Shown here in pieces: positions 1 through 64,000 of a stretch of 64,000 bases of DNA. The translations under genes and the position numbers were made by a program. Within the stretch, counting starts at the first letter, position 1; each line of letters starts with the position of its first letter. The notes beneath the pieces are model-generated. The model was not told where the DNA came from, ran no database searches, and was given only the letters and a program-made list of their open reading frames with translations. The stretch is taken from contig OZ251226.1 in the NCBI GenBank assembly GCA_965240325.2, positions 372,001 to 436,000 of the forward strand. The letters run 5' to 3'. This DNA comes from Rebecca billardiae RCC1528. Taxonomy: Eukaryota; Protista; Haptophyta.

Positions 1-1
1 C

Positions 2-928
2 TCGTCCCGACTGCGCGACGAGGCGCTGCCCGTGCGCGCAGGTGAGCAGGTGCTGCACATTGCGATGGCAGCCAGCCCGATTCGCCGCGCCACGTCCGCA
101 CTCGGCGAGATCATTCGGTGGGCATCCAATTCCAAGCAGTACGAGCTGCGCGCGGGCACGCGCGCGCAGCTGCCCTCGTCCCGCTTTCTCCTCAACGTCC
201 TCGGCTCCCGCCGCCGCGCCGAGCTCAAGGCCATGCATCCGGGCGGCGTGCGAGAGTGGCCGACCGCCGTGTTTGACGAGATCCTGAGCAGGATCGAGGC
301 CGAGCACGACGATTGGCTGCTCGCAGGGCTCGGGCCGCGCCGTGCGGATGTCCTGCGCTTCATCGCGGCGGCGTGTCGCGCGGCTGTAGGCGTGGGCTCC
401 GCGCGCGACGAGCTGCGCACGCTGGAGCACCGCGAGGAGCCCAGAGTGCGCGCCTTCTTGCACGCGGTCGAGTGCTCGTACGCCTTCTTCTCCGCCAAGC
501 ACGCGCTCAGCGCGACCGTGCACGCAATCTCGAGCTTCGATGCCAACGCGCGCGCGCTGGCGCCGACTGAGCAGTACCTGGCTCGGGGTCCGACGATGAC
601 ACAGCGCGTGACGCCGCGGGCGCAACGCCTCATCCACAGCGAGGCGCTGCGCGAGGAGCTCGAGGCGACACTTCACTCGGCGGGCATGGCGGCCACAGTG
701 CGGCGCTGCGGCCTCCCCGGCCGTGCCAATAAAGCGCGAGACAAGGGTAAGGGCTCGGTCAGCTTCACGCACGCTCGCGACGAGCTGCTCTGGGACCGGC
801 CCGAGTTGATGCAGATGGTGTGCAGAGCGTTCATCCAGGACTTTGTGTGCTTTGGATACGAGCTGCCGCCTGCATGCAACGACACGCTGCATCCAGGCTG
901 GAGGTGTCCGCCCGCCTCGTCCAGCTGA
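2..928 (+). CDS. Sulfotransferase-like protein, 5' truncated by window edge
   Basis: Frame is open from position 2 to TGA at 928. It has a 'SPIRRATSALGE' PAPS-binding-like segment and a C-terminal 'VCRAFIQDFVCFGYELP', typical of algal Sulfotransfer_2-like proteins. Confidence 0.45.
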   Translation, partial: SSRLRDEALPVRAGEQVLHIAMAASPIRRATSALGEIIRWASNSKQYELRAGTRAQLPSSRFLLNVLGSRRRAELKAMHPGGVREWPTAVFDEILSRIEAEHDDWLLAGLGPRRADVLRFIAAACRAAVGVGSARDELRTLEHREEPRVRAFLHAVECSYAFFSAKHALSATVHAISSFDANARALAPTEQYLARGPTMTQRVTPRAQRLIHSEALREELEATLHSAGMAATVRRCGLPGRANKARDKGKGSVSFTHARDELLWDRPELMQMVCRAFIQDFVCFGYELPPACNDTLHPGWRCPPASSS

Positions 929-1019
929 CGCGCCGTCGTTTGTTTGCTGGCTGAGGATGATATATATGAAAAAAATCATCGCATATATATATATATATAT
1001 ATTGACGATATATATATTA

Positions 1020-3192
1020 TGGCCCGCGGTGCAGGGCGGAGCGCGTAGCGTGGAGCCCCGCCGGGGGCCCTCACTACGTTGTCAAAAAGCAGATCTTTTG
1101 ATCAAAGAAAAGGGGACGGGGGACGATTTTGAGGGCTGTTGGAGGGTGAGTTTTCGCTTTTTCGAGGGGTACATTCGCCCATTGCTCTGCATTAGCAAGA
1201 CGCGATTGACGAAATAGCCGCGCCCGGGCCATTTCGCATATGTCGATGGACGGACGTGCATTTGTCAGTATATCTGGGTGAACGAATCTGCGATTTGTTG
1301 TAAATCTTCATAGCATATTGCCAAATAGGACGAGGACCCAGCGCGTGCGCTGGAGGTCCTGGGCTCCTGGCAAAAAGTCTTCGTCAAGTACTCAACTTTA
1401 CTAACGACGAACCTTTATTGCGCGCTGCCAAATTACTCAACTTTACACCTGAATGACCCCAGTGGGCGGAAATGGCCATATCTCCCGGAGATCGGGAGTA
1501 CTCACACGTGTGAGTCATGTTTCGTCCTTTTTTCCGAGACGTTGATTGGTCAAACGCTCAGCATTCTATGTCCACAATTCCATATCGACACAACACAACT
1601 CCTACCAACCTGTGTACTAAAAACCTTGGGTTAGCTGCACAACGACCAATCATTATCAGCGCGCAGCGAGCGGAGAGACTCGAAAACCGAGAATCACTCA
1701 CGCATTTACTATGATGTTTGCTCTTCGCCCATGCCAACTTTGCTATTGACAAAAACGCAGCGGCTTGGTTACGACCCATAGAAAGACGACCACCAATCAG
1801 CACACAGCAAACGAGACAACCTTCACTTTCGAGCGGGCGAAAGGAGCTTTGGCCTTCAACCCGCAGGCATATGCGTTCTGGCGCTGGCCTTCGTTCGGCG
1901 CCCGAGCATCATCGGTAGACGTGTGGCGTGCCGGCCCACGGTCCGCCGCCCTCGCCCTGCTCATCTTCATCGTCTCCTCATCCTCCTCGTCGTCCGCGCC
2001 GCCGCCGTGCGCCAGCGCCTCCGCCAGCGCGGCGCCGCGCAGGTGCTCGCGGAACAGCGCGACGGCGCCAGAGCGCGCCGGCCGGCGTGGCGCCGGCGGG
2101 CGGGCGCGCGGCGCTCAGCGCGGTGCCGAGCAGCCCGCCGAGCGCGCGCAGCTGCGCACCCGCCGGCAGCTCGAGCAGCGCCGCGTGGCACGCGCCCGCG
2201 CCGGCGGCGCCGAGCTCCGCGCACAGCACGGACAGCCCTCGTGCCCACGCCGCCGCGCGCCCGCCCGCGCCCGCGGCGTGCAGCGCGCCGAGCGCGGCGC
2301 CGAGCGCGGCGCGCGCTGCGGACGTGTCGGCGGCGCACAGCGCACCCGCCGCCGCGCCCAGTGCACACGCGGCACACGCGAGCAGCTTGAGCACGCTCGC
2401 GCATGCCAACTGCGAGTGCGGAGGCGCTGGGCGCCGAGCTGGCGAAGCGCGGCGCCGAGCTCGACGCGCTGCGCAACGCGGAGACGGACGCGCTGGGCGC
2501 GCGTGGCGCCCTCGTCGCGACGCCCCGTGCAGCAGCTCGAGCAGCCAGCTGTGGAGTAGACGGCCGTCGAGGCGATCGGCGCCGGGCGCCAGCGCGCACG
2601 GGCTCAGCCCGTGCCGCTGGCTCGGGCCGCCGCAGCCGTCTTCGAGGCCGACGCGGCGGAGGAGGCGGCGGGCGAGCACGGCGGCGCGGTGGAGCAGGCG
2701 CGCACGCGCGGCGGCAGGCGCGACGCGCCGCTCGCCTCGTTCCACCCCGAGCTCCGCTCGGTCTCGGTGCGCGGCTGCCGGCAGCGCAGGCCGGGGCAGC
2801 ACTGCGCGGCGCGCGCTCTCGCTCCGTCTGCCGGCACGAGGTGCGCCGGCTGAGTGAGCGACCAGCGGCCCGTCGTCGAGCGCATGGCGCCGCGCGAGCA
2901 CGTCAAGCAGACTGTGCGCCCGCACGCGCGCACGCGCTGGCCCGCGCCGCGCGGCGCCTATCGCCCTGCCTGCGCGCGCGCGCCGCCCCGCGGCGGCCGC
3001 TTCCCCGCGCGGCGGCCCGCCGGCGACAGTCCTCGGCCCGCCGGCCCGGTGGGCGGTAACTGAGTTGTGGCGGTGGCAGCTCCGAGGCAAACGAACTGTT
3101 ACACATGTCCGACTGAGACAGCAGCCGACGGAGGGTGCACCGCGGGCCCCTAACTGCGTTGGTTCTACGGAAGGACCGCGGAACGCGGTCAT
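1020..3192 (+). mobile_element. Non-autonomous Helitron2/Helentron-like element, copy 1
   Basis: Begins TGGCCCGCGGTGCA. The inverted copy TGCACCGCGGGCC lies at ~3136-3148, followed ~25 bp later by the hairpin GACCGCG-GAA-CGCGGTC and AT. Flanks are AT-rich. The same ends occur at 11041, 29674 and 40667-42242. Confidence 0.7.
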
Positions 3193-3557
3193 ATTAATAG
3201 TATATGTGATCGATGGTCGTGACGGGCTCTGCGCGCGCATCGTCAATGTCATCCGAGCAGCATCAATATGACTAGCCTGCTATGATGAGTCGGGGTGGCG
3301 GTCGCGTGATGACGACTCGTCGTACTGACGATGACGATATGTAGCAGTCGCGAATTTATATATTAGTTTTGCACGCGCGTAGCTAACGTCGTAACTAAGT
3401 ACGACTACTCACGAGACCGAGTCAGTATAGTGACGATGCTGATGATGACGATGAGGTATAGTCGTACACGACGCTGATGCTGCTGATGCTCGAAAGATAC
3501 ATCGGCAGCGCGCGCAGTACGTACGTAGTGTGACGTCACTCGTCGTAGCAGTATTCA

Positions 3558-5174
3558 CTAGAAGTCGGCGCCGCCGCCACCACTGCGTGTAGTCGTCGAG
3601 TTAGTCGTCACCGAGTAGCGCTCGATCGCTCTCAAGACCCGTGGCAGCAGCACATGCTCGAGGTCGGTCGTGTTCACAAAGGACATGCAGCTCGAGTCGA
3701 ACTTCCACTTGCCGAACTCCGTGCACGAGTCGACGTGGCCGGCAGCATAGTGCATGTTCGCGGCGAGCGCGATTGGCAAGTGACCCGTATCCTGGCCCAA
3801 CCGGAAGGAGCGGTGGAAGAGCTCAATCAGTGCAGCGTTGCGCCGCAGGAAGATGCTGTTGGACAGGGCCTGGCCGTGCACGCCGATCATCACGCGCGCG
3901 CCGGCGGCAAGGTGCACTTGCCCGCAGTAGTCGAGGTCTCCAAACGTGGCGAAGCGCACGGCGAGCTTCTTGGAGTCCTTGGCGAAGCGCGCAGCCACGC
4001 GCTCAAGCGCACCGCGCACCTCGGCGAGGTTGCTCACGGCGCGCGAGCCGTTGACTGTGCCGCGCCAGTACGGCTCGTGCGTCCGTACCTCGAAGAGGAT
4101 GTACTGCGTCTCCCGGTGCGGAGACACGTGGCAATAGGCGTACGCGCGCTCGCGCAGCACGTCGAAGGCGCGTTGGTCTGCGGAGTACCTGGAGAACTTC
4201 TGAGCGACCGCCTCGAAGCAAAGCTGCACCGGCGGAGCCTTCGCACGCGCCGCCGGTGCCCTGCTTCCGCCGCTGCCTGTGCGCGTGTCGGCCGCGAGCG
4301 CCTCGCGCGCCAGGTCGTAGATCGAGACTGGCGGCACGCCCGTCGGTGGCTGCTGGTGCTTCGGCTTCGAATCGGCCGCCAGCCCGATGAGCGTCTGCAG
4401 CAGCGCGTGCGGAAGCTGTGCACGCAGGTGCTCCAGCGGCCAGCCTCGGATCTGTGTGGGGCCCCTCATCGTGTCGAGCGCGACCATGCGCTCGATCGGG
4501 ACGCGCAGGACGCTGTGCACGTGCAGCATGGCGACAATGTCGCGATTGAAGTGGTTCAGGTTGGTCGAGTGCTTCTCCGCCATCAGCAGCGTCAGCCCGC
4601 GAAACCAGCGGGTCGTGACCCTGCCCTGCGACGTGTTTGCGGGCGCTGCAGCCGCTGCAGACGGAGGCGGTGTCCCAGCAGTCGGCATTGGGTCGGGGTC
4701 GGGATCAGCCCTGTGGTCAAGTTTGTAGCAATACGGATGCTGCAGAAGCACCACGCGCTGTGGGACGGCGCACGGCACGAGCTGGCGCATCTCCTCGACC
4801 CACACTCCGTGGTAGCCAAACGTTGACTGGCCGTTCGCGATGCAGGTGCTTCGAACCCGTCCATTTCTTTGGACTTTCAGGCGGTATCGGCGCCATTGTA
4901 ACCCCGACCGCTGCACCGCCACGCACACCTTCGTCGTGACCAGCACCTTCTCCTCTTGAAAGAGGCGCTCCACCGAAGGCAGCGAGGAATGGTTGTTCGC
5001 CGAGAGGAAGTCAACGATGCGCGAGCTCACAGACGCATTCGCTGCAGGGTGCAAGAGGCATGCCGGGTGCTCAGACCGTTCGCTTCTCACTTGCGCCTCG
5101 AGAGGCCATTGGACCACGGCGAGCAGCAACACATGAAGATGACATACCACGGGGCGTCTCCGCATGGCCACCAT
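3558..5174 (-). CDS. Glycosyltransferase family 61 (DUF563-type), signal-anchored
   Basis: 538-aa ORF with a hydrophobic N-terminus, 'NLNHFNRD', and the GT61 C-terminal motif 'QVHLAAGARVMIGVHGQALSNSIFL...LIEL'. Confidence 0.8.
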   Translation of the reverse strand: MVAMRRRPVVCHLHVLLLAVVQWPLEAQVRSERSEHPACLLHPAANASVSSRIVDFLSANNHSSLPSVERLFQEEKVLVTTKVCVAVQRSGLQWRRYRLKVQRNGRVRSTCIANGQSTFGYHGVWVEEMRQLVPCAVPQRVVLLQHPYCYKLDHRADPDPDPMPTAGTPPPSAAAAAPANTSQGRVTTRWFRGLTLLMAEKHSTNLNHFNRDIVAMLHVHSVLRVPIERMVALDTMRGPTQIRGWPLEHLRAQLPHALLQTLIGLAADSKPKHQQPPTGVPPVSIYDLAREALAADTRTGSGGSRAPAARAKAPPVQLCFEAVAQKFSRYSADQRAFDVLRERAYAYCHVSPHRETQYILFEVRTHEPYWRGTVNGSRAVSNLAEVRGALERVAARFAKDSKKLAVRFATFGDLDYCGQVHLAAGARVMIGVHGQALSNSIFLRRNAALIELFHRSFRLGQDTGHLPIALAANMHYAAGHVDSCTEFGKWKFDSSCMSFVNTTDLEHVLLPRVLRAIERYSVTTNSTTTRSGGGGADF

Positions 5175-5261
5175 CGTCGGCTGGGGGCGGCAAATCCGGT
5201 GCAGGAGCCGGTCATCCGCCCCGGCGGCGGGAAGCTGGAGAGGCGCGCGAACTTGACCACG

Positions 5262-5582
5262 ATGGCGATGAGGATGACGCGAGACTGCCCACGCGCGGCG
5301 CGTGAATCAGCTGCAACGCTGCTACTCTTCGTGCTGCCCATCGAGTTGACCGCGCACCTGCTCTCATTCCTGGAGCCATGCGCCCTCGCCGCCGCGAACG
5401 GCGCCGAGTACTGAGTACGGCCCTTAGCTGAGTGTGCGCTGCGCAAGCGAGCGCACGACCGCGGGCACGAGCATGTGATGCCCACGGTACTACCTCGCGA
5501 CGTGCGCACACGGAGCGAGGAGCTCTTTGCGCGCGAGCGCGTGCTCGACTGGCACGTGCGCAAGCCTCATTCCGCACTCTGA
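5262..5582 (+). pseudogene. Degenerate F-box-like gene fragment
   Basis: 'LFVLPIELTAHLLSFLEPCALAA' resembles an F-box. An in-frame TGA lies inside the micro-duplication GAGTAC-T-GAGTAC (5406-5418), and coding-like sequence continues after it. Confidence 0.35.
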
Positions 5583-5655
5583 TCGTCGGTCACTCGGTGG
5601 CCGCCAGTGGGGCGCCGTGTAATCGGCGGGTGACGGCGCGCATCCGCCGATCTAA

Positions 5656-8600
5656 TCATGCCACCGGCTGCTCAGCTGGCCCGGAGATGCCGGCTCTGAT
5701 GATGCCTAAGCGGCGGCGGCGGCGACGACGTATCATCGCTACCATGCGGCGATACTCGACACTGTTGTAGCAGGAGAGCACACGCGCCGCCCGCGTGGTG
5801 CGGTGGTGCAGCCGCAGGAGCTGCAGGCTCCTGCCGGCAGCCATGGTCACGCGCCAGCGCCGAGCAGGGCGCCGCAGAGGCTGGTGGCGCGCTCGGCGCG
5901 GGGGCTCGGTGGCAGAGCGCACCGCCAGCAAGGCGCGCGAGACCGCTCGCCGCGTCTTGCGGTCCTGTAGCTCCAGGGAGCCCGTCGCCAGCGGCGCGGC
6001 GCATCTCTGCGGCAGGAGGGGCTCGTGAGGCGGGCGCGCGCGCGCGTTCGGCGCGGCCGGTGCGTCTGCTTGTGCGGCACAGCTCGCGGCCGGCAGTGCC
6101 CGCGTGGCGCAGGAGGCGATGGGCGCGCCGCGCGCCCTGTCCGTGCGATCCACCTGCAGCTCCGCCAGCGCAGCCACGCTGTCAAGCACCAGGCCCCGCG
6201 CACGCAGATCTGCGACCAGCTCGGACACGCCAGGTGGCGTGGGCGCGGCCGCGCCGGGCGCGCCGGGCGCGCCGGGCGCGCCGGGCGCGCCGGGCGCGCC
6301 GGCCGCGCCGCCCAGGAACGGTGGCGCATCACACTCGGCCGTCACAGGCGCGGCCGCTACGGCGGCGGCGCTTGCGCACCCCGAGCGCAGGAGCGTCTCA
6401 GCGTGAGCGAGGAGGATCAGCGTCGACTGCGCGCGCGTGAGCGCCACGTTGATGCGACGAAAGTCTCGGAGGAAGCCGACACTGCCGCCGTGCGCGCCGC
6501 TGCCGCCGCGCGCGCCGCTGCCGCTCCGGTGCGCGGCGGGCGCGCGCACGAAGGAGACGAGGACGATGCGCGCCTCCCCGCCCTGGAACGAGTCGACCGT
6601 CGCCACCGAGACCGACCGCAGGCCCGCCGCGCCCAGCCGCGCGCGGATGAGCTCCACCTGAGCGCGATAGAAAGTGATCACTCCGACTTGAGCTGCGAGC
6701 GCGCGTGCGCGTGCGCGTGCGCGTGCCAGCGGCCGCGCGTGCGAGCGGTCGCGGAGGGAGGGGCGGGGAGGGCGCGGGGTCCGCATAGACGGGGCGCGAG
6801 CGAGCGCGTGAGCGAGGGATGGAGGGGCGCTCGCGACTCAGAGCGAGTGGTGGCGCGCGCGGGGCGGTGTGTGTGTGTGTGCGTGCGTGCGTGTGTGTGT
6901 GTGTGCCGATGGGACCCTTGGCGGCGCGGCAGCAGGGGCGACGGGCGATGGCCGCACGGCGCGGCGCGGGCGCACGCTCCGGGGGCTGCGCGCCGACCCC
7001 GCGCCGTGGCCGCGACGGCCGGGGCCGCGTGCTGGCGCGCGCGCAACGCGGCAGCGCGCGCCGCGCGGCGTTGGCGCGCACTCCGGTCCTCCACCGCCAC
7101 GCCCCAGCGCGTGCGCAGCGCGCTGAGCACGGCCACGGCCAGCTCGGCCTCCGCCTCGTTGCACAGAGAGCCGCGCGCGCGCGCGTCGGCGCGCTGCGCG
7201 CCGTGCGCCACGTCCAACAGTCGGAGAGGCCCCAGCGCGGCTGGGGCGTGCCCCACGTGCCACGGCTCGGGCGCGCGGCCCAGGACCGACGGCGCCGTCT
7301 CGAGGCGGACGGCCGGGTAGTAGGCGCGCGCGGGCCACTCGACCACCTCCGCGTGCATGCGGTACTGCGTGCGCAGGGCTGTGTACTCGTGCGGACAGTC
7401 GGCGCGCTGCATCAGCCGCGCCATCAGCGAGCGGCCGAGCCCCGCGCGCGCCGCCGCCGCCGAGAACACCAGCGCCGGCAGCTGGCACGGGTCGCCCACC
7501 AGCAGCAGCACGCGCGGCGGGCACGCCGCCACCGGTATCAGCGTCTCAGGCTCAACCGCCTGCGCCGCCTCGTCGACGAGCAGCAGCGAGCATCCGGCAG
7601 AGGCGGCGCCGCCGTCGCGGCCGGAGCGCGGCGCGCACGCCTCGCGCACGAGCGCGCGGCCCGCGGACGCGAGGGTGCAGAAGAGGAACTGCGAGGTGCG
7701 CACGAGCTCGGCGCTCAGGCCGGCCGCCGCGGCCGTCTCTCGGGCGCGGCGCTCGCGAGCGTGCCCGCCCGGCGCTCGGCCAGGGTCTCTCACGCCATCG
7801 TCGCTGTCGCGGTCGTCGTCGTCGTCGCCGGCGCCGTCGTCGTCGTCGTCGCCGTCGCCGCCGTCGTCGCCCTCCGCCGGCTCCTGCTCGCCCGCCTCTG
7901 CCGCCCAGCCGGTGGCGTTGGCCGCGTGCGCGCCGGCGGCACCGGCTGGCGCGGCACGGCCATCCAGCCAGCTCGCGGGCCCGCCACCGCCGCCGCCGCC
8001 GCCGCACGCCGCGGCGGCGAGCGCGCCACCGGCGGCTGGCGACTCTGCGACGGATGCGCGTGCGAGCGCGGCATCGCAATCGAGCGCGGCGCTGAGCACA
8101 GCCGCGGCGGCCGGCGCCGCGCCGCCGCCGCCGCGCTCGCGCTCGGCGCACGGCCAGCGCCGCAGCGTGCGCCGCAGCGCGCGCATCGGCGTGCGCAGCG
8201 CCGCATGCCAGAGCATCGGCGCGTGCGCGCGCACGCGCGCGCGCAGCGCCTCCAGAGCGCTCAAGGCGAGCGCGCACGCCTCACGCAGCGAGCGCCCAGC
8301 GGCCGGCCGTACGAGTGGGCCCGGCGGCGGCGGCGAGGCGCGCTCGGCGCGCGGCGGGCCTCGTGCCGGCGCGTGCGCGGACGGTGGACGCGGCGCCGGC
8401 AGCGCCGCCAACGCGGCGCGCAGCTCCGCGCGCGCCCGCCCGGCCCAGCCATGCACCCACACGCTGCGCGCGGCAGCGCTCATCATCCCGACGTCGCCGC
8501 CTGAGCGCCCGGCCGCCCCAGCCTCCGAGGCGTGATCGCCGCCGGGGGCGGCAGTGGCCCCCGATGAGCGCGGACGAGGGTGCCCGGCGCTCGTGTCGCT

Positions 8601-8841
8601 CGCCGCCTCGCGCCGGGGCGCGCCGTGCGTGTGCGGAGCGCGCGCGCCCGCCTCAGGGCCGCGCTCTTCGACGCCGACCAGAATGGCGAGTGCGGACGGC
8701 GGCGGGCAGCGCGCGGGGCGCAGCGACGGCCTCGGCTCGGGCCAAGCGGGCGCGGCGGCGCCCTCCGCGCCGCCGGCCGCGGCTCGGCCGTCAGCGCCGC
8801 CGGGCGTCGGTGCGAGATTGGAGTCGAGATGGCCGCCGCGC

Positions 8842-8903
<62 letters not shown>

Positions 8904-10454
8904 TGTGGGCATTGGTGTGGGCAGCTCGACCGCCTGGAGGATCCGGCCGAGCAGCAGCTGGACGGCGGCGTTCGACGGCGCGCACACCGTGACGCGCGGC
9001 GGCGCGGCGGGCAGCGACGGGGCCCCAGCGGCAGGACCGGCGCTCCGCGTGCGCCGCCGAGCCGTCGGCGCAGGCAGCCGCGCGGCTGCGGCACACAGAA
9101 GGGCGACCAGCATGGTCGTCTTGCCTGTGCCCGGCGGGCCCTGGATGAGCAAGAGCTGCTGCTGCTGCCGCTGCGGCGGTGGCAGCTGCGGCTGCGGCTG
9201 CGGCCGTGCATGCCCGGCGCCAGCGGGCGCGTGCGCCCAGTCGCAGCCCGCTGCGGCGCACGCCGCCAACACTCTGTCCACAGCCGCGCACTGAGAGCCA
9301 TTGAGCGCGTGCCGCGTGCGCGCCGCCGCGCTGCGCAGAGCAGCTGCGCGCGCGCGCAGGGCGCGCCGACTCTCCTCGTCGTCCTCGTCCTCGTCCTCGT
9401 CCTCCTGCTGCGCCGCACCCGCCGCCGCCTCCCTCGCTGCCGCCTCCTCGGCTGCTCCCCCGCTGCCGAGCCGCTCGTCCACGTGCATGCGCTCTGCCAT
9501 GGCCTCAGCCTGGGGTGCAACCGCCAGCTCAGCGCCGCTCGGTGCCGGCTGTGCCCGGCCCCTGCCCATGAGCTCCGGGCCGGGGGCGCGGGCGTGCGCA
9601 TCCTGCACGGAGATCTGCATCGGGCCAGAGCCGTCCTCGCCGGCGCTGTCCTCCCCATCGCAGCTCCCCTCGTCGCCGTTGCCGCCGTTGCCGCCGTCGC
9701 CGCCGCTACCATCGCTGCTGCCGCTACCGCCACCATCGCTGCTGCCGCTTACAAAGCGCGTGTGACGCGCGGCCTGCACACCCAGCAGCGCGCGCTCGAA
9801 AGGCAGGCGCGTGCCCAGCCGCTCGATCGCCGCCCACATGCGCTGGCACGCGAGGAGCGAGCACAGCGGCCACGCACGCCACAGCGCGCCGCCACCGCCG
9901 CCGCCCCGAGCGCCGCTGCCACCGAGCTCCCGCGCGCCAGGCGCCGGAGGCGTAGGAAGCTCCGAGCAGCCCAGCTGCAGGGCGAGCCGCGCCGGCCCAG
10001 AGGCGCCCGTGGCGGCTGGGTGTACGATGGCCACGTGGAGCACGTCTTGGCTCGCGCGGATCGGCGTGATCTCCGCCGGCACGAGCAGAAAGCAGCCGCC
10101 GGCGCGCCGCGTGCGCGCCTGCTGAGGGCTTGGCCTGCTGCGAATCACAAAGATGTGCGCACCGCGCGTGCCGCCCGCCGTCGCCGGCCCCGCGTGCTCG
10201 AGGAGGAGGGGCCGAGCCGCCTCGCTCGCCGGACCCCGACCCGCCAGCACCGCACGGGCGGCATCGCTCACCATGTGCCTCGCCTCCTCGACCACCACAG
10301 CCTGGAACGCTGCGCGGTGCTCGGCGCGCGTCGCGAAGCACTCTGCGAGCGGGGCGAGCGGCACTGGCGGCGATTCGGCGAGGAGGTCGGGCAGCCCTCG
10401 CGCGAGCAGACGGCTCGTCAGGCTCGCGGCCGCCTGCTTGCGCCGCCGCCCCAT
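5656..10454 (-). CDS. UPF1/Sen1 (DNA2/NAM7)-like superfamily 1 helicase; exons ~7082-10454 and 5656-6692
   Basis: Motifs IQGPPGTGKT, CAPSNAAV, LVDEAAQ, LVGDPCQL, QYRMH, NEAEA, VGVITFYRAQV, TVDSFQGGE, RRINVALTRA. A GT-AG intron at 6693-7081 joins the two ORFs in frame (EDR-T-QVGVI). The start (MGRRRKQ) and the C-terminal tail are uncertain. Confidence 0.85.
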
Positions 10455-10560
10455 GCAGCTGGGCACGCGCGCTCGCGCAGCGTCGCGCGGACGTGGACGC
10501 CGCGTGGTCCGTCTCAGCAGTCTCAGCAGCGCTCCTGATGGTGTTCTGTACTCTGCTGTA

Positions 10561-10952
10561 CACGCCTTAACCAAGTGTGCACGTTAAATCATAGTAAACT
10601 GTACCATCGCGCGCTTCATGGGCGGTGACAGTTGGCGGGCGTCAATCTCGCCTGCCTGAGCTGTGTGCGTCTCTTATTCTTAGTAAACTGTAAGGCGTGA
10701 TTAACGCCATCCAACACTGCACAAAGACACCGCCACAAAACAGACCGGCGCAGGCAGGTGAGGGGCGCGTTGCCGCACCTCGTCGAGGCGGCCATTGCAG
10801 CAAGCGGCCTCCCCGCGCTCGGAGGCACGCGCTCGAGAGCGCGCTCTGACACCGCCACACGCTGAGTGAGTGACACGGGGAGGGTGCTGCACCTGTCAGA
10901 AGACAGACAGAAGGCGTATCCCAGCCACCTCTAGCGAGAGTGCAGCCGCGCC
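10561..10952. repeat. Cluster of GTAC-ended dispersed repeat fragments
   Basis: 10561-10604 matches 52247-52290 and 61208-61251. 10616-10692 matches the reverse complement of 27337-27420. 10691-10952 matches 22134-22320 and the reverse complement of 52119-52255. Confidence 0.8.
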
Positions 10953-11040
10953 AATTCAGTATAGTAGTAGTGATGTAGTGAGCAAAGTAAGACTGAGTTA
11001 GACCGTCGCGTCGGCGGTCGCGTAGTCAGCCGTAGTCTTT

Positions 11041-12247
11041 TGGCCCGCGGTGCAGGGCGGAGCGCGCAGCGTGGAGCCCGCACCAGCGGGCCCGAACCAC
11101 GTTTCAAAAAGATCTTTGATCAAGAAAAAAGGGACGGGGGGCGGCGGAAAAAAAGGGACGGGGGGCGATTTTTAGGGCTGGCGGAGACCGAGTTTCGAGT
11201 TTTTGAGATCGCATTGAGAGGTCTATCAGGCCAAAAAAAAGCGCGCCCAGCTGATTCCCTTAAGTAAAGTGCGATCTGGACGTCAGCTGGACGTGACATT
11301 AGTGTAACGGTTCGTTACGAGCGAATCGTACTCGTCTTCCCGGATCGCGTGACGTCCGGACTGGGCCACATCCGGATCGTCGGAGGTGACGTGCCCCGGC
11401 ACGATGGGCGATGGCGGATATGCGGGACGGCGCCTGCACGTGCCTCCGGACCCGCCTCCCGCTTGCTGCTCACGCAGTCAGCTGCGACCGTGGCGCATGA
11501 TCGCAGAAGCAGTGCCGGCAGTACGGCCTGCATCAGCTAGTGCCGCGCCGTCGTGGCGCGCGCGGTACGGTTGCGCGTTTGCAGCGCTCGCCGCTCGGGC
11601 TCGGCGACGGCACGCGCGTGCGGCTCAGGTGTGTCAAATGCGGTCTCGTCGGCGCGCTTTCGCCTGCCACCTCGTGCACCCGTGCCGCCAGTTTCATCGT
11701 CTTCATGAGGACTGCTGCTGCTGTCGCCATCCGCTCTCCATCACCCCGAGTCGCCGGTCGCGCGGCGCGCGCGGTAGGCACTAGGCAGGGCGTACGGTCA
11801 CTCACCCGTGCAACGGGTCAAGTGGCCAGAGTACGTCTGGTCGTTGGCTGGCACGGGCCGCAGCGCTAAAGCACCCTGCTGTCACACCCGACTCCTTCAG
11901 TACTCCGAGCTCCGCGGCACGACTCACTCGGCACGATCGCGGACGGGTCGGATCGGATCCGAGCTGATCAGCCAGTTGGACATTTGGCAGCTAGTTGTCA
12001 GACGGACGTCCGATTTGACGACCGGTGCCGGGTGCGGTCTCAGGTCCGCTGCTGTGATTGTGTGAAGTGTGAATGAGTCTCGCGGTCGCGCAGGCAGGGC
12101 GACGGTCGGACTAATATAGCTTCAGTCATCTCAGAACCGACTTCAACTGGCGAACTGCCACTACGGCGGAGAGCCGCGATTGCACGGCCACCGCGGGCCC
12201 CCAACTGCGTTGATTCTATGCAGAAAAGGACCGCGGAACGCGGTCAT
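11041..12247 (+). mobile_element. Non-autonomous Helitron2/Helentron-like element, copy 2 (different interior)
   Basis: Same 5' end. The 3' end is CACCGCGGGCC...GGACCGCGGAACGCGGTCAT. Both flanks are T runs (TCTTT | TTT). Confidence 0.7.
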
Positions 12248-12730
12248 TTTTATAGTCGTACTGATGTAGTCGTCTGACGATGATGACGGAATTTCGTCGT
12301 CTCACTGCGCGGCACTACGTCTATCTACGACTACGTGTGGCACTCGTCGACGTCATCTGTGCGATCGATGAACATGAAGCCGCGTATTTGATTAGCTGCT
12401 TGATATGGAAACGCGCTACTGGCGGGGTACTGTACTACTGGGTATGCCATGTCACACTCACAGTTGACTGCCATGGCCCCACGGCGGCTGCCAGCTGGCT
12501 GGACAGCCGCAGGCGCGCCGGCAGCTTGACAAGAGGGCCGTGCCACGTGGCACGGAGAGGACGACGACAGGAGCTGCTGCCGCTGAGCTGCGGTACGATC
12601 CTGATTGATCCGGAGGGGCGACGGGCAGGGTGCGCGTGTCAACACGCGCCGCCGGGCGCGGGTGCGAGCCGACGAGCGCGTGCGCGCGTTGCAGAGGGGC
12701 CGCCGTCCACACCTCACAGCTGGCGGCTCG

Positions 12731-15700
12731 TCAGATGAATTGCACGTTGAAGGCCACGGAGGTGGGCAGCTCGTACAGCTCCCACACGTAGTTGATGTAT
12801 GGCCACGCCGCGAGCAGCAGCAGGCCGGCGGCGATCGCGGCCGCCTTCACACGATGCCGATTGATCAGATCGCGCGTCGACGCGAGCGCCGCGCCACCCG
12901 AGCGGCCGGCGCCGACGACCGCGTCGCCCGTGCGCGAGCCCAGGGCGGCGAGCGCGCCGCCCAGAGCGCCCAGCCCCGACTGCGCCTGCGGACGCACGCG
13001 CCGCGCGTGCGGAGGCGAGCGGGGGCGGCGCGGCGGCAGCGCAGAGGCGTGCGTGAACGGGCGTCCGGCCGCACTCACGTGGTGGGCTGGCTGGGCGGCG
13101 GCGCGCGGGTGGCGGCGCGCAGGCGCGGCGGCGCGCGGCCAACGCACCGAGCCCAGGCTGGCTGAGCCGGCTGCTCCGATGGAGCGGATGCAGGAGGCGA
13201 CGACGGTGGCGATGGCCGCGCGCGCCGCTGCGGCGCGCGCGGCGACGGCCAGCGCCGCTGCGCTCACCGCGCGCACGAGGCGCGCACAAGCCGCCTGCGG
13301 CGCGCGGCGCGGGCGGAGGGCAGCGGGTGCGGCCGTGGGCAGGCGGCTCCGTGAGATCGGGCCGAGCGGCGCGCGGCGGGCGGGCGCGCGCGCCGCAGCG
13401 AGGAGGAGACGCACCGTCAGCGCGCCAGAAGTGGCGGAGGCACAGCTCTGGGCGGCCAGCGCGGCCTTGGAGCCCGCGCTCGCGAGTGCGCTCCCGACGG
13501 CGACCGGCACCCCGGCCACGCCACGCGCCGCGCCGGCGACGCCGCCCGCGACGGCGGCGGTGGCATTCTTGACGCCGCTGCCAGTCGCACGCGCCGCGCC
13601 GGCGACGCCGCCGGCGACGGCGGCGGTGGCGTTCTTGACGCCGCCGCCGGTGGCACGCGCCGCGCCCGCCACGCCGCCGGCGACAGCGGCGGTGGCGTTC
13701 TTGACGCCGCCGCCAGTCGCACGCGCCGCGCCGGCGACGCCGCCCGCGACGGCGGCGGTGGCATTCTTGACGCCGCCGCCAGTCGCACGCGCCGCGCCGG
13801 CGACGCCGCCGGCGACGGCGGCGGTGGCGTTCTTGACGCCGCCGCCGGTGGCACGCGCCGCGCCCGCCACGCCGCCGGCGACAGCGGCGGTGGCGTTCTT
13901 GACGCCGCCGCCAGTCGCACGCGCCGCGCCGGCGACGCCGCCCGCGACGGCGGCGGTGGCGTTCTTGACGCCGCCGCCAGTCGCACGCGCCGCGCCGGCG
14001 ACGCCGCCGGCGACGGCGGCAGTGGCGTTCTTGACGCCGCCGCCGGTGGCACGCGCCGCGCCCGCCACGCCGCCGGCGACAGCGGCGGTGGCGTTCTTGA
14101 CGCCGCTGCCAGTCGCACGCGCCGCGCCCGCCACGCCGCCCGCCGCGCCCGTCACGGCCGACACCGTGGCGCCGCCGAGGTTGTCCAGCGACGCGCGAGC
14201 CGAGTCGAGCGCGGAGCGCGCCGCGTGCAGCGCAGACGAAGCCTTCTGAACGGGCGCGACGCGAGCGATCGCGCCGTCGACCGCGTCGACCGCCCCCTCG
14301 ACGGCGCGCACAACGGCGGTGAGGGCGCCCACAGCCGCGGCGTCGGCTGCGCTCACCGTCGCGCCCGCCGCGCCGCGCACGCCACGGCCCGCGGCTCCGA
14401 ACGCGCTGCCGACACCGCGGACCGAGCCGACGGCCACGCCGGCGAGCGCGTCGCGCGCCGCGCGCGCGGCGTCGCCGAGCGCGCCCGCCGCGGAGCGCAC
14501 GCCCGAGAGCGCGCCCTTGGCGCCGCCGCCGGCAGCGCTGCCGGTGGCGGCGAGCGCTGAGCCGAGCGCGTCGCGCGCCGACGCGAGCGAGCTGCGTGCC
14601 GCCTGCAGCGCCGCGCCGGCGGCGGTGCCCACGCCACCGACAGCGCCAATCGCTCCCTTGAGCGCCGCGTCCGCTGCGCTCGCCGCCGCCATCGCCGCGG
14701 CTGTCGTGGCGTCGAGCGCGCCGCTCGCCGCGCCGCGGACCGCGGCGGCGCCGCCGGCCACGCGCCGCCGCGGCTCTGCGGCTGCGACCGCCGAATCCAC
14801 CGCGTCGATCGCCGCCTCGGTCGCTCGGACGACGGCGGTGAGGGCGGCGACGGCTGTCGAGTCGAGAGCGCGCGCGGCCGCGCCGGGCGCGTCCACTGCC
14901 TTCTGCGCCGCGCCGACGGCGGCGTCGGCGGCGCTGGCGGCGGCGGGCGCGAGCTTGTCCGCGGCCGCGTCCACAGTCCTGTCCGCCGCCTTCACGACCG
15001 TCGCGAGAACGCCCGTCGCCGCCGAGTCGGCCTTGCTCACGGCGGCGGCGGGCACAGCAAACGCGGCCGCGGCGGCGGCTGGTGCCTGCTCGCGCAGCGC
15101 GGCGGCCGCCTTGCGCGCGGCCTCGGCGAGCGCGGCGGCCTTGGCGCGCGGCGACTTGGAGGGCTTGCCAGCGCCGGCGGCGGCATCGGCAGCGCCGGCG
15201 GTGCCGGGCGCGGGCTCGAGATCCGCCTCCTCGGCGGCGAGAGCGGCCTCGGCGGCGCGGCGGGCCGCGGCCTCGCGCTCGGCAGACTCGGCGGCGGCGG
15301 CCTTGCGCGAGGCGGCTGCCTCGGCCGCGGCCGCCTCCGCCTCGGCCGCCTCGCAAGCGGCCGCCTCGCGAGCGGCCGCCTCCTCTGCCGCCGCCGTGCG
15401 CGCCGCCTCGGCCTCGGCCGCCTGGCGTGCGGCCGCCTCGCGAGCGGCCGCCTCGCGAGCGGCCGCCTCCTCTGCCGCCGCCGTGCGCGCCGCCTCGGCC
15501 TCGGCCGCCTGGCGGGCGGCCGCCTCGCGCGCGGCCGCCTCCTCCGCCGCGGCCGTGCGCGCCGCCTGCTCCTGTGCCGCCTTGCGCGCCGCCTCCTCCG
15601 CCGCCGCCTTGCGCGCCGCCTCCGCCTCGGCCATCTGGCGGGCGGTCGCCTCTCGAGCGGCCGCCTCTGCCGCCGCCTTCTCGCGCGCCGCCTCCTCGAG

Positions 15701-18700
15701 CGCCGCCTTGCGCGCCGCCTCCGCCTCGGCCATCTGGCGGGCGGTCGCCTCTCGAGCGGCCGCCTCCGCCTCCGCCGCCTTGCGCTCCGCCGCCTCCTCC
15801 TCAGCCTTGCGCGCCGCGTCGGCCTCCGCAGCGGCCTGACGCGCCGCGGCGTCCGCCGCCTTGCGCGCCGCCTCCATCCGCGCGGCCGAGGACTCGGCGG
15901 CGGCCGCCCCGGTGTCGAGCACGCCGTCCGCGCCGGCGGGCGGCGAGGGCGGCGCCGCCTTGTCGCGGCGCGGGAGCGACAGCCGAGACTTGGCGGCCGA
16001 GGTGGCGCCACCGGCCGCCGACTTGAGAGCGGAGGGCCCGCGGCTGAGCCCGTCGCGCACTGCGCTGGCTGCGGCGCGCGTGCGCTGCGCGGCGGATGCG
16101 AGCACGGGCGCGGCGGCGTCGCACACGCCGTCGACGGCGCCCTCCGTCACGCGGCACACGGCGCCCAGGGCGCCGACGGCCGCGCTGTCCGCCGCGCCCA
16201 CCGCCGCGCCGGGCGCCGCCGCCGCGGCGCGAGCGAGCTTGGTCGTGCCGCCGCCGACCGCCGTCGCGCCCGCGACGCTCGCGGCGGCGAGGCCGGTGAC
16301 GGCGGGCGCGGCGGTGTCGATGGTGCGCTCGATCGCCGCCTCGGTGGCGCGCACGACGGCGGTGAGCGCGGAGACGGCCGCCCCGTCGATCGCGCCCAGC
16401 GCCGCGCCCGGCGCGTCGCGCGCCGCCGCGCCCGCCGCGCCGAGCTTCTCGAGCGGGCGCGCGGCGCCGAGTGCAGACTCTGCCGTGTCCGCGGCGCCGT
16501 CGACACAGGCTTCCACGGCGCGCACCGCGGCGGTGAGCGCGCGCACCGCGGCGGCGTCGGCGGCGGCGACGGCGGCGGCGGCTCCCTTGGTCGTGGCACC
16601 CGCCGCGCGCTCGACGGCACTTGCGGCCGACTCCGCCGCCGTCGCCGCGAGCGCGAGCGGGTTGGGGATGGCGCCGCCGACGGCGCGCGCGCGCTCGGCC
16701 GCGGCGCGCAGCGCCGCGCCCGCGGCCGAGCGCGAGCTCGTGCTCGCGGCGCGCACGGCGCTCGCGGCGGCGCGGAGCGCGTCGGAGGCGGCACCCGCCG
16801 ACGCCGCGCCCGCGCCGCGCACCGCGTCGACGCCGCCGATCGCCGCGTCCACCGCGCGCATCAGCGCGTCGCCGACGACCGCGCGCGTGCCCGCCAGCTT
16901 GGCCTGCGCGGCGGTGAACGCTTCAAGGGCAAACGGAGCGGCGCGCGCGGCCGCGGCGGCCGTCGCGTCGATGGCGGCGTCGGTCGCGGCGACGGCGGCG
17001 GCGAGCGCGCGCACGGCGGCGGCGTTGCTCGCCGCGAGCGCGCGCGCGGGCACGCTCCCGAGCGCGCGCGCGCCGTTGCCCAGCCCGCCGGCCGCGGTCG
17101 CCGCGGCGGATTGGGCCGTTTTGAGAGCGTCGCCCGCCGCGCTCAGCGCCGAGCGCGCCGCGCTACCCGGGGCGAGGCCGCTCGACGCCGAGCGCACGGC
17201 GGTGGCAGCCGCGTCCACGGCCGCGCGCACGGCGCGCACGGCGCGCGCCGCGCCGTCGCGCGCCGCGCCCGCGCCGCCCTTGGCGCGCTCGAGCGGGGCG
17301 ATCGCGCTGAGGGCTGCGTCCGTCGCGTCCGCGGCGGCGTCCACCGCGCGACGCGCCGCGGCCACCGCCTTCTCCGGCGCGCCGTCGAGCGCGGAGCGCG
17401 CCCTGTCGAGCGCCTTCTTGGCGGCGTCGAGCGGCGCGCGCACGTCGGACGGGCTGCTCGAAGCGTTCATCCGGATCGACGCGAGCTCGCGCCCGACCGC
17501 CTGCAGCTCCGACTGCGACGAGCCCTCGCCCCACGCGTACATCTGCTCGAGCGCCGCCGCCGCCGCCGCGGTCGCCGCCGCCGCCGCCTCCTCCGACTCC
17601 GCCTCCAGCTCGGGCAGCATCTCGGAGTCCGGCTCGGCGTCGGCGGGCGCGGGCGGCGCGCTCGCCTCGTCCTGCTCAGCGTCAGCGGGGCCGTTCGCCC
17701 GGCGGTAGTAGCTGAGCATGCGCTCGCGCGCCTCGTCGGCCAGCTCGTCCAATGAGCCGCGAGGTGGCGGCTGGGAAGGCTGCGCGGCCGCGGGCGGAGG
17801 CGCCGCCGCCGCTGATGACGACGTGGGCGAGGGGAGCGGTGGCAGCGGTGTGGCGCGCTTGGCGGTCACCACCGGCGCCGGCGGCGGCACCGGCGGCATC
17901 GCCGCGGCCGGCCGTGCGGCCGGCGGCGGCGGCGGCGGTGCCAGCGGCATCGCCGTCATCGGCGGCGGCAGCGGCGTGGCGCGCTTGGGCGTGGCCAGCG
18001 GCGGCGGCGGCGTGACAGCCAGCGGCGGCGCGGCCACGGGCGGTGGTGGCGGCGGCGCCATCGGCACCGGCGGTGGCAGCGGTGTGGCGCGCTTGGCGGT
18101 CACCACCGGCGCCGGCGGCGGCACCGGCGGCATCGCCGCGGCCGGCCGCGCGGCCGGCGGCGGCGGCGGCGGTGCCAGCGGCATCGCCGTCATCGGCGGC
18201 GGCAGCGGCGTGGCGCGCTTGGGCGTGGCCAGCGGCGGCGGCGGCGCGACGGCTACCGGCGGCGTACCGCCCGCGGACGCCGCCGCCACCGGCTGCTGCT
18301 GCTGCGCCGCCGGCTCCGCGCCGGCCGCCGCCTGCATACCCTGCAGAGACGCGACGACCGCAGCGGCGGCGGCTGCGGCGGCGCGCGCCTTGTCCGCCTG
18401 CTCCTGGGCATTGGCAGCGGCCGTGCACGCGACGGCCGCCTCGGCGGCCGCCCCGCGGGCGGCGTCGAACGCCTTCTGCCGCTCCGCTTGGACGGTGCTC
18501 AGCGCCGCTGCGAGCACCGTCGCGGCCACGTCCGCGCGCGTGCACTCTGCGAGCGCAAGGGCCGCGTCAGCGTCCGCGCGCGCCGCCTCTGCGTCCGCCA
18601 TCGCAGCGGCAGAGGCCGCGCTCGCCGCCTTGAGCTCGGCACGCGCGGTGTCCGCGTCGCGCGCGGCGTCGGCCGCGGCGGCCTCCGCCGCAGCGGCCGC

Positions 18701-20095
18701 CTCCGCGGCACGCCGGCGCGCCGCCTCCGCGCTCGCGCTCGACTCAACCCGCTCCTCCTTCGGCGGCGGCGCCAGCCCGGACGCTGCGCGCTGCGCTGAG
18801 AGCAGGGCTGAGGCCTCGCGCCGCGCCGCGTCGCGCTTCGCGCCGTCGGCGGCGCGCTCCCGCGCCGCGCTCTCGTCCAGCAGCGCCTGCTCCTTCCGCT
18901 GCCGGGCGGCCGTCGCCTCCCGCGCCAGTCTTGCCTCCTCCACCGCCTCGGCGCGCACGCGCGCCGCCGCCTCCTTGAGCTGAGCAGAGCGCGCGGCTGC
19001 GTCGGCCTCGGCCGCGGCCGCCGCCTGCTCCTCCGCCGCCGCCGCCGCCGCGTCGACGTTCGCCGCGGCCTGCTCGACGCGTGCGACCACCTGCTCGGGC
19101 GGCATAGGCCTCGGGCCCGCGCGCTCTGCAGCGGACGGCGTCGGAGTGGCCGCCGCGCCCGACGGCGGCGGCGCGGCGAGCACACTCGCGCCCATCGGCG
19201 GCGGCAGCGGTGTCTGCCGCTTGGGCAGCGACAGCGGCTGAGGCGGCGGGAGCGCCGGCGCGGCGCTGGGCGCAGGCGTGAGCGATACGGCTGGCGGCGG
19301 CGGGGCACGGGGCGAGGGGGGCACGGGCGGAGGGAGCGGCGTCGTGCGCTTCGCGCCGACCGTGGGCTTCGTCGCCGCCCCGTTCGACTCCTCCGCCGCC
19401 GCCGTCGTCATCGGGCGTGCTCGCTCGGTCTGGGGCGCCTGCGCCGGCGGCGGGAATGATGATGGTGGCGGCATCGACGAGGCCACCGGCGGCGGCGCAG
19501 CGCCCGGCTGCAGCGGGTCGTCCTCGACGATGGCCAGAACGGCAGGCGCGAGGCTCATCGGCCGCTTCGAGCCAGCCAGCAGCCGCGCGCCCAGGCCGCC
19601 GCCAGCGACGGAGCCGCCCACCGCGACCGCCTGCGCCGCCTGCGCCGGCGTGAGCGCCTGCGACTTGTCGAGCAGGCGGAAGGGCTTGATGCCGGCGGGG
19701 CCGATGTCCGACGCGGCGGGCGTGCCAGGGGCTGCATCGAATGCCGCCTCCAGGCCCTCAAACCTCGTTGCAGCCGCCTCCGGCGCCGTGGTGCTAGCCT
19801 CAGCTGAGGCCGGTGGGCCGAGGCCCTCTGCGAGCACGTGCGCGGCGTCGCTGGCTGCCCGTGGAGAGGGCGCCGCGCTGGCCGAGGAGTTCGTCGGGTC
19901 GGTGAAGAGTCCAACCGCCAGCCCACCAGTCGCCACCTTGATCGCCTCGCGCCGCGACAGGGACGCGCCCAGCCTGTCGGCGGGTTGCGCGCCGCGCATG
20001 TTGCGAGCGCCCGTGCGGCCGAAGTGCACGGCATGCGTGCCGGCGAGCGCGCAGGCGACGAGCGCGAAGAGCTGCAAGCGGAGCGCAAGCCTCAT
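12731..20095 (-). CDS. Giant Ala/Pro-rich repeat protein with signal peptide, Tat-like motif and C-terminal TM; probable introns 13295-13414 and 12986-13147
   Basis: ORF >7 kb. N-terminus 'MRLALRLQLFALVACALAG' then 'LSRREAIKVATGGLAVGLF'. Contains EAAAR coiled-coil repeats, KRxTPLPP repeats, 22-aa repeats and a C-terminal 'AAAIAAGLLLLAAWPYI'. Confidence 0.75.
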   Translation of the reverse strand: MRLALRLQLFALVACALAGTHAVHFGRTGARNMRGAQPADRLGASLSRREAIKVATGGLAVGLFTDPTNSSASAAPSPRAASDAAHVLAEGLGPPASAEASTTAPEAAATRFEGLEAAFDAAPGTPAASDIGPAGIKPFRLLDKSQALTPAQAAQAVAVGGSVAGGGLGARLLAGSKRPMSLAPAVLAIVEDDPLQPGAAPPPVASSMPPPSSFPPPAQAPQTERARPMTTAAAEESNGAATKPTVGAKRTTPLPPPVPPSPRAPPPPAVSLTPAPSAAPALPPPQPLSLPKRQTPLPPPMGASVLAAPPPSGAAATPTPSAAERAGPRPMPPEQVVARVEQAAANVDAAAAAAEEQAAAAAEADAAARSAQLKEAAARVRAEAVEEARLAREATAARQRKEQALLDESAARERAADGAKRDAARREASALLSAQRAASGLAPPPKEERVESSASAEAARRRAAEAAAAAEAAAADAARDADTARAELKAASAASAAAMADAEAARADADAALALAECTRADVAATVLAAALSTVQAERQKAFDAARGAAAEAAVACTAAANAQEQADKARAAAAAAAAVVASLQGMQAAAGAEPAAQQQQPVAAASAGGTPPVAVAPPPPLATPKRATPLPPPMTAMPLAPPPPPPAARPAAAMPPVPPPAPVVTAKRATPLPPPVPMAPPPPPPVAAPPLAVTPPPPLATPKRATPLPPPMTAMPLAPPPPPPAARPAAAMPPVPPPAPVVTAKRATPLPPLPSPTSSSAAAAPPPAAAQPSQPPPRGSLDELADEARERMLSYYRRANGPADAEQDEASAPPAPADAEPDSEMLPELEAESEEAAAAATAAAAAALEQMYAWGEGSSQSELQAVGRELASIRMNASSSPSDVRAPLDAAKKALDRARSALDGAPEKAVAAARRAVDAAADATDAALSAIAPLERAKGGAGAARDGAARAVRAVRAAVDAAATAVRSASSGLAPGSAARSALSAAGDALKTAQSAAATAAGGLGNGARALGSVPARALAASNAAAVRALAAAVAATDAAIDATAAAAARAAPFALEAFTAAQAKLAGTRAVVGDALMRAVDAAIGGVDAVRGAGAASAGAASDALRAAASAVRAASTSSRSAAGAALRAAAERARAVGGAIPNPLALAATAAESAASAVERAAGATTKGAAAAVAAADAAAVRALTAAVRAVEACVDGAADTAESALGAARPLEKLGAAGAAARDAPGAALGAIDGAAVSALTAVVRATEAAIERTIDTAAPAVTGLAAASVAGATAVGGGTTKLARAAAAAPGAAVGAADSAAVGALGAVCRVTEGAVDGVCDAAAPVLASAAQRTRAAASAVRDGLSRGPSALKSAAGGATSAAKSRLSLPRRDKAAPPSPPAGADGVLDTGAAAAESSAARMEAARKAADAAARQAAAEADAARKAEEEAAERKAAEAEAAAREATARQMAEAEAARKAALEEAAREKAAAEAAAREATARQMAEAEAARKAAAEEAARKAAQEQAARTAAAEEAAAREAAARQAAEAEAARTAAAEEAAAREAAAREAAARQAAEAEAARTAAAEEAAAREAAACEAAEAEAAAAEAAASRKAAAAESAEREAAARRAAEAALAAEEADLEPAPGTAGAADAAAGAGKPSKSPRAKAAALAEAARKAAAALREQAPAAAAAAFAVPAAAVSKADSAATGVLATVVKAADRTVDAAADKLAPAAASAADAAVGAAQKAVDAPGAAARALDSTAVAALTAVVRATEAAIDAVDSAVAAAEPRRRVAGGAAAVRGAASGALDATTAAAMAAASAADAALKGAIGAVGGVGTAAGAALQAARSSLASARDALGSALAATGSAAGGGAKGALSGVRSAAGALGDAARAARDALAGVAVGSVRGVGSAFGAAGRGVRGAAGATVSAADAAAVGALTAVVRAVEGAVDAVDGAIARVAPVQKASSALHAARSALDSARASLDNLGGATVSAVTGAAGGVAGAARATGSGVKNATAAVAGGVAGAARATGGGVKNATAAVAGGVAGAARATGGGVKNATAAVAGGVAGAARATGGGVKNATAAVAGGVAGAARATGGGVKNATAAVAGGVAGAARATGGGVKNATAAVAGGVAGAARATGGGVKNATAAVAGGVAGAARATGGGVKNATAAVAGGVAGAARATGSGVKNATAAVAGGVAGAARGVAGVPVAVGSALASAGSKAALAAQSCASATSGALTVRLLLAAARAPARRAPLGPISRSRLPTAAPAALRPRRAPQAACARLVRAVSAAALAVAARAAAARAAIATVVASCIRSIGAAGSASLGSVRWPRAAAPARRHPRAAAQPAHHVSAAGRPFTHASALPPRRPRSPPHARRVRPQAQSGLGALGGALAALGSRTGDAVVGAGRSGGAALASTRDLINRHRVKAAAIAAGLLLLAAWPYINYVWELYELPTSVAFNVQFI
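13520..14140 (-). repeat. Coding tandem repeat, 66-bp unit x ~9 (ATGGGVKNATAAVAGGVAGAAR)
   Basis: TTCTTGACGCC recurs every 66 bp from ~13566 to ~14094. Confidence 0.9.
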
Positions 20096-21255
20096 GCCGC
20101 CGGCGCGTGAGCTGCCTGCCCGAGCTCGCCGGCGGGTGAAGTCCTGGGCCCGCCCTGCGCGGGGCCGATGCCGAGCCTGGCGCGCAGCTGAGATCGTCGG
20201 CCTCTCACCGCGAGGACCGCTGCCGCGCTGCGCGAAGCGAGCTCGGCTGTCGGGCGAGCAAGGCATCTTGCCTCGCCGCCTCGCGTGCGCTGTGCGCGCG
20301 CGTCCGGGCGAGGGCCGATGACTGCCGGCCCTTTCGGCTTGGAAGTGGTCAACGCTCCCGGACCGCAAGCAGCTCGCTACCCGGTACTCGGTAGCGAGCG
20401 GTGGCAGTTACGGAACCCTTTGATGACCAGCTGCTGCAGCCATTATTATTTTCTGCATGCTCGGCTTGCATACCTATTACCTCACGTCCGTCGTGGGGTG
20501 CAACGGACAGGCGGTCAACGGAGTCAGTGAAGCTGTAGCCGATCGGTCAGCAGGGTCGGTAGCGGATCTGTCCACCCAGTCCCAGAAAGCCCCTGAGCCC
20601 GTCTTTACTCAGAGTAAAGTCTTTAGGATTCGTCTTCGGCTTCAGCGGGCTCAAAAGACAAAACCTACCGACGGTAGGTTTTCATTTTGAGCTCAGTGAC
20701 TAAGAAATGGGCTGGCAACGAATGGCTGCGGGTATTTCTCAATACCAGGGGCCTTGATGTAGGGGGCTGGCACGGGTGGAGCAGACTGAGCAGGTCTGGA
20801 CGAACACCATTCAGGGTCAAACGGTCCCAGACGTCGATGGGTCCGGACGCGGGTCGCAGCGACGCCCCCACTGGACCGGACTCGTACCGCGTCAGATGAC
20901 TACCGTCTCAGTGCCGTCAGTCTGTGCGGCGTCAAGGCGCGTGCCCGCAGCGGCCACCGCGGTGGTCGCGGTGCCACGCATCGTTAGCCGCCGCTGGCTT
21001 GCATATGACCGATGAAGCGGACGACACGGAGTCACTTCAGACGTGAGATGATCGAACTGTAAAAAAGACTTATTATAAAATGAAAGTAACACTGTAGCGT
21101 ACAGTCCTACCTGTAGTGTCGTTAAATCATAGAATGAGTCAGCGGCACGCACAATAATAATAAATAGGGAAATGCTACATGACTGCAAATGGCGGCAATA
21201 CTCGACGGTTCCGCGGGTTCGGGTGAGTCGACGATCGATCACGATCGAAGCTAAT

Positions 21256-21257
<2 letters not shown>

Positions 21258-21325
<68 letters not shown>

Positions 21326-21428
21326 ACAGTAAAGAAATCGATTTTCGGCGTTACCGTAACCCGTCCGCACATCCGCCCAGTGGGGATGCGGGGGATTTTT
21401 TTTCATGCCCCGTTCGCGGCACTTCGCG

Positions 21429-21475
<47 letters not shown>
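21258..21475. repeat. (TA)n and two (TG)n microsatellites flanking a ~105-bp unique segment
   Basis: Directly visible in the sequence. Confidence 0.9.
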
Positions 21476-21476
<1 letters not shown>

Positions 21477-22133
21477 TCGCGTGAAACGTTATATTAGAAT
21501 CATCAAGCTCGTGCCTCGTCGTCGGTCTCGGAGCGGCGATGCAGGCGGCTTGCTGGCTCACGACTATCACTCTTGACCCTCGCCCCGGGCACGCGCCCGA
21601 CCCGCGCCGACCGCTCCGCGCATCGAGCGCGCGCTGGCGCCTGGCGCGCGGCCACAGCTGGCTCATAGCGCGGCGCGCGGGCGGCGGGCGCGTGCTGGCC
21701 TGGTGCGGTGTGGGAGGGTACTACTGTACACGCGGTTCAGCATGGTGATAAATGGCGCACGCCGCCTCTCCTTTCCGGCCGGTGCATCGGGCGCAGGAGC
21801 GCGTGCCACGTGCGGCCGCGCGCCGTCCAGGCGGCCCCCAGCGGCCAGGCCCCAGGGCCAGGATGATGGGGAAAACACTGAGGGCCGCAGCAGAACCTCG
21901 CTGTGCCGCCCGGATGTGGCGTCGTTCTCGCAGCATAGCCACAAGGTTGCCAGACGACTCCGGCGCGCGCACGCGCGCACACACGACTTGCCTCGCACGC
22001 GGAAGTCGTTCGGGCGCCCAGCTGGGCCCAACCTCCGCCGTGGACGCCTCGTGTTGGGCTGCGTGCTGGCTCGCCCACCACGCGCGCAATGACCCAGCTC
22101 GCGAGCGCGAGAATCTGCGCCCTGCCCGCGGAC

Positions 22134-22320
22134 TGCCACCAAACAGACCGGCGCAAGCAGGTGAGGGGCGCGTTGCCGCACCTCATCGAGGCGGCCATTG
22201 CAGCAAGCGGCCGCCCCGCGCTCGGAGGCACGCGCTCGAGAGCGCGCTCTGACACCACACGGGGAGGGTGCTGCACCTGGATGTTGTATCCCAGCCACCT
22301 CGAGAGTGCAGCCGCGCCAC
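22134..22320 (-). repeat. Internal segment of the GTAC-ended repeat family
   Basis: Closely similar to 10730-10952 and to the reverse complement of 52119-52210. Confidence 0.8.
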
Positions 22321-24184
22321 ACACCTGCCTGCGCTGTGAGCGACGCCGCGTCGACTGATCGAGCCCCAGCCGAAGGGAAGAATAGGAAGATGAAGGGTGG
22401 GCAGGTCCACATGCCCGGCGTAAACTGCGCGCTGCTCGCCTGCGGAGGCAAGCAGCGCACCCCCGCCGCCTTCGCAGCAGCGGGGGCGGGGGAAAGCGGC
22501 CCCTCTCGGTTGCCGCCAGCCCCTGGCTGCCCACCTAGCCCGGTGATGGCACAGGGCCGTTGCCTGCCGTGAACACATACACCTTGTGAGCAGGGCCAGG
22601 CGCGGCCCCACGCCCCATCGGGACGGGCGGGCCCGCGAAGAGCGCGCCCACGACCTCGTCGATCGTCGCCGACGCCGCGCCCTCATGCCCAGACGCCGCA
22701 GCCGGCGGGGCGCCATCACCCTGAGGGTGTTGGCCGCCCCCGGCCTCTTGGCGGTCCGAAGACATGCGGGACGGCCGCGACGACGACGGCTCCGACGATG
22801 CCGAAGGCGCAAGCTCGCGGAAGGGGCCAGAGTTAGCTGCGGCGTCGGGTCCGCACGCGCCTGGGCAGCGCGTTTATCCCGCCTCGTACCCGCCGGCGGC
22901 GGCGCAGGCGGCTTCAGCGAGCCGTTCATTGAAAAATGTATGCTGCTGATGATGATACATTCGTACTTTTTTTTAATAAGGCTGTAAGGCAGCGATGCCC
23001 GTAAAGTATAATGGCGGGCCGTCATTAATAATAATAATGGCCAAATGTTGTCGCCTACGCGCCAGCCAATCCGCGGGCAGCCCTTCGGTTCGTAGCTTGA
23101 TTTCCTGCCGAATGAAATCGCGCGAATTCATCTTTCTTCCGCTTCCGACCAAGAAGTTCTTGGCAAAGACGCGGGCAGGTCCAGAGGGTTGGAATGAGAC
23201 GAGAGAATAATCTGCGCGCTCAATCGTGCGCACTATCTCACGATGGGGTCCACGCCCACCACGCACGGGAGTCGTCAAGGGCATCATTAGCTGAACAGTT
23301 CACGCCGCAAGTTTCGTGGGCTGGCTTCGCGCCTCCGAAGAGTACGAGCACCGTCACGTTAAGCTCGCGTTGGGAGTGGAGGAGCGGGGGGGGGGGGGGG
23401 GCACTTTGAGACAATCCGCGTGCGCGTGCCTGACGAGCGGAGTGCTCACCAACTGGGGAGAGCATGCTTCCATGGGCTCTTGAGGCGTATCTGGCGCCCC
23501 TACTACCTCCCATGGCATGACCAGCCGTCAGGTTGGCGTCTCCTTGCAGTAGTATACTGCCCTTCCCACGTCACTGAAGGGCACCGTGCATCGCGGTTTG
23601 CAGCCGGCTCACACTGGCGGGGCATGTTCGGCAGCCACGTTTGGTACGTGGCCGCATGGGCATGGGCAGCGGAGACGCCGGCAAACGATCGCAGGTGGTG
23701 CCAGGTTTGCAGCTTGGGCACACATGTGACTCGCCGATACACACGTGCGTCCACCTCGCCGGGCGCTGTAGCGCGTGCGAGGCGGGCGCCATGCACCACG
23801 TACGCCCAGTGGGCACTGGGCCGGCACTGGCCGCGGCCTGGTCCTCATCCTGCACCTTGACAGGTCTCATTCTGCCCTTCTTAACCGGACGGCGTTTTCA
23901 GATCCAATCAGCCACGAGCTTGCTCAACTGATGACCCAGCTAGCAACTCTTCCCACGTGCCGCTTGGGTAGCAAGAATAGAAAGAATCAAAAGCAGATTC
24001 TTTCTACCCAAGCGGTAGAAAGAATGCGCAAAAAAGGGCAGCAAAATAACGAGAGATGAGCTGCGAGCGCGGGGTTGGTGCGCTGCGCGCGCGGTGCGCC
24101 CGACACTGACTGCTCAGTGTCGGGCGCCTGCGCAGCATGTGGGCGAGATGGCGACGGCAATGGTGCTGCGTGCGAGTGTGGGCA

Positions 24185-25135
24185 ATGCTTGGAGGAAGCG
24201 ACGGCGAGGAGTCCTCCGTGTCGCCGCCGACAGTCGAGCTCGCCCGACTCAATCGGCATGACGACGCTGAGCGGGCAAGCGCAGTGGCGCCCACGGCACT
24301 TGACATCCACATGCCCGATGCCTACGCCGCAGAGGAGGGAGCAGAAAGCGTGTCGTCGCGCTTACTTCTCGGCGTGACAGTCGCGTTCATGCGCGAGTAC
24401 GCCCAGATGGCTGGGTGCCCCCCCGACTGCACGACACAGGATGTGCACGCGCGTGTGCACAACACGGCGGGCACAACGCTCAGGTCGATCGCAGAGCTCT
24501 CCCAGGAGCACCGGACGGCCGACGGGCACCCGTCGGTTGGGCGAGCGCATATGTTCGTATCGCACGCCCACTCGCGCAGGTGGGACCGCATGCTCGACGC
24601 GGTGTCGACGTACATTCAGCTGTGCGGGCTGCAGGAGAGGTCGACGTACGTGTGGTTTGACCTCTTCTGCTTCCGGTACAGCATGCTCACGTCCGAGCTG
24701 CGGCAGGTCGGCGACATCGAGGCGAGCATCGGCCACGTCGTCGTCGTGCTAGACCCGTGGGATAACCCGGTGTGCCTGCGGCGCTCGTGGGTACTCTACG
24801 AGATCTTACACTCGCTCGGGCCGTCTGTCCACCTCGGCCTCACGATGCCGGCCGCCGAGCGCGAGGCGTTTGTGTCCGCGCTCTCGCGCGATCCACAGCG
24901 GGTCGAGGACACGCTCACGCGCTTCGATGTGCGCACCGCGTCTGCAAGCATAGAGTCGGAACAGGTTGCGCTGATGAGCGCGATCCAGCAGCTCTACGCC
25001 GAGTATGACCGCCTCTCTTCCGACGAGGAGGACGCGCCTGCGAGCGACGAGCCCGACGACAGCCTGCGCTACTTCAACCGTGACATGCGCGCGGCGATCC
25101 GGCGCGCCGTGTCCACCTTCTCCTGGCAAATATGA
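24185..25135 (+). CDS. Protein with HET/TIR-like domain of the protist type usually found N-terminal to TPR/kinesin-light-chain repeats
   Basis: Motifs MFVSHAH, YVWFDLFC, VVVVLDPWDNPVCLRRSWVLYEI, FDVRTASAS..SEQ..LMSAI. Start assumed at MLGGSDGEE. Confidence 0.65.
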   Translation: MLGGSDGEESSVSPPTVELARLNRHDDAERASAVAPTALDIHMPDAYAAEEGAESVSSRLLLGVTVAFMREYAQMAGCPPDCTTQDVHARVHNTAGTTLRSIAELSQEHRTADGHPSVGRAHMFVSHAHSRRWDRMLDAVSTYIQLCGLQERSTYVWFDLFCFRYSMLTSELRQVGDIEASIGHVVVVLDPWDNPVCLRRSWVLYEILHSLGPSVHLGLTMPAAEREAFVSALSRDPQRVEDTLTRFDVRTASASIESEQVALMSAIQQLYAEYDRLSSDEEDAPASDEPDDSLRYFNRDMRAAIRRAVSTFSWQI

Positions 25136-25509
25136 CCGTGCGACTGGTTTTCAGATAAGCTGTCGGCATTATTAGTCGCCGGGTCCGTCTGGCCGCTGTA
25201 CTACTTAGCGGATTTTAGCATTGTCGTGACTGACGATGCTGATCAGATTGACGACTGCGTCTGCGACTCTGCGACGGAGCTCCGCCGGATTCTCGCCAGA
25301 CGCGATCTGAGATCGATTGACGAAGCAGGGAGGACGAAGCAAAAATGAAAAATTGCTGGTCCCCCGGACGCGCGCGCGTGCGCGGCCCGCGCGCCGGACC
25401 GGCCTGGCAAAGCGGTGCATCTCGAAGCGGAATGGCTGCCCGGCCTTGAGGAACTGGCGCAGCAGCGAATCCACACCTTGTGGCCCCCTGCTCCCCTCCG
25501 GCGCGCGAG

Positions 25510-26905
25510 ATGACGAGCCACACGGGGCCATACCAGCTGATTCACGACGAGCCGACGCTGGTCGCCCAGGGCGCACTCACTGGCGCCCCGGGGGCGGAGG
25601 AGCCTCCGCCCACACCACCCGAACCGCATGCGCCCCAGCAGCCTGCGGGCGCGCCTGACGTCGAGGCACAGACGAGCTCAGAAGAGGCCGACGCGGCCGC
25701 GCGAAGCAGTGCGCGACTTGCACGCAATGGCAGCGCGCAGATCGCGCCGGAGGGAGCTGATGACCCCCATCTGAGCGCGGCGGAGGAGCTGCTGCGCAAC
25801 CGCCCTGGCCCTCTGAACCCGCGCCGGTACGCGACTAAGGGTTTCATCTCCAACTGCTGCACGTTCAGCATCATGCTGCTCGGCATCTTCCTCAAGTCTC
25901 TTGGACACACGCTCGTCGCCCGGTGGGTGCTCGCCTTCGGCGTCTTTGGCTTTGCGGGCGGCATCACCAACTGGCTTGCTGTGCACATGCTGTTCGATCG
26001 CATTCCCGGCCTCTACGGCTCGGGCGTGATCCCGACGCGCTTCAGGGAAATCCGCGAGGTGGTGAAGGACACGATGCTACGGTACGCCACGCAGCACCAG
26101 GCCGAGCGAGCCGCCCGGCGCGCGGGCAATTCCTCTACAAACACACACACGCGCGCGCGCACGCGCGCGCACACACACGCACACGCACACATGCACAACA
26201 AACACACAGTGGGCGCGCGCGCCCATACCCTCTTGACCGCGGGTGCACATGCGCACGGCGCGGCGCGCCCCCGCCCCACTACGCGCCCACTGCAGCACCT
26301 TCTTCGAGCAGGACTACCTCGAGCGCTACCTGCGCGGCAAGCTGTCGAAGCTCGCGGGCGAGCTCGACGCCTCAGCGCTCGTCTCAAAGGCGCTGGCCTC
26401 GCCCGAGGTCGAGGGCATCATCGAGCGGCAGCTCGAGGCGCTCAAGGCGAAGCCTGAGGGCCTGATGCTGGCGATGCAGGTGAGCGAGAGAGGGCGGTGC
26501 GCGGTGCACAGCCGGTCGCCCGACGTGGCGTGCCTGGCACCCCTACCAACGGCAGCGGGGCTGACCTCCGCACCCACCCCTTTGCCGCCCGCGGCTGCCG
26601 CCGCCGCGCAGGGCATAGAGCCGATCTCGCTCAAGCCCGTGGTGCTCAGCTTCGTGCGCGGCGCAGGCGACGAGCTGGGCCCGCTGCTGCTCTCAACGCT
26701 CGAGCCGCAGTCGATCCTGCCGATCGAGCGGCTGAGGCATGAGATCGACCTGCTGATGAGCGCCAAGCTGCAGGAGCTCACGCCCGACCGCGTGAAGGAG
26801 CTGATGGAGGAGGTGATCCGAGTGCACCTCGGCTGGCTCATCGTGTGGGGCAACATCTTCGGCGGCCTCATCGGGCTGATCTCGATCGCACTGGGGTACC
26901 CATGA
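25510..26905 (+). CDS. DUF445-family membrane protein; exons 25510-26081, 26296-26479, 26612-26905
   Basis: 'FGFAGGITNWLAVHMLFDRIPGLYGSGVIP' and C-terminal 'HLGWLIVWGNIFGGLIGL'. GT-AG introns 26082-26295 and 26480-26611 give a continuous frame. Confidence 0.85.
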
Positions 26906-27336
26906 GGCTGCCGCGCGGACTCTCCAGCTCAGTTGAAATCGCGTCGGACAGTGCTGCTGCTTCAAGTCAGTCAGGTGCTGGCCGGTGTTGCGCGTGATGA
27001 GTAAGCAGCGCGCGGCGTTCGGTAACTAAGCTACTTCGGAATCGGATGCTGTAGTTCGGATCGGCACTCGGCACGACTGCGGACAGCCGCCGCATATGAT
27101 GCCAACAAGAAGCCGCACACGCGGCGCAGAGTTGGGGCCGACACGCCCCGGCGACTGCCGAGTCTGCCGACGGATGATGGGTGTCTTTAGAGTGATTATG
27201 AGACTGAGAGTGAGCGGTGAGTGATGGCCGGCGGGCGTGGCACGTAATCACATCTGATCGTCAGACTCGACCGTACTGTCATATCAGTAATCAGTGAGTG
27301 TCATCATACTATTGAGGAGGTAGCTACAGTAAAGTA

Positions 27337-27420
27337 GTACAGTTCACTGCGCTAAGAATAAGAGACGCACACAGCTCAGGCAGGCGAGATCGACGCCCGC
27401 CAACTGTCACCGCCCATGAA
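27337..27420 (-). repeat. GTAC-ended repeat fragment (type 2)
   Basis: Reverse complement matches 10616-10683 and ends ...GTGAACTGTAC. Confidence 0.75.
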
Positions 27421-28168
27421 GCCGTCGCCGATGGTCGCGCCGTCGGAAGATTCGTTCAGCCGTCCGCCTGCGAGGCCTGGATGAGGGCTGCGGCCGCCTC
27501 GCAGCGCGCCAGCGCCCGTCGTCCTCGCCCCACCGTCGTCAACAAAAGGTCGTCGTCCGAACTCTCCGACCAGTAACTACATGATGCAATTGCAACACTC
27601 CCGTACACCGCCATCACGGCCCTTGATCTCACATCATTCTGTGGTGATAACGAACGATGGCTCGTGGTAACTTACTGATCTGCAGCCGCACCAGCTGAGC
27701 CGGACAGTGAACGTCCGGGCAAAACGGGCGCGCCACAGGCCGCACGTGAAGGCACGCGGCTCGCCTCGCGCGACGGGCGCCGTACCAAAAGGCAGTCGCC
27801 CGAGCCATCGGCTACATTGCTTACCTCACTTCCCATGCATCCGATGAATCGCTCATCATTCATCAAGTCAGTGGTCAGGCGCAAGCGAGCGTCGCACTGC
27901 TAAGCCTAAGTTCATCAGCACAGCTGCTGTCATGGCGCTATGATACAGAAGAATACGAGACGTAGGCCAGGCTGCCCGATTAGTGTCGGAACTCGGAATT
28001 CAATAGGGTGAATTACTGAATTCACTGAATTGATCCGCGCGGGCGGGCCGGACCAAGCGTCCAAGCGACCGCATCGTCGTGGCGACGAACTTCGCGCACG
28101 AAATCACGAATCAATCAGTTCACAGTCTCATCGGGCCGCGCGCCGGCCGCGACGAGGCGTCGTTGGTG

Positions 28169-28573
28169 ATGGGGAATAAGGCGCGGTCCGCGGAGGACCC
28201 CTTTGGTGAGAAAGCCATGTCGGAGACGCGCACTCAGGCGAGGCAACGCAACGCTGCTGCCAAGAAGGCCGCGACATCGCGTAGCTCACGCGAAGACGAT
28301 GACTCCAAAGGCGGCATCCGCTGGGGTCCCCTGGTGATGATGATGCTCATCGTCTTGTCTGGCCTCCTGCCGTTCCTGAGCAACCTCGCCGATAGCCTAG
28401 GGAGACTCGGCGTCACTGTCTTCAACGTCGATCACCAGACCAAGCTGATGCGCTTCTACAAGGCGCACAACGCCGACAAGGTGGATGAGGTGCCATCGCT
28501 GCTCAGAAAGTACAAGGGGCGCGAGGATGTGCTCTACAAGAAGCTGCACCAGAAGTATGGCGTTTGGCCATGA
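28169..28573 (+). CDS. Small single-TM protein with C-terminal 'FYxxHNxxK...KYxGRE...LxxKY' helical domain
   Basis: TM segment 'WGPLVMMMLIVLSGLLPFL' and 'LMRFYKAHNADKVDEVPSLLRKYKGREDVLYKKLHQKYG', a motif common in protist proteins. Confidence 0.75.
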   Translation: MGNKARSAEDPFGEKAMSETRTQARQRNAAAKKAATSRSSREDDDSKGGIRWGPLVMMMLIVLSGLLPFLSNLADSLGRLGVTVFNVDHQTKLMRFYKAHNADKVDEVPSLLRKYKGREDVLYKKLHQKYGVWP

Positions 28574-29673
28574 CGCTCAGCGCGAAGAGCCCCATGGCTG
28601 GCCAGACTACGCAGGCGCCCAGAGGCTCACTCCCACCTGGGGCTGTGGACGCGTGGAGCCGTGCGTGGTCGGCGGATGCCAACCTGTGTCTCCACGACAG
28701 CAGTCTCAGAGCCTCGGACCGCTCGTCATTGACTACCAATGCTCATTCCCATCAATGTCGCCAGGCGGTTCCCAAAGGCGATCCCGTCGCGGACACGGCC
28801 GGCGCGGGCGCCGGTGTCTGCCAGGCACAGGGCAGCGGCCGGCTGCTCCGCGCGCCCGTGACGACGCTCACGCGGGCGACGACGCCCGACTAAGATTCGG
28901 AGTCGGAAGTCCTATGTAAGTACTACGGTATCATCATGTAGTCGCGCCACAGTGAGTGAGTGACCCACTGACGTGCCAGGGGCATTGATGTACATGATCT
29001 ATATCAGATATATAATCTGCGGACTGACTACTGAGTGGCTGCAGCCCTCGGCAGGGCCGTCGGTCGGTCGCGGTACCTAGGCGGTCACTGAGTACTCCCG
29101 GCGTGCCGATAGGTCAGCTGAGTGAGGAGCCTGGACCGTGCCCGAGTGCCCGCCGGACCACGCGCCCCGTCCGCAGTGACGGGCCGCATTTGATTTTTGC
29201 TGCATGCATAGTGATGATGCATCAGTCTGTAGCAGACATACCTGATCAGTCTGGGTCGGGGCCACGGCTTAGAGTTAGACTGCCAGGTCGGACTGTTACC
29301 CCGCCGTAGCTACGGAGTCGCAGCAGGGCTACAGGCGCGCCTTAGCAGTCCACACACCCGAATTCATATGACCGTCACCGAATCGTGAATCGTCTCGCGG
29401 ACGACGTCGACTAACGTAACTACGCCTGAGACTTCTTGAATGACTCAAGTCTCCGAACACTCGATCTTTGACAAAGAGAGTCTCAGTATGTCATAATGAG
29501 AGTAGTCAGAGCATTCGGTCTTCGGAGAGAGCATTGAAGTGGGAGGCGCAGTGAGTGAGTGACCGAACCGCCGCCGCCGCCGGACTCCGCTGAGTGCGCA
29601 GACCGTGCGCACAGACTCAGACAGGCGGCAGGTCGCAGTAGCCAGAAATTTTATTTGTTGTAATTAATAATTA

Positions 29674-29753
29674 TGGCCCGCGGTGCAGCAGCAGGGCGGA
29701 GCGCGCAGCGTGGAGCCCGCTCCGCGGGCCCTAACCACGTTTCAAAAAGATCT
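29674..29753 (+). mobile_element. 5'-end fragment of the Helitron2-like family (copy 4)
   Basis: TGGCCCGCGGTGCA(GCAGCA)GGGCGGAGCGCGCAGCGTGGAGCCC...CACGTTTCAAAAAGATCTT. No 3' hairpin end was seen. Confidence 0.65.
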
Positions 29754-30782
29754 TATTTATGAATACGAGAAACGAGAATAAGACGCCATCATCACTATCA
29801 GTGGTGAGTGGAGTGGCTACTCCGAGTACTCGGACCGCGATCACGCGTGACGCCGCACGCGGATCGGAGTTCGGACGGAACCGCGATCATTCCGCCGCAG
29901 ATTTAATTTCATCCGCCGCGACGGAACTCGATCGGAAGGCGTCGGAATAAGGGGCATGCATGCGCTCCAAATCCAATCAATTCGACCTGATGAGTTATTA
30001 TATACTAAAATTTGCTGGGGCTACCCGGTTTAAGCTTAGTTAATTTATAATAATATATTATAATTTAAGCTAATACGTATGTATATATATATATAATATA
30101 TATATGTAGTACGTATTCGATGGCGACATCATTCAAGTTCCCGGACCCACGGTCCGGACCGCCCGACTGCCAGTCTCGGAGAGTGACGGAGTCTGTCTCA
30201 GTGTCTGAGTGACTCCGAGCCTGGCGAGCCTCGGCTCCACGCTGACGACGGCTGTTACAGGCGGCACTCTCCATGACCATGTCGGCAGTGGCCGCGACTA
30301 GAGTCGCCGTGCGGCTAGCCGGACTCTAGTGACTACAACTCGGCGCGCCGCCGCGACCACCAGTGGGAGGCGTGACCGAACCCGGACTCCGCACAGGCGG
30401 CAGGTCGTGCAGTCTGAGTCTGGGAGGCTGCCGCGAACAGAATGATTGATAATGACGATATGATGAGTAATGATCTGCCGAGTGGAGCCTGCCGACGGGC
30501 GCCGGAGTGTCACGCCGACACGCGGGCGCGCGCCGTCGCGGGACTGTTCCGCGACGATTGTGACGGCGTCTCTCGGGAGTGATTGACAGCTGGCAGAGCG
30601 CCCTAGCCGCCTAGCCCCGTCCGCCGCTGCATACTCCGCTCACGTGCACGACCATCAGCACGCTCGCTGCCTCCATGTCGCAGCCTTGGCCAACTGAAGC
30701 ATCTGGTAGGAGGACGCGCCGGGGGCGTGGACGGGCGGTAGCTGCGCCCACGCCCATTGTGCATGCCACGGCACTCGTCAAC

Positions 30783-31208
30783 TCACGCGCGCTCCAGCTC
30801 GGTCGCCAGGAAGTGCGCCGTCCACTTTCGCGGCTCCTCAAACTTGACGAGGACCGGCAGATTCGCCGAGATGTGCTTGTCGATGACCTTGACGACTTCG
30901 CCCTCCAGACCCTGCGGGTTGAGCTTGGGGTGCTTGGGCACGTGGCACATCACCAGATCCGACGCGACGACGCGCACGCGGTCTCCCGCCTCGAAAGACG
31001 CCGAGTCCTCACTGTCGTCAGCATCTTCGCCGCCCAGGAAGCTCAAATCGACACCGAGGCTGTCCATCCGCAGGGGTGCCCTGCTCGATGCTGGCCCTAG
31101 CCGGGGCAGATGTGTGGCCACCACCGCCTCCGTCCCGCGCGTCAACACGCGTGATGCCGGCGGGCACCACGCCAGGGCAGCCACCAGTACAGCGCTCATC
31201 GCCATCAT
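30783..31208 (-). CDS. ftrV: Ferredoxin-thioredoxin reductase variable chain, plastid-targeted
   Basis: Signal peptide plus transit-like region, then 'GDRVRV...MCHVPKHP...QGLEGEV...ISANLPVLVKF...AHFLATELE'. Confidence 0.85.
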   Translation of the reverse strand: MMAMSAVLVAALAWCPPASRVLTRGTEAVVATHLPRLGPASSRAPLRMDSLGVDLSFLGGEDADDSEDSASFEAGDRVRVVASDLVMCHVPKHPKLNPQGLEGEVVKVIDKHISANLPVLVKFEEPRKWTAHFLATELERA

Positions 31209-32448
31209 GCCGGTCGGGGCGCAATCACCACGATGAGTCCCGACGACGCCCTGTCAGGGGCCGCCGAAACCAGCCGACCCGCGCAGCCGGCGTGGGTACC
31301 GTCCGGATCAGGAGATCGCATCACCGTCGTCGTCAGACTGCACCGCTCCCGACCGATCCCCTATTCCCCTTACCATACCGCAGTTCAATCTGCTTCGAAG
31401 CAGATTTGACGGCGGCCGCTGCGCGCGCTTTGCGGCCCACCCACGCGCGCCTGGGCGTTGAACACGGCTTGAGAGTGCCCAGGCATGGTCTAGCTACCCT
31501 CAGACAGCCGCCAGCCTAGTACCTCCAGCTTCACCGCCTCCACGATGGCAACGCGCGGCGGCGCCGAGCTGCCGTCGTGCTGGCTGGGCGCTCGACTGGC
31601 CCGCGACACCCGGCTGCACTCCTTGCAGCCGCTTCAAGCACGTGGGCGACCGACAAAGATGATTGTAGACAGTGTACATACTGCGCGCGTTACTCTGCGC
31701 GCGTTCGCATGACCGATCACGCTGAAAGTGCCCACCAGCCAGCCGCGCGGGACACGCTGAGGCACGGGTCGGGCTCCTTCCTTGCGGCACGCCGCACGCG
31801 GTGTGTACACCGAGTGCAAGTCAGGCAGGCGCTTCGCGGGAGTGGTGGCATCGCTTCTTCGCCTGTGTTGGCGTCGATCGCAGGCGCGACGCGCGTACCC
31901 CTCGCAAGTACACCCTCCTCGTGCTCAGTGTCACTCGCGCGGAGCCCACGGTGAGGGATCTTGAGCTCGAGGTGCAGCGTACGAGCCTACGGGCGCTGAG
32001 TAGCAGCCTACCGACCAGCGCACGGGTGACGACCGTCATCCATTATGTTATGATACCCCTCCCAGCCTCACGCCGCAGCCTGACGATCACCTCCGCAGCG
32101 GTTTGAGCACCATTCCAAATCTGCTTCGTGGCATGTTCAAACGCTCGTTTGGCACTCCGTCTGGACGCCGTGGCACGGGAGAAGGGGAAGGGCGGTGGCG
32201 GCGAGGCTCGGGTCATCGATGGGTATGGTCCCAAAGATGCCCCCAAGCGTGCGCGCGCCCGCTCGCGCCGTCTACCTGCGCGCCCAGCGCTCCCACGCCG
32301 CCGCCCACCCAAATCTGCTTCGTATATAGAAGCAGACTGCGGTAAGGGGATAGGACACCGGACGGAGCCGCGAAGACCGTTGGGCGTTTACCGTAGGCAC
32401 CCGGTTTCAAAGCCCTCCACCTGCGCGAGCGAGCTCGCGCCAGGCGCG

Positions 32449-35400
32449 ATGATCGCAGTGCTCATCGACGGGTCAGCGGAGCAGTGGGCGGGCGGGTGCC
32501 GCGTGCCCGAGCTGATGCTCGCGACCGTGCGAATCCTCGACCACTGTACCACGGCCTCCGCCACCACCGTCGACCGCAAGTGGTCTGCGCGTGTGTACGG
32601 CGGCGCGCGCGGCAGCCAGCTGGCGGCTGGGCTCGAACGCCCGACGGCCATCTCGGACGCCAGCCTCGACCAGCTCGAGACGCTGCTGGACAAGGTGGCG
32701 CGAGCGCACGCCACGGCCCAGGCGCCGCTCGCGGGCTGGCCCGCGCTCGTCGACGCGTGCAAGGCGAGCCTCTCCGACTTTGCATGGCTACCGGTCGAGG
32801 TGTCAGACTCTGGCGAGGAGGTGGACACGGAGGCGGAGCGGCACATCGTCATCGTCGCGCCCGAGCTGCTCGGCGGGGGCGATGCCGCCGAGTCCGCCGC
32901 GCACGCTCGCCAGCTCGACGCGCTCGTCTCGCGCAGGGCGGGCGCAGCGCGTGCGCGCGTGCACTGGGTCGACACGTCAGCCGCGCCGCCGCGCGACCGA
33001 GCGCGTGCGCAGGCGGCGGCGGAGGCGCGACGGCTGGTCGAGCGCGGCGGCGGCGGCGTGATCGCGCTGGACTGGCTCGTGCGCACGCGCCACGCGCCGA
33101 TCCCGCTCCCGCTCCTCATGCGCTGCGCGCTCGGCGGCGCGCCGCAGGGCGCTGGGCAGCCGTCAAGCGGCGCGCACGCGCCGGCTGAGCCTGAGCCGAC
33201 CAAGCGCGAGGCGAAGGGCGTCGGCGCGGGCGGAGCGGCCGCGCGGCCGGCTGGCAGCGGCGCCGACGCGTTGGCGGTGACGCTGCTCGCCGACGACGGC
33301 CGCGTCCTCTGCGACGGCCTCGTCGCGCACGCCGTCGGCGCCGCCCTGCTCGCTCGTCCTGCTGACGACCCGGCAGCGACCGTGGCACACGGGGCGGAGC
33401 GTCGCGCGGCCGGTGCGGGCTCGGGCGCGCCGCCGCGCGCGCAGCTGCGGCTGCAGCTCGTTGCGACAGCGTGCCTCGCGTCGCTCGCGCCCGCGCTGCT
33501 CGACGCGCGCTCCGCCGGCTACGCTCTGCTCACCGCCTCTGCCGCTGGCGGCGCCGCTGCGCGGTGCGCTTGGGTCGCTCTGCTCTGTTCGCTCGCGGAG
33601 GCAGGCGCGGCCGCCATCGTGCGTGAGGCGGACCCGCCAGCGCGCGAGCGCGGGGCGCTCTCCGATGCCAGTGGCGCGCTGGACGCGGCTCCGCCGAGCG
33701 CGGACGAGCCGCGTCCGCTGCTCGCGCTTCGGCCTCTCAGCGCGGGCGCGGCGTGCGCGCACCGACTGTCGGTGTGCGCGCCGCGCGTACCGTGTCTGCC
33801 GACGCCGACGCCGGCGCCCTCGTCGGCGGCGCCACCGGATCCGCACGCGCCGGCGCTCGTCGGCTCCGCGCCCGCGCAGGATCTCGCTGCCGCCGCGCAG
33901 CCCGCGGCGGGCCCGCGAACAACACGCACGCGCGCGCGCGCCGCCGCCGCCGCTCGCGCAGAGGGCGCAGCGTACGGCGCGGCGCCGTCACCCCGAGGCT
34001 CGACCGCTGCCGGCGCGCGCCAGCCGGCGCCGCGGACGCGCGCAGCTCAGGCACAGGAGGCTGCGCCGAAGCGGGCCTCGGCGGAGCCGCCGGTGCATGC
34101 TCGCCTGTCGGGCTCGGAGCGCGCGGCCGAGGCCGTCGCCACAACGACCGCCCCGGCAGGCGCGCGCGGCGCCGAGCCTGCTCCGCGCTCGCTGCCAGAC
34201 GACGACGGCTGCGCAGAGTCCGGCCGCGCAGAGTCCGGCTGCGCAGCGTCTCTGCGTGAAGAGGACGCGCTGGCGCGCGCGCTGCTGTGGCGCGCTACGG
34301 ACTGGCACCTGCCCGCCCTCCTCCGTGACGCGCGCGGCGGCGCCGACGACGCGTCGGCGACGGCTGCCGCCGCCGTGGCACGCTCGGCGGAAGCGCCCAC
34401 CGCGGCCGCGGACGAGCGCGCGCCCCTGCTGCCCACGGCGTGCCAGCCGCAAGGCCGGCAGGCGGCGGGCGTAGAGCAGGCGCCGAGCGCGGGCGGGTGC
34501 GAGCCGCGCGCCGCCGAGGACTGCGCGCTCGGCGGTGGCGGCGGCGGCGGCGGCGGCGGCGCAGGGGACAGCGTCACGGCCGAAGCACCGCCGCCGCGCG
34601 CAGCGCGCGGCGCGCAGTCGGGTGCAGCGCAGCGGCCGGACCCGTCGCTCCTCCCGCCCGGACTGCAGGCGGTCCCGCTGGCCCACGCGCTGGGCGCGGC
34701 GGCGCAGCCGCGGCCGCGCGGCCGCGCGGCCGCCTCGGCTGCCGCGCGCAAGCGGTCGCGCGCGCCGGAGCGGCGGGCGGAGGCGCGGCGGCCGCGGCCC
34801 GCGCGCGCGCCCGAGCCGAGTGCGCACGCGGCGCTTTGCACGGCCGAGGCGCCGAGTGTCGCCGTGGCTGCGGTGGCCGTGCCGGCAGCCGAGCAGCTCT
34901 CGCTACGCAGCAGGCTGGAGCACGCGTGCGCGCTGCGCGCCGAGCGACTCGTGGCGCGCGCCGCCGCAGCCGCGCACGACGCTGAGCTCGAGCGCAGCGC
35001 AGCGGCGCGCGCCGCCGCGTGCGCGCGCGTGCCGGCGGCGACGGCGACGGCAAGGGCGACGCCTGTGGAGGCAGAGGCGGGCTCGGAGCGTGCGCGCGTC
35101 GGAGCGTGCACGGGCCTCGTCGTGTACCCGGGCTCGAGCCCTACGCCCGCGCCCCCGCCGCCCGCCGCCGAGCCCCATGCCGCCGCGCCGCCGCCGCCGC
35201 CACGCGCTGTGGCCCTCGGCGCGGCCGCAGCCGACTCGCACGCGGCCGCGGCCGCGAGCGGTGCGGGGCGCGCAGCCGACGCGGGCGGCGGCGTGGCGTG
35301 CCGCGCGCTCACGCTCTGCGCCGCGCCTGGCGCGCTGAGCGCGCTGAGCGCGCCGAGCGCGCCGCTCGGCGCCCTCGGCCCGGCGCCGCCCGCGCCCGCC

Positions 35401-37281
35401 GCCCTCCGCCCGAGCGGCGCTCTCGACGGCGCCCTCGCCTCCGTGCGCGCTGCAGACGACTGGAGCTCGCTGCTGGGCGCGCTGAGCGCTTGCTACGAGG
35501 GGCTGCTGAACTGCGAGAGCGCGGAGGCGCTGCTGGGCGGCGCGCTCGACGTCGTGCTGCCCGCCGCGCTGGAGACGGTGCGCCGGCTGCCGCCCTCGCC
35601 CGAGCTGCCCGCGCACGCGCGCACGCCCCGCGCCGCCGAGCGGCTGCGACCGCTGCGGCTGCGCGCGCGCACGCCCACGCCGCCGAGCGCGCGCACCCGA
35701 GGCGCAGCCAGCCGCTCCGGCCGGCGCGAGACGCCGGCGCGCGCGAGCTCGCCCGGAGCGGCGTGCGCGGACGGCGCGCCCGCCTCGCGCGAGGCGGAGC
35801 CTGAGCGCGCGCCGCCACCGCCGCCACTCGGCTCGCCACCGCCGCGCTCGCCCGCCGCCGCCGCTGGCGGTGGCGGCAGCCCGGCGCCGCGCGCTCGCTC
35901 GGAGCGCGCGCTCGCGCAGGCTGCGCTGCACGCGCGCGTGCGCGACACGCTGCTGCGCGCGCCCGCCGACATGCGCGAGGAGTACCACGCGGCGGGCGCG
36001 GGTGCGGGCGGCAGCGGCGGGTGCGGCCCGGTGGCCGCCCCGCGCGCCGCCGAGGCCGAGCAGCCCGGCACGCCCGCGCCGCCGTCCGCGCTGCCGCCGG
36101 CGCACCGGCGGGCGCGGCACCGCCGTGAGCTTGAGCTGCAGCTGCTGCTGCGGCTCGAGCTGGGCGCGGCGCGCGCGGACGCGGCGCGCGCGGAGGAGCG
36201 CGACGCGCCGAGCGCGCAGCAGCCCGAGGCGTCGGCGCCGGCGGGCGCGCGCACCGCGCCCGGCTCCAAGCGCAAGCGAAGCCCGGCCCGCGCGCTCGGC
36301 CCCGCCGCCGCCCGCGCGGCCGCGTCCGCGGCCGAGCTGCCCGCGCGCGAGCGCAGGGAGGTGCGGGGGCTGCTGACCGAGCTGCACGTGCTGCTGGACG
36401 AGTCGCTCGGCGGCGGCGCGCCCGCCACGCCGGCCGGGGCGGCGGGCGGCGGGCAGAGCAGCCGCTTCGAAAGGCTGCTATGCGCGCAGCTGCACGCCCG
36501 CTTCGCCCACCGGCTGCCCGCGCTGATGGCGGAGCTTCTGGATTACTTCGAGCTGAGCGCGCCGACACCGCCCGCGCGGTCGGCGAGCGTGCCGCCGACG
36601 GCGCCGCCGCCGGGCGGCGAGCGCTCGCTGGCGGCGGGCGGCGCGGGGAGTGCGCAGGAGGGCGGCGCCGTCGCCCTGCCACGCCTGCCGCCGCCGCCCG
36701 CCGCCGCCGCCGCCGCGTGCGCCGCCGCCCGCGCGCCCGGCATGCCGCCCATGCCGCCGCCGCTGCCGCCGGCCGCCGCCGCCGCCGCGCTGCCGCTGCC
36801 GCCGCGCGAATACCCCTACACGCACACGCACACGCAGCGCACGGCGCCGCACTGCTCGCGGCCCTCGCCGCACCGGCAGCGGCAGTCGATGGAGCGGCGG
36901 CAGATCAGCGTGGCGCTGCGGAAGCAGAAGGCCTCCAAGGGCGCGCGCAAGCAGCAGCGCCCGCGCGCGCGCAGCGCCGCGGCCGCCGGCGCGACCCTCG
37001 TCGAGGTGGACAAGCGAAGGGCGGTGCGGCCGGCCGGCAGCGCCGCCGACGGCCGGCTGCGCGCGCACCAGTCGGCCAAGCGCGCGCGCAAGCAGATCCT
37101 GCAGGCGCGCACGCCGGCGGGGCGGCTCGCGCGGCCGAGCATCGCGAGCACGCTCGCTGCGCAGACGCCAGCGCGGCGCGGCGGCGACGCGCTGCCGCCG
37201 TGGGCGCTCAGCCAGCCGGCGCGCGCGCAGCCGACAGGCAGCAGCTTCCTCCGCGTCGCCGAGACGCCGCTCAAGCCATGA
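32449..37281 (+). CDS. TICRR: Probable Treslin/TICRR (Sld3-related) replication initiation factor
   Basis: N-terminal 'IAVLIDGS...TVRILDH...RKWSARVY...ASLSDFAWLPVE' resembles Treslin_N. 'RRELELQLLLRLEL' resembles the Sld3/Treslin domain helix. C-terminal 'VAETPLK' resembles the CDK site. Recognised from memory. Confidence 0.6.
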   Translation: MIAVLIDGSAEQWAGGCRVPELMLATVRILDHCTTASATTVDRKWSARVYGGARGSQLAAGLERPTAISDASLDQLETLLDKVARAHATAQAPLAGWPALVDACKASLSDFAWLPVEVSDSGEEVDTEAERHIVIVAPELLGGGDAAESAAHARQLDALVSRRAGAARARVHWVDTSAAPPRDRARAQAAAEARRLVERGGGGVIALDWLVRTRHAPIPLPLLMRCALGGAPQGAGQPSSGAHAPAEPEPTKREAKGVGAGGAAARPAGSGADALAVTLLADDGRVLCDGLVAHAVGAALLARPADDPAATVAHGAERRAAGAGSGAPPRAQLRLQLVATACLASLAPALLDARSAGYALLTASAAGGAAARCAWVALLCSLAEAGAAAIVREADPPARERGALSDASGALDAAPPSADEPRPLLALRPLSAGAACAHRLSVCAPRVPCLPTPTPAPSSAAPPDPHAPALVGSAPAQDLAAAAQPAAGPRTTRTRARAAAAARAEGAAYGAAPSPRGSTAAGARQPAPRTRAAQAQEAAPKRASAEPPVHARLSGSERAAEAVATTTAPAGARGAEPAPRSLPDDDGCAESGRAESGCAASLREEDALARALLWRATDWHLPALLRDARGGADDASATAAAAVARSAEAPTAAADERAPLLPTACQPQGRQAAGVEQAPSAGGCEPRAAEDCALGGGGGGGGGGAGDSVTAEAPPPRAARGAQSGAAQRPDPSLLPPGLQAVPLAHALGAAAQPRPRGRAAASAAARKRSRAPERRAEARRPRPARAPEPSAHAALCTAEAPSVAVAAVAVPAAEQLSLRSRLEHACALRAERLVARAAAAAHDAELERSAAARAAACARVPAATATARATPVEAEAGSERARVGACTGLVVYPGSSPTPAPPPPAAEPHAAAPPPPPRAVALGAAAADSHAAAAASGAGRAADAGGGVACRALTLCAAPGALSALSAPSAPLGALGPAPPAPAALRPSGALDGALASVRAADDWSSLLGALSACYEGLLNCESAEALLGGALDVVLPAALETVRRLPPSPELPAHARTPRAAERLRPLRLRARTPTPPSARTRGAASRSGRRETPARASSPGAACADGAPASREAEPERAPPPPPLGSPPPRSPAAAAGGGGSPAPRARSERALAQAALHARVRDTLLRAPADMREEYHAAGAGAGGSGGCGPVAAPRAAEAEQPGTPAPPSALPPAHRRARHRRELELQLLLRLELGAARADAARAEERDAPSAQQPEASAPAGARTAPGSKRKRSPARALGPAAARAAASAAELPARERREVRGLLTELHVLLDESLGGGAPATPAGAAGGGQSSRFERLLCAQLHARFAHRLPALMAELLDYFELSAPTPPARSASVPPTAPPPGGERSLAAGGAGSAQEGGAVALPRLPPPPAAAAAACAAARAPGMPPMPPPLPPAAAAAALPLPPREYPYTHTHTQRTAPHCSRPSPHRQRQSMERRQISVALRKQKASKGARKQQRPRARSAAAAGATLVEVDKRRAVRPAGSAADGRLRAHQSAKRARKQILQARTPAGRLARPSIASTLAAQTPARRGGDALPPWALSQPARAQPTGSSFLRVAETPLKP

Positions 37282-37779
37282 ATGACGCCGATGGCTCCGA
37301 AGTGCTCCACGCGCTTCTACTGACGATGAGCTGCCGTGCTGACGATTTGCGGCGATCTACTGACGACGATGATGTGCCCCGCCGCCCTTGCCGGGGCGCG
37401 CCAGCCCTGAATCCTGATCCGCCGCCCAGACGCGAGCTGGCTGCCGCTGGACGCCGCGACGCGCGCGTCTCAGCGCCGCGATATTCTGATGAGTCTGACG
37501 CCGAGGGCGAGATGGCAGCGCAGCCGCAGGCCCGCAGGATCGGATGCATGATGCGGCAAGCTGTCGCGCGACTCGCGCGTCATCATGATCAAGATTCAAG
37601 TGAATAGTCATATTGACATATAGTGATGCCATGATCGACGACATAGAAAGCTGCGCTGTGCCGTGATGTGCGCACGCAACGTGTAGTAGCTATATATAGA
37701 TCGTCAGCATCGAGTGAGTTCGACATCGTCACATCGAGTCGAAGAAATACTCATCGAGTCTCGAGAGCGGGAGAGACCG

Positions 37780-37851
37780 GAGAGAGAGAGACGCCGAGAG
37801 ATTAAGCGTATACGTATATATAGAGAGCGAGAGAGACTCAGAGAGAGAGTG

Positions 37852-37917
<66 letters not shown>

Positions 37918-37987
37918 AGAGAGATGTAGATATATAGATATAGATATAGATATAGATATAGATATATATATATAGACGTACATATAG
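37780..37987. repeat. (GA)n and (GATATA)n microsatellites
   Basis: Directly visible in the sequence. Confidence 0.9.
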
Positions 37988-40600
37988 ATTACCAGGTGGC
38001 CGCACGCCCTGCCTGAACCGGCAGCCGCGCTTTAGGGAAACACCATCCGGGGGGCCGCCTTTCACTTAAGGACACGCGGGTGGGTGATTACTGAACACGT
38101 GAACCATGTCCTTTTCGGACATACGCACACGCAAGATCTTGGGTACGCAGTCATACTATCTGAATCCTGAGCGCCCACAAGCCCTCTTGGGTCCATGATA
38201 ATCTGCCTCGTCAGCGAGCGTCCAAAAGCGAATCCGACGGAAGGTTTTGATTGAAAGCGAGCGCTTTCTCCACTACGAGACGGATTCCATTCTGGTCCGC
38301 TCGTTCTGAACCAAAAGGGCATGGATGCCGTTCCACGGCGCGCGCGCGGTTGGGGCGGGCGGCGAAGCGGTTTGGTCGGTGGGGTACGGTACAGTCTGTG
38401 GCGGGCCGGCGGTGGGTGAGCTACCTATGCAGTTTAGTTGCGCACGCTCGCTCGACGGCAGACCGGCCATAATCATGCAAGTAGCAATAGCATCAAGCTG
38501 TATGTGTCCGCCACTCCGCCAAGTCAAGAAGTGCTAGTCCCTACTTAGTTACGCCGGCGGCCGGCGGGCACATATCATTCACTAGAGACGGCACCCTCGA
38601 CGCCACTATTGGCCTTCCGTACCCCGCCCGCCGCAAGCCCGCCGCACATCCGTATATGATCGTGAGCGTTTCAGACGACAAGTGGACTAGGGCAGCAGCT
38701 GGCAAAACGCACCGTCGTCGGCGTCGATGGCTCACACGATCGCGTACCCGGTGGTGGTCGGAGTGCCGGTTGGGTTCACCATGCCCAACGGTCTCCCTTC
38801 GGGCCAGTCGGCCCGCACGAATGCGCCGCGACCAGCGCCATTTGCCTCGCAACCATCGGCAGCATCGTTGCGCAACCGGGGCGGTCGCATTTGCCGGCGC
38901 AACATCTACCTGACCATCTCTGCAGTGCCCAACAACCATCCTCTCCTTTCCAACCTTCCTGCAGTGGCGACACACTTGCTGGCGCCATTGAGGGGCAAAC
39001 AGAAGGAGTTCGTAGTCAGACGACTCATTTAGTGCTGACATCAAGATAGATATAATAGATATAGACATTGACCCGCTCCTCAGGGAGTCCTCGGCTCCTC
39101 CGCGACGAGCATCAGTCCGACCTGCTCGCCGCCAGACTTATCTGCGCCGGCGTATATAGACTGAATGTCGCGATGAATGTCAGAATGAGCCGCCTCAATT
39201 ATAATATAACGGATACTATTGGGCTGCCGGCGCTGCGCCCGGCGCTGCCGCCAGTCGCGTGACGGCTCAAGCGAGACCGTGGCAGCAATTGGCGTAGCAG
39301 CGACGATCACGATGATGTCGATGATCGATGGCGATGCCGCCGCACTCGGTGGCATCCGCGATGACGGATGCAGTCTCAGGCACCTTCGCAGGATGCGCAG
39401 CAGCGCTCAACCTCGCAACCGGATGATCACGTACAGGAAGCCGTCCGGATGGCTCGACGCCGACGCGAGCCAGTCGATGGGCGCGTCGATCGGCGCGGGC
39501 ACACCCTGGACGAGCACCTCGCTGACGTGCGGGCCTGGCACCGCTGCCGATGGGCCATCGGCTCGCGCCGTGCTGTCGCATGCTTCCGCCGCGGTCGCAG
39601 CTGCGGTAGACATTCGAGTGAGCAGCAGCGCGCAGTGCGCTTGGCTCGGCTTGGCAGCTCGGCGAGCGTCAATCCGTCTGAATTCACGGCCGATTCAGTG
39701 CGCCGCTGCATGGCCGTACCGTGGCTCGCAACGACGGTATCGTCTTCGACGACATGGATTTCACGCACATGACGGCCAAGGCCGTGATCAAGATGCTCGA
39801 CCCCAACTACGAGCGATCGGTGCACACGCGCTACACGAATGCCAAGATCCCCGCAGACATGCCACGCGTGTTCACGACAAATCTGGCCATGCAGTACCCC
39901 TACGAGCACATCTTCCCGCCCGGTCGCAACCTCGAGCAGCAGCGTGCGCTCAACCGCCGCTTCAAAGTCGTGACGGTCGATGCCGACCTCTTTGCGGCGG
40001 CTCCCGCCGCCGGCGCGTCAGCGGCTGCCGTGCAGACGTGAGCCATCAGCAAGCGTGCGTCGGTGCATAGCCGCAAGATGCCCTGCTCAGCCCTGCTGAG
40101 CTGCTCAGACTGGCTTGACCCTCACGCTAGTGCCAGGCGGCCTGGCGGTGAGGCGCCGCGGCAGCGGGCCGCCCTTTCGTCAGCCCTCTCTCGAGCGGCT
40201 TGCGGCGAGGGCGAGAACAGCGGTGAAACTGAAACATGGGTGTCCTCGGGCCAATCAGGTTAGCGCAAACAGACCGCGCAGCCTGAATGCGTTGAGAGGA
40301 GCTAGTACACCGACCCTGAATAGCCCTATGGGCGAACTCGTTTTGCGGATGTGGAGGCCCCCAAGATTCCGCCGATGATTCGGCACGATTAGGGAAGCAT
40401 GCAAGCGTCCAACCGGTACAACATAAGAAGCCGCTGAGAAGTATAGGCTCAAAAATGACCATAAGCCCCAATCGCGGGGCGTACGGTTGCGTGTGTTCGA
40501 CAACTTGACCCTGAAATCAATTGGAGACCGGGTAGAGCGGTCCAAGGCGCGGCCGGCGTCAGACCGCCGACTCACGCATATGACTTCTCCACCTGGTAAT
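37988..40600. mobile_element. 2.6-kb unit bounded by a 12-bp inverted repeat, carrying a decayed CRESS-type Rep
   Basis: ATTACCAGGTGG (37988-37999) and CCACCTGGTAAT (40589-40600). Both flanks are (GA)TATA-type microsatellite. Confidence 0.6.
38727..40041 (+). pseudogene. rep: Degenerate CRESS-DNA-virus-like Rep (HUH nickase plus SF3 helicase)
   Basis: The 5' part has motif I-like 'RRNIYLTIS' then 'KEFVV'. The 3' part (39721-40041) has Walker B 'GIVFDDM', 'RSVHTRYTNAKIP', motif C 'RVFTTN' and Arg finger 'ALNRRF'. The middle is disrupted; HUH and Walker A are not recognisable. Confidence 0.75.
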
Positions 40601-40666
40601 TCATAGATATAGATATATAGGTATATATATATATAGTAGCAGTAGCAGAGAAGTATAACTATATAT

Positions 40667-42242
40667 ATGACCGCGTTCCGCGGTCCTTCCGTAGAACCAA
40701 CGTAGTTAGAGGCCCGCGGTGCACCCTCCGTTGCGCCTCGTGCCGGCAGAGCGAGAGCGCGCGCCACTGCTGCGGCCCCGCCCCCCGGGCCCGTGCGCTC
40801 ACTCACACGGCGCTGCGCAGCCGCGCACCGAGAGGCGAGACCGAGCGCGGAGCTCGGGGTGGAACGAGGCGAGCGGCGGGTCGCGCCTGCCGCCGCGCGT
40901 GCGCGCCTGCTCCACCGCGCCACCGTGCAGCGTGCTCGCCCGCCGCCTCCTCCGCCGCGTCGGCCTCGAAGCAGCGGCGGCCAGCCAGCCGACCGAGGCT
41001 GAGCCCGTGCGTGCTCACTCACCCGGCGCGGTGGCGCCCTCGAGTCGACGGCCGTCTACTCCACAGCTGGCTGCTCGAGCTGCTGCACGGGGCGTCGCGA
41101 CGAGGGCGCCGCGCGCGCCCAGCCAGCGCGTCCGTCGCCGCGTCGCGCACGGCGCAGCGCGTCGAGCTCGGCGCCGCGCTTCCGGGCCAGCTCGGCGCCC
41201 AGCGCCTGCGCGCGCACGTGCTCCGATGCACGGCCCGAGTCAGCTGGGCGCCCGGCTGCGCGACCGAACGGGAACCGGCGCGCGTTCCACGACTGTCACT
41301 GCTCCTGCTTGTCCTCACGCTGCTGCACCTCCACGCCGCCGTCGACCGAGTTGCTAAGGAGGAGCTCGCGCTCGACGTCACGAGGAGCGAGCTCGCGTGC
41401 TCGAGCTCGCCCTTCAGCCGCGCTAGCTCCGGGCGCATCCGTTGCGTGCTCGCGGCGCGCTCCTCCTCTAGCAACGAACGAGCTTACGCGTAGTGCTCCG
41501 GACTCGGCTCGCCCTTGCGCGCTCCTCCTCGAGGACGAACGCGCCCGCGCGGGCAGGGCCCGCGCCCGGGTAAAAAACCTGCTGTGTTCGGCCTCGGCCC
41601 TCGGGCCGCCATCCAATACCGGGTGCCGTTCGTCATAGTTCAGACTCGGCCAATCGGTAATCGGATGCGACGCATCATACTCGCCGGGAGCGCAAAGGTT
41701 CGTCGTCAGTAAAGTTGAGTACTTGACGGATTTTTGGTAGGACCTCCATGCATCACTGCGCTTGGGTCTCGTCCCATTTGGCAGCGCGCAAAGGTTCGTC
41801 GTTAGTAAAGTTGAGTAATTTGGCAGCGCGCAAAGGTTCGTCGTTAGTAAAGTTGAGTACTTGACGAGACTTTTTGCCAGGAGCCCAGGACCTCCATCGC
41901 ACGCGCTTGGGTCATCGTCCTATTTGGCAACATTATGGTCGTATGAAGATTTACAACAAATCGCAGATTCGTTCACCCAGATATACTGACAAATGCACGT
42001 CCACAGGCTCACGTCCGTCCGTAGATACGGAATTGGAGCGGGCGCGGCTATTTCGTCAATCGAGTCTTGCTAATGCAAAGCAATGGGCCAATGTACCCCT
42101 CGAAAAAGCGAAAACTCACCCTCCAACAGCCCTCAAAATCGTCCCCCGTCCCCTTTTCTTTGATCAAAAGATCTTTTTGACAACGTAGTGAGGGCCCCCG
42201 GCGGGGCTCCACGCTACGCGCTCCGCCCTGCACCGCGGGCCA
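40667..42242 (-). mobile_element. Non-autonomous Helitron2/Helentron-like element, copy 3
   Basis: Both ends are the reverse complement of copy 1. ~41780-42242 matches 1020-1445, and 40730-41200 matches ~2420-2840. Contains repeated GCGCAAAGGTTCGTCGTYAGTAAAGTTGAGTA units. Confidence 0.75.
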
Positions 42243-42543
42243 TAATAATAAACTAAGCTAGCAGGCAGTAGCAGCGCAGCAGACAGAGTTGAGCAGACAG
42301 GCCGAGCAGTGTCACGTCATGCACGTGCGCCCGCTGCCTGACTAGTGCCTGGCCGGTACATAGCCGCTGGGACCCCGTCAGCCACGGGTCAAGCCGTCAG
42401 CCGCTGGCGGCCATCTTCTTCGGCCGATGCGCCTGACGAACGAGTCCGCAGTGCCGTCGTACAGTATCCGGTATTGGCGGCATCATCAGCAGATGACGAG
42501 TCGTTGTCGAGCACGCCGGCACCGCGGCACACTCCTTGGCGCA

Positions 42544-45052
42544 TCAGCTGACGATCGTCTTGCTGACGGCCTCGCGCACGCGCGCGTGGTCCAAGAGGTC
42601 GGCCTGCGAGAGCGCGACGCCCGCCTGCTCCTCCTCGCTCACCGGCTGCGCCATGAGCTTGAGGAAGCGGCGCGCAATCATCACACCCATGTCTGCGCGC
42701 GCACGCGCACGAGCGCGGCGCCCGCCGTGCCCGCCGTGCCGGCGGCGGCGCGTGGCGATCAGCCCGCTCCGTGCGGCGGCCGGGCGCGCGTTAAGTGCGG
42801 CGCGCGCGCACACGCGCACACGCGCACGCGCGCACGCGCGCACCGGTCGAGAGGTTGAGGTGCGCCTCCGTCATGTGCTGCCCGATCCACGAGGGCAGCT
42901 TGTTGCGCTTGTCGACTCGGTTGAAGCGCGCGTCTGCAAACACGATCAGGCCGTAGTCCGTCTTGCCGCGGATCACGCGCCCGGCGCACTGCGCGGCCTG
43001 CCGGATCGCGTCGAACGTGATGAAGTCCGCCTCGTTGATCTGGCACGTCTCCGCCAGGTACTCGAGCCGCGCCGTGAGCGGGCGCGACTTGGTGTACTGG
43101 AAGGGCACGCCGAGCAGCAGCACCGCGCGGCCGTAGTGCCGGTCAAAGTCGACGCCCTCGGCGACCTTGCCGCGCGCGACGGAGAGGAAGACGGCGCCGC
43201 GGCCGCAGTCGCACGCGCGCTTGTAGTTCTCGAGCGCGAGCGTGGTCTCGACGATGTCGGGCGTCTCGATGAAGACGAGCTTGTGCTCGAGCACGCGGTC
43301 GAGCACGGTCGGCAGCCGCCGGCCCTGCTTGCCGTTCCCGTTGCGCGCGGGCTCGGGCGCGGTCGCCCAGCGGCGGATGACCTCCTCCATGTAGAGGTAG
43401 GAGGGGAAGAAGGCGACGAGGCCGTCGGGCACGTGCTCGGACATCTGGATGAGCAGCTCGCCGTACGCGCGCACCGTCGCCTCCTCGGAGCGCGTCTCGA
43501 AGCGCGTCGACAGCGGCGTCTGGTCGGCGGCCCTGCAGAGCACCAGTGGGCAGATGCACTCGCGCCGCAAAGACATGGTGAGCGTGCGCACGACGCTCGG
43601 CGAGAAGCGCAGGAGCTTGGGGTAGAGCTCGATGGGCGAGAGCGTGCCCGAGGTGATGATCACGCTCTGGAAGCGCTCGAACACGTGCTTGATCGCGATC
43701 GACGCGTCGAGGCAGCACAGCTGCAGCACCGGGTCCGGGAGCGACGGCGTGCGGTCGTCCGACGGCTCGAGCAGCACGCTGAAGCCCGACTCGAACGTGG
43801 CGCACATCGTGCCGAACTCGGCGACGAGGGTGAGCGGCTGGAACTCCTGCACGTTGGTCACCTCGAGCGTGCGCAGCAGCGAGCGCAGCCGCTCGGACGC
43901 GAACTTGAGCGGCTTCGCGTCCACGTTCGCCTCCTGCTGCAGCCCGGCGAGGAAGCGCGCCGGCCGCTCGACCGTCACGGTGCGCTCGGCCGCGCACCGA
44001 TCGAGCCGCGCCTTCACGTACCGCACGACGCGCTGCATGAAGGTGACGAAGTGCTCGGCGCGGCGGATGTTGCCCGGCACCGCCTCGTTGAGCATCGACT
44101 CGGGCAGCACCGGGTTGGCGCGCAGCTCGTCCGCCGCGCCCGCGCCCTGCGGCAGCGCGCCGCTCTGCGCGAGGCCCGACACCAGCCGCTGGTACTCGCG
44201 GTTCAGCCGCTCCGCGTCCACGCGCTTGAGCTTGGCGACCTCGGCGTGGAGGCGGCCGATGTTGCGCTCGCACGCCTGGAGCGTCGCCTCGCGGAAGTTG
44301 ATGCTCATCACCTCGATGCACACGTTGTCGATGTTGTGCGCCTCGTCGAACACGATGATGCACTCGCGCTGCAGCGACTTTGAGATCAGCCCCGCAATCT
44401 TCGGGTCGAGCAGGTACTGGTAGTTGTACACGACCACGTCGGCGAAGGAGACGGCGTGGCGCGCGAGGAAGTACGGGCACCAGCCGCGCCCGCGCGCCAG
44501 CTCCTTCAGCTCGTCCAGCGTGTACACGCCGTGCTCCAGCGCCGAGTCCGTGCCGTGCGCCTCGAGCGCCTCGTAGAAGGGGCACAGCTCGACCGCCTCG
44601 GGCTGGCTCGCGCCGCGCGCGCGCACCCACGAGGCGGTGAGCGAGCGGCAGCGCGTGTCGACGGACTCGCGCTCGGACTCCTGCGACACCGTCTCGTGGA
44701 TGCACATGTTCTTGCGCGACGACAGCCCGATCGCGAGCAGCCGGTGCGAGCGCTCGGCGCCGCGCAGCCTGTCGCGGTGCTTCTCGAGCTGCTGCAGCTC
44801 CTCGAGCACCTTCTCCATCTCGGGGACGGTGCGCGTGCAGTAGACGAGCTTGCCCACCTCGGGGTGCGCGCGCTGGTACGACGTGACGAGCGAGAGCAGC
44901 GTCACCGTCTTGCCCGTGCCGGTCGGCATCTCGAGCAGCGCGTGGCCGCGCGCGTCGAGCGCGCGCTTCACCTCGAGCATGTACGCGTACTGCTCGGGGT
45001 AGATCTGCGCGTACGGGAAGTCGACGGTGAGCCCGTCGAGGACGATCTCCAT
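42544..45052 (-). CDS. XPD: TFIIH helicase XPD/RAD3; exons 42844-45052 and 42544-42692
   Basis: FPYAQIYPEQYAYM, LEMPTGTGKT, Fe-S cysteines (NMCIH, CRSLT, CPFY, WCPYF), FDEAHNID, TSGTLSP, ARGKVAEGVDF, AQCAGRVIRGK. Intron 42693-42843 gives LST-D-MGVMIARRFLKLMAQP. Confidence 0.97.
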
Positions 45053-45421
45053 GCTGGCGTGCGTGCGCGCGCGCGCGCGAGCCCGAGCGGTGCTGGTCGC
45101 CGCGGGGGAAGCCACTCTCGCCTCACGGCCACTACTAGTACACGCCGAGCGCCATGGCCGTGTCCCGGCGACCCGGCCAAAGCGCATCCGGATTCCGGGC
45201 GCACCATCGTCGTCCGGATTTTTATTGGATTTTAGCCGAGGACCGCCAATAATTGTTATTAATTGATTGCATGGACCGACTCAGGCGACTGTCGTCGACG
45301 ACTCAGACTGGCAGCCATTCGTGCGTCAGCCTGGCGCTTGGCAGCAAGGCGAAGCGCCGCGCCGCGCCGCAGATCACATTGGCGACAGAATCGTGCAGTC
45401 TGCGACACACATCCTCGATGA

Positions 45422-46405
45422 TCATGGTGACCGCATCGTCAGAGTACTAGCTGTTTGCAAGTGTTTGTCCGACGCGCAGATCAGCTCTGCAGACATGGCC
45501 ACGCGCAGTGTTCCTTCCGCCCACGCCTGCGAGATGATGATGTCCCCGCTCTGCAAGCGTGCGCCTTCCAGAAGCGCGAGGACGTACGGCAGAGCACTCT
45601 CGCGCAGCAGCAGGCAGCCCATCCCCAGAGCAAAGGGCACGTCCGGCAGAAGGCTGCTAACTTGGCTGGGCAGCGCTCCCTTCTTGCGCTCTCGTCGATC
45701 CCCTTTGGCGAGATCCCACGTGTGCGGAGGGTTTGTCCGCAGGAAGCGGCAAAAGCGCTCCCGCCAGCTCGGCAGGAGCTGCATGTCGTCTTCCATCAGC
45801 AGGACATACCTCTCATCTATGCGCGGCGCGCGACCGGCAGGCGTCGACGTGGGGCTGGCCGGCTCGGCGTCCGTCATCACAAAGCCACGACGCGTTTTCG
45901 CGAGCGAGGCGTTGATGTCGCGCAAAGCCTGGATCTTGCTGAGCGTGTTGCAGATGTAACGCGCGCAGGTGATCCGTCCGAACTGGGTGTTGCCCAATAT
46001 ACGCGTGATCCCTCCATATGCACTCCAGTGAGGGCACCCGATCGGAGAATTGTTGACCAAAAACAAGATGCCCGGATGCACGCAGCCCGTCAACGTGCGC
46101 TTCGACGGATGATCCATGATCACTTGCGCACAGTTGCGCTGCGCGCGCATCGCCCGCACCATCGTGCTATTCGCATACGTGTCCGGGTGCGTGATGATCT
46201 CCTTCAGGTCAGCAGCGGGCGGCGGCTCGATCGCGGGGACTCGTACGGCGGGCACGCGAGCCTCTTGCAATGTGCGCTCCATGAACGCACGCCGCTCCAC
46301 GCAACGATCGCAGTTCACGTAGTATGCCGCCATGATGCTCTCGTCCTTGCCACACTGGGCAGTCAGCAGTACAGCTGCCGCCAGTATGCCGAATGGATGC
46401 AGCAT
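45422..46405 (-). CDS. Glycosyltransferase family 25-like protein
   Basis: Signal 'MLHPFGILAAAVLLTA', then 'YYVNCDRCVERRAFME...RVPAI', 'YVLLMEDD' and 'WDL'. Confidence 0.65.
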   Translation of the reverse strand: MLHPFGILAAAVLLTAQCGKDESIMAAYYVNCDRCVERRAFMERTLQEARVPAVRVPAIEPPPAADLKEIITHPDTYANSTMVRAMRAQRNCAQVIMDHPSKRTLTGCVHPGILFLVNNSPIGCPHWSAYGGITRILGNTQFGRITCARYICNTLSKIQALRDINASLAKTRRGFVMTDAEPASPTSTPAGRAPRIDERYVLLMEDDMQLLPSWRERFCRFLRTNPPHTWDLAKGDRRERKKGALPSQVSSLLPDVPFALGMGCLLLRESALPYVLALLEGARLQSGDIIISQAWAEGTLRVAMSAELICASDKHLQTASTLTMRSP

Positions 46406-47434
46406 CCCCCCCCCCCCCCCCCCCGCCGCCTGCGTGCAGTCGTGCACGCGGTCGACTCCTTGTGGTGATACGGTACAGTACTAGTACGCGGGTATTGCTG
46501 TATGTGGGGACTTCTCACATAATTAAATGACGTGTCGTCATACATCAAACGATCATACTAGTAAGGGTATCGGCGGCGTAATTTCGGTGTATACAGTAAT
46601 TACTGAGACTACATCTGCTTGATTAATACAGTATGGGGGTACAGTCTTGGCACTGCCATGGGTGAGGGTGGTGGTTGGTTGGGGGCTGGCCAGGCCACCC
46701 GTCCCAAGAAGCTCCTGAACCCGTCCCAGTCCGGGGGCGAGTTTAGCGTCCATGGACGCTAAACTCCGCCGGACACAGTGCGCGAGCTGAGCCTCGAGGC
46801 GAGATGAGCACGCAAGGCCCGTCACAGCGCCCGTCGCGCGCGCTTGACTGCGGCGGCTGAGATGGCTGGAGCGGCGGCGCGTTGCGCTCATCCTCAGTGC
46901 ACACTTGTAAGCGACCTTCGGCGCAGCAGACATGTGCCGCCTTGGGCCCTCCTCCGCCTGCTAGCGCGGCTCGACTGCAACTCGGTCGCCAAAGCCAAGC
47001 ATTGCCTACTGAGTCCGCTTCTGCCCGCGACACGCGCTTGAATGGCGTCTTGAGCGCGCGCGCATTGGAAACATATACACTGGCCCTCTCTCCAGACAGC
47101 GCGCGCCTGGCTCCTGCAGCGTACTCTGTGCGATGAAGCGGTGGCGTAGGCGCCTGCCGGCCTGTTGTTGAAACGCACCCGCTCGGCTAGTGAGCATGGG
47201 CGCAAAAGACGCCGGGAAGCCGAGACATGAGCGCCGGAAGGGGTTCCGAGGTACTACCAGATCAGCCCACCTGGCGCGCCGTCGCACAGCCCTCGCCTAC
47301 GCGCACGCGCACGACCAGAGCGAAGCTGCCCGCGTGGCGGACGGCCATTTCTTTCAAATGTTTTCGCTGAGTCAGCGGGCCGGCCCGCGACGGAGCTTGA
47401 CGTACTGGGCTGGGACGGGTGGTAGGGCTGGAGG

Positions 47435-50400
47435 AGGCCACTCCACCGAAATCGTGCCCGTCCCGGGCTAGCCGCTCCACTGGCGTCCCGGGCTAGGCCG
47501 GGACGCTCCGAGCGCGTCCCGGGCTAGCTGGCGCAGCGGGAGATAGTATTGAGCTCATAGGCGATGCCGCCGCGCCGCGTGCGCGCGCTCCGTCTCGCGC
47601 TGGCTGCGGCCGGGAGCGCGCGCGGCAAGCCGGCGCGTGCGGTCGGGCACCGGCGCTGAGGTATAGTGTGCCCATCCGCGCCCTCGGCTTGTGTCTGCGC
47701 GCCCTCCTCCGCCGCTGCGGGGCGCGCGTGTGGTCGCGCTGCCTCGCTCCCTGGGCGCACCGAAAGCGCGAGCGCGCAACGGGTCACGTGTGGCGTGTCG
47801 GACCCAACGCGTGCTCGCCTGGCGTGGGCTTTGGGTTCGTCATGGCCCTGGTCACGCGCGACGCCGGCCGTGCCCAGCCTTCTGACCGCGCGCAGCGCGC
47901 GTAGCACTGGCAGTCCCAGCTGCAGTCGAGCTGACCCGTCGGGGCTCGGCGGCACCCAGCCACTGGTAGGCGGCCGTGATCAGTCCACGCGTGAGTTAGA
48001 CGGCGGCTACACATCAGGCAGGTCGCGCTCTGCCGCGTGCAGGGCGGTTGCACAGCCACAAGTGCCCCCGCGATCGCGGCGCGCTCAGGTACGAACCAGA
48101 GCGCCGCAGTATTTTGTTGCATGCGCGCCGCCGGCAGGTGGCGAGCTGGGCCGTGCTGGTCGGTGTGGCTGGCGGGCGCGCTCGCGTGCGTGGCATGAGC
48201 GAGCGCGCCGCCGCCCTCGCCTGCCGCCCACGTCGCGCGCCGCGCGGCTGCGCGGCCGCGCGGCCTCCGTCGCTTTGGCGCTCGCGCGGCCGGCAGCTCC
48301 AGTGGACATCGGACACAGTGGCTGCCGTGGGCCAGCTGAAGAACTGGTCCTTACTAGTTCGCGAGCGGGGCGGCGGGTGAATAGGTTGATGCCGGCGGTC
48401 TTGCGTCTATGAGTGCCCGCATGCCACGTGTCTCCTCGTATCTTGATGTCCGGCAGTGCTCACGGATTCTGGGGTGGTACAATAACAGCTCAGCAGGCTG
48501 ACTGTCGTCCGCGGCAAACCTCACCCTGCGGGCTCGGTAGATGGACAATGCCCATGGCTGGTCACAAATCACAGGATACGTGAGCAGAAGGTATGCGCAC
48601 GCACCGAGATGTTGCGTCGCCCCTCTTGCCCGTGTTGCGGAGACCCAGTGGCGTACGGCAGCCTGCACTTGCGCCAGAGTCGGCCACAACCGAGGTGCGC
48701 AGCTCGAACGCTGCACACGCTCAGTGAGCGGCACCGCCTCGGCTTGCGAGCGGCTGCGTGCGCACGCATAAGACGACTGGATGCTGTCGCATAGGCACAC
48801 GCCCTAAGCGAAGTGGGATGGTGCTTAAGGTGGCGTCAGTTGTGACGTTGGCACCTGCCACGCCCACGGCGTCCGTTGAATCGACGGAGGCAATGATGAA
48901 GAGCCCGGATGAAAGCGCTTTACTTAGGAGCGTCAAGCGAGTCCTGACTGAATATACAGCAGTCCCTGATGAGGCCTCGAATTCGCACATTCGTGCCGAT
49001 TTGTCACGGGCTGGGGCTGCCGGAGCAGCACCCATCTGGCGGGTCCGTGCGAGGGTACACGCGTGGTGCGACGAAGCCATCACGCATCATCCACAAATCA
49101 CGGCGCAACACGCAGCTCAGTGCACGGAGGTGCTCGGCTGCTGCCAAGTACGATACGCTAGCCAATGACAAGGCCGAGCCACGGCTACAGTATGCGCGCG
49201 CTGATGGGCAGGGCCTGGGGCTGTGCGTGACAGGCCCGTCACCCGGTGTGAGCCAACTTCCGCTCATCTACGGTGGCCTCCGAACACTGGTACACCACGA
49301 TGCAGCGCTGTTCCAGTCTCAGCCGACATGCTCTGGGCACGCACCCGGTCACCGCCAGCCAGAGCCAAAGTACACAGTAGCTGTGCTGCTGTGCATCCAT
49401 CTCGTCATGCGGTGATACTCATGCCGATGCTGCGCGCTCACGGCTTGATGGCATGGCAACGGCAGTGACCATGCCCTACTTTGCAGCTAGCTGCTCCGTA
49501 TGCCAAGATGCTGTATGAATACTGCAGCGTATTTGCCAGCCAAGCGCAGTGGCGCCGGTGCCGCCTTCCGGCCACGCTGCCATCGGGAGCTGCCGGCCAC
49601 GCGAGCGCCGAAGCGACGTAGGCCGCGCAGCCGCGCGGCGCGCGACGTGGGCGGCAGGCGAGGGCGGCGGCGCGCTCGCTCATGCCACGCACGCGAGCGC
49701 GCCCGCCAGCCACACCGACCAGCACGGCCCAGCTCGCCACCTGCCGGCGGCGCGCATGCAACAAAATACTGCGGCGCTCTGGTTCGTACCTGAGCGCGCC
49801 GCGATCGCGGGGGCACTTGTGGCTGTGCAACCGCCCTGCACGCGGCAGAGCGCGACCTGCCTGATGTGTAGCCGCCGTCTAACTCACGCGTGGACTGATC
49901 ACGGCCGCCTACCAGTGGCTGGGTGCCGCCGAGCCCCGACGGGTCAGCTCGACTGCAGCTGGGACTGCCAGTGCTACGCGCGCTGCGCGCGGTCAGAAGG
50001 CTGGGCACGGCCGGCGTCGCGCGTGACCAGGGCCATGACGAACCCAAAGCCCACGCCAGGCGAGCACGCGTTGGGTCCGACACGCCACACGTGACCCGTT
50101 GCGCGCTCGCGCTTTCGGTGCGCCCAGGGAGCGAGGCAGCGCGACCACACGCGCGCCCCGCAGCGGCGGAGGAGGGCGCGCAGACACAAGCCGAGGGCGC
50201 GGATGGGCACACTATACCTCAGCGCCGGTGCCCGACCGCACGCGCCGGCTTGCCGCGCGCGCTCCCGGCCGCAGCCAGCGCGAGACGGAGCGCGCGCACG
50301 CGGCGCGGCGGCATCGCCTATGAGCTCAATACTATCTCCCGCTGCGCCAGCTAGCCCGGGACGCGCTCGGAGCGTCCCGGGCCTAGCCCGGGACGCCAGT

Positions 50401-50444
50401 GAAGCGGCTAGCCCGGGACGGGCACGATTTCGGTGGAGTGGCCT
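47435..50444. mobile_element. Foldback-type element, ~865-bp TIRs, 7-bp TSD CTGGAGG
   Basis: 47435-~48300 is the near-perfect reverse complement of ~49586-50444. CTGGAGG occurs at 47428-47434 and 50445-50451. GTCCCGGGCTAG is repeated subterminally. Confidence 0.9.
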
Positions 50445-50547
50445 CTGGAGGCTTCGGCCGCCAGCCTGCGGCACCCGGAGCCCGTTATAAAGGGGAATTT
50501 AAAAAAAAAAACAGTCAACAGGGCGCTCGCAACGAAGGCTGCGACCC

Positions 50548-51945
50548 ATGTTGCCGCTGCTGCTGCTGCTCGGGTGGTCGCTCAACGGCGACGACGTCCT
50601 CGGCGGAGCCTGCGAGCCACAGATGTACTTCGCCCGTGACGCCACCACGCTCGTTCCCAACAAGAATCACTTCACAGCCGACCTCATGGACCGCTCAGAG
50701 CGCGCAGATGGCTGCGCTGCCAGCGGCTTTCTGTTGAAGACGCCTCTCCTCCAGGGCCGCCGGAATCACGACTGCGTGATCGACGAGGAGAGCTTCGAGA
50801 TGGTCAACATCCTCGGGCGCTGGGCGCGCACTGTCGAATCGCGCAACCTGCTCACCGGCGCCTCCCGCTCGGTGCGCTCACACGGGACAGACCCGGCCGG
50901 GTGGCGCGTAGACGATCTCAACCACGTGTACGCCGTGCGCGTGCGCTCGCTGGTGGACGACAGGGACGAGCTGTGGCTGCCGTGCGGCTTCCACGGCGAC
51001 AACGTCAACGCCGAGCGCTCGGCCTCCTTCGCTCGGATCGTCCACCTGGACTCGCTCAATGTGACGGTGGGCCCGCGGCTGCTCCGCTCGGGCGGAGCAT
51101 GCTCGGCGTTGGCGCTGCACCTCGACGGCCCCGAGCGGCCCGCGCACGTGTGCACGTTCGGGGGCACGGATGGGACGCACGACAAGGGCACGCTCCTCAC
51201 GCAGGTGGCCTGCTTCGACCGCCGCGCTCAGCGGTGGCACCAGCCCTTCCCGCCGCTGCCTGTCGGGCTCGACCACTCCAACGCCGCGCTCGTGCCGGCG
51301 GGCACGTGCGGCGCCGACGAGCCGGCGAGGATTGTCCTGCTTAACTTCCGGACCGGGCACTACAGCGGGCACGTGGCGGACGTGCTCGAGCTCGACGTGG
51401 GTATGCCCGCGAACGGCACGCAGCAGCTCTCGAGCGCGAGCGCGTGGCGTCGGCTCAAGCCCAGCATGAACGTCTCCGGCGCCAGCAGCGGCCGCCAGGC
51501 GCACTCGACGCTCACGCCCCGAGACGCATCTGGGCTTGTGTCCGCGGCGGGTGGGCGCTATCTGCTCAACTTTGGCGGGGTGCACTACAGGACCGGTCGG
51601 TTCGGCGAGACCCAAGTGCATGTGCAAGACGAGGTGCGCGCCTTGGACGTCTGCCACCGATCGTGGGCGCACGTGCGCAGGCTCGGCGTGCCGCTGTTCG
51701 CACTGCAGACGTGCTCGTCTGCGGCGCTCGGGCTCAGTGTCTCGTGCGGCGGCCAGAGCGCCTGGCGGAACATGCTCAGGGTTCCCGTCCCTGGAACGAA
51801 GCTGGCCGACATGAACTTCAACTTCGACTCGTGCATCGCCCATCGCTTTCCCAGCCAGCCATATGCCAGGCTAGAAACACGCTGCCCGCACGTCGAGTCC
51901 GGGCAGTCTGGCGCCAGCTCGAGAATGGCCGGAATGGGAGCATAG
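50548..51945 (+). CDS. Secreted Kelch-type beta-propeller protein
   Basis: Signal peptide and Kelch-like motifs RRNHDCV, LWLPCGFHG, VCTFGGTDG, CFDRRAQRW...LPVGLDHS, LLNFGG. Confidence 0.7.
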   Translation: MLPLLLLLGWSLNGDDVLGGACEPQMYFARDATTLVPNKNHFTADLMDRSERADGCAASGFLLKTPLLQGRRNHDCVIDEESFEMVNILGRWARTVESRNLLTGASRSVRSHGTDPAGWRVDDLNHVYAVRVRSLVDDRDELWLPCGFHGDNVNAERSASFARIVHLDSLNVTVGPRLLRSGGACSALALHLDGPERPAHVCTFGGTDGTHDKGTLLTQVACFDRRAQRWHQPFPPLPVGLDHSNAALVPAGTCGADEPARIVLLNFRTGHYSGHVADVLELDVGMPANGTQQLSSASAWRRLKPSMNVSGASSGRQAHSTLTPRDASGLVSAAGGRYLLNFGGVHYRTGRFGETQVHVQDEVRALDVCHRSWAHVRRLGVPLFALQTCSSAALGLSVSCGGQSAWRNMLRVPVPGTKLADMNFNFDSCIAHRFPSQPYARLETRCPHVESGQSGASSRMAGMGA

Positions 51946-52118
51946 TGATGATGCATGCTGCCAGGCAGCACCGACCGATGGCAACTATAAGGTTAAGCTA
52001 CGACCGAGTAACTATACCGAGCAACGGCGCGTACGTACTGTATGTCTATCACCGGCACCGATCCACTATCCAGGATCCTGCGCTCTCTTCCTCTGCTGAC
52101 TGGCTCTTTTTCTCTCAC

Positions 52119-52290
52119 TGCCTCCGAGCGCGGGGCGGCCGCTTGCTGCAATGGCCGCCTCGATGAGGTGCGGCAACGCGCCACTCACCTGCCTGCGCCG
52201 GTCTGTTTTGTGGCGGTGTCTTTGTGCAGTGTTGGATGGCGTTAATCACGCCTTAACCAAGTGTGCACGTTAAATCATAGTAAACTGTAC
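52119..52290 (+). repeat. GTAC-ended repeat (type 1) with complete 3' end
   Basis: Ends GTTAATCACGCCTTAACCAAGTGTGCACGTTAAATCATAGTAAACTGTAC. Confidence 0.8.
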
Positions 52291-52421
52291 CCCCATACTG
52301 GCAAATCTGGCTGCGCGCATTTTTTAAAGTTAAAACTCATCATCGTCATCAATTCGCCTGGGAATGACGCCGGGACAGACGACGTCGGCATCGCCACGAG
52401 GTGACCCTTGCCGAGGTGAAG

Positions 52422-55050
52422 ATGGCCGACTTCCGTCCGCCGTCATGCTACGGCGCAGCACCGGCGCATCCCGGGCGGGGCCGCGGGAGCAACGCGCGCG
52501 GCGGCGCGCGCGGTGGCGGACGCGGTGGTCGTGCCCGCGGCTTTACGAGCCACCAGCCCTTCGCGCCGCTCCCGACCTCAGCGTTTGCGCCACCTGCGCA
52601 GTACGCGACGGCACATGCCACGCCGCCCGAGCCACTCGGCGCGTACAGCGCGCCCGCACTCGTGGTGGGTGACGGCGTGGGCCGCGGGGGTGGAGTGCGC
52701 ACACGCGGTGGCTTTCTTGGCGCGGCGCCTCGCGGCGGGGCACGCGGACGGGGCACATCGGCTCCGGTCGGGCAGGCGCGGCCGTTTGCGCCGCGCGGCG
52801 CACGCGTGCATGCTGATCCGGCGCCACACGCGGCGCACGGCGCGATGGACGAGGGCGCGTGGAGCGACGACGACGCCAACGCTCCCGCGGCCGCGCAGTC
52901 CACCCCGCTCCCCTCCGCCGCCGACGCGGAGGAGCGCATCAGCCGCGCAGATCTCGGCCTGAGCGCGCGCGTGTGCGGGCGGTTCGCTCCGGCCGAGCTG
53001 TTTGAGCGCAAGGGCGCGCTCGCGCTGCGCGTCGCGGCGCAGCGGCGCGCGCTCTCGGACGCGGACGTGCCCGACCTCGCGCTCGAGCTGCGGCGCGAGT
53101 GCGAGCGCATGCACGCCGAGCACGCCGCGCGGCTCGCCGCCCACGGCTCCGCGCTCAGGCCGGGCGCGCGCGTGCTGGTGGACGTGTGTGCCGAGGAGAA
53201 CTTTGGACGCCTCACGGACGCGGGCGTGGCCACGCTGTGCGCCGCGCTGTGCGCGCTCGAGCCGATCGCGCAGCCGCGGATCCTGCGGCTGCACGCGAAC
53301 GCGATCGGCGACGCGGGCGCCGCCGCGCTCGGCTCGCTGCTCCGCCGCACGCGCTGGCCCATCGAGGAGCTCCACCTCTCCCACAACCGGATCACCACAG
53401 CCGGACTCCTGTCGATTGTGCGCGCGGCGCTCGCGCCCGTGCCGCAGCGCGCGGGCGCGCCGCAGCTGCTGCCGAGCGGCGGCGGCGACGGCGGCGGCGG
53501 CTCGGGCGCGCTGCAGTACCCGCGGCTGCCGAACCGGACATGCCGCGCGGAGGCGGAGGGCGCGCGCGTGCCGCTCTGGCTGCGCGTCGAGTTCAACACG
53601 ATCGACGTGGATGAGGCTTCTCGCGCGCTCGATGCAGACGAGCGCGCGCGGCTGTGCGTCGTGTCGGCCGCGACGCGCGGAGCCGGGCCCACGCGCTGCT
53701 CGGTGCACGCGTGCCGGCGCTGCGCGCGCGGCGCCGCGCCACACGGCTCGCCGCCGCTCCCGGCCGTCCACCTGCCCTACTTTGAGCTGCAGAAGCTGCG
53801 GGGCGGGCAGCGGCTGTGCGCGGCGGGCGCGCGCCGGCCGCGCGCGCCAAGCGCAGCGGCGCGCGCCGCGGACGCAGGCGCACGCGCCGACGAGCCCGAG
53901 GCCGCCGCCGCGCCCGCCGCTGGCGCGGCCGACGGCGCCGAGCCCGCGCCCGCGCTCGAGCCGCCCGCGCTCTGGCTCCTCCTCGACACGAACGCCGTCG
54001 TGAGCATGGCGGGCGGCGCGGCGCGCGGCGCGAGCCTCACGTTTGAGCGCGTCGCGGCAGGCGCGGCCCTGTGCGCGGACGTGCGCCTCTTCCTGATCGA
54101 GACGGTGCGGCAGCAGCTCGAGGGGATCAAGGACGCGCCGGGGACGCGCGCGGACGCCTCGGCCGCCGTGCGCCGCTTCTTCGGCGCGCAGCTCGTCGAG
54201 CTCACCGAGTGCGGCTGGCTCGCCTACCTCGACACAGCTGAGGTGGAGGACCTGGCGAGGTCGCTGCCGTCGCACGTCGAGATTGCATCTGGGCGCGTGC
54301 TGCCCGGCGCGCGCGCGGCCGGCGGCGGCTCGGTGCGGCGCGACATGGACGGCCGGATCATTGACTGCGCGCGCGTGCTCAGCAGCCAGCTCGGCGCGGG
54401 GCAGCGCCTGCTCCTTCTGAGCGACGACGCCGAGCTCGTCTCGAGGGCGCACCGCCACGCCGTCCCAGCTGAGACGTGGCGGGCGCTCGACCGCGCCGCG
54501 GCGGCGCGCGCCGCTGCCGCTGCCGCCGGCGCAGCGGGCTCCAGCGCGAGCTCGGCTGCCAGGCCGGCGCCGCTCTCGGCCGCGGACGTGATCGGCGCGT
54601 GCGCGCCGCCCTGCCGCAGGCTGCTGGAGCAGGCGGTGCGCGCCGTGCGCGCGGCGCCCACCCGACCGCGCGTGCCCACCCCTTAGCCACCGGCGCGGCC
54701 GCCCGCTCATCATCGCTCCTGTGTGTGCGCGCGCGCGCGCGCGAACGCAGGGCGAGGCGAGTGCGGTGCTGCGCGGGCCGTTCGAGGAGCTCGGACTGGC
54801 CACGCAGCTGGGCGCGCAAGCGGCCGCCGCGCTGCGCGACGCTGCGGCGCGCGCCGAGGCAGGCGCGGCGCTCGCGGTCGAAGGCGCCACCTCCGCCCTG
54901 CTGCAGTGGCGCCAGCTGGCCGAGGCGCTCGAGGTAAGCAGCGCGCGATGGGATGGTCTGGCGCGCTCGCACGGCACGCTCAGCCGGCAGTCGGGCGCGG
55001 CGCAGCGCTCGACGGTCGTCGCGTCCTCCGCCGCATCTTCCTGCTCCTAG
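52422..55050 (+). CDS. RGG-rich + RNI-like LRR + PIN-domain protein; exons 52422-54635 and 54751-55050
   Basis: RGG tracts. LRR 'LRLHANAIGDAGAAALGSLL...IEELHLSHNRITTAGL'. PIN motifs 'LLLDTNAVV', 'TVRQQLEGIK', 'DMDGRIIDCA', 'LLLSDDAEL'. GT-AG intron 54636-54750. Confidence 0.75.
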
Positions 55051-55233
55051 CAGCAGATGAAGACTGCGGCGTCGTCGTCGAATAGTAGTGACGGACGAAC
55101 GACGTCATCGCGCTGCTGCATGTAGTAGCCGTCAATCGTCATACAGTAGTCATACACTCAGCATACTGAGTTTATATCGCGATCATCATCCCGCGCGCTA
55201 ATAATTATATGAATTCGCGCGTCGATATATATA

Positions 55234-56058
55234 TGTCGAAGGCGTTGAAGTAAGCCCGAAACGACTGAGCTAAATCGGTTCGCGCGAACCGATTTAGCTC
55301 AGTCGTTTCGGGCTCTTCAACGCCTTCGACATAACCGTAAGTCTCCTGTGGGACACCCCGCGAGGGGCTGTAGTCCCGTCCAGTGTTCTGACGGATTTGT
55401 TGTCGAGGTTTTTCTCTCCCCGCCTGGTCTCTCCCAGGTGTTCCACCCTGCGTGCTCGTCTGCTCTGCTCTGGCTTCGTAGAGACTCCGTCTTTTGTGGG
55501 CGGTGAGCCCTTCTTGCTGCTCTGGCTTTGTGAGGCTCTTTCTGTAGTCTTTGTTGTTGACCCGGGCGACTGTACCCGGAGGTTGCGCGTCGCGGACCGT
55601 GCTCGTTTTTCTGTCGTCTTTCTTTGTCGGTCATCCTCTTCGTGCTCCCCTCTTTCGTTCTATCGTCTTTTTGCCGACTCCTCGCTTTTCATTCCCCCCC
55701 GGAGCCGCGAGGCTCTCGCGAGGTCGAAAGCGCTTCGCGTGAAAGGCCAAGAGTTGCCCGCGTCGGTCGGTCGCTGGATTCGAACAGGTGACTTTACGGT
55801 TGTGTCGAAGGCGTTGAAGAGCCCGAAACGACTGAGCTAAATCGGTTCGCGGGACCCTGCGAGAGACCAGGCGGGGAGAGAAAAACCTCGACAACAAATC
55901 CGTCAGAACACTGGACGGGACTACAGCCCCTCGCGGGGTGTCCCACAGGAGACTTACGGTTATGTCGAAGGCGTTGAAGAGCCCGAAACGACTGAGCTAA
56001 ATCGGTTCGCGCGAACCGATTTAGCTCAGTCGTTTCGGGCTCTTCAACGCCTTCGACA
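55234..56058. mobile_element. 825-bp element with ~200-bp TIRs each ending in a ~96-bp palindrome, inserted in (TA)n
   Basis: Palindromes at 55234-55331 and 55963-56058. Inverted arms at 55332-55433 and 55861-55962. A fifth copy of the 48-bp half-site lies at 55803-55850. Termini are TGT...ACA. Confidence 0.9.
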
Positions 56059-56174
56059 ATATATATATATATGTCTAGCGCCGTCCTCGAAGCGCCTGCG
56101 CCATATCCGCGACGGCTGACTCCATCACTGGACTATTAGTATTAAGACTAAGTCACTTACTAAGAGTAAGACAC

Positions 56175-59100
56175 TAGTCACCTCAAAGATGTGCGGGTGC
56201 CGTTTCTGGACGCTTCTAGCCTTGATCTCCTGAACATTTGTAGGGGAGATGAGTTTAGTCAGTCGACTGACTAAACTTTTTCTTCAATCAAGGCTCCTCA
56301 CGACTAGGCGCCGTCTTGCACGAAATCCCTATCCTCTCGTCTGGCCACGGCCCTTGGTCTGGCGGTCTTGCATCAAATCCTGGACTCGCGAGGGCAAGGG
56401 GTGGGCCCTCTACCTACGGCCGCCAAACCGGTAATACGCGTTCTGAGCCCGGTCTGGTTGCGGGCGGCCCGGGGCCGCCGCGCCCCGGCTGCCGGGGCGG
56501 CGACTCGGGGAGGCGAGCGTTGGCGCGCGCCCGCCGTGGCCGCGGCGGCAGCGGGGTCGTTGGGCCATCCCAGGGGTATCTGAGCCTCTCGACAAGGGGC
56601 CGTGGCTGCGCCTCGCGTGGGCTGTACTGCACGCGGGCAGCCGACACGAATGCGATGCGCCATCCAAGCGCGAGCCCGAGAGCTTTCGCGACACGGGTGC
56701 TGCGCGAGCACGTCTGAAGGAGCGGGCAAGGTCTCGAGAGGAAGCAGGGAGACCACAGAAGTGCTAGCTCGCAACGACAGTCAGGGAGCGCGAGCCGCCC
56801 CGCTGCGCTGCCTGAGCCGGTCGCCCCACGGGCACGGCCACGGGCCACGCGTGGCGGGCAAACGTGACTGCCGCGCGGCAAGGCTTGGTGAGTGTGTACA
56901 TGCTTCAAGTGGCTGGTCGCTGGTAGAGCTGCTGCATCCCAATCGCGAGCAGCCAGTAACAGCGACTCGGCCGCGCCGCCGCGGCCGTGCTCCGCAGTTC
57001 TGGTGCCCGCGCGGAACTGACGGTCACGGTTGCGCACCCGCGGGCGGCGAGACCAGTCAGTGGGCCGGCTCTGCCGCCGTCCCTGAGCGTGACCCGCAGT
57101 GGCGTCGCCGGGCTTGCAGGGGGGTCTAAGCCGGCCGCCCGCCCGAACCGGAGCCTGGCACGACCGTATCCGGCCCGCGCCGCCGCGCGCTGCCACAGTG
57201 GCCGGTGGCGGTGGCACGCGTCGGGCCCGCGCAGCCCGCGCGGCCCGCGCCGCCGCGCGGCCCGCGAGCGCGGGCCTCATCCGACGAATAAGACTGACGA
57301 GTATCACGAACGAATATGGCGCCAATGCGGGATAGTGCGACTGGAGTGCTGAGCCGTGACTGACTACGTCATGCCTACCAGCCGTACGTACATCCCCGCC
57401 CACTATTCGGATGGTAGCCCGCGGTCGGCGGCGGCGAGCCGCCGATGATTGTCCCGCCGGTCGCTGTGACATCCTTCCACTTACGCCAGGTGAAGCGCAG
57501 GCCGATGACCGACTGGAAGTCGGTGAACAGGACGAGCTGGTGCGGGCTCTCGGCGAGCGTCGTGGCGGGAGAGAAGATCTCGGCGTAGTTGTCCGACGCG
57601 TTGCCGTTCAGCGGAGCGATCGAGAAGAAGGGCCAGCCGGGGGCGAGTGGCAAGCTCGCGTGAGATGCGAGCTCGAGCTCGTACCGGCCGCGCAGCCAGC
57701 GGCCCAGGCGGTCCTCGGCGAAGAGGTCGATGACGGCAGCATCGTACGCGGTGGCATCGACCTGGACCGATGCGCGCTCGGCTGCGTGCAAGCCTCGGCA
57801 GTGCGCGACGACGCGCGTGAGCAGCCGATCGAAGATCGCCGCCTGCTGCTGCTGGCGGACGCGAATGTGCATCGGCTCCCGCCACAGGAACTCACGGTAC
57901 CGCGCGACGAGGTTGTGCACAGCCTCCGCCGGCGGGCGGTACAGCTTCGCGCCGTGCTCGATGGCGACGATGGTGACGTGGCGATACACCTTACTGCTGG
58001 CGAGGCAGCCCGCGACACGGCGCTCGGACTCGACGCACGCCGCAACCAGATCGGCGTCCGCGGCGATGCCAATCTCATCGCGCCCTGCGCGGCGCGCGCG
58101 GGCACGCGCGCAGGACGCGCGTCAACACGGGCGGCGGGGGGGAGCGGGCACGGCGCCCGCGCAGCGGGATCCGATCGTACCGAGATCGAGCACGTGCTCG
58201 TCCGCCTCCCCGAGCAAGCACGGCCGCAGCGGGTAGCCGCGCTGCTGCCCGTCCTCCGCAGCCCCTGTCGTCGTCGGCAGCACGATGCCGCCGTCCGGCT
58301 GCTTCCAGGCCTTCAGGCCGACACCGAACTCGAATGGCATGCGGGCGGTCGGGAGCTGCGCGATGACCTCCTCGGGTGGCTCGGTCAGATTCATGTTCGC
58401 CACATGCAGCACGTTGCGCTTGGCCTTGAACGGCTGCGGCTCGGACTCGCCCTGCCTGGCATCACAGACGACGGGGCGGACGACGACACGCGGTGTTGGC
58501 GCGCCGCGGGTATGCGCGCGCAGGGAGGGATCGCGGGCGGGGCGGCGCACCTCGGGCGCTTGAACGCGGTCCATGCATTCACGAAGAAGTCCAGTGCGCC
58601 CCCGCGCGCGATGAACTCCGCAAGGTTCTTCCACACCATCACCTTGCCATGCACCGTCTCGACCTCGATCTCCTCCTCCTTCCAGTTGCCGACGTGCTCG
58701 TAGACCTCCGCAGGGTGGTAGTCTGCGGTGCGCGTCTTGCCAGGCAAGTCCTCCACGAAGTAGAACCACTTTACCATGAGGGTCACTGACCCCGCGACGA
58801 CTTCTTGACGACGCGGCGCACCTGCGCGAGCCCGGCGCGCTCCGAAGGCCTGCCGTTCTTCTGCAGCCACTGCACGACGACATGGTCTCCGATTCCGATA
58901 TTGATGCCGCGCCAGATGACGCCGACATTCCGCAATCGTCCTCCCCGCGTGGCGGCGGTGACGAGCTCCGGCGCGGTGGCCGGCGGGAGCTCCCCGCTCC
59001 GTCCATGACTTCGACAAACCGCGAGGGGCCGTTCGACCGGCGCTCAGCCGGAACGGAGCGACTCAACCAGGCTCGGCGGTTGCTCAAAAACCTATTCATG

Positions 59101-59219
59101 CCCTCCACCGCCCCTGGTGCAGGCCGGGCGTTGATTGGCCGTCGGTTGCTAGTGCAGTTTTAAGAAAATCTCGTGGAACGTGGCCGGAAAAGGCACCCGC
59201 ACATCTTTGAGGTGGACTA
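56175..59219. mobile_element. 3.0-kb TIR element with TAG...CTA termini carrying a BAH-domain gene
   Basis: Left end TAGTC-ACCTCAAAGATGTGCGGGTGCCGTTTCTGG; right end (reverse complement) TAGTCCACCTCAAAGATGTGCGGGTGCCTTTTCCGG. Flanks are CAC | CAA. Confidence 0.8.
57375..58777 (-). CDS. BAH-domain-like protein; exons 58551-58777, 58181-58455, 57375-58084
   Basis: 'VKWFYFVEDLP...YHPAEVYE...EEIEVETVHGKVMV' fits the BAH pattern WFY.P/E...P.ELF...DEI.V.SI.GKC.V. GT-AG introns 58456-58550 and 58085-58180 join three ORF pieces with no stop. The true start may lie upstream. Confidence 0.65.
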
Positions 59220-59261
59220 CAACCCGGCGGCGGCACCCGCCGCACCCCCTCTGTCTGCTCG

Positions 59262-61040
59262 TCATACTCGTCGCCGCCATCGTCTGTGGCCTCCGATCTT
59301 CCAAGGGGCTGCTTGCAGCTGCAGCCCACTCGCCTGCTTCAACTTGGCCTTGCTGCCTGCGTTGAAGTGCCTGCCCCACAGGCACGCGTCGTCGTCGCCA
59401 CGCACGCGCACCGTCGACGCGGCCAGCTTGAGCGCCGCCGCCAGCCGCTCGCGCAGCACTTGGACGTTGGTGTACAGCTCCGCCCTCGTGGCAGGGCGGC
59501 CCACGCGCTGGCCATGGCGCACGGCGGTCGGGTGCCGCGGGTCGACCCAGCCGTGCGCGAGAAGGTCGGCACCCGAGATGAAGTGCGCCGTCGTGTGCGC
59601 GCGCCACGCGCAGCCGCGAGCGCTCGGCCGCTGGCCGGGCGCGCACTGCGCCGCCTTGGGGTGCGAGTACCAGTGGCCGACCACGCGATCGGTCGCGTTG
59701 GCGAGGGGGACGAACTCCTGCAGGAACTCGATGCCCTTCCTCGCCGCGCGAGTGGCCGCGTCCGCCCCGGCGTCCGGCGCCAGCCGCGTCTTCCGAATGA
59801 CCGGCGGCGGGTCCACCACCTCCATCCGGCCGACCGCGCGTCGCGCCGCCCGCTCGTCGCCGTCGCAGCCGCACGTGTACAGAGGGAAGTCTCGCGGGTA
59901 CGTGCGGTCGCACCGCGCGGTGTCGCGGCGCGCGATCACGCGGTCTGTGGCGAGCGCGCACTCGCACGCGCCGCGCCAGCACTCCGGCTTGCTCTCGTCG
60001 ATCAGGTTGTACTTGAGCGGGTCCTTCTTCCGCCGCGTCGCTCGCAGCCACTTGAAGCAGCGCGAGTTGCAAGAGAGGTACTCGCCATACTGAGGCACCA
60101 CGCCGGCCGCGCGCCATTGCACGCAGCGGTGTGAGATGGTGGCGAGCGAGGCGTTGGGGAAGGGCGCGCGGCGCGGCGAGCTCAGCGGCGGGTCGGGCCG
60201 CTTGTCGAGGCTGAGGATGTACCGCGAGTTGGTCAGCAGCCACGCGACGCCGCCCACGTCTGCCGTGTTGGCGTCGGCCAGCTGGTCGGGGCCCTCGCAG
60301 CCGCCGTTCGGGCAGAAGTCAGTGACGCGCAGCACGCCGGTCGCGACCACGCCGTGCGGCAGCGTGCGGAAGTGCTCGACGGGCGACCACGGCCACGTCC
60401 GCCCGCGCGGGGGCGCGTCGTGCGCGCGCACGCGCACGGCGTACTGCGTCGCGGGCCTCAGGGCCTGCAGCAGCAGCCGTTGGTTGAGGTGCGGCGGCGT
60501 CGGAAACCCGATCTGGTGCTGCAGCGCCGCGCGCGGCGGCGGGTCGCGCACGGGGACGATCTCGGGGCCGTCGTCGGCGCCGGAGTGGTTCGACTGCCAC
60601 CACTCCACCGTGTACACCGTGTGGCCCCGTGAGCCTGGCGTCGGCAGCCGCCAGCTCAGGTCGAGCGTGGTCGAGGTGGGCGCCGCGTGCAGCTGCACGA
60701 GCCCCACCTGCCCGGGCGCGAGCGGCTCCGTCCGGCACGAGCAGCAGCGCTCGCGGCGCGACCACACGTCGTCCTTGTCCAGCGTGCGCGTCCAGAGCTG
60801 GTACGTCGTCTCCGGCACCAGCCGCGAGACGTGCAGCGCGGCCGCGTCGCGCTTGTGAAACGTGAGGGCGAGCTGAGGCTGGCAGCCCGCGTCGCCGGCG
60901 CAGAGCTGCAGCTCCGTGGCCAGCCCGGAGGGGCTGCCGAGAGTGACCGAGAGCGCGCTCGGGCCCGCCGCGACGCAGCTCCCGCCGGCGCGGACCGACC
61001 CCACGGCGCACGCCGAGAGCAAGAGCGCGCGGATCAGCAT
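59262..61040 (-). CDS. Secreted FN3-domain, Cys-rich protein (copy A)
   Basis: Signal 'MLIRALLLSACAVGSVRA'. FN3 motifs 'VSRLVPETTYQLW', 'LDLSW' and 'LQALRPATQYAVRVRA'. Cys-rich C-terminal half. Confidence 0.75.
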   Translation of the reverse strand: MLIRALLLSACAVGSVRAGGSCVAAGPSALSVTLGSPSGLATELQLCAGDAGCQPQLALTFHKRDAAALHVSRLVPETTYQLWTRTLDKDDVWSRRERCCSCRTEPLAPGQVGLVQLHAAPTSTTLDLSWRLPTPGSRGHTVYTVEWWQSNHSGADDGPEIVPVRDPPPRAALQHQIGFPTPPHLNQRLLLQALRPATQYAVRVRAHDAPPRGRTWPWSPVEHFRTLPHGVVATGVLRVTDFCPNGGCEGPDQLADANTADVGGVAWLLTNSRYILSLDKRPDPPLSSPRRAPFPNASLATISHRCVQWRAAGVVPQYGEYLSCNSRCFKWLRATRRKKDPLKYNLIDESKPECWRGACECALATDRVIARRDTARCDRTYPRDFPLYTCGCDGDERAARRAVGRMEVVDPPPVIRKTRLAPDAGADAATRAARKGIEFLQEFVPLANATDRVVGHWYSHPKAAQCAPGQRPSARGCAWRAHTTAHFISGADLLAHGWVDPRHPTAVRHGQRVGRPATRAELYTNVQVLRERLAAALKLAASTVRVRGDDDACLWGRHFNAGSKAKLKQASGLQLQAAPWKIGGHRRWRRRV

Positions 61041-61190
61041 GCCGATCTGGTCCTTGATCAGGTTCCGCCTTTGATTGGTGATGCACTTTGTCGGCGTGCA
61101 GGCCCTCTCGCTGCGCACCTGCGACGGCCGCCCCGTCGCCATGTCGTACAGCGTTGTGCTCACCATCACCTATTTACCTCGCTCGTCGCG

Positions 61191-61370
61191 TTAAGGCGTG
61201 ATTTAATCACGCCTTAACCAAGTGTGCACGTTAAATCATAGTAAACTGTACTCATTCTATGATTCATTATTATAACGACACAGGTAGGACGACGCGGGTC
61301 TCCTGATTCGTCGTACTCATTCTATGATTTACCGACACAGGTAGGACGACGCGGGTGTCCTGATTCGTCG
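61191..61370. repeat. Tail-to-tail GTAC-ended repeat fragments
   Basis: A type-1 3' end (to 61251) shares its GTAC with a reversed type-3 unit, which is duplicated (61248-61322, 61313-61370) and similar to 21104-21139. Confidence 0.7.
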
Positions 61371-61633
61371 GCGGCAGTGCACTCATAGAGATTAGTAAAT
61401 TGATGTAGCGTTCGGGCCGGGCCGAGGCCCGAGGCGATGCTGCGATCAGGAAACGGTTTCGGGCCGGGCCGAGGCGGCACCGATGCTGCGATACGGTTTT
61501 TTTTAAAACACAATATGATCAGCGGCCCGAACCGTCACATATGTGCATGTAACGTCGTGGCATAAGCTAGCTGAACGACACGAGCTTGGCCGCGATCGCG
61601 GCCAGAGGCAGTGCAGGACACGTGATCCACGGT

Positions 61634-62140
61634 CGTCAAGACCCACTCGCTGCCCGAGCTGAGCGCCCAGCCGCCCAGCTGGCTCGCCTACTTCCAGGCC
61701 CTGTACTTCCCACTGCCCACAGGTGACAGGTCCACATGATCGGGCGGAGGAAGTGGCTCTCGCACACGCGCAACGGGACGCCGTGGGCGATCGTCGAGCC
61801 GGTCAACAAGCAGGTGACAGGTGTACTTGCGCACGGCTGCAGCATCTGAGCATAGCTTTGAGTCTGACGAGCTTGCGGAGTATACTCGGCTCTTGAGCCT
61901 GGCGGCGCCACAGGCAGGGCGCGGCGCTGCACGCGCACCTCCGCTACTCGGGTCCATCCTGCGCCGCTCAGCTGCGGGCTGTCGCAGGCGTGGATCGACC
62001 GCCGGTTCAACGAGCTACAGTACGCGGCAACTGGCGCCACCACGACACGTGCTCGACTCGTACGAGTAACGAGCACGTGGACTGCCGCGTCTACAACCTC
62101 GAGCAGCACGTCGAGCGGCTCTTCCGCGGGACTCTGACAG
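61634..62140 (+). pseudogene. Decayed coding fragment of unknown family
   Basis: Coding-like stretches (KTHSLPELSAQPPSWLAYFQALYFPLP; MIGRRKWLSHTRNGTPWAIVEPVNKQV; EHVDCRVYNLEQHVERLFRG) are broken by CAGGT-GA-CAGGT duplications. Confidence 0.35.
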
Positions 62141-62567
62141 AATGTCGCGCCGGTTGGCGCGGTTTGGCTCCGAGACTTCCGATGCCGGCCAGGTGACCTC
62201 CGCCTGACAGAGTAGTCCAGACCGATCGGCGCCGCGCCGGCACGCCCCGCGGCCCCGCGCGAAACGGAAAGACACGACGCCACTGCCCAATCACCGCCCC
62301 ACATGGAGCGCAGCGGAGCTCAGGCGCAGCATCGCGGACTAGTACTGCCGTCGCAGCTCCGAGCACGGAGCAGACGAGGCGCGCATCATGATGCGCAAGG
62401 GCGCGAAGCCCAAGCAGTTCAGTGATAGTTAATCAGTGACTACGATGACGACGAATGCGGAATGACGTAGTTTACATCCCAAGGCCAAGGCGCGACGTCT
62501 GCACGGCACGCGCTTCATGGCTTCAGCTATCCGCACCGCACCTACTGGCTCCGTCTGCGCATACTCG

Positions 62568-64000
62568 TCACCATCTCTGGCCTCCGATCTTCCAAGGGGC
62601 TGCTTGCCTCTGCAGCCCACTCGCCTGCTTCCTGAACCTGGCCTTGCTGCCCGCGTTGAAGTGCCTGCCCCACAGGCACACGTCGTCGTCGCCGCGCACG
62701 CGCACCGTCGACGCGGCCAGCTTGCGCGCCGCCGCTAGCCGCTCGCGCAGCACTTGGACGTTGGTGTACAGCTCCGCCCTCGTGGCAGGGCGGCCCAAGC
62801 GCTGGCCGTGGAGCACGGCGGTCGGGTGCCGCGGGTCGATCCAGCCGTGCGCGAGAAGGTCGGCGCCCGAGATGAAGTGCGCCGTCGTGTGCGCGCGCCA
62901 CGCGCAGCCGCGAGCGCTCGGCCGCTGGCCGGGCGCGCACTGCGCCGCCTTGGGGTGCGAGTACCAGTGGCCGACCACGCGATCGGTCGCGTTGGCGAGG
63001 GGGACGAACTCCTGCAGGAACTCGATGCCCTTCCTCGCCGCGCGAGTGGCCGCGTCCGCCCCGGCGTCCGGCGCCAGCCGCGTCCTCTGAATGACCGGCG
63101 GCGGGTCCACCACCTCCATCCGGCCGACCGCGCGTCGCGCCGCCCGCTCGTCGCCGTCGCAGCCGCACGTGAACAGAGGGAAGTCTCGCGGGTACGTGCG
63201 GTCGCACCGCGCGGTGTCGCGGCGCGCGATCACGCGGTCTGTGGCGAGCGCGCACTCGCACGCGCCGCGCCAGCACTCCGGCTTGCTCTCGTCGATCAGG
63301 TTGTACATGAGCGGGTCCTTCTTTCGCCGCATCGCGCGCAGCCATCCGAAGCAGCGCGAGTTGCACGAGAGGTACTCGCCATACTGAGGCACCACGCCGG
63401 CCGCGCGCCACTGCACGCAGCGGTGTGAGGTGGTGGCGAGCGAGGCGTTGGGGAAGGGCGCGCGGCGCGGCGAGCTCGGCGGCGGGTCGGGCCGCTTGTC
63501 GAGGCTGAGGATGTACCGCGAGTTGGTCAGCAGCCACGCGACGCCGCCCACGTCTGCCGTGTTGGCGTCGCCCAGCTGGTCGGGGCCCTCGCAGCCGCCG
63601 TTCGGGCAGAAGTCAGTGACGCGCAGCACGCCGGTCGCGACCACGCCGTGCGGCAGCGTGCGGAAGTGCTCGACGGGCGACCACGGCCACGTCCGCCCGC
63701 GCGGGGGCGCGTCGTGCGCGCGCACGCGCACGGCGTACTGCGTCGCGGGCCTCAAGGCCTGCAGCAGCAGCCGGTGGTTGAGGTGCGGCGGCGTCGGAAA
63801 CCCGATCTGGTGCTGCAGCGCCGCGCGCGGCGGCGGGTCGCGCACGGGGACGATCTCGGGGCCGTCGTCGGCGCCGGAGTGGTTCGACTGCCACCACTCC
63901 ACCGTGTACACCGTGTGGCCCCGTGAGCCTGGCGTCGGCAGCCGCCAGCTCAGGTCGAGCGTGGTCGAGGTGGGCGCCGCGTGCAGCTGCACGAGCCCCA
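62568..64000 (-). CDS. Secreted FN3-domain, Cys-rich protein (copy B), 5' part outside window
   Basis: Near-identical to 59290-60705, with scattered substitutions and a different C-terminal end. Confidence 0.8.
   Translation of the reverse strand, partial: GLVQLHAAPTSTTLDLSWRLPTPGSRGHTVYTVEWWQSNHSGADDGPEIVPVRDPPPRAALQHQIGFPTPPHLNHRLLLQALRPATQYAVRVRAHDAPPRGRTWPWSPVEHFRTLPHGVVATGVLRVTDFCPNGGCEGPDQLGDANTADVGGVAWLLTNSRYILSLDKRPDPPPSSPRRAPFPNASLATTSHRCVQWRAAGVVPQYGEYLSCNSRCFGWLRAMRRKKDPLMYNLIDESKPECWRGACECALATDRVIARRDTARCDRTYPRDFPLFTCGCDGDERAARRAVGRMEVVDPPPVIQRTRLAPDAGADAATRAARKGIEFLQEFVPLANATDRVVGHWYSHPKAAQCAPGQRPSARGCAWRAHTTAHFISGADLLAHGWIDPRHPTAVLHGQRLGRPATRAELYTNVQVLRERLAAARKLAASTVRVRGDDDVCLWGRHFNAGSKARFRKQASGLQRQAAPWKIGGQRW

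Follow-up and report, generated by a model that had tools for sequence, protein, structure and literature searches.

A dead Rep-only element in a eukaryotic microsatellite, with intact relatives in marine plankton DNA that look like an undescribed kind of mobile element

The block at positions 37988–40600 of the window (the whole stretch of 64,000 nucleotides analysed here) is, on the evidence of its relatives, one decayed copy of a small mobile element that has no capsid gene and encodes nothing but a CRESS-type Rep, in which an HUH nuclease with one tyrosine is joined to an SF3 helicase. It was inserted into an AT-rich microsatellite of a very GC-rich, intron-poor eukaryotic genome. Its intact relatives resemble jumping or integrating elements of a kind not yet described, and they show that units with nothing but a Rep between inverted ends are real, recur and move. 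We have found no published description of such Rep-only elements with inverted ends.

The inserted block measures 2,613 bp and is delimited by inverted 12-mers, a step in G+C content and a microsatellite split in two (the block, its arms and the microsatellite halves are annotated without strand). The left inverted end (ATTACCAGGTGG, 37988–37999, forward strand) has its reverse complement at the right end (40589–40600, reverse strand), and the ATAGAT-type microsatellite that served as target lies around them, with its left half annotated at 37922–37987 (from tandem-repeat rows and repeat families; the repeat itself runs at about 37922–37989) and its right half at 40601–40635 (from repeat families and the sequence; about 40603–40635 for the repeat itself). 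These two ends are the sole matches to the 12-mer in the 64 kb, with one mismatch allowed and 0.05 expected, and the inverted match stops at 12 bp, with no inward extension. A perfect inverted pair of 12 bp is not rare in itself, since a second, unrelated one is found within the same 3.2 kb, and the weight of the pair therefore comes from its position, with both arms at the microsatellite edges and at the composition step (G+C of 0.60–0.62 throughout the block vs. 0.80 and 0.68 in the two flanks). Position and composition step together confirm the perfect 12-bp inverted ends at the edges of the flanking microsatellite that had been reported in the preliminary description. The outer four bases, ATTA at the left end and TAAT at the right, form an inverted and not a direct repeat. 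The outermost two to four bases (AT, TA), palindromic and microsatellite-like, may belong to the target and not to the element, so that the certain inverted repeat of the element is 8–10 bp long; counted inside the TTA it is 8 bp and begins with CCA.

Between the ends and the gene lie two non-coding arms, one upstream (38000–38726), with ORFs that have no Pfam match, and one downstream (40042–40588), likewise without a Pfam match; neither arm resembles the related loci or folds significantly, nor do the 80 nt at either tip of the element form a significant hairpin, and this copy has no significantly iterated word. The block has no second copy within the window and no match among plasmids, and the window contains neither a tRNA nor any Rfam family. 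A bacterial or plasmid origin of the window was considered and rejected, since it contains long microsatellites as well as a GT61 domain and an XPD gene that is intronless, at 69% G+C.

The broken Rep gene (38727–40041, forward strand, annotated in one part) consists of two aligned pieces in two frames. Over 49 residues, the N-terminal one aligns at 41% identity to the motif I region in the intact relative P0002 (E 4e-12), while the C-terminal peptide matched 705 proteins (best E 1e-32) and aligned to a profile of 27 relatives with an E of 1e-41 and a probability of 100 (hhalign). Its IVFDDM, its FTTN and the arginine of its RRF fall on invariant or nearly invariant columns, corresponding to Walker B, motif C and the arginine finger, respectively. 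The approximately 712 bp between the two pieces align to nothing and contain 6–10 stops per frame, and the 192–196 residues that carry motif II (HUH), motif III (Tyr..Lys) and Walker A in the relatives have no significant match in the window. Scans of the pieces against Pfam, PHROGs, NCBIfam and PDB sequences were empty, and the Rep remnants are thus recognised only via their relatives. Word searches with the 106-aa piece gave no match among proteins of 58–185 aa, those with an alignment including both window pieces gave nothing nearer than the P0001 and P0002 families, and the window peptide had no match in a first scan of metagenomes. No capsid, transposase or other domain was found in any ORF of the block. 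The earlier view of this locus as a dead copy with motif I-like and SF3 remnants of a CRESS-type HUH–SF3 Rep and no recognisable capsid holds in all its parts: the remnants are real, judging from the matches to relatives and the conserved columns, the type of Rep is supported via the intact proteins, the ORFs of the block have no capsid-like domain, and the two frames, the stops and a catalytic core that can no longer be recognised mark the copy as dead.

The closest relatives of the window Rep, with 59–63% identity in the C-terminal part and nothing nearer on record, are intact HUH–SF3 Reps of 360–436 aa on marine and coastal metagenome contigs. His152, Tyr201, Lys204, Gly300, Gly305, Lys306 and Thr307 (P0002 numbering) are invariant or nearly so among them, as are the arginine-finger, Walker B and motif C columns, and there is one conserved Tyr. 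The profile of the 27 relatives matches the solved Reps 7vg8 (2e-14), 1l2m and 7lar, and Pfam recognises Gemini_AL1 in nine of the 27 and Viral_Rep in eight. The structure model of P0002 (pLDDT 82) has a two-domain fold, for which Foldseek returned the full-length CRESS Rep 9pqq, the geminivirus nuclease 7vg8 (target TM 0.75) and AAV Rep40/68. Identity between families goes down to about 35%, with every ORF intact.

These relatives include six families (F1–F6) in which a lone Rep is found per unit of 1.7–2.6 kb, with sharp inverted ends that measure 11 to about 35 bp and are specific to each family. Copies of a unit are 98–99.9% identical and stand in differing flanks in marine plankton DNA. 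In F1, five different left and three different right flanks begin at the same bases, F5 has four left and three right junctions, and F6 has four right ones; F2, F3 and F4 are likewise bounded units and were counted as mobile. In five families the arms outside the Rep measure only 149–632 bp, which leaves no room for a second gene, and no transposase or capsid domain was detected in the scanned flanking and neighbouring ORFs. In this way the expectation that a Rep alone between inverted ends would recur at many loci was borne out by six related families with intact genes. That the same ends would recur was not, as the window 12-mer was absent from the three related loci searched for it and the printed ends differ from family to family; the exact ends of the window element, F1 and F5 were also absent from the viral contig collection.

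The ends fall into more than one type. In F5 and F6 both ends read TTAA followed by CCC, where the TTAA may be target or element and the inverted repeat after it, beginning with CCC, has 11 bp in F5 and about 16 bp in F6, while both ends are TA in F1, F4 and the window element. A 4-bp direct duplication may be present in one F2 contig, to be read with the caution that short-read metagenome contigs may join flanks of different copies, so that duplications cannot be read reliably from them; another observation in F2 is a Logan contig that spans exactly one unit, end to end. Upstream of rep, 7-mers are significantly iterated in F2, F5 and F6, and folding of the first and last 80 nt gave strong hairpins in F3, F4 and F5, at the left end only. 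One relative adjoins genes with DnaJ-domain and LRR products, which is a cellular context, and among the flanking ORFs of related contigs only those of L055 have informative domains. Inverted-repeat scans of L008, L009, L022, L044, L053 and L055 did not rise above shuffles. The inverted pair of L051 was rejected for its disagreement with the homology boundary, and the apparent inverted ends of L018 and L040 were set aside as one 15–17-mer common to unrelated contigs, which we take to be an amplification primer.

In a distance tree, built on about 90 residues and without support values, the window Rep groups with F1 and F2, the bounded or host-flanked families form one group, and the eight circular contigs (8/8) fall outside it. 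Relatives on circular contigs are more distant and match in the helicase only. Like the geminivirus-, genomovirus- and circovirus-type Reps found in CRESS-DNA viruses and related plasmids, the relatives have a one-tyrosine HUH nuclease, a linker and an SF3 helicase, all motifs being kept in the intact proteins, and several families also have iterated words and a hairpin upstream of rep. Unlike CRESS virus genomes, the nearest relatives are linear inserted units, without capsid or second gene, and not circles.

Rep nucleases are known to have been turned into transposases only a few times, in IS200/IS605, IS91/ISCR, Helitrons and Replitrons, and to our knowledge none of these has an SF3 helicase or inverted ends. 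Helitrons combine a two-tyrosine Rep with an SF1B (Pif1-like) helicase and have neither inverted ends nor a duplication; the elements described here resemble them in the fusion of a Rep nuclease to a helicase within a eukaryotic transposon, but differ in the single conserved Tyr, the SF3 helicase and the inverted ends. Replitrons are eukaryotic mobile elements of algae and protists whose one-tyrosine Rep has a distant link to CRESS Reps; they have no helicase, as the preliminary description had also stated, and their ends bear short direct repeats (PMC10288648), in contrast to the fused SF3 helicase and the inverted ends of the window element and its relatives. A comparable arrangement is that of the "geminivirus-like transposon" of Tuber melanosporum, multi-copy, with 37-bp inverted repeats, a Rep, two transposase ORFs, a microsatellite inside and no obvious duplication (Liu et al., 2011, PMC3198968). 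It is alike in having a geminivirus-like Rep between terminal inverted repeats, but no transposase ORF is present in the window block and there is no room for one in the relatives.

The reading that we put forward, tentatively and at somewhat less than even odds, is that the element's own Rep may be its mobility and replication enzyme. The Rep would recognise the repeated words and the hairpin in the arm upstream of its gene and would nick one strand at each inverted end; the helicase would then unwind the unit, and a replicated copy would be joined into a target containing T-A. The inverted ends would be the two halves of a Rep recognition site, abutting as a palindrome on any free circle. 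The window copy is itself incapable of these steps, since its catalytic core is gone. The identity of the protein, the mobility and Rep-only content of its relatives, a long association of the Rep with this architecture, and iterated words and hairpins that would be cis signals for it, speak for the Rep as driver, as do the grouping in the tree and the one cellular context. Against it stand the piggyBac-type ends of F5 and F6, the TA ends, the possible duplication in F2 and the window copy itself, with its lack of a significant hairpin or iterated word and its ends of only 8–12 bp, unlike those of the relatives (with the 12-mer searched in three loci). The nine protein variants of F1 are all intact, but their coding differences are few, two synonymous vs. 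six non-synonymous, so that purifying selection is not demonstrated, which also counts against a Rep-driven mobility. Terminal inverted repeats are the mark of DDE transposases, and we know of no described HUH transposon that has them, nor of any way in which a one-tyrosine Rep could integrate double-stranded DNA alone. The broader claim, that the clade is a new superfamily of eukaryotic mobile elements, capsid-less and moved and copied solely by an HUH-Y1–SF3 Rep acting on its own inverted ends, is possible, if rather doubtful.

A serious competitor, itself far from assured, is that these units could be non-autonomous cut-and-paste transposons with TA/TTAA-type ends, carrying a virus-derived Rep as cargo and mobilised by a DDE transposase in trans; the retention of the Rep would then reflect either the youth of the copies or its use in amplifying excised ones. 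The terminal inverted repeats of all six families and of the window element suit such an origin. The piggyBac superfamily is characterised by TTAA duplication and by 12–19-bp repeats starting with C[C/A/T][C/A/T] (PMC5381638), of which the TTAA-CCC ends of F5 and F6, with inverted repeats of 11–16 bp, are reminiscent, while the TA as outermost dinucleotide in F1, F4 and the window element is Tc1/mariner-like; the possible 4-bp duplication of F2 points the same way, and the Tuber element offers a precedent (PMC3198968). However, no transposase was found in the elements, in their flanks or in the window block, the units are too small for one, and these closely related Rep-only elements would require transposases from two separate superfamilies. 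A cargo gene kept intact in every one of six families, at identities down to 35%, is not normal, and sets them apart from non-autonomous piggyBac and Tc1/mariner elements, here with no DDE partner known; the repeated words and the hairpins that precede rep point to a functional module of Rep and origin. In the window the outer four bases, being inverted and not direct, are not a TTAA duplication. The earlier suggestion of TA-type ends around a captured Rep has thus gained weight from the TTAA-CCC ends of two families and the TA of the nearest one.

Two further origins appear improbable. The block might be an integrated linear, hairpin-ended replicon with a parvovirus-like replication, in which the HUH–SF3 Rep resolves the terminal repeats and mediates integration and rescue. 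An HUH–SF3 enzyme of the same architecture, AAV Rep68/78, is known to work on inverted terminal repeats and to bring about integration; the best structural matches of the intact relative include AAV-2 Rep68 in complex with its integration site, and the Logan contig of exactly one F2 unit would fit a free linear molecule. But most ends are short (8–35 bp), the terminal 80 nt fold significantly only at the left ends of three families, no free linear form was observed, and AAV differs in its long terminal hairpins, in its capsid gene and in its nuclease, that of the relatives being of geminivirus/circovirus type by sequence. Very improbable is an ordinary endogenous viral remnant, left by the accidental integration of part of a circular CRESS virus, with a 12-bp match due to chance. 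Such a match may indeed arise by chance in 3 kb, the window copy is single and heavily degraded, no other copy with its ends is on record, and the more distant relatives are circular contigs; yet both arms coincide with the microsatellite edges and the composition step, and the window Rep sits inside a clade whose nearest members are inverted-end units at many loci and not circles.

If the clade is indeed a Rep-only superfamily, a Rep would have been recruited independently as a transposase of eukaryotes for the third time, and for the first time together with an SF3 helicase and terminal inverted repeats, and a recently amplified Rep-only clade in marine protists may be a direct intermediate on the way from single-stranded DNA viruses or plasmids to transposons. 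Otherwise, we would be looking at cut-and-paste transposons that retain a viral replication gene over long periods. Both readings bear on the conversion between viruses and transposons, and also on annotation, since protist genome projects will label such units "endogenous CRESS viruses" and metagenome surveys will label them "viruses".

A mobile family of elements that carry only a Rep gene and are bounded by inverted ends exists, and the 2,613-bp block at window positions 37988–40600 is a dead member of that clade. The block opens with ATTACCAGGTGG (37988–37999) and closes with its reverse complement (40589–40600), the complementarity of the two ends extending over 12 bases and then stopping. 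These are the sole matches to the word in the window when up to one mismatch is allowed (0.05 expected). Since a second, unrelated perfect 12-bp inverted pair lies within the same 3.2 kb, such a pair is unremarkable in itself; the notable point is where its arms lie, at microsatellite edges and at a step in composition. Both arms adjoin an ATAGAT-type microsatellite that runs on at either side of the block, and the G+C fraction is 0.60–0.62 in every part of the block, compared to 0.80 in the left flank and 0.68 in the right one. The preliminary description had reported both the perfect 12-bp ends and their coincidence with the microsatellite edges, and both observations stand. The outermost AT/TA of each arm is palindromic and microsatellite-like, and therefore the inverted repeat surely belonging to the insert is 8–10 bp long. 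No second copy of the block was found in the 64-kb window.

The surrounding sequence has 69% G+C, with some blocks >80%, and contains long microsatellites. An AT-rich microsatellite is among the few places offering a TA/TTAA-like target in such a genome, a scarcity that fits the insertion site of the block. Directly left of the ATAGAT-type repeat there is an (AG)n microsatellite of ~51 units (37822–37924), the two making up an AT/AG-rich island flanked by blocks of 70–83% G+C; a 42-bp unit in perfect tandem duplication (41776–41859) is located 1.2 kb right of the element. Three host genes, all on the minus strand, identify an intron-poor eukaryotic host: an uninterrupted XPD/Rad3-type helicase gene (42791–45187; DEAD_2, HBB, and Helicase_C_2), an SF1 helicase gene (6678–10574; AAA_11/AAA_12), and a GT61 glycosyltransferase-domain gene (3558–5174). 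From this we infer a GC-rich, intron-poor unicellular eukaryote, neither animal nor crop. Two giant open frames in DNA of ~80% G+C, one of 2,545 aa (12731–20368, minus strand) and one of 1,717 aa (32128–37281, plus strand), have no Pfam match and may represent either low-complexity genes or artefacts of a composition poor in stops.

The coding remnants of the block gave no direct match in Pfam, PHROGs, NCBIfam, or PDB sequences, and a word search with a window piece, which covers proteins of 58–185 aa only, was blank. The C-terminal peptide singled out in the preliminary description, taken as query in a full representative protein search, matched 705 proteins at E ≤ 1e-3 (best 1e-32, 62% identity), always at the C-terminus of proteins of 300–450 aa. 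A family profile built from 27 full-length relatives matches solved geminivirus/circovirus-type Reps (7vg8 at 2e-14, 1l2m, and the full-length 7lar); Pfam detects Gemini_AL1 in nine of these 27 members and Viral_Rep in eight, and the motif II His, motif III Tyr and Lys, Walker A, Walker B, motif C Asn, and Arg finger are invariant or nearly so. The structure predicted for P0002, an intact metagenomic relative (pLDDT 82, residues 91–430 mostly >90), matches a full-length CRESS Rep, AAV Rep68, geminivirus nuclease domains, and SF3 helicases. The C-terminal piece of the window matches the 27-member profile at E 1e-41 and the N-terminal piece corresponds to the motif I region of P0002 (41% over 49 aa, E 4e-12), so the Rep motifs had been correctly assigned from the start.

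The block contains a single broken gene, rep (38727–40041, plus strand), which aligns to P0002 and to P0001, another metagenomic Rep, as two pieces in different reading frames, indicating one frameshift or more; the aligned pieces themselves are free of stops. The gap between them measures 706–712 bp, compared to 192–196 residues in the relatives (an excess of ~125 bp), holds 6–10 stops per frame, and gave no alignment above chance to P0001 or P0002. As the window rep covers 134 of the 331 residues of P0001 and 178 of the 433 of P0002, and the gap is unalignable, the region of HUH, Tyr, and Walker A cannot be recognised. A short stretch of the same type as the flanking microsatellite lies inside rep. 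The other ORFs of the block, on either strand, have no Pfam match at E ≤ 1, and neither a capsid nor a transposase is detectable under this search. The earlier claims that the copy is dead and has no recognisable capsid hold.

The relatives are proteins from metagenome assemblies, including Tara Oceans and marine metagenome samples; two JGI samples we take to be coastal, which their records do not state. Contigs of the closest clusters revealed six families (F1–F6), each with one intact rep (360–436 aa) within a short unit bounded sharply by inverted ends, whose copies are 98–99.9% identical and whose flanks diverge from the first base beyond the ends. The nearest family, F1 (63.5% identity in the C-terminal part; L003 2491–4220, 1,730 bp), has ends of ~32 bp starting TATCGCC, with five different left flanks and three right flanks. 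F2 (L004 179–2047, 1,869 bp) has 28-bp ends starting GGCAGTGG, and one Logan contig corresponds exactly to a single unit. F3 (L010 46–2651, 2,606 bp, ends of ~35 bp) and F4 (L011 75–1955, 1,881 bp, ends of 28 bp) are each known from a single contig, while F5 (L046 549–2258, 1,710 bp, 15-bp ends starting TTAACCCC) has four left and three right junctions, and F6 (L058 187–2305, 2,119 bp, ends of ~20 bp starting TTAACCC) four right junctions. The arms outside rep are 149–632 bp long in five families and the upstream arm of F3 reaches 1,146 bp, leaving no room for a second gene. The preliminary description would have abandoned its proposal if other Rep copies lacked the window ends or sat next to capsid genes; they do lack them, but possess their own ends, and capsid genes do not adjoin them. 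The window 12-mer core is absent from the first three related loci.

Several of these contigs have other features. An unrelated repeat directly left of the F1 element (L003 143–2474) has inverted ends of ~120–180 bp of short tandem sub-repeats and encodes mirror-image acidic ORFs. Directly before the full F5 copy, a 269-bp fragment with the left end only is followed by 59 bp of other DNA (L046 221–548), the kind of fragment expected of replicative, not cut-and-paste, movement. Two F2 contigs have 83 bp of right flank in common before diverging (L004 2048–2131 and L006 1992–2075), and their left flanks differ at the element's first base, which could reflect chimeric assembly or insertion into another repeat. 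The same 15–17-mer at both ends of two unrelated contigs (L018 1–17 and 2956–2972; L040 1–15 and 2210–2224), is presumably a random-amplification primer left in the assemblies and not a biological repeat.

A search among 5.8 billion clusters turned up, within its limits, no nearer relatives of the window than F1 and F2, and the viral contig collection contains no exact match to the ends of the window, F1, or F5. An alignment-based metagenome scan retrieved 39 loci, with lower G+C in those matching the helicase half alone; eight of the latter are contigs with identical 77–127-bp ends, and hence circles. These circular CRESS-like contigs were used as they stand, for the circle count and the distance tree only. 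In a neighbour-joining tree of ~90 C-terminal residues, the window is joined first by F1 and next by F2, and a single group contains all families that are bounded or host-flanked and excludes the eight circles; these groupings are an indication only, the tree being short and without support values. One relative (L055) adjoins a DnaJ-domain gene and an LRR-containing gene and thus sits in cellular DNA.

The end sequences vary from family to family: F1 and F4 have TA as their outermost bases, F3 and the window have TTA…TAA, and F5 and F6 have TTAA, with F2 as the exception. TA is the signature of Tc1/mariner elements. TTAA followed by CCC is that of the piggyBac superfamily (PMC5381638). F1 shows no duplication longer than the palindromic end bases and in one F2 contig the four bases to the left of the unit recur to its right; TA and TTAA being palindromic, a target duplication and a part of the inverted repeat look alike in sequence, and short-read contigs may join flanks from different copies. 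CRESS origins are hairpins flanked by iterated Rep-binding words. In F3 (z -6.1), F5 (z -4.2), and F4 (z -2.4) a strong hairpin immediately follows the left end, upstream of rep, and none lies at the right ends; F2, F5, and F6 have significantly iterated 7-mers in the region preceding rep; the window copy has neither at a significant level. All F6 copies also contain a 108-bp imperfect palindrome upstream of rep (L056 313–420).

We tentatively favor a mechanism in which the Rep itself would move and replicate the unit, with the inverted ends as its recognition sites, because rep remains intact and alone across families with Rep identity down to ~35%, no transposase is seen, and origin-like signals are present. 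Against this, we know of no HUH transposon with inverted ends, nor of a route by which a one-tyrosine Rep achieves double-strand integration, and the TA/TTAA ends look like those of DDE transposons. Differences within F1 are four times less frequent in coding (8/1,083) than in non-coding positions (21/649), but two are synonymous and six non-synonymous, so selection is not shown, which also counts against Rep-driven movement. The main rival, a non-autonomous TA/TTAA transposon that retained a viral Rep, is possible though we give it less credit; an element of Tuber melanosporum offers a precedent but carries transposase ORFs (PMC3198968), none being detectable in the window block. A parvovirus-like hairpin replicon is unlikely, and a plain endogenous fragment with an inverted repeat arisen by chance very unlikely, both being less likely than Rep-driven movement or a TA/TTAA transposon.

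Among known systems, Replitrons have a one-tyrosine Rep and direct terminal repeats and, as the preliminary description had it, lack a helicase, and Helitrons combine a two-tyrosine Rep with an SF1B helicase (PMC10288648). A full-text search for a Rep with SF3 helicase between inverted repeats returned, apart from unrelated work, only the papers on Replitrons and on the Tuber element. We rate the window element as a Rep-bearing mobile element derived from ssDNA replicons.

Follow-up and report, generated by a model that had tools for sequence, protein, structure and literature searches.

A palindrome-tipped, non-coding inverted-repeat element in a Pavlovophyceae genome is a candidate young, non-autonomous DNA transposon

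Positions 55234 to 56058 of the 64-kb stretch of DNA analyzed here (hereafter the window) are occupied by an 825-bp element (forward strand, TGT…ACA ends) that we regard, with moderate confidence, as a young, non-autonomous, foldback- or MITE-like cut-and-paste DNA transposon with long inverted repeats, residing in an AT run of a Pavlovophyceae alga. As in non-autonomous TIR transposons, inverted repeats are present, the unit is small, and it is devoid of coding capacity. What sets the element apart is that its inverted repeat opens with the terminal module arranged as a perfect palindrome. To our knowledge, almost no DNA transposons have been curated in Pavlovophyceae genomes. The genome paper of Diacronema lutheri reports mainly LTR and LINE repeats (PMC8379373). 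In these compact and very GC-rich genomes, an apparently young element with long inverted repeats offers a handle on which transposase families are active. Since a perfect, loop-less 96-bp palindrome is normally an unstable structure, its survival at both tips of one element is a small puzzle that bears on the origin of inverted-repeat modules and on the tolerance of palindromes in this alga. On present evidence, we are dealing with one odd element and no new mechanism.

The element is built around five copies of a 48-bp module, termed A, in which 48 of 48 bases are common to all five. The sole departure is a 2-nt TA insert in the outermost left copy, A1 (positions 55234 to 55283, forward strand), which lengthens this copy to 50 bp. 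A1 is followed by the inverted copy A2′ (55284 to 55331, reverse strand), and the two form a left terminal palindrome that is perfect save for the insert. At the other end, A4 (55963 to 56010, forward strand) and the inverted, outermost right copy A5′ (56011 to 56058, reverse strand) form a perfect, loop-less palindrome with 48-bp arms that spans 55963 to 56058. Every copy of A starts with TGT followed by C and G, which fits the terminal consensus TGTNR. The inner part of the left arm (55332 to 55446, forward strand) comprises a linker, x, and a segment termed B, the last ~15 nt of which differ from the right arm. Its inverted copy, consisting of B′ and linker x′, forms the inner part of the right arm (55851 to 55962, reverse strand). 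Between the arms lies a unique, pyrimidine-rich core (55447 to 55773, forward strand; 64% pyrimidine and only 8% A) that is non-coding and shows no significant fold. It is followed by x* (55774 to 55802, forward strand), a diverged copy of the sequence 5′ of A4 with a weaker likeness some bases further upstream, and then by the internal extra copy A3 (55803 to 55850, forward strand), which abuts the right arm on its inner side and has the same base as A4 at 48 of 48 positions. Read from the outside in, the order is thus A, A′, linker, B on the left and A, A′, linker, B, A′ on the right.

This arrangement bears out the layout A A′ B – core – A – B′ A A′ given in a preliminary description of the locus, together with its statements that the copies of A are essentially identical except for a 2-nt insert and that loop-less 96-bp palindromes stand at both ends. 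Of the segment lengths given there, the 48 bp of A holds, whereas B is 107 to 115 bp when the outer linker is included (rather than ~102 bp), and the core is 327 to 364 bp, according to where the boundary of the arm is set (rather than 370 bp). The same description called the element recent, and it does look young. The terminal inverted repeats measure 205 and 203 bp, and their outer 200 bp carry no substitution and a single 2-nt indel. Several differences between left and right are confined to the innermost ~15 bp of the arms.

An echo of the B′-end sequence ahead of the internal copy of A, also noted earlier, is confirmed: the ~35 nt located 5′ of A3 are ~75% identical to the sequence 5′ of A4. 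Identity therefore changes in a sharp step at the TGT edge of A3, from 48 of 48 bases inside to ~75% just outside, and this step marks module A as a discrete unit. Because identity drops both at this edge and within the inner ~15 bp of the arms, the architecture of the element, including the position of A3 beside the right arm, has a greater age than the perfectly identical arms would suggest. All copies of A, like the outer 200 bp, have been kept or made identical, which selection on A as a binding module or gene conversion between copies might accomplish. Chance cannot produce this repeat structure, as a 30-nt stretch of A had no match in 100 shuffles of the window and no other palindrome with arms longer than 14 bp is present in the 64 kb. 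Beyond the element, no further copy of A occurs in the window.

As a single strand, the whole element is predicted to fold into a 205-bp panhandle (−343.8 kcal/mol, z = −37.6), and the left and right palindromes form hairpins of −58.3 kcal/mol (z = −17.6) and −61.9 kcal/mol (z = −18.8), respectively. Module A alone folds no better than its shuffled versions (z = −1.2) and has no internal arms, which rules out a branched hairpin or nested sub-palindrome within A of the kind hinted at by a tandem-repeat match inside the palindrome. B and pieces of the core likewise show no folding beyond that of shuffled sequence. GC3 is 0.52 to 0.62 in the longest ORFs of the element, compared with 0.79 to 0.95 in ORFs that passed a coding-like filter, and a search of the element's ORFs against Pfam gave nothing above cut-off. 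Against Rfam, the element gave only sub-threshold matches, to microRNA-precursor models. Any perfect hairpin yields such matches, and we discarded a microRNA-type gene call. A captured exon in the core was also ruled out, given that the core carries no coding signal and resembles nothing elsewhere in the window. Since there is neither a coding GC3 signal nor a Pfam or Rfam match above cut-off, the 825-bp element is non-coding, in agreement with the first account of it.

The element is embedded in (TA)n, as had been proposed. On the left it is bordered by an AT run of 9 nt (55225 to 55233) that begins and ends with A, and on the right by a run of 14 nt (56059 to 56072) that begins with A and ends with T. 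TA runs make up 0.34% of the window, yet both flanks of the element are TA runs. The 9 nt to the left of the element equal the first 9 nt to its right and are a candidate target-site duplication, although duplication and microsatellite repeat are indistinguishable here. The last n bases of the left flank equal the first n bases of the right flank only for odd values of n, from 1 to 9. When a microsatellite slips, it gains or loses two bases at a time, which leaves this parity unchanged. Given the TGT/ACA boundaries, duplications of TA or of 4, 6, or 8 bp do not fit the flanks unless a junction has gained or lost 1 nt; duplications of 3, 5, 7, or 9 bp are possible. For comparison, the duplication lengths of known superfamilies were taken from PMC10045372 and PMC2836005. 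The target fits RTATAY and the ends fit TGTNR.

Flank comparison also bears on the unit that was inserted, as only the whole 825-bp unit has flanks that match over more than 2 nt. The left palindrome is bordered on each side by TA and nothing longer. For the right palindrome, TA borders one side and AT the other, and its flanks have at most one base in common. A 256-bp unit extending from A3 to A5′ (55803 to 56058) has flanks that share at most one base. These observations favor the whole element as the unit of insertion, while smaller units could still be the basic members of the family.

Smaller units figure in an alternative that we hold to be unlikely, in which the element is a composite or nest either of 96-bp A–A′ doublets or of 256-bp units like that between A3 and A5′, which is bounded by inverted repeats of 48 to 55 bp. 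Two such units would be inverted around a captured core, or the locus would be a rearranged MITE. Each A–A′ doublet does have outward TGT/ACA ends like those of a minimal element, with the left one flanked by TA on both sides, and the right arm by itself resembles a small, complete element between inverted copies of A, whose 55-nt arms are 96% complementary. The behavior of A as a discrete unit with an abrupt TGT edge also suits this account. However, two independent insertions that exactly abut the ends of the middle part are improbable, and the identity of the arms runs beyond A through the linker and B. In addition, TA does not follow the right doublet, the left arm has no inner copy of A, and neither a solitary A–A′ doublet nor a separate 256-bp unit was found in the window.

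If the element is instead a single transposon, then A would be a putative binding module for a transposase encoded elsewhere in the genome, and the outermost pair of A ends would be the pair that is cut. Upon integration, AT-rich DNA would be cut with an odd-length stagger, of which 9 bp would point to a Mutator/foldback-like system and 5 bp to a Ginger2/TDD-like one. The terminal palindromes may have arisen by inverted duplication of the terminal module, and the inner copy A3 could be an old subterminal site that selection or conversion has kept identical. Mutator-like and Ginger2/TDD-like are the two superfamily assignments that fit best, and a choice between them calls for an autonomous relative. 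The transposon interpretation gains support from the presence, in the same window, of other transposon-like repeats beside TA runs and of a 3-kb element with long inverted repeats. Several points count against it. A single copy is seen in the window, whereas the core property of a transposon is to be repeated across the genome. A simple MITE model would lead one to expect neither the one-sided position of A3 nor the perfect identity of all five copies of A. Finally, the scanned ORFs of the window include no transposase, and the searched collections yielded no relative.

Judged by codon-position GC, a plus-strand gene ends near position 55050 and a minus-strand gene near 56905, which places the element inside a ~1.9-kb gap between two convergent genes. 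Long, perfect inverted repeats in such a position could yield double-stranded RNA. The window has a GC content of 59 to 83%, and its genes are eukaryotic and, in the cases checked, free of introns. Among them is a complete XPD/Rad3 helicase gene (42791 to 45187, minus strand) whose product has its nearest relative in the haptophyte Diacronema lutheri (84% identity); other Pavlovophyceae-like homologs are 82 to 84% identical and that of Prymnesium is 61% identical. This ranking assigns the window to a member of the Pavlovophyceae. At the DNA level, the XPD region (42540 to 45052 of the window) is 82% identical to that of D. lutheri, and the neighboring genes are not common to the two loci, which indicates that local gene order is not conserved. 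Within the 22.5-kb XPD locus of D. lutheri, only XPD aligns with the window, and the locus holds no site orthologous to that of the element, no likeness to A, B, or the core, no long palindrome, and none of the other repeat families of the window.

Two very long ORFs occupy DNA of 80 to 83% GC in the window (12731 to 20407, minus strand, ~2560 codons; 32107 to 37281, plus strand, ~1725 codons). Both contain many short in-frame repeats and show strong GC3 periodicity, and neither has a Pfam domain. Tandem paralogous genes with a fibronectin-III/purple-acid-phosphatase N-terminal domain are located at 59262 to 61169 and 62568 to 63998 (minus strand) and have in common a 300-nt stretch that is 95% identical between them.

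The window also carries other repeats. A second non-coding element of ~3 kb (47434 to 50445) has inverted repeats of ~880 bp, of which 760 nt are 100% identical. Short repeated GC-rich motifs are found near its tips, its ends are unrelated to module A, and the 5-bp direct repeat TGGAG stands on both of its flanks. Another family is represented by two long copies in opposite orientation (1015 to 3201 and 40658 to 42250) that are 92 to 100% identical in blocks, both of which adjoin TA runs with TA at both junctions, and by an end fragment at 11033 to 11079. A 424-aa ORF in the copy at 1015 to 3201 has no match in Pfam. A further dispersed repeat of 71 to 137 nt, 96 to 99% identical, occurs at four sites in both orientations (10613 to 10827, 22132 to 22230, 27352 to 27422, and 52119 to 52255). 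Short perfect palindromes with arms of 10 to 14 bp and loops of 0 to 1 nt are scattered through low-GC intergenic DNA (20660 to 20682, 31387 to 31406, 46739 to 46766, 56252 to 56277, and 61190 to 61218). The one at 56252, located 194 bp to the right of the element, has a 12-nt stretch (with one gap) in common with module A. Chance would provide ~0.01 palindromes with arms of at least 13 bp per window.

Fold-back repair is known to occur at TA repeats and palindromes, and the element could conceivably have arisen in place, if fold-back or template-switch repair at a TA run produced an inverted duplication that merely mimics a transposon. We judge this non-mobile origin to be quite unlikely. A local event would agree with the single copy seen in the window and with the perfectly identical arms, which are as expected just after a duplication, and short perfect palindromes are over-represented in the intergenic DNA of the window. 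Nonetheless, the flanking TA runs are very short (9 and 14 nt), and five copies of A with one and the same TGT edge require several nested, exactly bounded duplications. The diverged inner edges indicate an architecture older than the current identity of the arms, and both the matching flanks and the TGTNR ends would have to be coincidences.

Relatives of the element were sought by exact words. An inner word of A had no match in viral contigs and none in metagenome contigs, and words from B, from the palindrome center, and from the core had none in viral contigs. The terminal 20-mer of A was absent from viral contigs and gave 16 matches in metagenome contigs and 16 in prokaryote genomes. We rejected these 32 bacterial matches as relatives and attribute them to chance, given that each is a single match and none extends beyond 25 nt. 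The longest ATG-initiated ORF of the element (105 aa), used as a proxy for other copies, returned nothing in an exact look-up or in a word search. The absence of relatives says little; at 82% coding identity, the level seen with D. lutheri, little likeness in non-coding DNA would be expected anyway. Among the 29 window ORFs scanned, there was no transposase, whether of the mudrA type, the integrase type, or any other, and neither the element nor the scanned ORFs of the window contain genes for a Rep/HUH nickase or helicase, a polymerase, a recombinase, or a resolvase.

These searches weigh on the proposal, made when the element was first noted, that it might be a self-priming hairpin replicon. 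In its fuller form, the proposal has the element descend, as an integrated copy or as a relic, from a linear DNA whose hairpin ends are covalently closed. Each A–A′ pair would then represent a hairpin telomere in its replicated duplex state, processed either through rolling-hairpin nicking or through a telomere resolvase acting in trans. The formal layout is that of such replicons, with a palindrome followed by a non-palindromic part of the repeat at both ends. Each palindrome folds as a very stable hairpin, and copying from end to end would account for identical terminal modules. Beyond this formal resemblance, the proposal finds no positive support. No gene for replication, nicking, integration, or resolution was found in the element or in the scanned ORFs of the window, A has no internal arms, and viral contigs gave no match. 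Moreover, A3 and the duplication-compatible flanks are left unexplained, and an 825-bp non-coding DNA would be entirely reliant on a helper that is not seen. We consider this origin highly improbable. A similarly slim chance is assigned to a variant in which the A–A′ pairs are end-resolution sites and the element is the chromosomal form of a small DNA that leaves or replicates as a linear, hairpin-closed molecule, processed at the palindrome centers by a nickase or telomere resolvase supplied in trans. If true, such a trans-processed, hairpin-ended element would represent a non-autonomous class so far undescribed in eukaryotic nuclear genomes.

An artefact of assembly or library preparation, in the form of fold-back chimeras or polishing errors, is scarcely probable; perfect palindromes that lack a loop do pose difficulties for sequencing and assembly, but fold-back artefacts are usually of the scale of reads rather than 48-bp arms placed symmetrically at the tips of a 205-bp repeat, and they do not account for the 2-nt asymmetry of the left palindrome or for a fifth copy of A in a diverged context.

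The non-autonomous transposon that we favor can be set beside several known systems, none of which it matches by sequence. A rolling-circle transposon of the Helitron type, which lacks inverted repeats and target duplication and has a single subterminal hairpin at its 3′ end, is ruled out by the 205-bp inverted repeats and the symmetric ends. DIRS elements combine inverted terminal repeats with an internal stretch related to the termini, and they encode a reverse transcriptase and a tyrosine recombinase. The element resembles them in the first respect, and the preliminary description drew this analogy. The analogy fails, however, because the element has no ORF or domain for either enzyme and is far too small. 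Furthermore, A3 is complementary to A5′ and identical to A1, and thus is complementary to one terminus only, unlike the internal stretch of DIRS. Homotelomeric rolling-hairpin (parvovirus-like) replicons and hairpin-telomere replicons share with the element, at both ends, a palindrome followed by a unique stretch within the inverted repeat. They differ from it in that the element is an 825-bp piece of non-coding chromosomal DNA, with an extra internal module and transposon-like flanks.

Tc1/mariner elements, including palindromic MITEs, were rejected because the left flank ends with TA and the right flank starts with AT, such that a TA duplication requires a 1-nt indel. The Sleeping Beauty group of Tc1-like elements carries an extra half-site on one side only. 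Elements of this IR/DR type have inverted repeats of ~200 bp with binding modules at their outer and inner ends (PMC5224488). The element has repeats of similar length, modules in outer and inner positions, and an extra site on one side only, but the modules of the Sleeping Beauty group are direct repeats within an arm, whereas those of the element form an abutted inverted pair.

We know of no description of terminal palindromes for Ginger transposons. Ginger2 elements have TGTNR termini, inverted repeats of 50 to 180 bp, and an RTATAY target, with duplications that are mostly 4 bp long and are 5 bp long in TDD-4 and TDD-5 (PMC2836005). The TGTNR ends and the AT-rich RTATAY target of the element agree with the Ginger2/TDD group, and a 5-bp duplication is compatible with its flanks. 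Unlike in Ginger2, a 4-bp duplication is barred by flank parity, and the repeats of the element reach 205 bp. The TGT…ACA boundaries on which a Ginger affiliation had been suggested are thus confirmed and the lead holds for ends and target. It does not hold for the 4-bp duplication, and the scanned ORFs of the window yielded no integrase-type gene.

Among described families, we found none whose inverted repeats are tipped with perfect, loop-less palindromes of 96 bp. Mutator-like elements generate duplications of 9 bp (8 to 10 bp). MuTAnT, a Mutator-like element of Medicago, is non-coding, contains four similar segments that can fold back, inserts almost exclusively into TA microsatellites, and generates 9-bp duplications (PMC4486113). 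Tm1 and FARE elements have composite or palindromic long ends, and the composite repeats of Tm1 are tandem 14-bp units (PMC3169594). The element differs from MuTAnT, FARE1, and Tm1 in that it has no sequence similarity to them, resides in a haptophyte host, and carries its module as a perfect loop-less palindrome at the tip. As with all three, its body is short and non-coding and its long, near-identical inverted repeats consist of repeated segments that fold back. With MuTAnT in particular, it shares a TA-microsatellite target and inverted repeats of at least 100 bp, and its flanks allow a 9-bp duplication, which is unprovable in an AT run. The earlier verdict that the element fits none of the known types cleanly was therefore too strong, as modular long inverted repeats, a non-coding body, and insertion into TA microsatellites are all known among foldback- and Mutator-type elements, as described for MuTAnT (PMC4486113) and for Tm1 and FARE (PMC3169594).

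What the first reader, a model, noticed from the sequence alone, without database searches (positions are those of the whole stretch)
56175..59219. TIR transposon whose only visible cargo is an intact spliced BAH-domain gene
Seen: ~35-bp TIRs starting TAG, near-TSD CAC/CAA, a three-exon ORF with a BAH-like N-terminus and a ~330-aa unknown C-terminal region, and no transposase. Known: TAG...CTA ends with 3-4-bp TSDs are typical of Academ elements; BAH domains read nucleosomes and repressive histone marks; some transposons encode anti-silencing factors (e.g. VANC of plant Mutator-like elements). Inference: a transposon-borne chromatin reader used for targeting or anti-silencing, possibly acting through the subterminal palindrome at 56252.
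Basis: partly seen in the sequence, partly recalled or inferred. Interest (0 to 1): 0.8.

Follow-up and report, generated by a model that had tools for sequence, protein, structure and literature searches.

The report
Duplication-free algal transposon, damaged BAH-like gene
This is one of 19 near-identical copies of a young 3-kb jumping element in a very GC-rich alga that inserts without the usual short duplication of host DNA; its only gene, damaged at its front end here, encodes a probable chromatin-reader (BAH-like) module joined to a conserved domain of unknown fold, and no known transposase is present.

Summary
The element is real, but its ends and gene differ from the finding. True ends are window 56179 (CACCTCAAAG...) and 59214 (...CTTTGAGGTG), 3,036 bp, with 31-nt TIRs. 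TAG/CTA and CAC/CAA are flank of this copy only. The 72-Mb genome holds 19 copies, most at least 99.9% identical. The TIR occurs nowhere else. Insertion makes no target-site duplication: 15 of 19 copies show none, and two empty paralogous sites match an occupied one base for base. Academ is therefore not supported.

The minus-strand gene has canonical GT-AG introns and exists only inside this family, plus a decayed piece in a second duplication-free family with CCACC ends. An older copy (L018) has one continuous first exon with ATG. All young copies, this one included, lack 40 bp holding that ATG and carry a 2-bp frameshift inside the BAH-like domain, leaving a 403-codon ORF that starts mid-domain.

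BAH is probable but unproven: Pfam is silent, while protein-language-model neighbours and a profile match to host BAH domains agree. The C-terminal domain has 10 relatives among 1.84 billion proteins and a confident model with no fold match.

Most likely a trans-mobilised derivative of an unclassified family. The scan found this family before on other copies (s1-363250, s1-367777, s1-365466, s1-360811).

The parts
56179..56209 (+). Left terminal inverted repeat (CACCTCAAAGATGTGCGGGTGCCGTTTCTGG); true left end of the element
   Evidence: the repeat finder I3. Copy alignment shows similarity begins at 56179. The 23-mer occurs only at the ends of the 19 copies.
56252..56277 (.). Perfect 26-bp subterminal palindrome (13+13, no loop), left end only
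   Evidence: Invariant in all copies. DNA fold of 56179-56300 has z -3.1. Function untested.
56278..57374 (.). GC-rich non-coding stretch downstream of the gene
   Evidence: No Pfam hit on its long ORFs. Against the older copy L018 it has 3.1% substitutions and many indels that are not multiples of 3.
57375..58084 (-). Last exon (235 codons plus stop at 57377-57375): conserved orphan domain
   Evidence: Open frame. 10 relatives at 31-40% identity. AF2 model pLDDT 82, pTM 0.81 with no fold match.
58085..58180 (-). Intron 2, 96 nt, GT-AG, phase 1
   Evidence: Read. Relatives P0003 and P0012 carry the exon-3 and exon-4 equivalents in one ORF.
58181..58455 (-). Middle exon (about 91 codons)
   Evidence: Open frame. 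BLASTP to P0012 E 3e-10 and to P0003 E 1e-5.
58458..58550 (-). Intron 1, 93 nt, GT-AG, phase 2
   Evidence: Read. The phases fit the flanking frames.
58551..58777 (-). First exon of the surviving 403-codon ORF (ATG 58777-58775): C-terminal half of the BAH-like domain (MVKWFYFVEDL...)
   Evidence: Aligns in register with host BAH domains.
58793..58794 (-). 2-bp insertion (CG) relative to the older copy L018: frameshift inside the BAH-like domain, shared by all young copies
58795..58992 (-). N-terminal half of the BAH-like domain in another frame, with no start codon. A 40-bp segment holding the ATG in L018 is missing at 58993.
59184..59214 (-). Right terminal inverted repeat; true right end of the element

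Best explanation
Window 56179-59214 is one copy of a very young, 19-copy family of TIR-bounded DNA elements with CACC...GGTG ends. The host is a GC-rich alga that earlier notes call a pavlovophyte haptophyte.

Shown here:
- The family is mobile and integrates precisely between two adjacent target bases, with no duplication and no deletion. That implies a blunt or unstaggered target break, or a recombinase-type joining, rather than the staggered cut of classical DDE cut-and-paste elements.
- Its single minus-strand gene belongs to the family and is not a captured host gene.
- In the ancestral state (copy L018) the gene encoded a divergent BAH-like domain of about 150 aa, then about 330 aa of a conserved domain with no known fold.
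- The master of the recent burst had lost the start codon through a 40-bp deletion and gained a 2-bp frameshift inside the BAH-like domain.
- This copy and its sisters therefore carry a front-damaged gene with a 403-codon ORF starting mid-domain.

Inferred:
- The copies are moved in trans by an enzyme not identified here.
- The full-length protein used its BAH-like module to bind nucleosomes, for targeting or for protection from silencing.
For: Mobility and boundaries:
- 19 copies in different flanks. Subfamily A copies differ by 0-2 substitutions in 3,036 bp.
- The TIR 23-mer with up to 3 mismatches is found only at the copy ends.

No duplication:
- Exact-repeat test over 19 copies.
- The occupied site L014 and the empty sites L049:418|419 and L048 are identical over 40 nt on each side (39 of 40 on the right of L048), and the element lies exactly between them.
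- A third, more diverged empty site is in L031.

Gene model:
- GT-AG introns of 93 and 96 nt in consistent phases.
- Relatives P0003 and P0012 span the exon 3-4 junction in one ORF.

The gene belongs to the family:
- Exon 4 and exon 2 match only inside these copies.
- A decayed piece, 50% aa identity with stops, lies in a second duplication-free family with CCACCACGACG ends and at least 14 near-identical copies.

Damage:
- L018 has one continuous first exon with an ATG. All the others share the 40-bp loss and the 2-bp insertion.
- Subfamily B also has an 8-bp insertion in exon 4 and still sits at three or four sites.

BAH-like domain:
- 25 of 30 nearest ESM Atlas clusters carry PF01426, score 0.94, 206 of 256 features shared.
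- BLASTP to two host BAH domains gives E 0.010 and 0.023 in the same register.
- hhalign to a host BAH alignment gives E 0.0047 over 77 columns.
Against: - Pfam reports no BAH hit, even on the continuous L018 exon. hhalign probability is only 7.5%. The single-sequence AF2 model of that exon was unusable, pLDDT 34. The BAH fold is therefore not demonstrated.
- No trans-acting enzyme or longer partner element was found.
- A one-gene element between TIRs is the classic layout of an autonomous transposon. The 403-codon ORF could therefore still be the active protein.
- The young copies are too alike to show selection, and dN/dS against L018 is 0.62, not significant.
- The organism's identity rests on earlier unchecked notes.
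Confidence: 0.6

Rival explanations
1. The BAH-like/orphan-domain protein is itself the transposase of a new, non-DDE, duplication-free superfamily. Either the full-length form or the surviving 403-aa form cuts at the CACC...GGTG ends and joins them to an unstaggered target break.
For: - The ancestral-type copy is about 3.1 kb, with TIRs and exactly one gene. That is the standard layout of an autonomous DNA transposon.
- Relics of the same gene lie in a second duplication-free family with similar CACC ends.
- There is no free host copy and no longer partner.
- The domain is conserved, with invariant charged residues and a basic GLRFxRRKWxD motif.
- The 403-codon ORF is open in the 13 full-length subfamily A copies.
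Against: - No resemblance to any nuclease, recombinase or transposase by Pfam, PDB sequence or fold search. Best Foldseek E is 0.29 and best VIA Z is 2.8.
- No copy in the assembly encodes the full-length protein, yet two families with different TIRs burst very recently.
- Subfamily B spread with a frameshifted last exon.
- Only 10 relatives were found among 1.84 billion proteins, unlike known transposase superfamilies.
Confidence: 0.22
2. One reading: a non-autonomous Academ-type element that captured an intact host chromatin reader and uses it for targeting or anti-silencing, possibly through the subterminal palindrome.
For: - No transposase inside.
- A BAH-like domain is probable.
- The palindrome is real and conserved.
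Against: - The ends are CACC...GGTG, not TAG...CTA.
- There is no 3-4 bp duplication.
- No longer element shares the TIRs.
- No host parent gene exists in the genome.
- The BAH-like domain is frameshifted and lacks a start codon in this copy.
- There is no significant purifying selection.
Confidence: 0.05
3. Not a transposon: the copies arose by segmental duplication or assembly artefact, and the inverted ends are incidental.
For: One pair, L014 and L016, is 100% identical for at least 6.4 kb including flank. The break lies at the left end of the element, which looks like recombination or a misjoin.
Against: - The other copies have unrelated flanks on both sides. Similarity stops at the same two bases in every copy.
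- A clean empty site exists.
Confidence: 0.01

Closest known systems
Spy elements (PIF/Harbinger-ISL2EU-Spy, PHIS superfamily; PMC4122938, PMC4482050)
   Same: Eukaryotic TIR-bounded DNA elements that insert precisely without a target-site duplication.
   Different: Spy encodes a PIF-like DDE transposase and inserts between AAA and TTT. No DDE domain is detectable here and no target motif was seen.
CACTA/EnSpm-Mirage-Chapaev and Transib elements (CAC... termini)
   Same: TIRs that begin with CAC.
   Different: Those make duplications of 2-5 bp and encode recognisable DDE transposases. Here the duplication is 0 bp and no such protein is present. The resemblance is from my own knowledge of those families and was not tested beyond the duplication and Pfam.
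Academ
   Same: The absence of a recognisable classical transposase in this copy is compatible with a non-autonomous derivative.
   Different: No longer partner shares the TIRs.
Helitrons and Replitrons (HUH Rep elements; PMC10288648)
   Same: No regular target-site duplication, and a subterminal palindrome.
   Different: Those lack TIRs. Replitrons have short direct terminal repeats. They also encode Rep. Here there are 31-nt TIRs and no Rep.
Transposon-borne chromatin readers (chromodomain integrases, PHD or chromo fusions to transposases; bioRxiv 10.1101/2021.11.30.470311) and VANC-type anti-silencing factors
   Same: A mobile element encoding a probable histone/nucleosome-reader module.
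   Different: That survey reports chromo and PHD domains as the ones often found with TE domains, and does not link BAH to TEs in the passages read.

Membership tests
Academ DNA transposons | 3-4 bp target-site duplication | tested here: not met
   15 of 19 copies have no flanking direct repeat. The empty and occupied sites show 0 bp.
   The common ends of 19 copies are CACCTC...GAGGTG. TAGT/GACTA is flank of this copy only.
Academ DNA transposons | Academ transposase in the element or in a longer partner with the same TIRs | tested here: not met
   No Pfam hit in any ORF. The TIR occurs only at the 19 copies of about 3 kb. The genome was not searched with an Academ transposase profile, because none was at hand.
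BAH domain (Pfam PF01426) | Match to the family profile above the curated cut-off | tested here: not met
   No hit at E up to 10 on the single exons or on the continuous L018 exon. The genome scan with PF01426 found three host loci, none in the element.
BAH domain (PF01426) | Remote similarity across the domain core (GD.V.V ... V.V.WFY..ED ... E.F.S ... V) | tested here: inconclusive
   ESM Atlas: 25 of 30 nearest clusters carry BAH, score 0.94. BLASTP to host BAH domains: E 0.010 and 0.023. hhalign: E 0.0047 over 77 columns, but probability 7.5%.
BAH domain (PF01426) | BAH beta-barrel fold | tested here: inconclusive
   The single-sequence AF2 model had pLDDT 34 and was unusable. No relatives were found to build an alignment.
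Spy / PHIS superfamily | PIF-like DDE transposase and AAA|TTT target | tested here: not met
   No DDE domain. The flanks show no AAA|TTT. The absence of a duplication is shared.
Helitron / Replitron (HUH Rep) | Rep (HUH) gene, and no TIRs or direct terminal repeats | tested here: not met
   31-nt TIRs are present. No Rep is present. Replitron features are taken from PMC10288648.
Gene-capturing (Pack-type) element | A parent host gene outside the element | tested here: not met
   Six-frame searches of the whole genome with exon 2 and exon 4 hit only element copies and TE-borne relics. Other species could not be checked.
RNase H-like DDE transposase, tyrosine or serine recombinase | Catalytic fold in the encoded protein | tested here: not met
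   The confident model of the last exon (pLDDT 82) has no significant match in PDB or BFVD. Residues 1-55 of the model and exon 3 were barely tested or not tested.

The most novel reading that the evidence does not exclude
The BAH-like/orphan-domain protein is the founding member of a new class of eukaryotic transposase with a previously unseen catalytic fold. It would define a duplication-free TIR superfamily, so far seen only in this algal lineage, that couples nucleosome reading to unstaggered integration.
Probability: 0.2. Interest if true: 0.9.

Novelty: new variant of a known kind. Interest (0 to 1): 0.55.

Why it matters
[quoted passage not shown] This family is recently active, TIR-bounded and duplication-free. 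It has no recognisable transposase. Its own gene joins a probable chromatin reader to a conserved domain with no known fold. It points either to an undescribed mobilising enzyme in haptophyte algae or to a new kind of transposase. The copies are near-identical and the genome is small, so de novo insertions should be observable in culture and the question is experimentally tractable. For genome annotation, the 403-codon ORF would be called as a host orphan gene 19 times over unless it is masked.

Tried and rejected
Protein searches:
- Pfam on each exon and on the other long ORFs of the element found nothing. The only weak row is Terminase_6C, E 0.011, judged spurious.
- PDB sequence searches with the single exons and with the family profile found nothing real. 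The polyubiquitin rows come from a 25-residue stretch repeated nine times.
- Word-index searches found no relatives for exon 4 or the BAH exon. The alignment search returned only two known members.
- The ESM Atlas gave no usable hit for exon 4.
- AF2 on the BAH exon alone gave pLDDT 34, so no fold search was made with it.

Context of the relatives:
- It found nothing in metagenome contigs with a 5-row alignment or with P0003.
- The genomic context of the 10 relatives is therefore unknown.

Fetching DNA:
- The possible older relative on C5 and the full extent of the L014/L016 duplication were therefore not read. I did not try to read them by other means.

Ideas considered and dropped:
- A link to the Rep-only element at 37988-40600. 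Its GGTGG lies at the inner end of the repeat, not the outer end.
- Replitron or Helitron membership.
- One-ended or rolling-circle transduction to explain L014/L016. The identity runs on beyond the host repeat, so recombination, duplication or a misjoin explains it better.
- A homopolymer sequencing error as the cause of the frameshift. The difference from L018 is a CG dinucleotide, not a run length.
- A His-Me finger motif in the orphan domain. The histidine is not conserved.

Step left out:
All searches were exon by exon, by reference.
Full report
**1. Observation**

The finding's inverted repeat is real. The arms 56179-56209 and 59184-59214 are 31 nt long and 94% complementary.

A DNA search of the window's own assembly (72 Mb, 41 contigs) with 56175-59219 found 19 copies on many contigs, most at 98-100% identity. 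Their similarity to the window runs from query base 4-5 to base 3040-3041. Aligning the ends of all copies shows that every copy starts with CACCTCAAAGATG and ends with CATCTTTGAGGTG, and that the flanks are unrelated.

The element is therefore 56179-59214, 3,036 bp. The TAG...CTA ends and the CAC/CAA "near-TSD" of the finding are flank of this copy only.

The 23-nt TIR core, allowing 3 mismatches, occurs 37 times in the genome, always at the ends of these copies. No miniature derivatives and no longer partner share it.

**2. Family structure**

- The 13 full-length copies of subfamily A (the window copy included) differ from one another by 0-2 substitutions. L019 belongs to it too but has a 147-bp deletion in the first coding exon (58627-58773).
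- The window copy has two private changes. 57648 is synonymous and 58157 is intronic.
- Subfamily B (L014-L017) shares an 18-bp deletion, a 3-bp insertion and an 8-bp insertion inside the last exon.
- L018 is an older copy, 94% identical.

**3. No target-site duplication**

Fifteen of 19 copies have no direct repeat at all across the element. The exact matches of 2-4 bp in the other four are what GC-rich DNA gives by chance.

The subfamily B copy L014 lies inside another repeat family with more than 40 copies. Two empty members, L049 at 418|419 and L048, match L014's flanks over 40 nt on the left and 40 (39 in L048) on the right. The 3,029-bp element sits exactly between two adjacent bases, CCCC|GGTG, with no duplication and no deletion. 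A more diverged empty paralogue for L012 gives the same picture.

This rules out the 3-4 bp duplication on which the Academ suggestion rested.

**4. The gene**

The gene lies on the minus strand:

| Part | Coordinates | Notes |
|---|---|---|
| Start codon | 58777-58775 | ATG of the surviving ORF |
| First coding exon | to 58551 | C-terminal half of the BAH-like domain |
| Intron 1 | 58550-58458 | 93 nt, GT-AG, phase 2 |
| Middle exon | 58455-58181 | about 91 codons |
| Intron 2 | 58180-58085 | 96 nt, GT-AG, phase 1 |
| Last exon | 58084-57378 | conserved orphan domain |
| Stop codon | 57377-57375 | |

The ORF has 403 codons by arithmetic on these coordinates.

Every search was made exon by exon, by reference.

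The splice model has outside support. Two distant relatives, P0003 and P0012, align to exon 3 (E 1e-5 and 3e-10) and to exon 4 within one uninterrupted ORF.

**5. The front of the gene is damaged**

Upstream of the ATG, in another frame (58992-58795), lies a stretch that reads like the first half of a BAH domain (...GINIGIGDHVVVQW...AGLAQVRRVVKKSS). It has no start codon and runs into a TGA at 58785-58783.

In the older copy L018 the two halves are in one frame and are preceded by an ATG (MVRLISDYPELPP...). The exon is continuous from L018:1747 to its donor site.

Relative to L018, every other copy lacks 40 bp at 58993, the segment that holds the ATG. Every other copy also has two extra bases (CG, 58793-58794) that shift the frame within the domain. 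The difference is a dinucleotide and not a homopolymer length, so a systematic base-calling error is unlikely.

L018 itself has a TAG stop in the last exon and an 8-bp insertion near its end. No copy in the assembly therefore encodes the full-length protein.

The "intact BAH-domain gene" of the finding is in fact a 403-codon ORF that starts mid-domain.

**6. Is it a BAH domain?**

Against:
- Pfam finds nothing, even on the continuous L018 exon.
- A genome scan with PF01426 finds three host loci and none in the element.
- A single-sequence AF2 model was unusable, pLDDT 34.

For:
- 25 of the 30 nearest ESM Atlas clusters carry PF01426, with score 0.94 and 206 of 256 features shared.
- BLASTP of the L018 exon against two host BAH domains aligns the same hallmark strand (V.V.WFY..ED) at E 0.010 and E 0.023.
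- hhalign against the host BAH alignment covers 77 columns, from GD.V.V to the last strand, at E 0.0047. Its probability is only 7.5%.

I rate a divergent BAH-like fold at about 0.7. It is not demonstrated.

**7. The rest of the protein**

Exon 4 has no Pfam, PDB-sequence or word-index relatives. A full HMMER pass over 1.84 billion cluster representatives found 10 relatives at 31-40% identity. All are unnamed apart from one labelled "hypothetical protein". All come from JGI, ENA or Logan assemblies, on contigs of 1.2-2.5 kb.

The relatives share the motifs GW.FF, YAEIV.P.TS, LFTDF...GLRF.RRKW.DV and GP.PP..GY.P.

With this 13-row alignment AF2 gave a confident model, pLDDT 82.2 and pTM 0.81. 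It matches nothing:

| Search | Best result |
|---|---|
| Foldseek against PDB | E 0.29 |
| VIA-align against 48,161 representatives | Z 2.8 |
| Second look at Foldseek's list (pdb_via) | Z 2.2 |
| BFVD | E 0.30 |

Residues 1-55 of the model and exon 3 were hardly tested or not tested. I therefore say only that no known catalytic or binding fold was found, and not that the fold is new.

**8. Where the gene lives**

Six-frame searches of the genome with exon 2 and exon 4 hit only the 19 copies, one fragment, and a decayed piece inside a second repeat family. That piece covers exon 4 residues 34-162 at 50% identity, with four stops.

The second family is 2,427 bp long. It has at least 14 near-identical copies, TIRs of CCACCACGACGATTCCC, and again no duplication in the three copies read.

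Two duplication-free families with CACC ends thus carry remains of the same gene, and there is no free host copy. This argues that the gene belongs to this kind of element and was not captured.

**9. How it most likely works**

Shown:
- Recent mobility.
- Sharp ends.
- Precise, duplication-free integration.

Inferred:
- The integration step uses an unstaggered target break or a recombinase-type exchange.
- The young copies are moved in trans. All of them share the front-end damage, and subfamily B spread despite a frameshifted last exon.
- The enzyme was not found.

The alternative is that the 403-aa product, or the ancestral full-length protein, is itself a transposase of a new kind. The one-gene-between-TIRs layout and the relic in the second family favour it. 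The lack of any catalytic resemblance, the absence of an intact copy and the rarity of the family count against it. I give it about 0.2.

dN/dS between the young lineage and L018 is 0.62 (8 synonymous and 15 non-synonymous differences, p 0.19), so selection is not demonstrated.

The 26-bp palindrome at 56252-56277 is perfect and invariant, but nothing tests its role.

**10. Comparison with known systems**

- Spy elements share TIRs and the lack of a duplication, but they have a PIF-like DDE transposase and an AAA|TTT target.
- CACTA, Transib and Chapaev elements share CAC termini but make duplications of 2-5 bp.
- Helitrons and Replitrons lack TIRs and encode Rep.
- Academ fails on the ends and on the duplication.
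- A survey of chromatin domains in transposons reports chromo and PHD as the reader domains often found with TE domains. It does not link BAH to TEs in the passages read. I found no paper describing a BAH-bearing DNA transposon.

**11. Earlier work in this scan**

Four other windows of the same genome hold other copies of this family: s1-363250, s1-367777, s1-365466 and s1-360811. The three follow-up reports reached the same main conclusions: about 19 copies, no duplication, a BAH-like gene and a domain of unknown fold, with no transposase. Two of them also report front-end damage or a disabled gene. I read them only after my own tests, so they agree with my reading and are not support for it.

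The haptophyte or pavlovophyte identity of the genome comes from earlier notes. I did not check it.

**12. Limits**

- Both metagenome scans found nothing.
- As a result, the genomic context of the 10 relatives and a possible older relative on contig C5 remain unread.

Noticed in passing
L036:3945-6371 (G000:C1:192944-195370) and at least 13 further copies: A second duplication-free family: 2,427 bp, TIRs CCACCACGACGATTCCC/GGGAATCGTCGTGGTGG, copies 99.7-100% identical. It has no open gene. It holds a decayed 430-bp piece of the orphan-domain exon (74% nt, 50% aa, four stops). Something is moving it now.
   Followed up: partly
L046-L049 (G000:C34:359164-359594 and more than 40 other places): An unrelated repeat family with at least 40 copies at 83-100% identity hosts the L014 copy. 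Its empty members gave the clean empty site.
   Followed up: partly
L014/L046 (G000:C34:355065-361094) and L016/L047 (G000:C29:1145169-1151198): Two loci are 100% identical for at least 6.4 kb, covering the element, the host repeat and sequence beyond it. They diverge exactly at the left end of the element, whose first base is T in L016. This is ectopic recombination or duplication between copies, or an assembly misjoin at the repeat.
   Followed up: partly
G000:C5:1274278-1276467: An inverted, outward-facing pair of exact 13-mers (CCTCGAAGATGTG) lies 2.2 kb apart and resembles the TIR core. It may be an older relative without a detectable orphan-domain gene.
   Followed up: no
window 59262-61169 (minus strand): A 635-codon open frame ends 48 bp from the right end of the element, so this copy sits just downstream of what may be a host gene. 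It was not examined.
   Followed up: no
window 55794-56058: Just left of the element lie 48-55 nt perfect or near-perfect inverted repeats next to a (TA)n run. They are the end of the 825-bp palindromic-ended element already noted by the scan (s1-350607).
   Followed up: no
L042 (G000:C16:1461856-1462314), L043/L045 (C10:2696851-2697321), L044 (C12:798770-799114): Only three loci in the genome match the Pfam BAH profile. These are the host's canonical BAH genes, and they were used here as the comparison set.
   Followed up: partly
L040 (G000:C31:403456-404216): An isolated fragment of a family-1-like element covers exon 3 and the first 144 codons of exon 4. Part of it is 98% identical at the DNA level, the exon-4 part only about 65% at the protein level, and there are two TGA stops.
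   Followed up: no
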